Below are positions 1 through 64,000 of a DNA stretch of 64,000 bases, one piece after another; within the stretch, counting starts at the first letter, position 1, and each line of letters begins with the position of its first letter. Position numbers and translations under genes: made by a program. Source of the stretch: Ranitomeya imitator (Eukaryota); assembly GCF_032444005.1 (NCBI RefSeq), contig NC_091284.1:11780001-11844000 (forward strand). Direction: 5' to 3'. The notes under the pieces are model-generated. The model was not told where the DNA came from. It saw only the letters and a program-made list of their open reading frames with translations, and did not search any database.

Positions 1-2
1 GT

Positions 3-137
<135 letters not shown>

Positions 138-140
138 TCA

Positions 141-335
<195 letters not shown>

Positions 336-766
336 CTACCCCCATCAGTACAGACAGAATCATTTAACCCTTTATTCAGCATAAAACATTGATGGAAAAC
401 TCGATAACTTCTCAACTTCCACAACTTTTAAAGGAGAAGCCTGGAATTGTGCTGCCACCTGGTGGATCAACAAGGTAACACCTGAAGGGCGAAGAATCTG
501 CGTGCGTCATGTAGGACAGACAGGATCTCTCCAGTGCCACCTAGTGGAGGAAGCGGCCGTACGTCAGTGTGCGGGCCGTGTTACGTGAGCGGAATTACTA
601 GCCGGGCGTGCGCCCATCTACACAGAGAACCCAGCGCGGCCGTCACTGAATGAGCCGCTAAACTAGACAGAGAAACCTTTATAAATTTCTATTTCTTTAT
701 TATATCAATTTGTGAATTAACGCTAGTACAAGCCCCCAAAAGGTTAGTACAAGCCCCCATTGTATA

Positions 767-2351
767 CAGTGCCTTGCGAAAGTATTCAGCCCCCTGGAAC
801 TTTCCAACCTTTTCCCACATATCAGGCTTCAAACATAAAGATACAAATGTAAATTTTTGGTGAAGAATCAACAACAAGTGGAACACAATTGTGAAGATGA
901 ACGGAATTTATTGGTTATTTTACATTTTTGTGGAAATTCTAAAACTGAAAAGTGGGGCAATATTATTTGGCCCCTGTAACTTAATACTTTGTTGCACCAC
1001 CTTTTGCTGCGATTACAAGTCTCTTGGGGTTTGTCTCTATCAGTTTTGTACATCGAGAGACTGAAATTCTCGCCCGTTCTTCCTTGGCAAACAGCTCGAG
1101 CTCAGTGAGGTTGGATGGAGATCGTTTGTGATCAGCAGTTTTCAGCTCTTTCCACAGATTCTCGATTGGATTGAGGTCTGGACTCTGACTTGGCCATTCT
1201 AACACCTGGATACGTTTATTTGTGAACCATTCCATTGTAGATTCTGCTTTATGTTTGGGATCGTTGTCTTGTTGGAAGACAAATCTCCGTCCCAGTCTCA
1301 GGTCTTTTGCAGACTCCAACAGGTTTTCTCCAAGAATGGTCCTGTATTTGGCTCCATCCATCTTCCCATCAATTTTAACCATCTTCCCTGTCCCTGCTGA
1401 AGAAAAGCCGGAAAAAATCACGATGCTGCCACCACCATGTTTGACAGTGGGGATGGTGTGTTCAGGTGATGAGCTGTGTTGCCTTTACGCCAAACATATC
1501 GTTTGGCATTGTTGCCAAAAAGTTTGATTTTGGTTTCTTCTGACCAGAGCACCTTCTTCCACATGTTTGGTGTCTCCCAGGTGGCTTGTTGCAAACTTTA
1601 AACGACACTTTTTATGGATATCTTTGAGAAATGGCTTTCTTCTTGTCACTCTTCCATAAAGGCCAGATTTGTGCAGTGTACGACTGATTGTTGTCCTATG
1701 GACAGACTGTCCCACCTCAGCTGTAGATCTCTGCAGCTCATTCAGAGTGATCATCGGCCTCTTGGCTGCATCTCTGATCAGTCTTCTCCTTGTGTGAGAT
1801 GAAAGTTTAGAGGACGGCCGGGTCTTGGTAGATTTGCAGTGGTATGATGCTCCTTCCATTTCAATATGATCGCTTGCACAGTGCTCCTTGAGATGTTTAA
1901 CGTTTTGGAAATCATTTTGTATCCAAATCCGGCTTTAACCTTCTCCACCGCAGTATCACGGAGCTGCCTGTTGTGTTCCTTGGTCTTCATGATGCAGAAC
2001 CCTGAGACTATCACAGGGCAGGTGCATTTATACGGAGACTTGATCACACACAGGTGGATTATATTTATCATCATTAGGCATTTAGGACAACATTGGATCA
2101 TTCAGAGATCCACAACGAACTTCTGCACTGAAAGTAAAGAGGCCAAATAATATTGCACGCCCCACTGTTCAGTTTTTGAATTTCCACAAAAATGTAAAAT
2201 AACCAATAAATTTCGTTCAACTTCACAATTGTGTTCTATTTGTTGTTGATTCTTCACCAAAAATTTACATTTGGTATCTTTATGTTTGAAGCATGATGTG
2301 TGGGAAAAGGTGGAAAAGTTCCAGGGAGCCGAATACTTTCTCAAGACACTG
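767..2351 (-). mobile_element. Tc1/mariner transposon, degenerate
   Basis: CAGTG...CACTG long terminal inverted repeats, TA on both sides; fragmented transposase ([23 protein letters not shown]). Confidence 0.92.
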
Positions 2352-2377
2352 TAGGTTAGTACGAGCACCCATTATTA

Positions 2378-2728
2378 GGGCAGTACGGTGGCACAGTGGT
2401 TAGCACTATAGGGTGGCTCAGTGGTTAGCACTATAGGGTGGCTCAGTGGTTAGCACTATAGGGTGGCTCAGTGGTTAGCACAGCAGCCTTGCAGCGCTGG
2501 AGTCCTGGGTTCAATTCCCACCAAGGACAACATCTGCCAGGAGTTTGTATGTTCTCCCCGTGTTTGTGTGGGTTTCCTCCGGGTTCTCCGGTTCCCTCCC
2601 ACATTCCAAAGACATACTGATAGGGAGTCTAGATTGTGAGCCCCATTGTATGTGAGCCCATACATAATGTATGTAAAGCGCTGCGGAATATGTTAGCGCT
2701 ATATAAAAAATAAAAAGATTATTATTAT
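2378..2728 (+). mobile_element. tRNA-derived SINE with tandemly repeated A-box head
   Basis: TGGCTCAGTGG A box, GGTTCAATTCCC B box, (ATT)n tail; 25-bp head unit present 4 times. Confidence 0.8.
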
Positions 2729-2749
2729 GTAGGTTAGCACGAGCCCCCA

Positions 2750-3692
<943 letters not shown>

Positions 3693-3827
3693 TCAGTAAC
3701 ACCACACATCCGGATGTCGCGGTCAGAGGACGGAGCGGCCGGGGGTCTCCCGACCTCCACACGTCTCATACATGAGACAGGAGACCCCCGGCTGCTGAGG
3801 GCTCAGACATACGACATCCCCCCGTTA

Positions 3828-4112
<285 letters not shown>

Positions 4113-4258
4113 CTACATGGACCAGGACTGGAGCCTCCACGGGGCGAGGACACAGCGACTGAGGGGCAGACATAGGGTCCGCTCCTGTGGGGTCACTATC
4201 TGCAGGGACATCGCTGTCTCTCCGGGGTCTCCATTATATGCTGGTGATAAATCACTCA

Positions 4259-8150
<3,892 letters not shown>

Positions 8151-8175
8151 CTCACAACCTGTAGGGGGCAGCTCA

Positions 8176-8698
<523 letters not shown>

Positions 8699-8879
8699 TC
8701 AGTGCATGCACCCACCCTCCACCAGAGGCCGCACACCGTGCAATGGAGTCTTCTGGGGAGAATGAACCGCGGGTGACGCCGAAGAGTCGGGACGGAGCGA
8801 CCCTCAATGTAGAAGTAATAACTAAATAATACCCCGATATACAGACGACGGGAACTATAATGGCCTCTGCTACCCGCTG

Positions 8880-9105
8880 TAATCTCCGCTGTTCTGGATC
8901 CGACAAGGATTATTTTCTGTTCCTGAGATACACACCCCTCTTCTCTGAATGTAAATGTAGCCTAATTAGCCAACTGGGCGTGGCCCGCAGAGGAGACAAG
9001 GACCACCCCCAATTGGCTAAGAAAGCTGGATTCATGTACTGGAACGAGGGGTCCGTATCTCAGGAACAGAAGAGACGCCTCTCCGGATCCAGGAGAACAG
9101 CAAAC
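8880..9105. mobile_element. Fold-back MITE-like remnant next to the Tc1 insertion
   Basis: Nested inverted pairs gctgttc..tggatccg / cggatcca..gaacagc and ttagccaa.tggg / cccaattggctaa. Confidence 0.4.
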
Positions 9106-9111
9106 AATATA

Positions 9112-10737
<1,626 letters not shown>

Positions 10738-11174
10738 TACCAGGTAACAAGTCGTCCGGAAGTAGAAACTGAACTAAAAACAGCCGGGAGAGCGACAACA
10801 TCCGAGGAACCAAAGGGGAAGGGCCGCCTAATCCTGATATACTACAGATATACTCCAGATATAACCCGGATGTAACCAAGATATAACCAAGATATAATGC
10901 CAGCTATCATGTGACCGCTGGTCGGGACATCAGACCAAACCCCCTTCATGTTGAGCTCCTTTAATACGCTGTGGAGGCGTCAGCTGTCATCAGTCACATT
11001 TCTCAGGACGTAAATCTGGATCCGAGGGGCTCACATCTGGGTCTCACTCACCGGGAGTGAAAGTGCCCAAATATGTGTCATTTCATTTATTCATCCAGAG
11101 CGGTAGAAAAATAGGAACAAACGGTTCATAATATGGTGGATGGGGGGACAGAAGTCTGATCACAACACTGCTCT

Positions 11175-13680
11175 GCCACACCACCCGGCGGTGCCCCCAG
11201 GCCTACACACCACCCGGCGGTGCCCCCAGGCCTACACACCACCCGGCTGTGCCCCAGCCCTAAACACCACCCGGCTGTGCCCCAGCCCTAAACACCACCC
11301 GGGGGTGCCCCCAGCCCTAAACACCACCCGGCGGTGCCCCCAGCCCTAAACACCACCCGGGGGTGCCCAAGCCCTAAACACCACCCGGGGGTGCCCCCAG
11401 CCCTAAACACCACCCGGGGGTGCCCCAGCCCTAAACACCACCCGGCGGTGCCCCCAGGCCTACACACCACCCGGGGGTGCCCCCAGCCCTAAACACCACC
11501 CGGCGGTGCCCCCAGCCCTACACACCACCCGGCTGTGCCCCAGCCCTAAACACCACCCGGGGGTGCCCCCAGCCCTAAACACCACCCGGGGGTGCCCCCA
11601 GCCCTAAACACCACCCGGGGGTGCCCCCAGCCCTAAACACCACCCGGGGGTGCCCCAGGCCTACACACCACCCGGCGGTGCCCCCAGGCCTACACACCAC
11701 CCGGCGGTGCCCCCAGCCCTAAACACCACCCGGGGGTGCCCCAGCCCTACACACCACCCGGCGGTGCCCCAGCCCGACACACCATCCGGCGGTGCCCCCA
11801 GGCCTACACACCACCCGGCGGTGCTCCAGCCCTACACACCACCCGGCGGTGCCCCAGCCCGACACACCATCCGGCGGTGCCCCAGCCCTAAACACCACCC
11901 GGGGGTGCCCCCAGCCCTACACACCACCCGGCGGTGCCCCAGCCCTACACACCATCCGGCGGTGCCCCAGCCCTACACACCACCCGGGGGTGCCCCCAGC
12001 CCTACACACCACCCGGCGGTGCCCCAGCCCTACACACCACCCGGCGGTGCCCCAGCCCTACACACCACCCGGCGGTGCCCCCAAGCCTACACACCACCCG
12101 GCGGTGCCCCAGCCCTACACACCATCCGGCGGTGCCCCCAAGCCTACACACCACCCGGCGGTGCCCCGGATTTACAATCCACCCGGCGGTGCCCCCGACC
12201 CTACACACCAACCGGCGGTGCCCCCAGGCCTACACACCACCCGGCGGTGCCCCCAGGCCTACACACCACCCGGCGGTGCCCCCAGGCCTACACACCACCC
12301 GGCGGTGCCCCCAGGCCTACACACCACCCGGCGGTGCCCCCAGGCCTACACACCACCCGGCGGTGCCCCCAGGCCTACACACCACCCGGCGGTGCCCCCA
12401 GGCCTACACACCACCCGGCGGTGCCCCCAGGGCTACACACCACCCGGCGGTGCCCCAGCCCTACACACCATCCGGCGGTGCCCCAGCCCTACACACCACC
12501 CGGCGGTGCCCCCAAGCCTACACACCACCCGGCGGTGCCCCGGACCTACATTCCACCCGGCGGTGCCCCAGGCCTACACACCACCCGGCGGTGCCCCCAG
12601 CCCTAAACACCACCCGGGGGTGCCCCAGCCCTACACACCACCCGGCGGTGCCCCAGCCCGACACACCATCCGGCGGTGCCCCCAGGCCTACACACCACCC
12701 GGCGGTGCTCCAGCCCTACACACCACCCGGCGGTGCCCCAGCCCGACACACCATCCGGCGGTGCCCCAGCCCTAAACACCACCCGGGGGTGCCCCCAGCC
12801 CTACACACCACCCGGCGGTGCCCCAGCCCTACACACCATCCGGCGGTGCCCCAGCCCTACACACCACCCGGGGGTGCCCCCAGCCCTACACACCATCCGG
12901 TGGTGCCCCAGCCCTACACACCACCCGGCGGTGCCCCAGCCCTACACACCACCCGGCGGTGCCCCAGCCCTACACACCATCCGGCGGTGCCCCCAAGCCT
13001 ACACACCACCCGGCGGTGCCCCAGCCCTACACACCATCCGGCGGTGCCCCCAAGCCTACACACCACCCGGCGGTGCCCCGGATTTACAATCCACCCGGCG
13101 GTGCCCCCGACCCTACACACCAACCGGCGGTGCCCCCAGGCCTACACACCACCCGGCGGTGCCCCCAGGCCTACACACCACCCGGCGGTGCCCCCAGGCC
13201 TACACACCACCCGGCGGTGCCCCCAGGCCTACACACCACCCGGCGGTGCCCCCAGGCCTACACACCACCCGGCGGTGCCCCCAGGCCTACACACCACCCG
13301 GCGGTGCCCCCAGGGCTACACACCACCCGGCGGTGCCCCAGCCCTACACACCATCCGGCGGTGCCCCAGCCCTACACACCACCCGGCGGTGCCCCCAAGC
13401 CTACACACCACCCGGCGGTGCCCCGGACCTACATTCCACCCGGCGGTGCCCCCGACCCTACACACCAACCGGCGGTGCCCCCAGGCCTACACACCACCCG
13501 GCGGTGCCCCCAGGCCTACACACCACCCGGCAGTGCCCCCAGGCCTACACACCACCCGGCGGTGCCCCCAGGGCTACACACCACCCGGCGGTGCCTCGGC
13601 CCTACATTCCAGCCGGTGGTGCCCCCGGCCCTACACAACACCCGGCGGTGCCCCCGACCCTACACAACACAACACCCGGT
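11175..13680. repeat. 26-28-bp GC-rich minisatellite in the first POLQ coding intron
   Basis: Unit cacaccacccggcggtgccccagcccta, about 90 copies. Confidence 0.95.
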
Positions 13681-13722
13681 GCCGCTCTCGATGCGGTCCT
13701 GGTGATACTGCCACACACCCAC

Positions 13723-14320
13723 CGCTGCCGCTCAGGCTGCCGTCCAGCAGGGAGCGTTCCAGACCAGATGGTGGCGCCAGCACTGATGAGGAGAGGACGG
13801 CGCCTGCGCTCTCCCGCCTGCTCCCCTTCTGCAGGATGGACGCCTGCTGCCCCGGGCTGAACAGGATGTAGTCTCTGGTATCAGCCGCTCCTCCGCTGGC
13901 CCCGGGGGACGTCCTGCTGCTTGGAGCTCGGGGCTTGTGGTGTGTGTGGAGGACGACCTTCCTGCTCCTGGAGGGGCTGGTGGGGTCCTCGGAGCCGGAG
14001 AGGGTGGAGTCTCTGGTGTCAGCCGCTCCTCCGCTGGCCCCGGGGCCCCGCAGTCTGGCGGACGTCCTGCTGCTCGGAGCTCGGGGCTTGCGGTGTGTGC
14101 GGAGCGTGGGCCTCTTACATGTGGAGGGACTCGTGGGGTCCTCGGACCCCGGACTGGACAGGGAGTGCTGACGCACACGTTTGCGGCTGTTGTGGGGGCC
14201 CAGGACCCCCTTTGTGCTGGAGGCCGCCATCTTGGGATCATTTTCCTTGGCCGTTAATCCTCCGAACAAGATGGCGGCCAGGCTGGCTTTGGTTGCCGGG
14301 GGTCCGTGCGGCTTCTGCAT
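13723..14320 (-). CDS. POLQ: POLQ first coding exon (199 codons, extended N-terminus)
   Basis: ATG in gccgtcgccATG context; open to a phase-1 AGCG|gtgggt donor that fits exon 2; C-terminal LSSSVLAPPSGLERSL aligns with human exon-1 LSGSVLSPPPGLGRCL; polypyrimidine acceptor with exon start at 14428. Confidence 0.8.
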
Positions 14321-14749
14321 GGCGACGGCGGCTCGTCCGGTCACTCAGCGTATGGCGGCGGCTCCTGGAGACGTGGTCCCCGCGGGCGTCCTCTGAGGGG
14401 GCCACATTACCAGGACAGGGGGCCGGAGCTGCGGAGGGAAAAGAGGAGGAAGAAGGTGACAAGCCGCCATCTTATCATCACCCAGATCCCCGGAAACTAC
14501 AACTCCCAGCATGTCCAGCGCCCAGACCAATGCTCTGTGCAGGAGTGACTGGTAAGCAGCAGCACAGCGCCCCGAAATGTGAGAGCAGACCCCATAATGA
14601 GCCCCTCAGATAACAGATCGGTCACCATGACAACCAGATTACAGGGGAGACTGAACCACTGCCGCAGATCTGCGGCTACACTGGATATCACCCCTGCTCT
14701 ACACAATGGTCTGTCCCGGCTCTTCATCCGGGGGTCACATGGTCTTTAC

Positions 14750-14815
14750 CTCCTCCACAGCCGGGACCTCCGCGGCCAGAGCCGCCCGTCAGGTTTAAAC
14801 TACGCGCGAGCCCGA
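14750..14815 (-). other. POLQ: Putative non-coding leader exon of POLQ
   Basis: GAG|gtaaag donor at 14750/14749 inside the CpG island, no ATG, would splice to the acceptor at 14428; 5' end approximate. Confidence 0.5.
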
Positions 14816-15049
14816 CACTGACGTCATCACAGGAGCGACCGTGACCGCGGCGCCGCCATGTCTGTTGTGGGCAGCTGCGTCACGTGACAAGTTAGATAGC
14901 GGCTACCTGAGGGCAGCTGGGAGGGGGTGAACGGTCACCGCGGCAGCTGAAGGGTTAATGACGTGTGTACTAATGTGAGGGGAATCCGGAGGTCAGCACG
15001 CAGGGGGTTAACGAGCTGTGACGTCATCTGGTCCCTATGTTATAAGTAG

Positions 15050-15092
15050 GCAGCAGGGAGGGGGGAAGCAGCGGCGGCGGAGCCGGGAGCAG
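15050..15092 (+). other. Putative non-coding first exon of the unknown coiled-coil gene
   Basis: CAG|gtgagg donor at 15092/15093 just downstream of TATA-like and CRE motifs; start approximate. Confidence 0.5.
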
Positions 15093-15139
15093 GTGAGGGC
15101 GGCAGCAGCTGGTGGAGGGAGGACCGGGATACCGCGGGG

Positions 15140-15315
15140 GTGTCCTCATATACCGCGTCCTGTGTCCTCATATACCGCGTCCTGTGTCCTCATATACCGC
15201 GTCCTGTGTCCTCATATACCGCGTCCTGTGTCCTCATATACCGCGTCCTGTGTCCTCATATACCGCGTCCTGTGTCCTCATATACCGCGTCCTGTGTCCT
15301 CATATACCGCGTCCT
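15140..15315. repeat. 22-bp minisatellite
   Basis: gtgtcctcatataccgcgtcct, about 8 copies. Confidence 0.92.
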
Positions 15316-15499
15316 CTGCGGCTGCACCTCCACATTACTGCAAAGTGACCGGGGGCCCGTGCACACGATGCGGCTTGTTGGCTCCTTGTAGACGTGAGCC
15401 GGTGTCACATTTACTGAGTCAGATATTACTAATAATACAGAACGTGCAGAAATGTAAGAAAATGTCAGCAGTGTATGGTCCTGACGATACCTAGTGTAC

Positions 15500-17655
15500 A
15501 CACATACTCCAGAGCTGCACTCACTATTCTGCTGGTGCAGTCACTGTGCACATACATTACATTACTGATCCCGAGTTACATCCTGTATTATACCCCAGAG
15601 CTGCACTCACTATTCTGCTGGTGCAGTCACTGTGTACATACATTACATTACTGATCCTGAGTTACATCCTGTATTATACCCCAGAGCTGCACTCACTATT
15701 CTGCTGGTGCAGTCACTGTGTACATACATTACATTACTGATCCTGAGTTACATCCTGAATTATACTCCAGAGCTGCACTCACTATTCTGCTGGTGCAGTC
15801 ACTGTGTACATACATTACATTACTGATCCCGAGTTACCTCCTGCATTATACTCCAGAGCTGCACTCACTATTCTGCTGGTGCAGTCACTGTGTACATACA
15901 TTACATTACTGATCCCGAGTTACATCCTGTATTATACTCCAGAGCTGCACTCACTATTCTGCTGGTGCAGTCACTGTATACATACATTACATTACTGATC
16001 CTGAGTTACATCCTGTATTATACTCCAGAGCTGCACTCACTATTCTGCTGGCGCAGTCACTGTGTACATACATTACATTACTGATCCTGAGTTACATCCT
16101 GTATTATACTCCAGAGCTGCACTCACTATTCTACTGGTGCAGTCACTGTATACATACATTACATTACTGATCCCGAGTTACATCCTGTATTATACCCCAG
16201 AGCTGCACTCACTATTCTGCTGGTGCAGTCACTGTGTACATACATTACATTACTGATCCCGAGTTACATCCTGTATTATACTCCAGAGCTGCACTCACTA
16301 TTCTGCTGGTGCAGTCACTGTGTACATACATTACATTACTGATCCCGAGTTACCTCCTGTATTATACTCCAGAGCTGCACTCACTATTCTGCTGGTGCAG
16401 TCACTGTATACATACATTACATTACTGATCCCGAGTTACATCCTGTATTATACCCCAGAGCTGCACTCACTATTCTGCTGGTGCAGTCACTGTGTACATA
16501 CATTACATTACTGATCCCGAGTTACATCCTGTATTATACTCCAGAGCTGCACTCACTATTCTGCTGGTGCAGTCACTGTGTACATACATTACATTACTGA
16601 TCCCGAGTTACCTCCTGCATTATACTCCAGAGCTGCACTCACTATTCTGCTGGTGCAGTCACTGTGTACATACATTACATTACTGATCCCGAGTTACATC
16701 CTGTATTATACTCCAGAGCTGCACTCACTATTCTGCTGGTGCAGTCACTGTATACATACATTACATTACTGATCCTGAGTTACATCCTGTATTATACTCC
16801 AGAGCTGCACTCACTATTCTGCTGGCGCAGTCACTGTGTACATACATTACATTACTGATCCTGAGTTACCTCCTGTATTATACTCCAGAGCTGCACTCAC
16901 TATTCTACTGGTGCAGTCACTGTGCACATACATTACATTACTGATCCTGAGTTACATCCTATATTATACTCCAGAGCTGCACTCACTATTCTGCTGGCGC
17001 AGTCACTGTGTACATACATTACATTACTGATCCTGAGTTACCTCCTGTATTATACTCCAGAGCTGCACTCACTATTCTGCTGGTGCAGTCACTGTGTACA
17101 TACATTACATTACTGATCCTGAGTTACATCCTGTATTATACCCCAGAGCTGCACTCACTATTCTGCTGGTGCAGTCACTGTCACATTACATTACTGATCC
17201 CGAGTTACCTCCTGTATTATACCCCAGAGCTGCACTCACTATTCTGCTGGTGCAGTCACTGTGTACATACATTACATTACTGATCCCGAGTTACATCCTG
17301 TATTATACTCCAGAGCTGCACTCACTATTCTGCTGGTGCAGTCACTGTGTACATACATTACTGATCCTGGGTTACATCCTGTATTATACTCCAGAGCTGC
17401 ACTCACTATTCTGCTGGTGCAGTCACTGTGTACATACATTACTGATCCTGGGTTACATCCTGTATTATACTCCAGAGCTGCACTCACTATTCTGCTGGTG
17501 CAGTCTCTGTGTACATACATTACATTACTGATCCTGAGTTACCTCCTGTATTATACCCCAGAGCTGCACTCACTATTCTGCTGGTGCAGTCACTGTGTAC
17601 ATACATTACTGATCCTGAGTTACATCCTGTATTATACCCCAGAGCTGCACTCACT
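15500..17655. repeat. 86-bp tandem repeat, about 25 copies
   Basis: Unit ccagagctgcactcactattctgctggtgcagtcactgtgtacatacattacattactgatcc...; ORF starts recur every 86 nt. Confidence 0.95.
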
Positions 17656-17676
17656 TATTTTCTGTCTATAGCATTA

Positions 17677-17747
17677 ATGATGGCGCAGAGTTTGTATGAG
17701 AGATGTTCCTGGTTCCCGTCTGTTCTGAGGGAGAAGAAGAGTTGTAG
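17677..17747 (+). CDS. Unknown gene, first coding exon (MMAQSLYERCSWFPSVLREKKSC)
   Basis: ttttctgtctatag acceptor (exon start 17672), ATGATGG start, AG|gtaatt donor, phase 2. Confidence 0.65.
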
Positions 17748-17915
17748 GTAATTAGAATGACGTTCTGATCTAGCACATACAGGATCTTGTAGTGTTGGGG
17801 CCTCTGCTTTCTGTCCTTGTTTTTTCCTGGGGATATTGCTTCTCTGGTGCTGGATGCACAGTTACACAGCTCATTAGTGATCAGGTTCCTGATTGCCACG
17901 TTCTCTTGTTCTCAG

Positions 17916-18021
17916 ACGTGGCTGCTGCGATCTGTTGCGGTTCTGCAGGACCCGGAGTCACATTCTGGACTTTCCTCCAGACTCCCCTTGTGTCCATGAG
18001 GCTGTGAAGCTGCTGGACGAG
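17916..18021 (+). CDS. Unknown gene exon (RGCCDLLRFCRTRSHILDFPPDSPCVHEAVKLLDE)
   Basis: ttctcttgttctcag acceptor, GAG|gtaatg donor, only one open frame, phase 2/0. Confidence 0.7.
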
Positions 18022-18151
18022 GTAATGGTGCGGCCCCTTGTCCTGCTCCCTGTAGCCCCCAGTATCGGTACCATCACTGCCCCTGTACCAGCTTCTTGCA
18101 GATGGCGGCTGCGCTCGGGCCGTGTCCTGTAGATGTCGGGATTCTCTGCAG

Positions 18152-18237
18152 GATTCGTTTTCTCTGGCCGCGGCGCTCTCCTCAGCCTTCCTCCCCAGAC
18201 GCCATGAAGAAGAGTGCAGACCCCGAGGGGCCTCAAG
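18152..18237 (+). CDS. Unknown gene exon, preferred option (DSFSLAAALSSAFLPRRHEEECRPRGAS)
   Basis: AAG|gtgagt donor, phase 0/2 bridges its neighbours; an alternative candidate lies at 18516-18598. Confidence 0.45.
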
Positions 18238-18743
18238 GTGAGTGTGACCCTCATTAACCCCATTAACCCTTGCTGTGTGCAGACTGGTTCCCCATAGATG
18301 GGTGAGGCTGTGATTGATGACTTCACTGCATGGACGCCCTGGATCGGAGAGAACTCTGATCCTGGATTTGTCGCCCCAATGGGTGCTGATCCTTGTGTGC
18401 ATGGGCCCATCCAAGCCCCCGGCACTGTGATCACTGGCACGGACAATCCGGACCCTGATAACGGACCCCTGGGAGGTGTTGGAGCACATAGTTAAAATGT
18501 ATGTGGACCCTACAGGCGCCCCCACTATGTCTGACTTGTGAAGATGAATGTGACTGCTCTGAAATCTACGTCTGGCGCCACCTACTGGATAAATCTGCGT
18601 ACGTTTAGCGCCACCTACCCTAATATTGTAAGTGACCTCCCGGCGTTGACGGCAACACAGCATAGATCTGGTAACCCCTCCCCTGTCGCTGATGGCGGCA
18701 GTGTAGATCCGGTGACCCCCGTGTTCACTGCTCTTATACACAG

Positions 18744-18840
18744 GTGCCGTCTGCTCCGCGGACTGTTCTTCCAGATGGATCTGATGCGTCACTGGCATAA
18801 AATGACGACCGTGGGCCCCTGGATCCAAGACTTCCTAGAG
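18744..18840 (+). CDS. Unknown gene exon (CRLLRGLFFQMDLMRHWHKMTTVGPWIQDFLE)
   Basis: cag acceptor, GAG|gtaggt donor, phase 2/0. Confidence 0.7.
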
Positions 18841-18909
18841 GTAGGTGACGTGGGTGGTGGGCGCGCGGAGGTCCTGACGTGACCTTTTCTCACTGCCTCT
18901 TACGTACAG

Positions 18910-18987
18910 GTTTGTGCTGCTGGTTTGGTTTCCCGGCCGCGGGGCTTGTGCCTGTCCTGCAGGGGGCGCCAGGCGGTGTTGTCAGAG
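18910..18987 (+). CDS. Unknown gene exon (VCAAGLVSRPRGLCLSCRGRQAVLSE)
   Basis: Pyrimidine tract + cag, GAG|gtgagt donor, 78 nt, phase 0/0; preceded by a 69-nt intron. Confidence 0.6.
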
Positions 18988-19176
18988 GTGAGTAGAGGAA
19001 CCCCTCTTTAGTTGTTCTGGTGGGGGTCCGTCCGTGATGCTGGATTGTACATGGAGGTGGTTCCCCCGTCATATAAACACACCACCAATCCCCTGATGTG
19101 CGGGGGCAGGGGGCTCTCGGCATATGGGGGGGATCTCATTAGACTGTGTGTAACGCCTCATGTTCTTTCTCGTCAG

Positions 19177-19267
19177 GTGTCTGCAGGTATAACGCACAAA
19201 CCCAGCAATCGACAGGCGGCAGCGGTTCGGAGGTCAGAGGAGCGCAGAGCTGCTGCAGACCTATTTA
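19177..19267 (+). CDS. Unknown gene exon (VSAGITHKPSNRQAAAVRRSEERRAAADLF)
   Basis: ttctttctcgtcag acceptor, TA|gtgagt donor, phase 0/1; fits the phase-1 acceptor at 21658. Confidence 0.5.
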
Positions 19268-19554
19268 GTGAGTTGTGGGGGAGGGAGTCACAATTATCTG
19301 ATATCGGGGGTCCGCCTGGCTCAAGTATAGGGGTCCCAGATATCCTGTTTTAACCATCAGCAGATTAATGTATCAGAAACTACCAATATCTGAGTAAAGG
19401 GGTAAAAATCCGATCGCCTCCTGTCTCCAGCAGAATATCTGTGCGTTCCGGAGAAGAGGGGACACGACAACTTATCGGGGGCCGAAGTGCGAACCGGCCA
19501 CAGACTGAAACCCGTGAGTGACGGCGGAAGAAACCGCAAACCTGATAATGACAC

Positions 19555-20565
19555 ATACACACCGGGCCTCGCCCACGCTGCTCCCTGATACACCGGGCGT
19601 CACCCACACTGCTCCCTGATACACCGGGCCTCGCCCACACTGCTCCCTGATACACCGGGCGTCACCCACACTGCTCCCTGATACACCGGGCGTCACCCAC
19701 ACCATCGCCTGATACACCGGGCCTCGCCCACACTGCTCCCTGATACACCGGGCGTCACCCACACCATCGCCTGATACACCGAGCCTCGCCCACACTGCTC
19801 CCTGATACACCGGGCGTCACCCACACTGCTCCCTGAAACACCGGGCGTCACCCACACCATCGCCTGATACACCGGGCCTCGCCCACACTGCTCCCTGATA
19901 CACCGGGCGTCACCCACACCATCGCCTGATACACCGAGCCTCGCCCACACTGCTCCCTGATACACCGGGCGTCACCCACACTGCTCCCTGAAACACCGGG
20001 CGTCACCCACACCATCGCCTGATACACCGGGCCTCGCCCACACTGCTCCCTGATACACCGGGCGTCACCCACACCATCGCCTGATACACCGGGCCTCGCC
20101 CACACTGCTCCCTGATACACCGGGCCTCGCCCACACTGCTCCCTGATACACCGGGCGTCACCCACACTGCTGCCTGATACACCGGGCGTCACCCACACCA
20201 TCGCCTGATACACCGGGCCTCGCCCACACTGCTCCCTGATACACCGGGCGTCACCCACACCATCGCCTGATACACCGGGCCTCACCCACACTGCTCCCTG
20301 ATACACCGGGCCTCACCCACACTGCTCCCTGATACACCGGGCCTCGCCCACACTGCTCCCTGATACACCGGGCGTCACCCACACTGCTCCCTGATACACC
20401 GGGCGTCACCCACACCATCGCCTGATACACCGGGCCTCGCCCACACTGCTCCCTGATACACCGGGCGTCACCCACACCATCGCCTGATACACCGGGCGTC
20501 ACCCACACTGCTCCCTGATACACCGGGCCTCGCCCACACTGCTCCCTGATACACCGGGCCTCACC
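19555..20565. repeat. 28-bp minisatellite
   Basis: Unit ctgatacaccgggcgtcacccacactgctcc with variants. Confidence 0.93.
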
Positions 20566-20699
20566 GCGGAGAACATGGGGCCAACCGTCAGGATAGAAAC
20601 TTGCTACTAATATACAAGTGATATTACTGAGAAGTGGAGACCCTGTAATTTTAGTGGGGGGGCTGAGTGAGACAAAAGTCTCCACTGCTCTGCTGCCCC

Positions 20700-20920
20700 A
20701 TAACTGCAGGGTCCAGACCTCCTCTGGTATCAGCACAAACTGCGCCCCGCCAGGAGCTTCGTGGCCGAGCAGGTGCATGCAGCCGTACATCACCAAGCAC
20801 AATGGCGAGCGTTTGATGGAGTGGTGTAAATCTGCCATCACTGGACTGTGGAGGAGACCGGTTCTGTGCAGTGACGGATCGCACTTCTCTGATGGAGTAG
20901 TCTGGGTTTGGTGATGGGGG
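20700..20920 (+). mobile_element. Tc1 transposase remnant
   Basis: PYITKHNGERLMEWCK...VLCSDGSHF resembles the Tc1 HTH-to-DDE segment. Confidence 0.6.
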
Positions 20921-21134
20921 GGGGGGGTTCAATGTTGAGGATTCGCCCGGGGCTGTAGGAAGTTTCCCCCATCATTGGTGTCTGTTCCTTCCTGGGTCCT
21001 GGCGGCTTCAGGAGCACAACAGTGTGGAGGCGGCCAACAAAGTGATGGCTTAGCCAGCCCCCTCCTCAGAGCTGATGACTAGACAGAGGGGTGGCTATTG
21101 GGACGAACGTCAGCAAGTAGTGACAGTCTTAGGC

Positions 21135-21482
21135 TGACCCTCTCCTGGGCCCCGCAGGGTCTGCTGTCCTCTCCTGGGCCCCGCAGGGTCTGCTGTCCTC
21201 TCCTGGGCCCCGCAGGGTCTGCTGTCCTCTCCTCTCCTGGGCCCCGCAGGGTCTGCTGTCCTCTCCTCTCCTGGGCCCCGCAGGGTCTGCTGTCCTCTCC
21301 TCTCCTGGGCCCCGCAGGGTCTGCTGTCCTCTCCTCTCCTGGGCCCCGCAGGGTCTGCTGTCCTCTCCTCTCCTGGGCCCCGCAGGGTCTGCTGTCCTCT
21401 CCTCTCCTGGGCCCCGCAGGGTCTGCTGTCCTCTCCTCTCCTGGGCCCCGCAGGGTCTGCTGTCCTCTCCTCTCCTGGGCCC
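21135..21482. repeat. 29/34-bp minisatellite mimicking the downstream splice acceptor
   Basis: 10 copies of ccccgcagggtct within ctctcctgggccccgcagggtctgctgtcctctc. Confidence 0.9.
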
Positions 21483-21641
21483 TCCTCAGAGCTGATGTAT
21501 AATGTGTCTTTGGGGGTGGCTCGCCTATTGGGACGAGCGTCGTCCTCCTTCACACTCAGAGCACCGCTCGGGTCACATGCTGACGTGGGCACAGGGGCAA
21601 AGAGTGAAGTTCTGTGGCTGACCCTCACTCTCTCCCCGCAG

Positions 21642-21810
21642 GGTCTCCCCTCCTCAGCCCCGCACGGCGTCCTCTCCTCGGCTCAGCAGCTGAAGAATTC
21701 TCTGAAGAAGGATTTGGAGACTCATCAGCTTTATCTCAGTGCCATAGAGACCCGGCTGAGCGGCCTGGAGCGCCGGGCACAGGACGTCACCAAGCGCCTG
21801 GAGCGAGCCA
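21642..21810 (+). CDS. Unknown gene exon, coiled coil (SAQQLKNSLKKDLETHQLYLSAIETRLSGLERRAQDVTKRLERA)
   Basis: Heptad pattern; tandem acceptors at 21642 (phase 0) and 21658 (phase 1); CCA|gtaagt donor, phase 1. Confidence 0.8.
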
Positions 21811-21821
21811 GTAAGTGAGGG

Positions 21822-22085
21822 TACTACCCCCCATCATCCTCCTTCACCTGATGCACTACTCCCCCATCATCCTCTTTCATCTGATGCACTACTCACCCCC
21901 CATCATCCTCCTTCATCTGATGCACTACTCACCCCCATCATCCTCCTTCATCTGATGCACTACTCACCCCCATCATCCTCCTTCATCTGATGCACTACTC
22001 ACCCCCATCATCCTCCTTCATCTGATGCACTACTCACCCCCATCATCCTCCTTCATCTGATGCACTACTCCCCCCATCATCCTCC
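21822..22085. repeat. 35-bp minisatellite filling a 286-bp intron
   Basis: Unit tactcacccccatcatcctccttcatctgatgcac. Confidence 0.92.
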
Positions 22086-22096
22086 CTGTGCTGCAG

Positions 22097-22242
22097 ATCT
22101 GGAGCTGGAAGCCATTAAACAAGGCAGCGTCGCCCTGAAGACCCTCGTGGACGAGCCGACCTCTTCTCCGGTGATAGAACTTGTGGACGGTCTGTGGGAG
22201 GGTTTACTGCGGTGCGGAGTGACGGGGCAGAGCGCGTGGCCG
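22097..22242 (+). CDS. Unknown gene exon (NLELEAIKQGSVALKTLVDEPTSSPVIELVDGLWEGLLRCGVTGQSAWP)
   Basis: ctgcag acceptor, CCG|gtatgt donor, phase 1/0. Confidence 0.75.
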
Positions 22243-22435
22243 GTATGTACAGTGCAGAACCTGAGGAAGGGAGTACACCCCCGGAGTCAATAGATTGCAG
22301 AAGCTTCTGGTCAAGGAATCATTGTCATGATATGTAAATGACAGCTCGGGGGGTGTACTTACTTACTGTGCATGGTCATGTCCACGGCTGCAGGCGTTGG
22401 TTGCACTTCTTATATTGGACTTTTCCTCCCTTCAG

Positions 22436-22558
22436 GGTTTGTGCAGAAGGAAAGACCCCGAGCGGCGCGGGGCCAGGGATCATCCAGCAGGTGGCGGCAG
22501 CGTGCACCCGAGGGAAGACGTGTGGCGCGGACTGTCCAGCTGTCAGCGGCACGTGGAT
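22436..22558 (+). CDS. Unknown gene exon (GLCRRKDPERRG...EDVWRGLSSCQRHVD)
   Basis: ttttcctcccttcag acceptor, GAT|gtgagt donor, 123 nt, phase 0/0. Confidence 0.7.
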
Positions 22559-22917
22559 GTGAGTGAGGGGCGCGGGGGACGCGATATCAGCCCCCAATAT
22601 AAGGGGAGGTGCAGGGCAGAAAAGGGATCAGACAACTCCCAGTTTCATCATTCACTAAGATCTCTGCTTGCTGCCGGTGAATTGAACACATGGAGGGTCT
22701 GCTGATCACAGCTGCAGCTCTGGTACAATGTGGTCTAGAAGCAATTGTAGCAAACCCTCAGCTGTGAGTCAGTGTTGGGCCTGTGCCGGTTCTCGGCCTG
22801 TAATCTGCTGCTGCTGCGGCCGACCCTTGTGCGCAGGCTAGTCCAGAGTGGGTCTGCTGGGATTTGTAGTTCTCCAGTATCCGACTCACATCTTGCACTT
22901 TGTCTTCTCCTTTCCAG

Positions 22918-23004
22918 GTCCTCTTACAGCAGATAACGAGGCAAATTGACCAGATGGAAAGCGACATAAAGGTGACGTCCGCGCTGCGCCATAACGCCAG
23001 GTAG
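22918..23004 (+). CDS. Unknown gene terminal coding exon (VLLQQITRQIDQMESDIKVTSALRHNAR*)
   Basis: Long pyrimidine tract + cag; TAG at 23002-23004; AATAAA at 23108-23113. Confidence 0.7.
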   Translation, partial: VLLQQITRQIDQMESDIKVTSALRHNAR

Positions 23005-23333
23005 CGAGGCCGCGGAGCGCCCGTCAGTCATCTCACCGCGGCGCGCCCATCAGCCATCTTCATCTCACTGAAAAGCACTAGTCTCAGATTTCATAATTGT
23101 CATATTTAATAAACGTATTTATTAACTGCAGGAGCTGCGCTCGATCTGAGTTTCTCATGAACCGCAGAGATTGTCTTTCATCCGCCGTCACTGGCGGCCG
23201 CACAGCCTGAGAAATGGCCGCAAGCTGAAATGCTGCCACTAGGGGGCGCTCTGTATACTGAGGGCTGTAGTCACACCTGTGCGCAGAGCTCCCCCTAGTG
23301 GTGGCCGCTGACGGGCACAATCCAGACTTTTAA

Positions 23334-23596
23334 CCCTGTTATGACCATATAACAAACACGACCGCACAGGGGCCGACTATCCGCCGGCGGGAGCAGTGAC
23401 ACCTCTGGCTCCAATCTGACGTTTAACCATTTAGATGCCGTGGTCAGTCACGAACAGCAGGTTTTGAAGCGATTGTTGGTTGCACTAGCAGCAGCGGTCT
23501 GCGGGGGGCGCTGAAGCCCTTCATAGGAAACCGTCAATTACACCAAATCCTACAGAACTGGTAAAAAATAATTATACTGTCCTGGTCATGAATGGG
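23334..23596. mobile_element. TTAA-flanked piggyBac-type MITE
   Basis: TTAA-CCCTGTTATGACCA ... TGGTCATGAATGGG-TTAA. Confidence 0.75.
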
Positions 23597-24127
23597 TTAA
23601 TGGTCGGACCCCTCTCGCATTCTATAACTAATGAAGCCCAAATATCAGACCCCAATATGGCTTCTGTGCCCCGCCGGTCCGTCCACGCTCCCGGCTTGTG
23701 TTCCCGGCGGGTTCGGGTTGTGCAGACTTTCATTAACACCGGATAATAATGCGGTAAATCGGCCCTGGTGTTATCGGGGGGCCGGGGAAGTCTGGGTTGC
23801 CCCCCAAGCTGTGCATTATACCCCCGGACACAGTCACAAGCGGCCGCTGAGCAGAGGGTTAATGGGAGCAGCAGACGTGTAAGCGGAGACGGCACACGCC
23901 GACCGACCGGCTATTTATACATGACCCGTCCTGTCACACGGCGAGCGGCTGCACCAACATGAGGGCAAAAGAGGCAAAGTGAGCGGACCCCCAGCGACAG
24001 GTGAGGAGCCCCAGAATGGAGGGGTCTAGGTGGGCAACACAGGACGGGGGGCAGAGACTGGGAAACAAGTGCGGATGGGCCGCTGTACGGACAGAGGAGG
24101 CAACGAGGGTACGGGGAATACAAGGAA

Positions 24128-24740
24128 GGGCACCGGGGACACGGCAGGAAGGATATACATGGGGGGGGGGGGACACGGCAGGAAGGATATACACTAAGGG
24201 GGGCATCGGGGACAGGAAGGATATACACTGAGGGGGCACCGGGGACACGGCAGGAAGGATATACATGGAGGGGGGGACACGGCAGGAAGGATATACATGG
24301 GGGGGCACAGGGGCCAGGAAGGATATACACAGAGGGGGGCACGGCAGGAAGGATATACACTGAGGGGGCACCGGGGACACGGCAGGAAGGATATACATGG
24401 AGGGGGCACAACATGAAGGATATACACTGAGGGGGCATCAGGGACAGGAAGGATATACACAGAGGGGGGCACGGCAGGAAGGATATACACTGAGGGGGCA
24501 CGGGGGACATGAAGGATATACACTGAGGGGGCACCGGGGACACGGCAGGAAGGATATACACCGAGGGGGCACCGGGGACAGGAAGGCTATACACCGAGGG
24601 GGCACCGGGGACAGGAAGGCTATACACTGAGGGGGCACGGGGGACATGAAGGATATACACCGAGGGGGCACCGGGGACAGGAAGGCTATACACTGAGGGG
24701 GCACGGCATGAAGGCTATACACTGAGGGGGCACCGGGAGC
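24128..24740. repeat. G-rich minisatellite, about 33-38 bp
   Basis: Unit gggggcaccggggacacggcaggaaggatatacactga. Confidence 0.9.
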
Positions 24741-24867
24741 AGAACACAGGAATATACAGCACCGTGTAAAAGTCTTAGGCAGGTGTGGAGTAGATGCTGC
24801 AGAGTAAGAAGCTTCATATATAAGAGCTAATGGTTTATTTTTATCAATTAACAAACTAAAAAAAAGA

Positions 24868-25182
24868 GACCGCCCATCACCTCCATCAGTATCTGGTGAC
24901 CGCCCATCACCTCCATCATCAGTATCTGGTGACCGCCCGTCACCTCCATCATCAGTATCTGGTGACCGCCCGTCACCTCCATCATCAGTGTCTGGTGACC
25001 GCCCGTCACCTCCATCATCAGTGTCTGGTGACCGCCCATCACCTCCATCATCAGTATCTGGTGACCGCCCGTCACCTCCATCATCAGTGTCTGGTGACCG
25101 CCCGTCACCTCCATCATCAGTGTCTGGTGACCGCCCATCACCTCCGTCATCAGTATCTGGTGACCGCCCGTCACCTCCATCA
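24868..25182. repeat. 33-bp minisatellite
   Basis: Unit gaccgcccgtcacctccatcatcagtatctggt. Confidence 0.92.
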
Positions 25183-25579
25183 CTTCTTCTCATTTGTACA
25201 CAGTTCATACTTCTGTGTATGATTCTTGTGCGAATCCTTCTGTCTGATCCCACACAGAGGGGATGATGGGAGATCAGGGCTCCGGATCATCTCCCCCAGG
25301 ATTCCTCCTTATTAGTGACATTGGCTGGATGTTGGGGGTTGTTGTCCGGCTGCAGATAGTTATCATGTAGTGCCATCAGGGTATTTTGCAGAAGAGAAAA
25401 AGAGTTTGTAGCCAGCTCACCGGTAAACAAAGAGAAAAAGAGTTTGTAGCCAGCTCACCGGTAATTTTGCAGAAGGACAACGACCCCCAATATCCAGAGC
25501 ATGTCAATGAGATTGATCTTCAGTGTATGGAATAACATGGAGTCCGGCGCAAGGAGGATTTGCACAAACAGAAGTTTCC

Positions 25580-26125
25580 TGTCATGATCCAGGCCGGGGT
25601 TTGTCTTTCCCAGTCTGGTCATGTCAGGGGTTAGCTTTCTCAGCCTGGTTCCCGTGTCCGGTCTGCTATATATCTGTGCTGTTCCCTGTTATATTGCTGG
25701 CCTTCGGCGGGCTAGCTGGCTCTGGTGAGTTCCTGATCTGTCCTGCTGCACTCAGTTAACCCGACCCTTGTTTGTTTATCTCCCGCCTACCTGTCTCAGC
25801 TCCTTATTTCCCTGTTTGTTTGGATCTCCCGATACCTGACTTTGGCTTGACTCTACCTGATTTTATCTCACTCCTAGTATTTCTGCTACTGACTGGTACT
25901 GACCCTTGCTCTCCTCAGACTCCGCTCCTCGGGTTTTCCCTTTTGTACTGCCTTTTCCCCTGGTATTGACTCGGCCCTCTGACTACTCTGCTGCCACCTG
26001 GTGGTGGCTTCGCTGTACTGCTGTGGGACTACTTCTCAGCAGGATATTTAGCTCACTCTTCACTCTGTTGCCATCTAGTGGAGCTTGCGTTACTCTGCAT
26101 TAACCCTCAGCAGTATAGCGTGACA
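25580..26125. mobile_element. Solo LTR (546 bp)
   Basis: TGT...ACA termini with an exact 5-bp TSD TTTCC (25575-25579, 26126-26130); no internal ORF. Confidence 0.8.
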
Positions 26126-26389
26126 TTTCCGTTCTTAAATGAATCTGTTTTTATCCTGAAAATGCAAAACAGATGGAAACTGAAGAAGTAAAAACGAAAC
26201 CATTGAAGTGAACGGGAGCGATAACTGAAAATTTTATATCTGTTTTCTACTGCTCAAACGGATTGGTGAAAATAGCCTAAGGGCTCACAGAAATGCATGA
26301 ACCGGTCACGCTCCGGTCGGGAGGCTCTCGGCCAGTCTGTGCCTTGCAGTCTGAGATTGGACCAATTTTCAACTGAATAAGCCCTAAGT

Positions 26390-28480
26390 GTTTTTTTTTC
26401 TTATCTCACTCAGAGCTGAATTTACAGCTATACACCTCAGTACTGCTGTGCAATGTCCTGATGCTGCTCCAAGTAAGTATTCTAACCACAGAGCTGGATT
26501 CACAGCAATACCTCTCTGTACTGCTGTATGTCTTCCGTGCTGCTGTTGATTTCTTTTTAAGTGCTTTACTTTATCTTGCCACAGTGCTGATTTCACAGCT
26601 ATACTTTTCAGTACTACGGTAGAATGCTCTCCATAGCACTGCTTTTTGGTAAGTGTGTTTAATCACATCCCAGTGCTGAATACACAGCTACACTGCTTAC
26701 TAGTTCTGCACAATGTTATCCGTGCTGCATTTAGTGACTGTTCAATCTCACCGCAGTGCTTTATTCACATCTACACTGCTAAATACTGTACATTGTTCTC
26801 TATGCTACTGCTGCTCTTATAGTAAGCGTTTTATCACATCTGAGTACTGCATGCACAGCTGCACTGCTCACTACTGTTGCACAATGTCATCCATGCCGCT
26901 GTTGCTGCATTTAGTGACTGTAATCTCACCCTGTGCTTGATTCACATTTACACTGCTAAATTCTGATGTATAATGTTCTCCATGCTACTGCTGCATTTAC
27001 ACATCCCAGTGCTGAATACACAGCTATACTGCTCATTGCTACTGCAAAATGACATCCATGCTGCTGGTGCTGCATTTAGTGATTTATTTCACCTCAGTGC
27101 TTGATTCACATCTACACTTCTAAATACTGCTGTGTAATGTTCTCCATGCTGCTGCTCTTATAGTAAGTGCTTTTTCTCCCTTAAAGACTGGATTTACAGC
27201 TACACTAATTAGTACTATGTTATAATATAATGTCCTCTATGGTGATGCTGTTTCCAGTAAGTGTTTGCCTCACACCATAGCTGGATTCACAGCTACACTG
27301 CTCAGTACTGCTGTGTAATGTCCTTCATGCTGCTTCTGAACACGTGCTCAATAGAGACGAGAGCATGAATCCCTCATGTCTGAGTTTGCTGTGAATAGGA
27401 GGCATCACAGCCAATGGTCTCCAGTTAGTAGGTCAGAGATGACTGAAAGTTAGAAAGGAGAAAACTGGTGAAAATTCAGGATAGAAGGAAATGTTCCTCG
27501 TGTACACAGGACGGCTTTTTCTGAGCAGTCGCCTGAACTAGTAATTTTTTATGATAAGTTATTATAAACTTCTCTATTCACAGATGAGATCTGAATAATT
27601 CCTGGCTGGAGGTGAAGACTGAACGACCATGGTGAGTGCTATCAACCAGTATGATTGCCATAACACCCATCAAACCAGTCGTCTCTATGGAGCAGTCTGA
27701 TTTGGGGCCGGTGTCTCACAATTTGATATGTATCTTCAGACTTTGCTGCATTTTGCTACTTAAATCTTCATGAAAACTGCTTGTACTGACCTTGAGTGAC
27801 ATTTTCTGCTCCAGTCACGCCCAAAGCTTTGGTAGTGATTGGAATTATACTCCATATGTACTGTATATAAAAGTGTGCAAGAACACTGGATCTTATGTTG
27901 TGAAATAATAGCAAATGCTGGTTTCCAGAACTGGATTTACAGCTACAGTGCTCAGTCCCGCTATATAATGTCCTCTATGCTGCTGCTTTCTAGAATTCTC
28001 AGCTACGCTACTCAGTACTACTGTTTATGGTTCTTCATAGTTCAGCTGTTATAGTCAGTGTTTTATCTCAGAGTGTTGTATTCACAGCTACTGTGTTCAG
28101 TACTGCTGTATATGGTCTTCCATGCTGCTGTATATTGTCATCCATGATGCAGCTGTATAGTAACTTTATCACATAGTGCTGTATTTCCAGCTACACTGCT
28201 TAGTACTGTTGTATAATGTCCTCCATGATATTGATGTTTTCTAGTAAGTGTTTATTATCTCACCCCAGTGCTGGTTTCCCAGGTACATTACACAGTACTA
28301 CTGTTTACTATACCCCATGGTTCAGCTTTCCAGTGAGTGTTTTTATCTCACGGAGTGCTGGATTGGCTTCTACATTGTCCTGTACTGCTGTATGTTTTCT
28401 TAAAGGATGCAACCTTCCAGTAAGTGTTTTATCAAACCCAATGCTGGATTCACAGCTACTATGTTCAGTATGTTCAGTAC
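26390..28480. repeat. Old, highly diverged tandem-like repeat field around the FBXO40 start exon
   Basis: Recurrent ctggattcacagctatactgctcagtactgctg...aatgtcc motifs at roughly 100-130 bp spacing. Confidence 0.6.
27584..27631 (+). CDS. FBXO40: FBXO40 start exon (5' UTR plus ATG at 27629-27631)
   Basis: tctctattcacag acceptor; gaccATG|gtgagt; supplies the Met missing from the next exon. Confidence 0.8.
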
Positions 28481-28592
28481 CATGCTGCTACTTCTTTCTA
28501 TTATATGCTATTTTGTATAGTATGGTAATTGTTGTATATATAAATAATTCATTAAATAAATTATTTTACCTCTTTTTTTTAATGACCCTTAG

Positions 28593-30485
28593 GGAAGGAC
28601 CCAGCGGCCTCCACCTGGACAGCATCGGCACTGCCAGAACTGCTTCAACAAGCGCTGCAATGCTCCTATCAATACTGGTGTCTCCTGTATTGTAATCAAC
28701 TGCAAGCTGCACTGCGGTGCCACCTTCCACATGTGCAAAGAGGATGAACATCATCTTCTGTGCCCCAACGAGTGGGTGCCTTGCTTGAACTCTGTATTTG
28801 GCTGCCCTTTTTCAATGTCCCGATGCAAACAGGCGAAACATTTGAGGGTCTGTCCAGCAAGCGTGGTCTGCTGCTCCATGGATTGGAACCGATGGCCGAC
28901 TATTCTCAAGCCTCAGCCACTTTACAAGAATCTTCTGCAGGAAGAGGTTGGAGAGGAATGTCTGGACGTGGCCCTGACATTGAGAGACCAGAAGATTCTC
29001 TTTAGCTCCCTGAAAATGGCCGAACTTTATCCGGAACTCTCCGAGGATCCAAAAGACACAATCATTTTAGGTCCATCTGAGTCAGAGCAGGAGGAGGGTG
29101 CAGTCGGGGGTTCAGATCCAGAGAAGGTGGACAATGGTCAGATGGTTGGGCTGACTCAGTATGAGCGAGAAGCCTTGGCCCGGGGACAGGGCGACATGGA
29201 TTTAGAAAAGTTCAAAGTGTGGGACACTATATTTAGCAAAGAGATGAAAGCGGCCAAGTATCTGCAGTCTGGTACTGGTCCGACTGGCAGCAAACTGCCT
29301 GACGCAAGCAAAACACCCGGCAACAAACCCAAAACAGAAACCGAGAACAACCAAGACCCGAACGAAGGCAAAAAAGCAGAAGAAGCGGCTAAGCTGTCGA
29401 TGGTCGATCTTGAGAAGACAGGGTTTGCTCCGTGGCAAGAGGGCGTCCTGGAGAGACTGAAAACTGAGGTGGATTGTGGGAGTTTCAACATGTACCTGGT
29501 GCACCATGGCAGTATGCTGATAAGATTCGGGCAGATTGCCGCGTGCACCCCCAAAGAGAAGGACTTTGTTTACGGCAAACTGGAAGCCCAAGAGGTGAAG
29601 ACGGTGTGCACCTTCAAGATACCGACCAGCTACTGCGGCAAGAGGGCGAAACTTGGGGATGACAGCAGCAAGAAGGAGAAAGCTGAGAAACTGATGGACA
29701 CCTCCGACCTAGGAGTCCCAGTAGACAAGTTGCCACTGACCGAAACTATCAGCACTACTTTATTAGTGGCTCTCGAGAGGGAGGTGAGGGGTCACGCCGT
29801 GTCTCAGATGAAAGCGCTCGATGGCTTGCTCATTGACTTAGGAACCCAGACTTATGACTTCGGAGTTGATCCTTTCACCCACAAGACTGTTCTATTAGAC
29901 CTCCTGGCCGAGAAGAAGATGAGAAGTTTAGGTCTGTACTTGGACATCGAGAGCGAGTGTGTGAGCACCAGACACAACAAGTCCAACTCCTCCTTTACCT
30001 TCTCCTGTAACCTCTTCTTCCGCCGGGACGAGATTGCGTCACATTTCAGGAACGTCCACTCGGACATACAGTCCTGCCTGGACGGGTGGTTCCAGCAACG
30101 TTGCCCTCTTTCCTACTTGGGTTGCACCTTCATACTGAACAGGTTTCAGGCCGCGGGGCAAAGGTCACAGGTCATCTACAGCAATCACATGAAGACGTTT
30201 GCAATGAAACCGCTGGTGGACGAGACTTTATATGAAGGTGTAAGACCCAATCTGTCCCGAAGCCACCGAGGGAAAAGCAAGGACTCTCTCAGTAACCTGC
30301 CGCTGGAGGTCCTGCAGCACATCGCTGGCTTCCTGGACAGCTTCAGCCTGTGTCAGCTCTCACAGGTGTCGTCCCTCATGAGAGATATCTGCGCCTCGCT
30401 GTTACAGGAGAGGGGGATGGTCCATCTGTACTGGGAGAAGAAGACTTACTCCCATGGAGGAACGTCATGGAGATGCCGTAAGAAG
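28593..30485 (+). CDS. FBXO40: F-box protein 40, main exon (TRAF-type Zn finger to F-box)
   Basis: GRTQRPPPGQHRHCQNCFNKRC...CGATFHMCKEDEHHLLCP...CPASVVCCSMDWNRWP; F-box LSNLPLEVLQHIAGFLDSFSLCQLSQVS; 1893 nt, AAG|gtgggt donor. Confidence 0.96.
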
Positions 30486-31344
30486 GTGGGTCACAGAAAA
30501 CATAGATACTATGGAGGCAGATCACGCCCCTGGAGAGGAGGCCCAGCTCTGATTGGTCCATTTTACTTCAGGGTGGTGCAGACCACTCCCCAGAGGAACG
30601 GAAGTGTCCGCAGTTAGGGTCATGGAAAGAGGCAGGAAACAAACATGAGGTCATTCTGCCACCATAAAGGAAGTACCGTCTTATTACTAAACATATATCC
30701 ACATTTGCAATGATTAGAAATGTTGCATTACATAAAAACCTCACAATTAGTTTTGATTAAAAATCTTCCGTCCATACAGCTCCTCCGCGGACCTATGCGT
30801 CTCCATAGTTACATACTACAAACAATCTCTGTGTAGTCTGATATAACCTTCGTATTCTCATCCATCGGTACCATCATTCTGAATTCTTCCACCAGCGCAG
30901 GAAGGCGAGAACTGGGGCAGAAATTACTGCATCAGATCTTCCGTGTGTGAATTTACCAGATGGAAGAAAGTCTGACAACACAATCAGATTGTAGTCTGTT
31001 ACCATGGAGACGCGAAGGGGAAACCAAATGGTATAAGATTTTTATTGAAAACTATTTGTAGATTTGTTTTATTTTCTATTTAAGATGATTTAGATTAAAA
31101 TTTCCTACGTTTTGCTGATATTTACCCCCGGACAGAAGCGCTCGCTGCTTGTTTTCCCTGGCACTCCTTTTCCACAATCCTTGGACCATTGTAGTCTTGC
31201 TTAGAGTTTCGCCATCTAATTCTGAGAGGGATGAGGCCTACAAGAGTTGACCCCTCTCCCCAAAAGCTCCACAACAGCCATTTTTTTGCTAAGCACCATT
31301 TTTGATTAACCCTTCATGTTGCCATGCGTTCCTTGTGTTTTCAG

Positions 31345-31545
31345 GTCTGGAATTTCAGCAGCCTCTTCTCTCCGGTACAGCAGTGGACGCTCGCTGACAT
31401 CGCCTCCATGTCTGAGCATCTGAAGGTTTGTCCTTATAACACCCCGGAGCAGAAGAAGGATCCGTTCCAGCTCCCCAGTCTGTATGGCCAAGAGAAGGAG
31501 CAGAAGGAAAGTCTGCTGAACCTGAGGAGCAAGCGAAGGTCGTGA
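31345..31545 (+). CDS. FBXO40: FBXO40 last coding exon (total 698 aa)
   Basis: VWNFSSLFSPVQQWTLADIASMSEHLKVCPYN...*; tttcag acceptor, phase 0. Confidence 0.93.
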   Translation, partial: VWNFSSLFSPVQQWTLADIASMSEHLKVCPYNTPEQKKDPFQLPSLYGQEKEQKESLLNLRSKRRS

Positions 31546-32497
31546 TCGGCCACACCCACTGCAGGGGCGGAGCTTGGGAAAGTCATGCGCTAAGGAGTTC
31601 AGAAGCTCCGCCCCCTCACCCGCCCACAGAGCTTTATAGAAAACTAGAACGAAATGGAACCGGATGATTACAACGTTGGGATTTCCATCAATATCAAGGA
31701 AGCGGAAAAGTTTTACAACTTTCCCCTACAGTATGATCCTGATTCATTATTTGTGTTAGGTTATTTCATTTTTTTGTGTTATACTGTAGCATTCATTGGT
31801 GGTTTTTGTTCCAAATTCTTGAAAATGGCATCCGCGGGTACAAGAATTCAGAGAATTGCTCAAAATAAAGAAAGAATGTTCTTCCTATTTGTCTCCGATT
31901 CACCATTTGTGCTTTTTTTAAGACACTTTTCTTTTTACCGTAGTTGTGGTATTAGTTGCTGTTTTTTGTGCCACAATTGCTCCCGCCATTCATTAATTTT
32001 GCATAAAGTAAACAATCGCCGTTATTTTCATGTTTTGCAATAAGTCATAAAATGGTGCAAAAATTGTGTGAAATTCCTAGTGCCCAGAACATCACTCTGG
32101 GGCGAAACGGGACGACGATTGCAACAAATATTCAAACGTTTTAAAAAGTCGCCAGTGATGAATTAGCTGGAAACGTAAAACTCTGCTCACAATGGTGAAT
32201 GCAAGAAAAAAGACAGGAGAACATAAAACAGACTTTACAAAGATGCAAATAAAAAAAAAAAAGAACGAGATGCAAATGAAAAACCTGGAAAAACACCAAA
32301 AACGAGACAGAAACAGGTGCAAATGCGATAATGAATCGCGTCCTTTGTCTTTTACTTTCTTTACAACTCTTTAGATGCACAATTCGATAACTTTTCGCTA
32401 ATATTTCTAACATATAAAAAAATAAATTAAGCACTCCGGGAGACTATGGGCAAGAAAAAAGTGACTTTTTAGAAAATCCGCAAATAATGAATTGACA

Positions 32498-35127
32498 GGG
32501 AAAAATGGTAACAAAGGGAAAAATGGTAACAAAATTCTCATTGGGGTCTGTTACAAACCCCCAAATATAACAGAAAGCATGGAAAGTCTACTTCTAAAGC
32601 AGATAGATGAAGCTGCAACCCATAATGAGGTCCTGGTTATGGGGGACTTTAACTACCCGGATATTAACTGGGAAACAGAAACCTGTGAAACCCATAAAGG
32701 CAACAGGTTTCTGCTAATAACCAAGAAAAATTATCTTTCACAATTGGTGCAGAATCCAACCAGAGGAGCAGCACTTTTAGACCTAATACTATCTAATAGA
32801 CCTGACAGAATAACAAATCTGCAGGTGGTTGGGCATTTAGGAAATAGCGACCACAATATTGTGCAGTTTCACCTGTCTTTCACTAGGGGGACTTGTCAGG
32901 GAGTCACAAAAACATTGAACTTTAGGAAGGCAAAGTTTGAACAGCTTAGAGATGCCCTTAATCTGGTAGACTGGGACAATGTCCTCAGAAATGAGAATAC
33001 AGATAATAAATGGGAAATGTTTAAGAACATCCTAAATAGGCAGTGTAAGCGGTTTATACCTTGTGGGAATAAAAGGACTAGAAATAGGAAAAACCCAATG
33101 TGGCTAAACAAAGAAGTAAGACAGGCAATTAACAGTAAAAAGAAAGCATTTGCACTACTAAAGCAGGATGGCACCATTGAAGCTCTAAAAAACTATAGGG
33201 AGAAAAATACTTTATCTAAAAAACTAATTAAAGCTGCCAAAAAGGAAACAGAGAAGCACATTGCTAAGGAGAGTAAAACTAATCCCAAACTGTTCTTCAA
33301 CTATATCAATAGTAAAAGAATAAAAACTGAAAATGTAGGCCCCTTAAAAAATAGTGAGGAAAGAATGGTTGTAGATGACGAGGAAAAAGCTAACATATTA
33401 AACACCTTCTTCTCCACGGTATTCACGGTGGAAAATGAAATGCTAGGTGAAATCCCAAGAAACAATGAAAACCCTATATTAAGGGTCACCAATCTAACCC
33501 AAGAAGAGGTGCGAAACCGGCTAAATAAGATTAAAATAGATAAATCTCCGGGTCCGGATGGCATACACCCACGAGTACTAAGAGAACTAAGTAATGTAAT
33601 AGATAAACCATTATTTCTTATTTTTAGTGACTCTATAGCAACGGGGTCTGTTCCGCAGGACTGTCGCATAGCAAATGTGGTGCCAATATTCAAAAAGGGC
33701 TCTAAAAGTGAACCTGGAAATTATAGGCCAGTAAGTCTAACCTCTATTGTTGGTAAAATATTTGAAGGGTTTCTGAGGGATGTTATTCTGGATTATCTCA
33801 ATGAGAATAACTGTTTAACTCCATATCAGCATGGGTTTATGAGAAATCGCTCCTGTCAAACCAATCTAATCAGTTTTTATGAAGAGGTAAGCTATAGACT
33901 GGACCACGGTGAGTCATTGGACGTGGTATATCTCGATCTTTCCAAAGCGTTTGATACCGTGCCGCACAAGAGGTTGGTACACAAAATGAGAATGCTTGGT
34001 CTGGGGGAAAATGTGTGTAAATGGGTTAGTAACTGGCTTAGTGATAGAAAGCAGAGGGTGGTTATAAATGGTATAGTCTCTAACTGGGTCGCTGTGACCA
34101 GTGGGGTACCGCAGGGGTCAGTATTGGGACCTGTTCTCTTCAACATATTCATTAATGATCTGGTAGAAGGTTTACACAGTAAAATATCGATATTTGCAGA
34201 TGATACAAAACTATGTAAAGCAGTTAATACAAGAGAAGATAGTATTCTGCTACAGATGGATCTGGATAAGTTGGAAACTTGGGCTGAAAGGTGGCAGATG
34301 AGGTTTAACAATGATAAATGTAAGGTTATACACATGGGAAGAGGGAATCAATATCACCATTACACACTGAACGGGAAACCACTGGGTAAATCTGACAGGG
34401 AGAAGGACTTGGGGATCCTAGTTAATGATAAACTTACCTGGAGCAGCCAGTGCCAGGCAGCAGCTGCCAAGGCAAACAGGATCATGGGGTGCATTAAAAG
34501 AGGTCTGGATACACATGATGAGAGCATTATACTGCCTCTGTACAAATCCCTAGTTAGACCGCACATGGAGTACTGTGTCCAGTTTTGGGCACCGGTGCTC
34601 AGGAAGGATATAATGGAACTAGAGAGAGTACAAAGGAGGGCAACAAAATTAATAAAGGGGATGGGAGAACTACAATACCCAGATAGATTAGCGAAATTAG
34701 GATTATTTAGTCTAGAAAAAAGACGACTGAGGGGCGATCTAATAACCATGTATAAGTATATAAGGGGACAATACAAATATCTCACTGAGGATCTGTTTAT
34801 ACCAAGGAAGGTGACGGGCACAAGGGGGCATTCTTTGCGTCTGGAGGAGAGAAGGTTTTTCCACCAACATAGAAGAGGATTCTTTACTGTTAGGGCAGTG
34901 AGAATCTGGAATTGCTTGCCTGAGGAGGTGGTGATGGCGAACTCAGTCGAGGGGTTCAAGAGAGGCCTGGATGTCTTCCTGGAGCAGAACAATATTGTAT
35001 CATACAATTATTAGGTTCTGTAGAAGGACGTAGATCTGGGGATTTATTATGATGGAATATAGGCTGAACTGGATGGACAAATGTCTTTTTTCGGCCTTAC
35101 TAACTATGTTACTATGTTACTATGTTA
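32498..35127 (+). mobile_element. CR1 LINE, 5'-truncated, uninterrupted ORF2 (partial APE plus complete RT)
   Basis: 840-codon open frame to 35014 with GDFN, SDH, YRPVSLTS, GVPQGSVLGP and FADD motifs; 3' UTR ending in (TATGTTAC)3. Confidence 0.96.
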
Positions 35128-36042
35128 CAGCAAACATCTGGATTACAAAACCTGCGCTGGCGAGGGCAAAAAGAGAAAAAAAACTGTAGAAAATAGACGT
35201 CAAAATAAATTAAAAAAAAGACTCAAAAAGACAAAAGAGACACAATAATGAGTCGGGCCCTTTATATTTCAATTCTTCCGCCCTTACAGGACCGATTGAT
35301 GTCTGCAGGAAGTTTCTTGCTACACACAGAGACCAAGCCTGGACATTGTTCTCGCAGCTGAGGGTTTGGCACTATGTATCCAGTCTGGTAGACAAACACA
35401 TCGTCAGGATAGATTTCTCTCCTATAGTTTGTTACAATGTATCAGAGCAGGTAAAATGTATGAAGGTTGCAGTCCAGACTAGATACAATTGTAGCAAACC
35501 CTCAGCTGTCAGCAGAATTAGGTCAGAGTGAATTTTCAGCCTCTGTTCTCATTCACTGACAGCGAGCAGAGATCTTGGAATGACGCCTCGGCCATTTTTT
35601 CCTTTTTCCAGAGTGATCTAATTATTAGGGAACAGTATGGGCGTTGATTTTACTGCATGAGAAGATTTTTCACAAATGATTGCAGACTGCGGTAAAAATG
35701 ATGTTTTCATGGCTGTACCCCAATATTACTGCACTATACAGGTCACCAGATCTCTGTAGCGTGCACATCCGCTATCGATGTAGATATTATAATGTACTTT
35801 ATTACCGATATCAATAATACAGAAGTCACATGACCAGAACACGATCATTCTATCTCATATATGCATAGTCTCCTGCCGCAGGACCCTCCATGCTGTGTAC
35901 AGTACTCTGGCGCCACCTGGTGTCTGACTGTAATCACTGCAGTATTCGTTATCCCCTGCTATAACCTCCGACAGGCCGCAGGTCTATCTGTATCATATTC
36001 CTGGAGAGCATCATACTAGTAGTGACTATTATGTTATATTAA

Positions 36043-36499
36043 CCCTTTCACCCCCAGACTGTTTTCACCTTAATGACCAGGCCAAATTTTACAATTCTGA
36101 CCACTCATTTTATGAAGTTATAACTCTGGAGCTTCCATGGATCCTGCTGATTCTGAGATTGTTTTCTTGTGACATATTGTACTTCATGTCAGTGGTAACA
36201 TTTCTTCAATATGACTCCCGTTTAATTGTGAAAAAATAAATTGGCGAAAATATCGCAATTTTCAAACTTTTAACTTATATGCCCTTAAATCAGAGAGTCA
36301 TATCGCACAACATAGTTACTAAATAACATTTCCCACACATCTACTTTACATCTGCATCATTTTGGAAATATAATTTTTTTTTTGTTAGGGAGTTATAAGG
36401 GTTAAAATTTGACCAGCCATTTCTCATTTTTCCAACAAAATTTACAAAACCATTTTTTAGGGACGACCTCACATTTGAAGTGACTTTGAGAGGTCTATA
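36043..36499 (+). mobile_element. Left end of a TTAA/piggyBac-type non-autonomous element (same family as 53836-58920)
   Basis: TTAA-CCCTTT start; similar to 53836-54300; broken by the Tc1 at 36500. Confidence 0.75.
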
Positions 36500-37405
36500 C
36501 AGTGGGGGAAACAAGTATTCGATCCCTTGCTGATTTTGTAAGTTTGCCCACTGACAAAGACATGAACAGTCTGTAATTTTAATTGTAGGTTAATTTTAAC
36601 ATTGAGAGACAGAATATCAAAAATAAAATCCATAAAGTCACATTGAATAAATTATATAAATGTATTTACATTTTGCAGTGAGAAATAAGTATTTGATCCG
36701 TCTGGCAAACAAGACTTAATACTTGGTGGTAAAACCCTTGTTGGCAAGCCCAGCAGTCAGACGTTTTCTGTAGTTGATGATGAGGTTTGCGCACTTGTCA
36801 GGAGGAATTTTGCTCCTCTCCTCTTTGCAGATCATCTCTAAATCATTAAGATTTTGAGGCTGTCACTTGGCAACTTGGAGCTTTACCTCCCTCCATAGGT
36901 TTTCTATGGGATGAAGGTCTGGAGACTGGCTAGGCCACTCCATGACCTTAATTTGCTTGTTGCCTTGGCTGTATGTTTTGGGTCATTGTCTTGCTGGAAG
37001 ACCCAGCCATGACCCATTTTTAATGTCCTGGCGGAGGGAAGGAGGTTGTCACTCAGGATTTTACGGTACACGGCTCCATCCATTGTCCCATTGATGCGGT
37101 GAAGTAGTCCTGTGCCCTTAGCAGAGAAACTCCCCCAAAACATAATGTTCCACCTCCATGCTTGACAGTGGGGATGGTGTTCTTTGGGTCATAGGCAGCA
37201 TTTCTCTTCCTCCAAACAAGGCGAGTTGAGTTAATGCCAAAGACCTCAATTTTCGTCTCATCTGACCACAGCACCTTCTCCCAATCACTCACAGGGTCAT
37301 CCAGGTGTTCTTTGGTAAACTTCAGACAGGTGCACATGTGTCTTCTTGAGCAGGGGGACCTTGCGGCACTGCAGCATTTTAAACCTTTATGGCGTAATGT
37401 GTTAA
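36500..37405 (-). mobile_element. Tc1 transposon, truncated
   Basis: TA-CAGTGGGGG terminus; WSDETKIE, KHGGG and QQDNDPKH motifs in broken frames. Confidence 0.85.
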
Positions 37406-37872
37406 TGTGAACACTCCAGGTTGGGTGTCCTTCTGCTGGATTGGGTTTAGTGGTAGACCTGTCGGTCCCTATTCTACTATTTCTACTGTGGTGAAATTGA
37501 TGCCACTTTGGTGGTGTCTGCCAGTAATTTTTGGAAATGTGAACACTCCTGTTTGGGTCTCCTTCATGTTGCCTGTAGCAGTATGCCTCAGACACCGTCA
37601 GGCCTCCACTGCCTTGGACTCAACTACCCGTGTTACTATCCTTACATTTTTCTGACAATGGTGGTCTACAAAACTGATATTTGTGCCACCTGAATGTGGC
37701 TCAGCATGAAAGCAGGGAGAGGTGTTACATGTGATATCAGGGGTCCCAGTACAGGAGGTCTACACCGATCCCTCAACCACCTCGTCTTACTGTGATGTTC
37801 TATTGAAAGCTGTAAATGCTGTCCCAGACCCCGATACCTCATGCCTGGCTGATTGTTGCAGTGCCATGTTAC

Positions 37873-38046
37873 AATAATAATAATAATAATAATTTTATTT
37901 ATATAGCGCCAACATATTCCGCAGCGCTTTACAAATTATAGAGGGGACTTGTACAGACAATAGACATTACAGCATAACAGAAATACAGTTCAAAACAGAT
38001 ACCAGGAGGAGTGAGGGCCCTGCTCGCAAGCTTACAAACTATGGAA
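37873..38046 (-). mobile_element. L2-type LINE 3' end
   Basis: (AAT)n tail then ttttatttatatagcgcc...gcgctttac signature. Confidence 0.7.
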
Positions 38047-39124
38047 CTGTGCAATCTGTACTGTGGGTGAATTGAGGCCACTTTGCTGGTGTCTGCCCCT
38101 CATTTCATGTGTTTTGGCAGCATTTGGGGCCATTATACGGTGTTGTGCATGCATTATTTTTGCCTCCCATTGACGTGAATGGCGTTCGGTAATGTTCGGC
38201 GAATATTAGACAAATTAATCAGCGAATATTGCAAATTCCGCGAACGTAATCCGAATCGAATATTGAAATATTCGCTCATATCTAGTGCTGAGCTCTCGCC
38301 AGATGCTTCCTGTTGTGTAACTGAGCTGACTGTCCTAGATAGCAGTCAGCCGAGGCTTCAGTTCTGTGTGGATTGTTTTCCCTGTGCTTAGTGCCTTGCT
38401 TATTGATCTATCGCTACCTGACCTTGGACCTTGCTCTGACCATTCATTTGTCTAATCCTTTTGCTCTGATCTGCTATCCTCCTGGTATTCTGACCTCAGA
38501 CCGTTACTTGACAATGCCTTTGCCTTGTCCCTCTGTTTATGACATACCCGCCTGGCTATTGACCTCGGACTCCTTAAATATCCTGACTCACTGTTTGTCC
38601 ATGAGAACTGACTAAGTGTCGCATCTGAGCCCACAATAACCCAGGATGGGACAATTTTTTTGGCAACATACCTTGCTGTGCTCGGTCAACTTCTTAACCT
38701 TGAAGCTACCTCCTCTTTGTGGGTGCCTGCCAAAAGTCGGGTGAAGCTGGTTGAGGTTGTTGACCCTGGATGCCGTGAAATCACGCAGGTTCTAATCCCT
38801 GGTGAGCCAATGGAAGGCTGAAACTCTGTCACTTGCGCCATCTTGTGTCTTTGTTGGGAATGTAATATATTGTTAACTGTTGGTGATCCAATAAAGTCTT
38901 ACTGGAGTGTGGTACCCTCACCCTGTGTTGTGTGAGTAGTGTTTTGAGCCATGGACTGTGCTGTCTTTGTTGGATGATGCGTGATGTGTAATGACCAGCA
39001 TCAGGGAGGTAAGGGCTGGAGAATAGTTGATGTGTAATGACCGGTGTCAGGGAGGTCAGGGCTGGATGATAGATGATGTCTACTGATCGGTGTCAGAGAG
39101 GTCAGGGCTGGATGATAGATGATG

Positions 39125-39995
39125 TAACATAGTAACATAGTTAGTAAGGCCGAAAAGACATTTGTCCATCCAGTTCAGCCTATATTCCATCATAATAAAT
39201 CCCCAGATCTACGTCCTTCTACAGAACCTAATAATTGTATGATACAATATTGTTCTGCTCCAGGAAGACATCCAGGCCTCTCTTGAACCCCTCGACTGAG
39301 TTCGCCATCACCACCTCCTCAGGCAAGCAATTCCAGATTCTCACTGCCCTAACAGTAAAGAATCCTCTTCTATGTTGGTGGAAAAACCTTCTCTCCTCCA
39401 GACGCAAAGAATGCCCCCTTGTGCCCGTCACCTTCCTTGGTATAAACAGATCCTCAGCAAGATATTTGTATTGTCCCCTTATATACTTATACATGGTTAT
39501 TAGATCGCCCCTCAGTCGTCTTTTTTTCTAGACTAAATAATCCTAATTTCGCTAATCTATCTGGGTATTGTAGTTCTCCCATCCCCTTTATTAATTTTGT
39601 TGCCCTCCTTTGTACTCTCTCTAGTTCCATTATATCCTTCCTGAGCACCGGTGCCCAAAACTGGACACAGTACTCCATGTGCGGTCTAACTAGGGATTTG
39701 TACAGAGGCAGTATAATGCTCTCATCATGTGTATCCAGACCTCTTTTAATGCACCCCATGATCCTGTTTGCCTTGGCAGCTGCTGCCTGGCACTGGCTGC
39801 TCCAGGTAAGTTTATCATTAACTAGGATCCCCAAGTCCTTCTCCCTATCAGATTTACCCAGTGGTTTCCCGTTCAGTGTGTAATGGTGATATTGATTCCT
39901 TCTTCCCATGTGTATAACCTTACATTTATCATTGTTAAACCTCATCTGCCACCTTTCAGCCCAAGTTTCCAACTTATCCAGATCCATCTGTAGCA
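39125..39995 (-). mobile_element. CR1 LINE, short 5'-truncated copy, frameshifted
   Basis: Near-identical to 34255-35127; extra A in the GAAAAAAAGACG run; (TATGTTAC)2 tail. Confidence 0.95.
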
Positions 39996-40533
39996 GATGT
40001 GTAATGACAGGCCTCAAGGAGGTCATGGTTAGATGACTGGTGATGTGTAGTGACCAGCATCAGGGGGACAGGGCTGGATGAAAGTTGTGACCAGTATGGA
40101 GGTGGTGGAGAGGACAACGATGGAGGTGGGGGAGAGGCTAATGATGGAGGTGAGGGAGAGGACAATGATTTGATGCGGGAGGGGAGGAGGACAATTAGGG
40201 ATGTGGGGGATTGGCATGGGAGGAAGGTTGACTTATAATGGACTTATGAACAGGGGGAAGAGGATGTTAGATTTGGATGTAAAATGAATTGGGTGCTGGA
40301 GGAGGGTGCCAAGCCCCTGATAGTGTCCTCCTCCATCTTACAATTCATTGTGATGTTATCGGGGACTTAAAATTTATTGCGGAGTGGGAGCAGAGAGGGT
40401 AAGTTGGATAGGACACTTCATAATGAATTGAAAAGTGGAAGAAGACTCTGTCAGAGGCTTGTAATGAATTGGGAGGAGGCGGAGGATGCCTCAGTACCTG
40501 ATGACGTTTTCTTCCACCACCCAAATTCATTAA

Positions 40534-41660
40534 AGGGAACCTGTCACCCCCAAAATCGAAGGTGAGCTAAGCCCACCAGCATCAGGGGCTTATCTTCAGC
40601 ATTCTGTAATGCATTCTGTAATGCTGTAGATAAGCCCCCGATGTATCCTGAAAGATTATTATTATTATTATTTATTGTTATAGCGCCATTTATTCCATGG
40701 CGCTTTACATGTGAGGAGGGGTATACATAATAAAAACAAGTACAATAATCTTAAACAATACAAGTCATAACTGGTACAGGAGGAGAGAGGACCCTGCCCG
40801 CGAGGGCTCACAATCTACAAGGGATGGGTGAGGATACAGGAGGAGAGAGGACCCTGCCCGCAAAGGCTCACAATCTACAAGGGATGGGTGAGAATACAGT
40901 AGGTGAGGGTAGAGCTGGTCATACAGCGGTTTGGTCGATCGGTGGTTACTGCAGGTTGTAGGCTTGTCGGAAGAGGTGGGTCTTCAGGTTCTTTTTGAAG
41001 GTTTCGATGGTAGGCGAGAGTCTAATGTGTTGTGGTAGAGGGTTCCAGAGTAGGGGTGATACGCGAGAGAAATCTTGTATACGATTGTGGGAAGAGGAGA
41101 TAAGAGGGGAGTAGAGGAGATCTTGTGAGGATCGGAGGTTGCGTGTAGGTAAGTACCGGGAGACGAGGGCACAGATGTATGGAGGAGACAGGTTGTGGAT
41201 GGCTTTGTATGTCATGGTTAGGGTTTTGTACTGGAGTCTCTGTGCAATGGGGAGCCAGTGAAGGGATTGACAGAGGGGAGAGGCCGGGGAATAGCGGGGG
41301 GACAGGTGGATTAGTCGGGCAGCAGAGTTTAGAATAGATTGGAGGGGTGCGAGAGTGTTCGAGGGGAGGCCACAGAGCAGGAGGTTGCAGTAGTCAAGGC
41401 GAGAGATGATGAGGGCATGGACTAAGATGAGAAAAAGAGGTTAGATTATACTCACCCAGGGGCGGTCCCGCTGCGGTTCTGGTACGATGGGCGTCGTGGT
41501 CCGGTCCAGGGCCTCCCATCTTTATAGGATGACGTCCTCTTCTGGTCTTCACGCTGCAGCTCCGGCGCAGGCGTACTTTGTCTGTCCTGTTGAGGGCAGA
41601 GCAAAGTACTGTAGTGTGCAGGTGCTGGGCCTCTCTGACCTTTCCCAGCGCAGCACACCA
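40534..41660. mobile_element. T2/Kolobok-type MITE (TTAA-AGGGAACCTGTCA) split by an L2 insertion; right end not found
   Basis: Terminus at 40530-40546; sequence resumes at 41424. Confidence 0.6.
40657..41423 (-). mobile_element. L2 LINE 3' fragment
   Basis: C-terminal ORF2 peptide [27 protein letters not shown]; (AAT)n tail; AAGAT on both sides (40652-40656, 41424-41428); internal tandem duplication of about 60 bp near 40776-40895. Confidence 0.85.
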
Positions 41661-41689
41661 ACACTGCATACGGATACATGAATGTAGCC

Positions 41690-42320
41690 TTATTATATAC
41701 TGTATATAGCACAGTCCCTTAGTATATGGTGTACTCACTTATTATGTATAGCACAGTATCTCAGGATATAGTGTACTCACTTATGTATAGCACAGTCCCT
41801 TAGTATATAGTGTACTTACTTTTTATGTATAGCACAGTCCCGTAGTATACAGTGTACTCACTTATGTATAGCAGTCTTTTAGTATATAGTGTATTCACTT
41901 ATCACATATAGCATAGTTCCTTAGTACCGTATATAGTGTACTCACTTATTATGTATAGCACAGTCCCTTAGAATATAGTGTACTCACTTATTACGTATAG
42001 CACATTCCTTTAATATACAGTATAATGTACTCATGTAAATACTGAATCAACAAATCACAATGGCGCTACTCCAAATGTACCTGGAGCTACAGCGGCAGGC
42101 AATCTGGCAGATGTAGTGTGTGAGTCTGCCTAAGAAGCAGTGAATAAATCAAATATAAAAGAGGATTGCCGCGCTCAGAGCACAGCAGATACGTTGCAAT
42201 CTGCCTCCGAGCGCGGCAATCCTCTTTTATATTTGATATAGTGTACTCGCTTATTACGTATCGCACAGTCCCTTAGCATATAGTGTACTCACTTATTATG
42301 TATAGCGCCGTCCATAGTTA
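41690..42320. repeat. About 38-42-bp degenerate minisatellite with a 200-bp interruption
   Basis: Unit gtatagcacagtcccttagtatatagtgtactcacttattat. Confidence 0.8.
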
Positions 42321-43726
42321 CATATTTCCTCTTTTATCATGTATAACACCTTCCCTTATTATGTACCATCCTCTCTAGTTATATATGGTGCTGTCCCTTA
42401 TTATATAGCTTCCTCTACTGTTATGTACAGCACTGTCTCTTACATAGTTTATTCTTGTTGTTTTTGTTATTCACAGCGCCCTCTTTTATTACATAGTCCG
42501 CTCTCTTGTCAGATATAAAATAACTGCTAATGTAGCAGCCAGTGACCAAACGACCAGTCCATCAGCTCCTCCATTGGAAAAGAAGCTTTCCCATGCTCCA
42601 TCAGCCTTTATTGCATTCTAGATCTAACAAGACAGGACGGTATGTACGGTAATAAAGACAGGGCTCTATATTAAAGGGCTCTATATAACCCGATATGTAA
42701 GGGACGGATCTGTACATAACAAGAGAGGGCACTGTATAGTAAAGGACGGCAATATACCTAATAAAGGAGGCTATGTAAGACAAATATGTGTGGCTATATA
42801 TATATATATATATCTGTAGCTTTGTCGCCATAAAGGGGGGGTCTCAGACACATTTCTTGCCCTGAGCTGTCAGTGTCCGCCCCTGCACACTATAATAAAC
42901 AGGTCACATTGGATATAATGACGGGGGTCTTCAGAGAGGGGGTACCGCCATCTTCTCCACCTTTACACACTGAAGGCTGATTCCTGTGGAGATGGATTTC
43001 ACAGATGCCATCGTATGCGGCACAGTCCTGTTTGGATCTGCTGCCATCTCCAGTTTATCACCATCATCACTGTAATGTTATACTGGGAGCAGGAGACAAG
43101 GAGGGCAGAATTGAGGGACATTGTGTGATGTGATTATGGATTTCCACCATAGAGTGTGAGGCGCAGACATCATCCTGCTCTGCCTGGTAATGAGGAGCTG
43201 TACAGGAGGAGGCTCATCAGCCTCAGGCGTCGGATCTGTCTGACAGGAAAAGTGTCTGTACTTCCCATAGCAACCAGAGCTCAGCTTATATTTTACCAGA
43301 GCAACCAATCAGAGCTCAGCTTTTATATCAGCGCAACCAATCAGAGCTCGGCTTTTATTATATCAGCACAAGAGTACAACCAACCAGAGCTCGGCTTTCT
43401 TTTTACCTCAGCAGTGTAGGGAATGACTGAGGCCGTCGTCTCCTTCCTGTCAGTCGGCCGTCCTCTGTGGAGCGCACTCATGTTATGGCGGAGTGTGATG
43501 GTGGAGGCCGATGTTCACACCATCTGGTAACACAATGTCCAGGTGTAAAAAGAAACCATTCTGGATAAATAGTGCAGAACTAAGTCTAGTAAGACACAGA
43601 TAAAGGCGTCTACAACAGTGAAGGCCGAGGGGTCAGAAATAACATCCGGGCGAATAACGGCCTCAATAGGAAATGGAAAAAGAAACCGAGCTGCAAAGGT
43701 ACCTCAGAAAAATCACTTACTAAATA

Positions 43727-46700
43727 TCTACTATATAATTGTCTAAGGGTCACTTCCGTCTGTCTTTCTGTCACGGTTATTCATTCGCTGATTGGTCTCG
43801 CCAGCTGCCTGTCATGGCTGCCTGGACCAATCAGCGACGGGCACAGTCCGGAAGAAAATGGCCGCTCCTTACTCCCCGCAGTCAGTGCCCGGCGCCCGCA
43901 TACTCCCCTCCGGTCACCGCTAACACAGGGTTAATGCCGGCGGTAACGGACCGCGTTATGCCGCGGGTAACGCACTCCGTTACCGCCACTATTAACCCTG
44001 TGTGTCCCCAACTTTTTACTATTGACGCTGCCTATGCGACATCAATAGTAAAAAATGTAATGTTAAAAATAATTTTAAAAAAATAAACCTGCTATACTCA
44101 CCCTCTGTAGTCCGCTGAGCCGCTCCCGCCGGCCGCCATCTTCCGCTGCAGTTTCTGGTGGCAAAGATGGTATGGCAGAAGGACATGTGACGCTGCTGTG
44201 GACTACAAGGGACCTTCGGAAAGTTGAGTATATGTTTGTTTTTTATTTTTTCACCTGTGACAAACCTGGCTGGGCAATATACTGCGTAGCTGGGCAATAT
44301 ACTGCGTAGCTGGGCAATATACTACGTGACTGGACAATATACTACGTGACTGGGCAATATACTACGTGACTGGGCAATATACTACGTGACTGGGCAATAT
44401 ACTACGTGTCTGGGCAATATACTACGTGTCTGGGCAATATACTACGTGGCTGGGCAATATACTACGTGGCTGGGCAATATACTACGTGACTGGGCAATAT
44501 ACTACGTGACTGTGCAATATACTACGTCACTGGGCAATATACTACGTGGCTGGGCAATATACTACGTGACTGGGCAATATGCTACGTGGCTGGGCAATAT
44601 ACTACGTGACTGTGCAATATACTACGTCACTGGGCAATATACTACGTGGCTGGGCAATATACTACGTGACTGGGCAATATACTACGTGGCTGGGCAATAT
44701 ACTACGTGACTGTGCAATATACTACGTCACTGGGCAATATACTACGTGGCTGGGCAATATACTACGTGACTGTGCAATATACTACGTCACTGGGCAATAT
44801 ACTACGTCGCTGGGCAATATACTACGTGGCTGGGCAATATACTACGTGACTGGGCAATATACTACGTCACTGGGCAATATACTACGTGACCGGGCAATAT
44901 ACTACGTGACTGGGCAATATACTACGTGGCTGGTCAATATACTACGTGATTGGGCAATATACTACGTGGCTGGGCAATATACTACGTGACTGGCCAATAT
45001 ACTACGTGGCTCTGTGCTGTATACTACTTCGCTGTGCAATATACTACGTGGCTGGGCAATATACTACGTGGCTGGGCAATATACTACATCGCTGGGCAAT
45101 ATACTACATTACTGGGCAATATACTACGTGACTGGGCAATATACTACGTGACTGGGCAATATACTACGTGGCTGGGCAATATACTATGTGGCTGTGCTGT
45201 ATACTACGTGGCTGGGCAATATACTACGTGGCTGGGCAATATACTACGTGGCTGGGCAATATACTACGTGACTGGGAAATATACTACGTGGCTGTGCAAT
45301 ATACTATGTGACTGGCCAATATACTATGTGGCTGGGCAATATACTACGTGGGCTGGGCAATATACTACGTGGCTCTGTGCTGTATACTACTTCGCTGTGC
45401 AATATATTACGTGGCTGGGCAATATACTACGTGGCTGGGCAATATACTACGTGGCTGGGCAATATACTACGTCACTGGGCAATATACTACATTACTGGGC
45501 AATATACTACGTGACTGGGCAATATACTACGTGGCTGGGCAATATACTACGTGGCTGGGCAATATACTACATCACTCGGCAATATACTACGTCACTGGGC
45601 AATATACTACGTGGCTCTGTGCTGTATACTACTTCGCTGTGCAATATACTAACTACGTCGCTGGGCAATATACTACGTGGCTGGGCAATATACTACGTGG
45701 CTGGGCAATATACTACGTGGCTGGGCAATATACTACATCGCTGGGCAATATACTACATCACTGGGCAATATACTACGTGACTGGGCAATATACTACGTGA
45801 CTGGGCAATATACTATGTGCCTGGGCAATATACTACATGGCTGGGCAATATACTACGTGGCTGGGCAATATACTACGTCACTGGGCAATATACTACGTCA
45901 CTGGGCAATATACTACGTGACTGGGCAATATACTATGTCAGTGGGCAATATACTACGTGACCGGGCAATATACTACGTGACTGGGCAATATACTACGTGG
46001 CTGGTCAATATACTACGTGATTGGGCAATATACTACGTGGCTGGGCAATATACTACGTGACTGGCCAATATACTACGTGGCTCTGTGCTGTATACTACTT
46101 CGCTGTGCAATATACTACGTCGCTGGGCAATATACTACGTGGCTGGGCAATATACTACGTGGCTGGGCAATATACTACATCGCTGGGCAATATACTACAT
46201 TACTGGGCAATATACTACGTGACTGGGCAATATACTACGTGACTGGGCAATATACTACGTGGCTGGGCAATATACTATGTGGCTGTGCTGTATACTACGT
46301 GGCTGGGCAATATACTACGTGGCTGGGCAATATACTACGTGGCTGGGCAATATACTACGTGGCTGGGCAATATACTACGTGACTGGGCAAAATACTACGT
46401 GGCTGTGCAATATACTATGTGACTGGCCAATATACTATGTGGCTGGGCAATATACTACGTGGGCTGGGCAATATACTACGTGGCTCTGTGCTGTATACTA
46501 CTTTGCTGTGCAATATATTACGTGGCTGGGCAATATACTACGTGGCTGGGCAATATACTACGTGGCTGGGCAATATACTACGTCACTGGGCAATATACTA
46601 CATTACTGGGCAATATACTACGTGACTGGGCAATATACTACGTGGCTGGGCAATATACTACGTGGCTGGGCAATATACTACGTGGCTGGGCAATATACTA

Positions 46701-47417
46701 CATCACTCGGCAATATACTACGTCACTGGGCAATATACTACGTGGCTCTGTGCTGTATACTACTTCGCTGTGCAGTATACTACGTCGCTGGGCAATATAC
46801 TACGTGGCTGGGCAATATACTACGTGGCTGGGCAATATACTACGTGGCTGGGCAATATACTACATCGCTGGGCAATATACTACATTACTGGGCAATATAC
46901 TACGTGACTGGGCAATATACTACGTGACTGGGCAATATACTATGTGCCTGGCAATATACTACGTGGCTGGGCAATATACTACGTGGCTGGGCAATATACT
47001 ACATCGCTGGGCAATATACTACATTACTGGGCAATATACTACGTGACTGGGCAATATACTACGTGACTGGGCAATATACTATGTGGCTGTGCTGTATACT
47101 ACGTGGCTGGGCAATATACTACGTGACTGGGCAATATACTATGTGGCTGGGCAATATACTATGTGGCTGGGCAATATACTAAGTGGCTGGGCAATATACT
47201 ACGTGGGCTGGGCAATATACTACGTGACTGGGCAATATACTACTTGGCTGGGCAATATACTACGTGACTGGCCAATATACTATGTGGCTGTGCTGTATAC
47301 TACGTGGCTGGGCAATATACTACGTCACTGGGCAATATACTAGGTGGCTGGGCAATATACTACGTGAACATACATATTCTAGAATACCCGATGCGTTAGA
47401 ATCGGGCCACCATCTAG
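43727..47417 (+). mobile_element. Non-autonomous Helitron carrying a 3.1-kb 20-bp minisatellite
   Basis: A|TC 5' start, subterminal hairpin CCCGATGCGTTAGAATCGGG, CTAG|T 3' end; internal array tgggcaatatactacgtggc at 44265-47370. Confidence 0.85.
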
Positions 47418-48223
47418 TAGTAAAATAAATGTCAAGAAATGTTATATAAATAATAATGCAAAAAATAAAAAAAAAACTGATGACATGTGCACCTAAAAGG
47501 TGAATAACTGTACAGGTGAAAGGTACGGCGGAGATATTAACCCCGTACTTCTCCGTTCTACGATGAGCGGCCGGTGCCGATATCATTCAGCAGCGCAGAG
47601 ATCAAGGTTCACGCCGAATATCACTAACTGTTTATCACAAGAAGACGTACGGCTGCGACTGAGCTGTTGATAAAGCCCCGGCTGGAGAGTATTCACCCAC
47701 GGGGACTGAGGGAGCTGAGGTTGGTAAGTGACAGACTTACCAACTTAGTATCTCCTCTTCTCAGACCCTGACTACTTATTAATCAGATACCTGACTGCAG
47801 CAGGAGCCTCTCCCCTCTGTGCTATCTACAATAGACAAGTTAGGTCAAGCCGCTCCCCCTGACTAAGCCCCACCCTCCTCAGTTTCCATATAACTATGAA
47901 GGAGATGATGAGAGTATTACCTCCGGGCTTCTCTACAAGATTTCTACAGATCGGTTCCCCCAGGATCCGATCCGATTACATCTATTGGATTTACAAGCCA
48001 CGGACCCCACACCCTGAGCGATATGAGTGCTGCGTACCCCTGTATAAGACACTAGACCACCAGGGATTATTCCTCATACATACAGAACATTACATTATCT
48101 CCATCCGGGATCGGACATCACATTATATCAGTTTATTATGGAGGAGTCGGCTCTTGTACGATGTCAGACGCTCAGAGCTCATTGTGTATAAGAGAGACCA
48201 TCACTGACTCCTGATCTCCATTA

Positions 48224-48280
48224 TATCTGGACATGCATATTCTAGAATACCCGATGCGTTAGGATCGGGCCACCATCTAG
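48224..48280 (+). mobile_element. Second Helitron 3' terminus
   Basis: catattctagaatacccgatgcgttaggatcgggccaccatctag|t, one difference from 47372-47417. Confidence 0.8.
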
Positions 48281-48439
48281 TATCTGTATAATCCTCAATA
48301 ACCGCTGTAATATGGAGGGGATCTCCTATATGCCGCCATTATTCATTCTGCTACAGCGCCCTCTAGTGCTATCAGCTGGGAACTACTTTATTACATTCAG
48401 AATGTCTTAATGCACTTTTACTTTCATGTAGTTTTTATT

Positions 48440-49413
48440 TTATTTATTTTTTTATTTACAGTTCAATAAAGTATATTAATAACATTTGGGGCCAAAAAAT
48501 ACAAAAATAAAAGTTTATCTTGTTACAAGTATTAAAAAATACTCACAAACATCATAATTGTAACAACCCACCTAATAATGTGCTTTATTTAAACTACTTG
48601 GTAAACAGCATAAAAAAAGTGATCAGATGACTCCAAGCTGAAGGCTCCTAAGTGAACTAAAACCTAAACTGAAACGTGAAGAAAAAAGTAAAAAAAATTA
48701 AAAAAAAACTGTAACAAAACCACATAAAATTCCAGGTCCCCGACCTTTCCCCAATTACATTTAAAGATATTAAGAAGATTGAAATACATGAATATAATTG
48801 TTATTGGCGCATCAGGGAAAGTCTGGCCTACAAAAATATAAAATGATTAAACACCATGAAGCAAAAATAAAATAGAACCTCAGCAAAAACGGGAATAAAA
48901 AGTGATCACAACATTGTATGTACCAAAGTGACATAAATAAAAGCATCCGATCACCGGGGAAAAAAAAAACAAGCCGGGTCATGACTTAATCAAAGGAAAA
49001 ACTAAAAAATAGGAATAACTGAGTATGGTCAAATAAACCATTAAAAAAAAAATCTGATTTTTTTCCCACCACTCTTAATAATAAATATATGTATCAGTAT
49101 ACACAGGTTTGGTACCGCCGGATTCGCACTAACGTAGAGAATCGTTACCAGATCATATTTACTACATCATAGAAGCTGAAAGAGCAGTGGTAGAAGTGCA
49201 TTTATGTCATGTTTCACTGCACTTAGACTTCTTTTCTGTTTTCATTACATTATATAGTAAAGGGAATTATGTCATTTAAAGCTAAAACTCGTCCCGCAAA
49301 AAACTAAACCTCATACGGCGGTCAACGGAAACATAACAAAATGATGGCTCTTTAGAAGAACGGGAGGATAAAACAAAAATGCAAAAACAAAAATTGGCTG
49401 CAAAGGGAAGAGG
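48440..49413 (-). mobile_element. Partial TTAA-terminated non-autonomous element
   Basis: Ends in aaagggaagagg-TTAA; aaactcgtcccgcaaaa motif is the reverse complement of the 57670-57690 region. Confidence 0.55.
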
Positions 49414-50329
49414 TTAAGGAATAAGCCAATACAAGGAATAACTTCCTATGAACTGAAGATGGTGGTTTTTCAATCCTATAGATTTTTCTGGAAGCAGAAC
49501 ATCTCCAGAGAGGAGCAGCCGGACAGCAGACCCTAAAGAGAAGAGGAGAGCCGTCAGCACAGAGCGCAGTACAGAGAGAAATCCGACAAGACAGTATGGC
49601 TGACGTCAGCGCTGAGCACCTGCCGTCTCCTCCTCGGCCTCCACATCTTATTAGAAGACTACCAGGCGCTGGCTGCCATGTTGTACCGGGAAGGACTGGT
49701 CATCTATCAGGAAACTCAGGTAACCACTGCCCCCCAAGTAATAGTTGTGGGGCGCCCTAAGGAGGTCTTAAGATTAGGGTCTCAGGTCTGGGTTCTGAAT
49801 TTTGAAGATGATTTAAGTGAATTTAGAGTTGAATGCAGTCAAGGAGGATTAAGGTACCAGGGTCCGGGCTGCTCAAGCTCAAGGGGTCCCCGGTCACCGG
49901 ACATCATATGATGGAGTCATGGGATGAGTAACATCAGGATACAACTCATCAGTAAGTAGAGAGGAGCCTGGAATATCCTGAAGCCGGCACAGACGCCTCA
50001 GTTATGTTATCTGAGCCCTCGGAGCAGCAATGCTGAGAACTGTCGATCTTTATCGTTAGTTATATAATAGGTCAGATTCGTCCACGGGGAAGAATCAGCA
50101 CAAAAAGGCTCCTCTGATTGTCGGTCTCTAGTTCTGGACGGGCCGTAAATGGCGGCAGCACAAGATTCTGTCTCTACTGCGCTGAATAGCGCAACAACAT
50201 TGCAACTTGTGCAATATTCATCGTGCAATATTTTCAAAGCGTGTTGTGGTTTAACAGGACAGTTCAACAGGGCATGAGACAGGTAATCTATGCCAGATAC
50301 GCAAACAAACATGCTTTTTGTTCAGTTGT

Positions 50330-51255
50330 ACTACATTAACTACATTATTTATTTTCCATATTTCTTTGCTTAATCTTTGTTCTAGCTGCTACTCTCTTTT
50401 GCATTTACCACCCTTGAACACATCGTGCGCACTCTCTCCACATACATAAGTCCCTCTTTTCTTCCCTCTCCCATGTACAACGCTCAGGCCCTATTGACAT
50501 TTTCTCAATTACAACAAACCATCCACTAACCACAGGTCCTCCTTCCACTAGTATTTATAACTCTCTTCCTTCTGCATATAGAAACCCTGCTAATCTTATT
50601 AACATTCAGTGCTCAACTTCTCCTGTCTTTTTTAATTGTGCCCTCTGGAATACCAGGTCAGTGTGCAACAAACTCCCATACATTCACGACTTCTTCCTTT
50701 CTAATCTCCTTAACCTTCTGGCTCTCACTGAAACCTGGATCCAGCAGTTGAACACCTCCGTCGCTGCTTCTCTATCGTATGGGGGCTACAAGGTGGAGGT
50801 CTTGGTCTGCTCCTTTCATCACAATGTGCTTTCCAGGTTACACCCCCGATACTCTCACTTATGGTTCGTTCCTTTGAAGTCCGCACTGTTAGACTCTTCA
50901 AACCATTCTCCCTGTTGTCACTACCTACTTAACTAAAATATTTAACCTCTCTCTTTCTTCCGGTATCTTTCCCTTTTCATTCCAGCACACCATCATAACC
51001 CCTTTATTTAAAAAAAAACATCCCTCGACCAGAACTGCGCTGCTAACTACAGACCTGTCTCCAATCTCCCCTTCTTTTCTTAACTCCTGAAATGTTTGAT
51101 CCACTCTTGGCTAATCCACCATTTTTTTTTTCAGCTCACTCCCTTCTTGACCCTTTCACACTGAAACTGCCCTCACTAAAGTCTCTAATGATCTCCTCTT
51201 CATTATGCTCCACTCTACCAGCCTCAAGGACATTGTTCTCTCTTGGTTCTCTCCA
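50330..51255 (+). mobile_element. L2 LINE ORF2 remnant, internally deleted
   Basis: APE motif LLALTETW followed by RT-proximal NYRPVSNLPF in broken frames. Confidence 0.7.
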
Positions 51256-51257
51256 AT

Positions 51258-51739
51258 TTACAGATACTGGCTGGTAACCGGGTCATACATGTACATATAC
51301 AGATACTGGCTGGTAACCGGATCATACATGTACATATACAGATACTGGCTGATGACCGGATCTTACATGTACATATACACACATACTGGTGACCGGGTCA
51401 TACATGTACATATACAGATACTGGTGACCGAGTCATACATGAACATATACAGATACTGGTGACCGGGTCATACATGTACATATACAGATACTGGTGACCA
51501 GGTCATACATGTACATATACAGATACTGGTGACCGGGTCATACATGTAGATATACAGATACTGGTGACCAGGTCATACATGTACATATACAGATACTGGT
51601 GACCAGGTCATACATGTACATATACAGATACTGGCCGGTGACCAAATTATACATGTACATATACAGATACTGGCAGGTGACCGGATCATACATGTACATA
51701 TACAGATACTGGCCAGTGACCGGATCATACATGTACATA
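51258..51739. repeat. 35/39-bp minisatellite, block 1
   Basis: Unit catacatgtacatatacagatactgg(ccgg)tgaccggat. Confidence 0.93.
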
Positions 51740-52487
51740 CAGGGCCGGCGTCAGCACCCGGCGCACCGGGCAAATGTCGGGGCCCTGGGGAGAGAGGGGG
51801 GCCCACTCACGCTGTCATAGATACAGCTGGGAGAGCAGAGCAGGAGATAACATGCTTTCTCCGCCCACAAAGTCACTGCTGGCTGCGTTCTCTTAACCCC
51901 TATGTGCCAGCTCTGACACAAGCATCTTCTCACTCAGTGAGTGCAGCCAGGCAGGCGCACATAGGGGTTAAGAGAAGGCAGCCAATATGACATTGTTTGT
52001 GGGCAGAGAGAGCACGTTCTCTGCTCTGATCTCCGCCCCTGGCTGGCTGCCGTGCTGCTGAAGTTATGAGGCAGATTCAGGAGGAGCTCCTAGTCCTACC
52101 AGTGCCTGAGTGAGTGGCGCTGCTATATACTACGTGGGCTGCGCTGCTATATACTACGTGGGCTGCGCTGCTATATACTACGTGGGCTGCGCTGCTATAT
52201 ACTACGTGGGCTGCGCTGCTATATACTACGTGGTGTGCGCTGCTATATACTATGTGGGCTGCGCTGCTATATACTATGTGGCTGCGCTGCTATATACTAC
52301 ATGGGCTGCGCTGCTATATACTACGTGGGCTGTGCTATATACTACGTGGGCTGCTATATACTACATGGGCAGTGTTATATACTACATGGCTGTGTTTATA
52401 TGCGATCATGAATCGGAGTATGTGTTAAAGGGGGGACCCACTGAGACTCTTTCGCCCGGGGCCCTCAAAAACCTGGAGCCGGCCCTG
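51740..52487. mobile_element. hAT-type MITE with internal 24-bp minisatellite
   Basis: TIR CAGGGCCGGC / GCCGGCCCTG; exact 8-bp TSD TGTACATA; array gggctgcgctgctatatactacgt at 52113-52390. Confidence 0.88.
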
Positions 52488-53035
52488 TGTACATATACAG
52501 ATACTGGCCGGTGACCGGATCATACATGTACAGATACAGATACTGGCCGGTGACCGGATCATACATGTACATATACAGATACTGGTCGGTGATCGGGTCA
52601 TACATGTACATATACAGATACTGGCTGTTGACCGGATCATACATGTACATATACAGATACTGGCTGATGACCGGATCATACATGTACAGATACAGAAACT
52701 GGCCGGTGACCGGATCATACATGTACATATACACATACTGGCCGATGACCGGATCATACATGTACATATACACATACTGGCCGGTTACCAGATCATACAT
52801 GTACATATGCAGATACTGGCCAGTGACCGGATCATACATGTATATACGCAGATACTGGCCGGTGAGCAGATCATACATGTACATACACAGATACTGGCCG
52901 GTGACCGGATTATACATGTACATATACAGATACTGGCCGGTGACCGGATCATACATGTACATATACAGATACTGGACGGTGACCGAATCATACATGTACA
53001 GATACTGGCCGGTGACCGGATCATACATGTACATA
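52488..53035. repeat. 39-bp minisatellite, block 2
   Basis: Same unit as block 1. Confidence 0.93.
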
Positions 53036-56000
53036 CACTGTGTTCCAAATTATTATGCAAATTGGATTTAAGTGTCATAAAGATTTAATTGTTTTGTTTT
53101 TCAAATAAACTCATGGATGGTGTTGTGTCTCAGGGCTCAATGGATCACTGAAATCAATCTTAAGCACATGTGATAATTCGTTTTCCAGGTGATTCTAATT
53201 AAAGGAAAACTACTTAAAAATGTTGTTCCACATTATTAAGCAGGTCACAGTTTTCAAGTAACATGGGAAAGAAAAAGGATCTCTCTGCTGCTGAAAAGCA
53301 TCAAATAGTGCAATGCCTTGGTCTAGGGATGAAAACATTAGAAATTTTCCAAAAACTTAAGGGTGATCATCGTACTGTTAAGAGATTTGTGGCTGTATCT
53401 GAGCACAGATGTTTGTGCTGATAAAGGCATAATGAGGAAGATTTCTGCCAGGCAAGTTCATCAGATTAGGAGAGCAGGTGCTAAAAAGCCATTACAAACC
53501 AGCAAACAGATATTTGAAGCTGCTGGTCCCTCTAGAGTCCCTCGAACCTCAAGGTGTAGGATCCTTCAAAAGCTTGCTGTGGTGCGTAAACCTACTATTC
53601 GGTCACCCTTAAACAGTGTTCACAAGCAGAAATGGTTGCATTGGGCCCACACATACATGAAGACTATTTTCCAACAGTCTTGTTTACTGATAGGTGTTGA
53701 GTAACCCTGTATGGTCCAAATGGATGGAGTAGTGGATGGCCACCATGTCCCAACAAGGCTGCAACGTCAGCAAGGAGGTGGAGGAGTCATGTTTTGGGCC
53801 GGAATCATTGAGAAACAGCTGGTAGGGCCCTTTAACCCCTTTACCCCCAAGGGTGGTTTGCACGTTAATGACCGGGCCAATTTTTACAATTCTGACCACT
53901 GTCCCTTTATGAGGTTATAACTCTGGAACGCTTCAATGGATCCTGGTGATTCTGACATTGTTTTCTCGTGACATATTGTACTTCATGACAATGGTAAAAA
54001 TTATTTGATAGTACCTGCGTTTATTTGTGAAAAAAACGGAAATTTGGCGAAAATTATGAAAATTTCGCAATTTTCCAACTTTGAATTTTTATGCAATTAA
54101 ATCACAGAGATATGTCACACAAAATACTTAATAAGTAACATTTCCCACATGTCTACTTTACATCAGCACAATTTTGGAACCAAAATTTTTTTTTGTTAGG
54201 GAGTTATAAGGGTTAAAAGTTGACCAGCAATTTCTCATATCTACAACACCATTTTATTTTAGGGACCACATCTCATTTGAAGTCATTTTGAGGGGTCTAT
54301 ATGATAGAAAATACCCAAGTGTGACACCATTCTAAAAACTACACCCCTCAAGGTGCTCAAAACCATATTCAAGAAGTTTATTAACCCTTCTGGTGCTTCA
54401 CAGGAATTTTTTGAATGTTTAAATAAAAATGAACATTTAACTTTTTTTCACAAAAAATGTAATTCAGCTCCAATTTGTTTTATTTTACCAAGGGTAACAG
54501 GAGAAAATGGACCCCAAACATTGTTGTACAATTTGTCCTGAGTATGCCAATACCCCACATGTGGGGGTAAACCACTGTTTGGGCGCATGGCAGAGCTCGG
54601 AAGCGAAGGAGTGCCATTTGACTTTTCAATGCAAAATTGACTGGAATTGAGATGGGACGCCATGTTTCGTTTGGAGAGCCCCTGATGTGGCTAAACATTG
54701 AAACCCCCCACAAGTGACACCATTTTGGAAAGTAGACCCCCTAAGGAACTTATCTAGAGGTGTGGTGAGCACTTTGACCCAACAAGTGCTTCACAGAAGT
54801 TTATAATGTAGAACCGTAAAAATAAAAAATCATATTTTTTCACAAAAATTATCTTTTCGCCCCCAATTTTTTATTTTCCCAAGGGTAAGAGAAGAAATTG
54901 GACCCCAAAAGTTGTTGTACAATTTGTCCTGAGTACGCTGATAGCCCATATGTGGGGGTAAACCACTGTTTGGGCGGATGGGAGAGCTCGGAAGGGAAGG
55001 AGCGCCGTTTGACTTTTCAATGCAAAATTGACAGCAATTGAGATGGGACATCATGTTGCGTTTGAAGAGCCACTGATGTGCCTAAACATTGAAACCCCCC
55101 ACAAGTGACACCATTTTGGAAAGTAGACCTCCTAAGGAACTTATCTAGAGGTGTGGTGAGCACTTTGACCCACCAAGTGCTTCACAGAAGTTTATAATGT
55201 AGAACCGTAAAAATAAAAAATCATATTTTTTCACAAAAATTATCTTTTTGCCCCCAATTTTTTATTTTCCCAAGGGTAAGAGAAGAAATTGGACCCCAAA
55301 AGTTGTTGTACAATTTGTCCTGAGTACGCGGATACCCCATATGTGGGGGTAAACCACTGTTTGGGTGGATGGGAGAGCTCGGAAGGGAAGGAGCGCCGTT
55401 TGACTTTTCAAAGCAAAATTGACAGGAATTGAGATGGGACGCCATGTTGCGTTTGAAGAGCCACTGATGTGCCTAAACATTGAAACCCCCCACAAATGAC
55501 ACCATTTTGGAAAGTAGACCCCCTAAGGAACTTATCTAGAGGTGTGGTGAGCACTTTGACCCACCAAGTGCTTCACAGAAGTTTATAATGCAGAGCCGTA
55601 AAAATAAAACAAAATTTTTTTCCCACAAAAATTATTTTTTTAGCCCCCAGTTTTGTATTTTCCTGAGGGTAACAGGAGAAATTGGACCCCAAAATTTGTT
55701 GCCCAATTTGTCCTGAGTGCGATGATACACCATATGTGGGGGGAACCACTGTTTGGGCACATGGGAGGGCTCAGAAGGGAAGGAGTGCCATTTGAATGCA
55801 GACTTAGATGGAATGGTCTGCAGGTGTCACATTGCGTTTGCAGAGCCCCTAATGTACCTAAACAGTAGAAACCCCCCACAAGTGACACCATTTTGGAAAG
55901 TAGACCCCCTTAGGAACTTATCTAGATGTGTGCTGAGCGCTTTGACCCACCAAGGGCTTCACAGAAGTTTATAATGGAGAGCCGTAAAAATAAAACAAAA

Positions 56001-57054
56001 ATTTTTTCCCACAAAAATTATTTTTTAGCCCCCAGTTTTGTATTTTTCCGAGGGTAAAAGGAGAAATTCGACCCCACAATTTGTTGTCCAATTTGTCCTG
56101 AGTGCGCTGATACCCCATATGTGGGGGGGAACCACTGTTTGGGCGCATGGGAGGGCTCGGAAGGGAAGGAGCTCCATTTGGAATGAGGACTTAGATGGAA
56201 TGGTCTGCAGGTGTCACATTGCATTTGCAGAGCCCCTAATGTACCTAAACAGTAGAAACCTCCCACAAGTGACACCATTTTGGAAACTAGACCCCCTAAG
56301 GAACTCATCTAGATGTGTTGTGATAGCTTTGAACCCCCAAGTGTTTCACTACAGTTTGTAACGCAGAGCCGTGAAAATTAAAAAAAAAAATCTTTCCCCC
56401 CAAAATTATTTTTTAGCCCCCAGTTTTGTATTTTCCCGAGGGTAAGAGGAGAAATTCGACCCCAAAAGTTGTTGTCCAATTTGTCCTGAGTACGCTGATA
56501 CCCCGTATGTTGGGGGAAACCAACGTTTGAGCGCATGGCAGAGCTCGGAAGGGAAGGAGCGCCATTTGGAATGCAGACTTAGATGGAATGGTCTGCAGAC
56601 GTCACATTGCATTTGCAGAACCCCTAATGTACCTAAACAGTAGAAACCCCCCACAAGTGACCCCATATTGGAAACTAGACCCCCCAGGGAACTAATCTAG
56701 ATGTGTTGTGAGAACTTTGAACCCCCAAGTGTTTCACTACAGTTTATAACGCAGAGCCGTGAAAATAAAAAATCTTTTTTTTCCCACAAAAAATATGTTT
56801 TAGCCCCGAGTTTTGTATTTTCCCAAGGGTAGCAGGAGAAATTGGACCCCAAAAGTTGTTGTCCTATTTGTCCTGAGTACGCTGATACCCCATATGTTGG
56901 GGTAAACCCCTGCTTGGGCACACGGGAGAGCTCGGAAGGGAAGAAGCACTGTTTTACTTTTTCAACGCAGAATTGGCTGGAATTGAGATCAGACGCCATG
57001 TCGCGTTTGGAGAGCCCCTGATGTGCCTAAACAGTGGAAACCCCCCAATTATAA

Positions 57055-57450
57055 CTGAAACCCTAATCCAAACACATCCCTAACCCTAATCCCAACAGTA
57101 ACCCTAACCACACCTCTAACCCTGACACACCCCTAACCCTAATCCCAACCCTATTCCCAACCGTAAATGTAATCTAAACCCTAACTGTAACTTTAGCCCC
57201 AACCCAAACTGTNNNNNNNNNNNNNNNNNNNNNNNNNNNNNNNNNNNNNNNNNNNNNNNNNNNNNNNNNNNNNNNNNNNNNNNNNNNNNNNNNNNNNNNN
57301 NNNNNNNNNNNNNNNNNNNNNNNNNNNNNNNNNNNNNNNNNNNNNNNNNNNNNNNNNNNNNNNNNNNNNNNNNNNNNNNNNNNNNNNNNNNNNNNNNNNN
57401 NNNNNNNNNNNNNNNNNNNNNNNNNNNNNNNNNNAACCCTAGCCCTAATG
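57055..57450. repeat. Degenerate (CCCTAA)n-like tract flanking the assembly gap
   Basis: aaccctaa/accctaat variants on both sides of the Ns. Confidence 0.7.
57213..57434. other. Assembly gap (222 N)
   Basis: Run of N. Confidence 1.
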
Positions 57451-59680
57451 GGAAAATGGAAATAAATACATTTTTTTTATTTTTCCCTAACTAAGGGGGT
57501 GATGAAGGGGGGTTTGATTTACTTTTATAGCGGGTTTTTTAGCGGATTTTTATGATTGGCAGCCGTCACACACTGAAAGACGCTTTTTATTGCAAAAAAT
57601 ATTTTTTGCGTTACCACATTTTGAGAGCTATAATTTTTCTATATTCTGGTCCACAGAGTCATGTGAGGTCTTGGTTTTTGCGGGACGAGTTGATGTTTTT
57701 ATTGGTAACATTTTCGGGCACGTGACATTTTTTGATCGCTTTTTATTCCGATTTTTGTGAGGCAGAATGACCAAAAACCAGCTATTCATGAATTTCTTTT
57801 GGGGGAGGCGTTTATACCGTTCCGCGTTTGGTAAAATTGATGAAGCAGTTTTATTCTTCGGGTCAGTACGATTACAGCGACACCTCATTTATATCATTTT
57901 TTTATGTTTTGGCGCTTTTATACGATAAAAACTATTTTATAGAAAAAATAATTATTTTTGCATCGCTTTATTCTCAGGACTATAACTTTTTTATTTTTTT
58001 GCTGATGATGCTGTATGGCGGCTCGTTTTTTGCGGGACAAGATGACGTTTTCAGCGGTACCATGGTTAGTTATATCTGTCTTTTTGATCGCGTGTTATTC
58101 CACTTTTTGTTCGGCGGTATGATTATCAAGCGTTGTTTTTTGCCTCGTTTTTTTTTTTTTTTTCTTACGGTGTTTACTGAAGGGGTTAACTAGTGGGCCA
58201 GTTTTATAGGTCGGGCCGTTACGGACGCGGCGATACTAAATATGTGTACTTTTATTGTTTTGTTTTTTTTATTTAGATAAAGAAATGTATTTATGGGAAT
58301 AATATTTTTATTTTTTTTTTCATTATTTTGGAATATTTTTTTTTATTTTTTTTTACACATTTGAAATTTTTTTTTTTACTTTTTTACTTTGTCCCAGGGG
58401 GGGACATCACAGATCAGTGATCTGACAGTTTGCACAGCACTCTGTCAGATCACTGATCTGATAGGAGTGCAGGCTGCTTCACAGTGCCTGCTCTGAGCAG
58501 GCTCTGTGAAGCCACCTCCCTCCCTGCAGGACCCGGATCCGCGGCCATCTTGGATCCGGGGCTGGAGGGAGCAGGGAGGGAGGTGAGACCCTCGCAGCAA
58601 CGCGATCACATCGCGTTGCTGCGGGGGGCTCAGGGAAGCCCGCAGGGAGCCCCCTCCCTGCGCGGTGCTTCCCTGTACCGCCGGCACATCGCGATCATCT
58701 TTGATCGCGGTGTGCCGGGGGTTAATGTGCCGGGGGCGGTCCGTGACCGCTCCTGGCACATAGTGCCGGATGTCAGCTGCGATAAACAGCTGACACCCGG
58801 CCGCGATCGGCGGCGCTCCCCCCGTGAGCGCTGCCGATCGCACATGACGTACTATTGCGTCCTTGGGAAGTAAAGCCCACCCCACATGGACGCAATAGTA
58901 CGTCTAATGGCAGAAAGGGGTTAAGGTTCCTGAAGGTGTGAAAATGACCTCTGCAAAGTATATAGAGATTCTGACTGACAACTTTCTTCCATGGTCTAAA
59001 GGCAGAAACGTGCTTTCAGGAGCAAAATCATCATCATCCATGACAATGCACCATCTCATGCTGCAAAGGATACCTCTGAGTCATTGGCTGCTATGGGCAT
59101 AAAAGGAGATAAACTCATGGTGTGGCCACCATCTTCCCCTGACCTCAACCCTATAGAGAACCTTTGGAGTATCATCAAGCAAAAGATCTATGAGGGTGGG
59201 AGGCCGATCACATCAACACAGCAGCTCTGGGAGGCGATTCTGACTTCATGCAAAGACGTACAAGCAGAGGCTCTCCAAAATCATACAAGTTCAATGGATG
59301 CAAGAACTGTGAAGGTGATATCAAAGAAGGGGTCCTATGCTAACATGTAACGTGGCCTGTTGGGATGTTTTGGAGTTAAATAGCTTTTTTGTTCAGTGAA
59401 TGTGACCTGTTAATGCTGCGAATTCCACAAATGAGCATTTTCAGTTCTTTAAAACATATCGAATGTTTATAAATTCTACTGTGCATAATAATTTGGAACA
59501 GTGCATTTTAAGTTTTTATTCATTTTGGAGATTATACTGTTATCATTGGGAGGTTTCTCCAATAAAATTCGATGTATACTCTAACGGTTGATTACTTTTA
59601 TTAGGCTGGCTGTCATTTGCACCAACCATTTAGGAAAATCCGATAAAAATGTAATTTGCATAATAATTTGGAACATAGTG

Positions 59681-61265
59681 TATACAGATACTGGCCGGTG
59701 ACCGGATCATACATGTACATATACAGATACTGGCCGGTGACCGGATCATACATGTACATATACAGATACTGGCCGGTGACCGGATCATACATGTACATAT
59801 ACAGATAGTGGCCGGTGATCGGATCATACATGTAAATATACAGATACTGGCCGGTGATCGGGTCATACATGTACATATACAGATACTGGCTGTTGACCGG
59901 ATCATACATGTACATATACAGATACTGGCTGATGACCGGATCATACATGTACAGATACAGATACTGTCCGGTGACCGGATCATACATGTACATATACACG
60001 TACTGGCCGATGACCGGATCATACATGTACATATACACATACTGGCCGGTTACCAGATCATACATGTACATATGCAGATACTGGCCAGTGACCGGATCAT
60101 ACATGTATATATGCAGATACTGGCCGGTGAGCAGATCATACATGTACATACACAGATACTGGCCGGTGACCGGATCATACATGTACATATACAGATACTG
60201 GCCGGTGAGCAGATCATACATGTACATACACAGATACTGGCCGGTGACCGGATCATACATGTACATACACAGATACTGGACGGTGACCGAATCATACATG
60301 TACAGATACTGGCCGGTGACCGGATCATACATGTACATATGCAGATACTGGCCGGTGACCGGATCATACATGTACATATACAGATACTGGCCGGTGACCG
60401 GATCATACATGTACATATACAGCTACTGGACGGTGACCGAATCATACATGTACAGATACAGATACTGGCCGGTGACCGGATCATACAAGTACATATACAG
60501 ATACTGACCGGTGACCGGATCATACATGTACATACACAGATACTGGCCGGTGATCGGATCATACAAGTACAGATACAGATACTGGCCGGTGACCGGATCA
60601 TACAAGTACATATACAGATACTGACCGGTGACCGGATCATACATGTACATATACAGATATTGGCCGGTGATCGGATCATACAAGTACAGATACAGATACT
60701 GGCCGGTGACCGGATCATACAAGTACATATACAGATATTGGCCGGTGATCGGATCATACAAGTACATATACAGATACTGACCGGTGACCGGATCATACAA
60801 GTACATATACAGATATTGGCCGGTGATCGGATCATACAAGTACATATACAGATACTGACCGGTGACCGGATCATACATGTACATATACAGATACTGGCTG
60901 ATGACCGGATCATACATGTACATATACAGATACTGGCCGGTGACCGGATCATACATGTACATATACAGATACTGGCTGGTGACCGGATCATACATGTACA
61001 TATACAGATACTGACCGGTGACCGGATCATACATGTACATATACAGATACTGGCTGATGACCGGATCATACATGTACATATACAGATACTGGCCGGTGAC
61101 CGGATCATACATGTACATATACAGATACTGGCTGGTGACCGGATCATACATGTACATATACAGATACTGGCTGGTGACCGGATCATACATGTACATATAC
61201 AGATACTGGCTGGTGACCGGATCATACATGTACAGATACAGATACTGGCCGGTGACCGGATCATG
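59681..61265. repeat. 39-bp minisatellite, block 3
   Basis: Same unit as block 1, about 40 copies. Confidence 0.95.
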
Positions 61266-61399
61266 CAGTTTATTTGAAATGCCCATTTATTATAATGATG
61301 GCTGGACCGTACATGACAAGCACTATTTGCCTATTGTGTCCCCCCTATTTCCTCATAGACTGTAGCTTGGAGCAGCCGGACCCTCATTCCTCCTGTAAC

Positions 61400-61503
61400 T
61401 GGTGAAGTATTCGTTACTTTGTGATGTCTTTAATGTCCCTGCTTATTGTAAGGTATTGCAGAATATGTTCACCCTATAGAAATAAAATTATTATTATTAT
61501 TAA
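61400..61503 (+). mobile_element. Short LINE/SINE 3' tail fragment
   Basis: gtattgcagaatatgtt...ctatagaaataaaattattattattatt ending. Confidence 0.45.
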
Positions 61504-61779
61504 CATCACTAGGCGGCATCACACGATGGTTTAAGCTCCGAAAACAGGATTCACACAGCACCCCCCACAGAGCCAATGTATACAATGAGGAAACCCGAGT
61601 CCACAGTCTGTAGCCCCCTAAGATGAATATCAGAGGTTTTATCAGTACTGGGAATAAAGAGATTTCCCCATATTAAAAGCTGATGCCAAACAGATCGGTT
61701 TTGCTGTTGATTTCTAAATCGAGGGTCTGACCAATGTGACCCCGGACAGAAGAAAATAGTAAAGACACTGATCAAGGTC

Positions 61780-61806
61780 TTATGTCGGCTTCTTGTTCTC
61801 CATTAT
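61780..61806 (-). CDS. Ig-receptor terminal coding exon (IMENKKPT*)
   Basis: cattacag acceptor, phase 0, TAA at 61780-61782. Confidence 0.55.
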   Translation of the reverse strand: MMENKKPT

Positions 61807-62052
61807 CTGTAATGATCCAGTCACACAACCCCCAGAACGACCCATGAACTAATACATATGATTAATAACATTTACTAATATTTGAGAATCTCACATCAGG
61901 GTCTGCTGTGGGAAACGTCGGGGGTCTTAGTTTTAAAGATCGATTTCTAGATTTATTTCTATAAAGTGACCAGCGAGAAAGAAAAGAAAAATAGGTGAGC
62001 AAATAAGCGAAGACAAATTTCAAGGAGACAAAAGAGGAAGATTTATACTCAC

Positions 62053-62132
62053 CATAGATAGGAGGAAAAGGAGTTTAACAGCAAAAACAGAGGCCATCGT
62101 AATCAGGTACATCTGCTGAGAAGATCCTGAGA
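62053..62132 (-). CDS. Ig-receptor transmembrane exon (YLITMASVFAVKLLFLLSM)
   Basis: Hydrophobic stretch with central Lys; phase 1/0; ATG|gtgagt donor. Confidence 0.75.
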
Positions 62133-62964
62133 CTAAAACCGGAGAAACACAAAGTATAGCAGAGATTGGAGTAAGATGTGTACCCATGTTATATGTCAGA
62201 TCACCTGCCCCAGCAATACCCCACGCCAATAATCTCCAGTACACGGGGCATAGAAGGATGGAGCTACATAATCCATAAAGACATCTCCAGAGAGGGAACC
62301 TATCACCCTCATATTGAACAAATGGGATTAATTATAACTGGGTAAATGAGAAAGAGCAGACACTTTAATCTCCATTGAAGCAGGACCTTCTGTTGTGAAC
62401 ATGTAATTAAGAATTACCAGATCTTGGGGGATTCTGATTAGAACCAGTCAACAAGCCTGGGATTCGTATACGGAGAGGCAGAGAAGTACAGGGGGTCCGC
62501 TATTGAAAAGAATCAACTTCCTCTGTTCAAAAGAATTATCTCAGACTCGCTGGAGCCAATGATGAATATTTAGGTTTGCATCAATCAATATTTATGGGAG
62601 ATATATTTTCAGCGTCGTAGTAAATTAATGATGAATTATGCTTTCCATGCCATGTTTCATCTCTATAGAAAGGTAAAATCGTGATAGGAAGCATGATGAC
62701 AATATCTCCTGCCTGGGACCTCCAGAGGCAAAGATATCTTGAAAGTTGGGGATATCGTAGACTTCTAAATGGCCTAGCAGATTCCACAACCAGCCTCCAT
62801 GTGAGCCCGCCAAAGGAAGGTATGTGGGGGTAAACTTGATCTAATAAAAATCAGCGCTTTGGTTTTAGTCATTTGTTAGTGGTGGAAGGTAGAGTGATTC
62901 TCCATTTCTATAAGGAGTTTTCCTAAAAGGAGTACCTCGCTCCGCTTAGCTAATATCTTCTTAC

Positions 62965-63228
62965 CTGTAACCTCCAGCTGGTATTCCCCAGTCTGCTCAC
63001 TGACTGGGTTTGTGATCCGGACACGGAGTCTCCTCTCGGCGTCGTCTCTCTGGGCTCTCGGGATAATCACCGTCCTATTATCATCTATCAGTCGGTATCG
63101 GTCAGGGAGAAGCCCCCCGTCCACCTCCCAGGTCACAACCGTCTCCTCTCCATAGAACTGGACACTCACAGCGATGTCCTGACCCGGCCGGCTGCTGTTA
63201 CTGGTGATGTTGGAGATTAGAACTGGAT
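62965..63228 (-). CDS. Ig C2-type domain exon of a CD2/SLAM/CEACAM-like receptor
   Basis: VTWEVDG...LIDDNRTVIIP...VRITNPVSEQ (NPVS motif); 264 nt, phase 1/1. Confidence 0.85.
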
Positions 63229-63326
63229 CTGGAAGTATCAGGAGAAAGTTGGTCACCACCAGTCATGGACCTGGGTCTCGGTGAGGGGTGTAGATCGCTA
63301 GCTCTGTGGTCAATATCAAATCTTAC

Positions 63327-63599
63327 CCAGTACAATGATTTGTGTGGAGAGCAGAAATGTCTCCTGACTCCTGTAAAGTGTGACGTTGTACACACAGGAG
63401 TCGTTCTTCCAGGCGTCTCTCAAGGTCCAGCATCCACTTCTCGTGTCCAGGTGGAGTCGGGGTTCATTTTCCTTCTGGGTTATGAGGCGATGACACCACA
63501 GAGTTATCAGGATCATGTTTTTACCTTCACATTCTTTGTACAACCTAATGTTACCATCAGTATGAGTACATTTCATGCCACAGTCGGTGATGTCTGAAC
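63327..63599 (-). CDS. Ig V-like domain exon of the same receptor (leader exon not identified in window)
   Basis: RLHLDTRSGCWTLRDAWKNDSCVYNV resembles the CD2-family D-E-F strand motif; 273 nt, phase 1/1. Confidence 0.75.
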
Positions 63600-64000
63600 C
63601 TGTCTGCACATAGACTTTTTCCGATGAGAGTGGTAGTCCAGCTAGGATAAAGAGGATACCTGTGTAGACACATGAGAAGAACAGTCAAAAAGTCAAAAAT
63701 GGAGGGGACCCTATGCCGTTTTTTAAAAAATATTTATTTAAATAATAAAAAAAATATGGCGTGAGGGCCCCTCTATTTTTGATAACCAGCCAAATTAAAG
63801 CTGACAACTGGCGGCTGCAGCCCGAAACTCTCAGCTTTACCTGCAATGATTATCAGAAATAGAGGGGAGCCCACGCCATTTGCTTTTATTATTTATTTAT
63901 TGCACATGAATATTCACATCAGCCTCATCTGCTCTCGCCGCTATCAGCGAGACCAGGCGTACTCTGATGAGTCGTATTCTCATCAGTCAACGCCTGTGAC

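Follow-up and report, generated by a model that had tools for sequence, protein, structure and literature searches.

A probable truncated paralogue of the kinetochore protein NDC80 encoded beside POLQ in frogs

The window analysed here, a 64,000-nucleotide stretch of Ranitomeya imitator contig NC_091284.1 (11,780,001 to 11,844,000), contains a spliced gene on the plus strand that lies head-to-head with POLQ. The POLQ exon-1 open reading frame is on the minus strand at 13631-14344(-) and the FBXO40 reading frame lies downstream of the frog gene at 28731-30617; with both neighbours located, the placement given in the preliminary description, divergent from POLQ and within the POLQ-FBXO40 interval, stands. 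Between POLQ exon 1 and the proposed first exon of the frog gene is a region (14340-15049) that motif matches mark as a candidate bidirectional promoter, with full CRE palindromes at 14819 and 15019, an E-box at 14881, a CCAAT box at 14527 and a TATA-like TATAAG at 15041; the CpG observed/expected ratio is 0.8-1.05 at 14800-15300. The cell-cycle or repair role previously read from a shared promoter remains pure conjecture; beside these motifs, the candidate promoter showed neither E2F nor CHR elements. The proposed non-coding exon 1 (15050-15093, plus strand), a 5' untranslated segment with a GT donor and no ATG, was read from the sequence only, and one of three sampled words from it occurs in one RNA run.

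Logan RNA contigs from four public runs in three studies (X1, X2, X5 and X11) define ten GT..AG junctions joining 11 coding exons, and the transcript is present in all four runs, at low RNA depth. The junctions are 17747>17916, 18021>18092, 18237>18744, 18840>18910, 18987>19177 and 19267>19431 (or 19434) in the 5' half of the gene, and 19513>21642, 21810>22097, 22242>22436 and 22558>22918 in the 3' half. The preliminary description had proposed a spliced gene with canonical splice sites and asked for its junctions to be checked by RNA-seq; these contigs bear out a multi-exon, transcribed, protein-coding gene that is absent from the open reading frame lists. Coding exon 1 (17672-17747) begins where an RNA contig ends exactly, is joined to exon 2 in X2, and carries the ATG at 17677 as well as a second ATG, in better context, at 17680. 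Junction 18021>18092, found in all four runs, corrects the start of exon 3 to 18092, and the final junction, 22558>22918, is also seen in all four. Exon 11 (22918-23130) contains the stop codon (TAG, 23002-23004), the 3' untranslated region and an AATAAA at 23108-23113, and RNA contigs reach at least 23103; start, stop and AATAAA are thus as first claimed. The claim of about ten exons of 71-170 nt is amended to 11 coding exons of 71-169 nt.

Exon 7 (19431-19513) has NAGNAG acceptors, of which 19431 is used in X2 and X11 and 19434 in X1, so that the coding sequence is 1197 nt (398 aa) or, with the alternative acceptor, 1194 nt (397 aa); the earlier estimate of ~345 aa was too short. A candidate 63-nt exon at 20710-20772 was rejected, being skipped in three RNA runs. 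By sequence reading, the intron ahead of exon 8 also holds a 34-nt minisatellite of about 10 copies (21139-21482, plus strand), each unit of which includes the core of the exon-8 acceptor (ccccgcag/ggtct); the RNA contigs take only the true acceptor at 21642. The locus is therefore a transcribed protein gene of 11 coding exons in R. imitator, encoding 397 or 398 residues. Its product is identical, except at the NAGNAG site, to NCBI protein P0001 (R. imitator, “uncharacterized protein”), which takes 19434. NCBI already has models of the gene, under names that are uninformative or inconsistent, and no publications on it were found.

An exhaustive phmmer search with the exon-8 peptide returned 12 frog proteins, and orthologues are spread across Pipidae, Pelobatidae, Myobatrachidae, Ranoidea and Hyloidea. 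The order POLQ(-)/gene(+)/FBXO40 is kept at the three loci examined besides that of R. imitator, in Xenopus tropicalis, Pelobates cultripes and Bufo bufo, and the family profile recovers all exons in the window and at two foreign loci. Orthologue models vary from 289 to 409 aa, and reach 558-635 aa where they look fused. Every homologue found is anuran, which leaves the suggestion of a loss in mammals unsupported; an origin within the frog lineage is no less likely.

The preliminary description could match the product to no known family. Profile searches assign it to the NDC80/HEC1 family, and some orthologues are labelled ‘kinetochore protein NDC80 homolog’ by NCBI; the product is very probably a shortened paralogue of NDC80 (HEC1), a protein of the outer kinetochore, and is called NDC80-like hereafter. 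Among PDB sequences, a profile of 15 frog orthologues matched human NDC80 (9n9g) with E=1.7e-17, profile positions 44-320 aligning with chain residues 90-396, and the isolated HEC1 CH domain (2igp) with E=6.9e-8; a 22-sequence profile matched the latter with E=3.9e-9 and zero bias. With the 22-sequence profile the NDC80 CH domain scored E=2e-8, again with zero bias, and the coiled coil 1.6e-5, while Ndc80-bonsai (2ve7) was matched by the family profiles with E of about 1e-8 to 9e-8. Searched singly, the R. imitator, X. tropicalis and Pelobates fuscus proteins all match the same NDC80 coiled-coil stretch, and that of P. fuscus also aligns to NDC80 CH residues 96-197. The R. imitator protein did not reach the gathering threshold of Pfam PF03801 (Ndc80_HEC), and the best family member, at E=0.0092, was below the cut-off. 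On this profile evidence, residues ~44-146 are homologous to the calponin-homology (CH) domain of NDC80, and residues ~233-297 to its first coiled-coil segment (human ~290-360); the three single sequences and both profiles align residues ~233-300 with human NDC80 ~290-365. The suggestion of kinetochore proteins as screening targets had thus pointed in the right direction.

AlphaFold2 predicted a helix at 231-287 (pLDDT ~94) and a C-terminal helix at 354-396 (pLDDT ~90) with confidence, and the N-terminal half without it (pLDDT below 50 with both alignments); the case for a CH fold is therefore one of sequence profiles, not of structure. By those profiles the protein follows the plan of the NN-CH superfamily, an NDC80/NUF2-type divergent CH domain followed by a coiled coil, and all named nearest clusters in an ESM Atlas feature search were of this type (IFT57, CLUAP1, NUF2, CCDC22/93, IFT81 and NDC80; scores of ~0.8, to be read as leads only). 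Since IFT57, CLUAP1, CCDC93/22 and IFT81 stand as near there as NDC80 and NUF2, the frog protein could be an adaptor derived from NDC80 but independent of NUF2, its coiled coil and C-terminal helix forming a homodimer or a helical hairpin and binding a frog-specific partner, in the manner of IFT81/IFT57/CLUAP1, CCDC22/CCDC93 or HOOK. We consider this rather doubtful. A second conserved helix at 353-390 speaks for it, but the pTM of 0.22 gives no evidence of two helices packing together, and among the NN-CH proteins in the PDB the family profiles match NDC80 alone, with no significant match to NUF2, IFT81, IFT57, CLUAP1, CCDC22 or CCDC93, which share the N-terminal divergent CH domain and following coiled coil (PMC5371998).

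Canonical NDC80 begins with a disordered, basic N-terminal tail of ~80 residues with Aurora B sites (PMC5371998; architecture also in PMC7614391). Nothing in the frog protein aligns with NDC80 residues 1-86, which include this Aurora-B-regulated tail; instead, a basic, Cys-rich lead of 43 residues (9 K/R, 5 Cys) precedes the CH-like region. The latter starts in exon 2 (17916-18021), which has RNA junctions and a family profile match, and continues through exon 3 (18092-18237), with a conserved CxC (C72/C74), and exon 4 (18744-18840), with the core Trp residues W125 and W134, equivalent to NDC80 W178 and W187. It ends in exon 5 (18910-18987), with a conserved CxxC (C154/C157), and exon 6 (19177-19267) encodes a basic linker; these exons are bounded by RNA junctions. 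The core Trp pair, an acidic EEE patch and the hydrophobic pattern of NDC80 are kept in R. imitator, whereas the conserved CxC...CxxC quartet is an addition. Fifteen of the 18 Cys residues of the product fall within residues 1-232, so the N-terminal half is Cys-rich, as had been described. K89, K115, K123, K146, K156 and K166 of human NDC80 are the basic microtubule-contact ‘toe’ residues reported by Ciferri et al. 2008; by profile mapping, in which local misalignment is possible, they correspond to S47, S71, Q79, R96, G105 and R113, so that two of the six positions remain basic, and R96 is itself polymorphic in the RNA contigs (R96C). Loss of most of these lysines would also suit an adaptor. 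The N-terminal half from X. tropicalis can hardly be aligned: its 69 aligned CH-like residues show 26% identity, and neither of the core Trp residues was recovered. The CH domain may be in decay or may not be required.

The coiled coil begins in exon 8 (21642-21810; junction 19513>21642 in three runs), which aligns with human NDC80 ~293-340, and ends in exon 9 (22097-22242), ahead of a variable segment that extends into exon 10 (22436-22558). The C-terminal helix starts in exon 10, which also encodes a conserved Cys (C364), and is completed in exon 11. The coiled coil has continuous 3-4 heptad spacing and ~31% identity to human NDC80 ~290-360 in the same heptad register, and both peptides quoted earlier for a coiled-coil C-terminal half are found in the product. 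The frog protein ends ~100 residues past it, at 397 aa compared with 642 aa in NDC80, and the frog profiles gave no significant alignment beyond NDC80 residue ~400; the loop, the long distal coiled coil and the SPC24/SPC25 tetramerisation end are missing. A CH head with a short coiled coil recalls the Ndc80-Bonsai and Ndc80-Dwarf constructs (PDB 2ve7; PMC5371998), but Bonsai is an engineered fusion that keeps the SPC25 globular end, whereas the frog protein occurs naturally and contains nothing related to SPC24/25. A further parallel is trypanosome KKIP1, which is described as defining the outer kinetochore in those organisms and is a strongly diverged NDC80/NUF2 relative recognised only by sensitive profile methods (PMC5294786).

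The 65-residue coiled coil averages 71% pairwise identity, the C-terminal helix 52% and the remaining segments 33-39%, and 14 coiled-coil residues are invariant in 22 sequences. Conservation is 0.90 at heptad core positions and 0.77 outside the core; a surface almost as conserved as the core would fit a multi-helix assembly or a partner-binding face, as an adaptor would have, but the homologous segment of NDC80 is the one that pairs with NUF2. That the gene is a decaying duplicate, transcribed from the CpG-rich POLQ promoter without protein function, is very improbable. Coding variants in the RNA contigs (9 non-synonymous, 5 synonymous; pN/pS ~0.6) indicate weak overall constraint, and the low RNA depth, the poorly conserved N-terminal half and the variation of gene models between species point the same way; however, the Xenopus, Pelobates and neobatrachian lineages all retain an open frame, the splice sites and the position of the gene, and the identity and invariant residues of the coiled coil are incompatible with neutral decay.

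Unlike NDC80, the paralogue sits at its own locus beside POLQ and evolves much faster. The R. imitator protein is 55% identical to that of Bufo and 30% to that of Xenopus, as against 82% and 69% for FBXO40, and this divergence, with the pN/pS ratio, could reflect a kinetochore variant of the germline or early embryo (oocytes, testis or cleavage stages) that modulates attachment or takes part in centromere-drive conflict, which would explain the rapid evolution. In many CREM-dependent testis promoters a CRE stands beside a TATA-like box, and the CRE palindromes here likewise adjoin one. We nevertheless regard such a variant as unlikely: a transcript found in all four RNA runs examined, from three studies, does not suggest a narrow germline pattern, and the protein is without the part needed for the canonical route to kinetochores.

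The principal receptor for microtubules at the kinetochore is NDC80. We tentatively favour, at somewhat short of an even chance, a functional reading in which NDC80-like is an untethered paralogue whose coiled coil would pair most probably with NUF2, making it a soluble binder or titrator. Because tethering through SPC24/SPC25 would be missing, it should not serve as a load-bearing kinetochore arm. Its likely working part would be the seven-heptad coiled coil, whose core and surface positions are alike conserved and which would pair with a conserved partner; NUF2 is the likeliest candidate because it partners the homologous segment of NDC80. The outcome would be either a microtubule binder resembling a soluble NDC80/NUF2 head or a titrator of NUF2. 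Lattice binding by the CH domain is probably weakened or changed, since the domain is fast-evolving and four of the six microtubule-contact lysines are lost, and the CxC...CxxC quartet may bind zinc.

To our knowledge, no vertebrate NDC80 paralogue has been described. A truncated paralogue kept through frog evolution, with one extremely conserved coiled coil and no route to SPC24/SPC25, amounts to a natural experiment on the separability of the parts of NDC80. More speculatively, and with the probability against it, frogs including Xenopus might possess a second NDC80-derived, NUF2-pairing ‘headpiece-only’ module, unable to join SPC24/SPC25, perhaps stabilised by a zinc site that NDC80 lacks and transcribed divergently from POLQ, that binds spindle microtubules away from kinetochores or tunes the NUF2 available for kinetochore assembly. 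Xenopus egg extract is a standard system for kinetochore and spindle work, and the Xenopus orthologue (LOC100491517) puts the gene within its reach. If this proposal is true, kinetochore-microtubule attachment in a classic spindle model system would have a regulator, NDC80-like, that has so far gone unrecognised.

The forward-strand gene between POLQ and FBXO40, which runs from the ATG at 17677 to the TAG at 23004, is a transcribed and conserved paralogue of NDC80. Its exon model was derived from a reading of 15000-23200 with exon-frame tests, and then from Logan contigs of four public RNA runs placed on 17450-23200. An RNA check of the splice junctions, as suggested in the preliminary description of this sequence, found ten GT..AG junctions in the contigs of the four runs, all on the + strand: 17747>17916, 18021>18092, 18237>18744, 18840>18910, 18987>19177, 19267>19431 (alternatively 19434 in one run), 19513>21642, 21810>22097, 22242>22436 and 22558>22918. 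The contigs extend to at least 23103, shortly upstream of the AATAAA at 23108. The coding sequence comprises 1197 nt and encodes 398 residues with a pI of 9.2; a NAGNAG acceptor (cag/cag) at 19431-19434, of which the contigs carry both forms, yields either ...F-T-E-Y... (acceptor 19431) or, from a 1194-nt coding sequence, ...F-K-Y... and 397 residues (acceptor 19434). This RNA-backed model agrees with the preliminary description on the start, the stop, the poly(A) signal, the range of exon sizes and both quoted peptides, whereas the length of ~345 residues and the exon count given there were too low. Coding exon 3 begins at 18092 according to its RNA junction, in contrast to the expectation from sequence. 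Models using exon-3 acceptors at 18102 or 18152 together with an extra exon at 20710-20772 either broke the frame or were contradicted by the RNA junctions, and this plausible 63-nt exon is skipped in the contigs. One contig from run X5 (18090-18629) is unspliced through the intron 3' of coding exon 3 and shows a 9-nt deletion along with several substitutions; unspliced precursor RNA, contaminating DNA or another allele could each account for it.

Tandem repeats crowd four of the introns, including intron 1 (which follows a proposed non-coding exon), intron 7/8 and intron 8/9. Most of intron 1 is occupied by an 86-nt repeat (15504-17655; 25 copies, 95% alike), whose words reach a summed depth of 70,000-340,000 in the RNA-run contigs, which marks it as a transcribed repeat family present at very high copy number in the R. 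imitator genome. Other intronic minisatellites lie at 15140-15315 (eight copies of 22 nt, perfect ones among them), 19559-20565 (units of 31, 62 and 93 nt across 1 kb) and 21828-22085 (seven copies of 35 nt). A 34-nt minisatellite at 21139-21482 (~10 copies) repeats in each unit the acceptor core of coding exon 8 (ccccgcag/ggtct), such that its units line up as decoy 3' splice sites ~160-500 nt ahead of the true acceptor at 21642; in the RNA contigs the true acceptor alone is used, and no decoy.

Neither single exons searched against Pfam and the PDB nor single whole proteins searched against Pfam gave a significant match. The preliminary description had found no known family for this gene, but profiles and single-sequence queries run against PDB sequences place it in the NDC80 family. 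A profile of 15 frog orthologues matched human NDC80 (chain 9n9g) with E=1.7e-17, profile positions 44-320 aligning with chain residues 90-396, and also matched the isolated HEC1 calponin-homology (CH) domain (2igp; E=6.9e-8) and Ndc80-bonsai (2ve7; E=9e-8). The profile of 22 sequences matched the NDC80 CH domain (E=2e-8, with zero composition bias) and coiled coil (E=1.6e-5), and among PDB sequences neither profile matched any protein with an NDC80/NUF2-type CH (NN-CH) domain except NDC80. Single sequences from R. imitator (E=9e-5) and X. tropicalis (E=1.5e-5) found the same coiled-coil stretch of NDC80 as the profiles, and that of Pelobates fuscus found both the CH domain and the coiled coil (E=4.7e-8). 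In a language-model search, the nearest named clusters were all NN-CH and coiled-coil proteins, with scores of ~0.8 that serve as leads only. Judged by these alignments, the frog family is a true NDC80 paralogue, and the label “kinetochore protein NDC80 homolog” that NCBI occasionally applies reflects a real but unexplored similarity.

An exhaustive phmmer search with the 56-residue exon 8 recovered 12 proteins, the best of which (P0001, 397 residues; “uncharacterized protein [Ranitomeya imitator]” at NCBI) is identical to our gene model except at the NAGNAG site. A database model (P0016) that appeared to be a second R. imitator copy, with 64% identity, proved to be a faulty model of this same gene, in which exons are frame-shifted. 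Orthologues are present in Ranitomeya, Dendrobates, Anomaloglossus, Bufo, Rhinoderma, Engystomops, Leptodactylus, Eleutherodactylus, Pristimantis, Dendropsophus, Pyxicephalus, Rana, Lithobates, Aquarana, Pseudophryne, Mixophyes and Pelobates, and in Xenopus tropicalis (LOC100491517). No non-frog homologue was among the proteins recovered from a database that includes caecilian proteomes, as judged by the caecilian FBXO40 recovered there. A word-indexed profile search also returned frogs only, but it missed even canonical NDC80 and thus leaves room for distant relatives outside frogs. The models from Rana temporaria (P0021, 558 residues) and Lithobates pipiens (P0010, 635 residues) have long N-terminal extensions, which more probably reflect merging with an upstream gene model than genuine domains; one member of the 15-sequence alignment gave a KRAB-box match in Pfam (E=7e-5), and P0021 is the only member of that alignment with an extension.

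The order POLQ (-), NDC80-like gene (+), FBXO40 is retained in X. tropicalis, Bufo bufo and Pelobates cultripes, and the family profile recovered the exons of the gene from Xenopus and Pelobates DNA; the gene is therefore older than the divergence of these frogs. FBXO40 itself, the large + strand ORF at 28731-30617 (94% identity to Phyllobates FBXO40), shares the strand of the NDC80-like gene in Ranitomeya and Bufo, whereas in X. tropicalis and Pelobates cultripes (19017-23433 of locus L001 and 31830-34291 of locus L002) it is on the other strand, suggesting an inversion or a different FBXO40 copy. Outside frogs, synteny was approached through FBXO40 orthologues and the 10 kb around each: that of Rhinatrema has no neighbour there, and that of the pigeon has neither POLQ nor a family exon; both results are uninformative.

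On the other side, POLQ occupies the - strand, with helicase-motif exons near 8536, 8328 and 4354 and its exon-1 ORF at 13631-14344. From its start to the candidate non-coding first exon of the NDC80-like gene (15050-15093, +) there are ~700-800 bp of moderately CpG-rich DNA, in which motif matching found an E-box, a CCAAT box, a TATA-like box and two perfect, full CRE palindromes (TGACGTCA) at 14819 and 15019, but no E2F or CHR motif. The second CRE precedes by 22 nt the TATAAG box (15041), itself just upstream of the proposed exon. Other open frames of the window include a tandem repeat with a GC content of 0.73 in POLQ intron 1 (11650-13870), open in several frames and rich in P, G, T and H. 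From reading of the translations alone, an 840-residue ORF at 32492-35014 (+) resembles a LINE reverse transcriptase, a fragment of the same element lies at 39487-40026 (-), and ORFs at 9587-10255 (-) and 37053-37595 (-) resemble Tc1/mariner transposase remnants, one of them within a POLQ intron.

Canonical NDC80 has a basic tail of ~80 residues under Aurora B control, a CH domain bearing a basic “toe”, a long, loop-interrupted coiled coil with NUF2, and an end for tetramerisation with SPC24/SPC25 (PMC5371998; PMC7614391). The frog protein, in contrast, has a CH-like head preceded by just 43 residues, does not align past NDC80 residue ~400, and lacks the kinetochore-anchoring end. It retains the two core Trp residues of NDC80 as well as the EEE patch. 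Six lysines of NDC80 are reportedly microtubule contacts, in work attributed to Ciferri et al. in 2008; transferred from human to R. imitator through the family profile, K89 corresponds to S47, K115 to S71, K123 to Q79, K146 to R96, K156 to G105 and K166 to R113. A CxC (C72/C74; codons in 18092-18237) and a CxxC (C154/C157; codons in 18910-18987) recur in 14-16 of the 17 frog sequences aligned, whereas the aligned NDC80 residues offer no counterpart. A putative zinc site formed by these four cysteines is a reasonable idea, and could possibly link a CH-domain loop to the segment that follows the domain. AlphaFold2 predicted a confident long helix at 231-287 (pLDDT ~94) and a C-terminal helix at 354-396 (~90); neither the 15-sequence nor the 22-sequence run brought the N-terminal half up to pLDDT 50, so a Foldseek search with the 22-sequence model was uninformative and gave no usable match.

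One coiled-coil segment of the protein, residues 233-297, is highly constrained. Its mean pairwise identity is 71%, compared with 52% for the C-terminal helix and 33-39% for every other segment; conservation is 0.90 at heptad core positions versus 0.77 elsewhere, and 14 of its residues are invariant among 22 sequences. That surface positions are conserved too speaks for a specific partner rather than a generic dimer. This constraint also counts against a decaying duplicate, a very improbable explanation and the least likely of those considered. Taken as a whole, the protein diverges far more rapidly than the neighbouring FBXO40 (55% versus 82% identity between Bufo and R. imitator; 30% versus 69% between Xenopus and R. 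imitator). The RNA contigs contain nine non-synonymous and five synonymous coding variants, a crude pN/pS estimate of ~0.6, and the sole variant inside the coiled coil is synonymous. That the protein is a germline or early-embryo variant engaged in conflict seems unlikely.

Full-text literature searches for an NDC80 paralogue in frogs or vertebrates, for LOC100491517 and for a divergent partner of POLQ returned no paper. The gene is already modelled in public annotation and is functionally undescribed, and it is not a new kind of system. Because NUF2 pairs with the homologous segment of NDC80, we propose NUF2 as the most likely partner of the conserved coiled coil; an adaptor that works independently of NUF2 is a possible, though doubtful, alternative. 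Pairing with NUF2 would make the frog protein an untethered head-like module or a titrator of NUF2, whose binding to the microtubule lattice may be weakened or altered.
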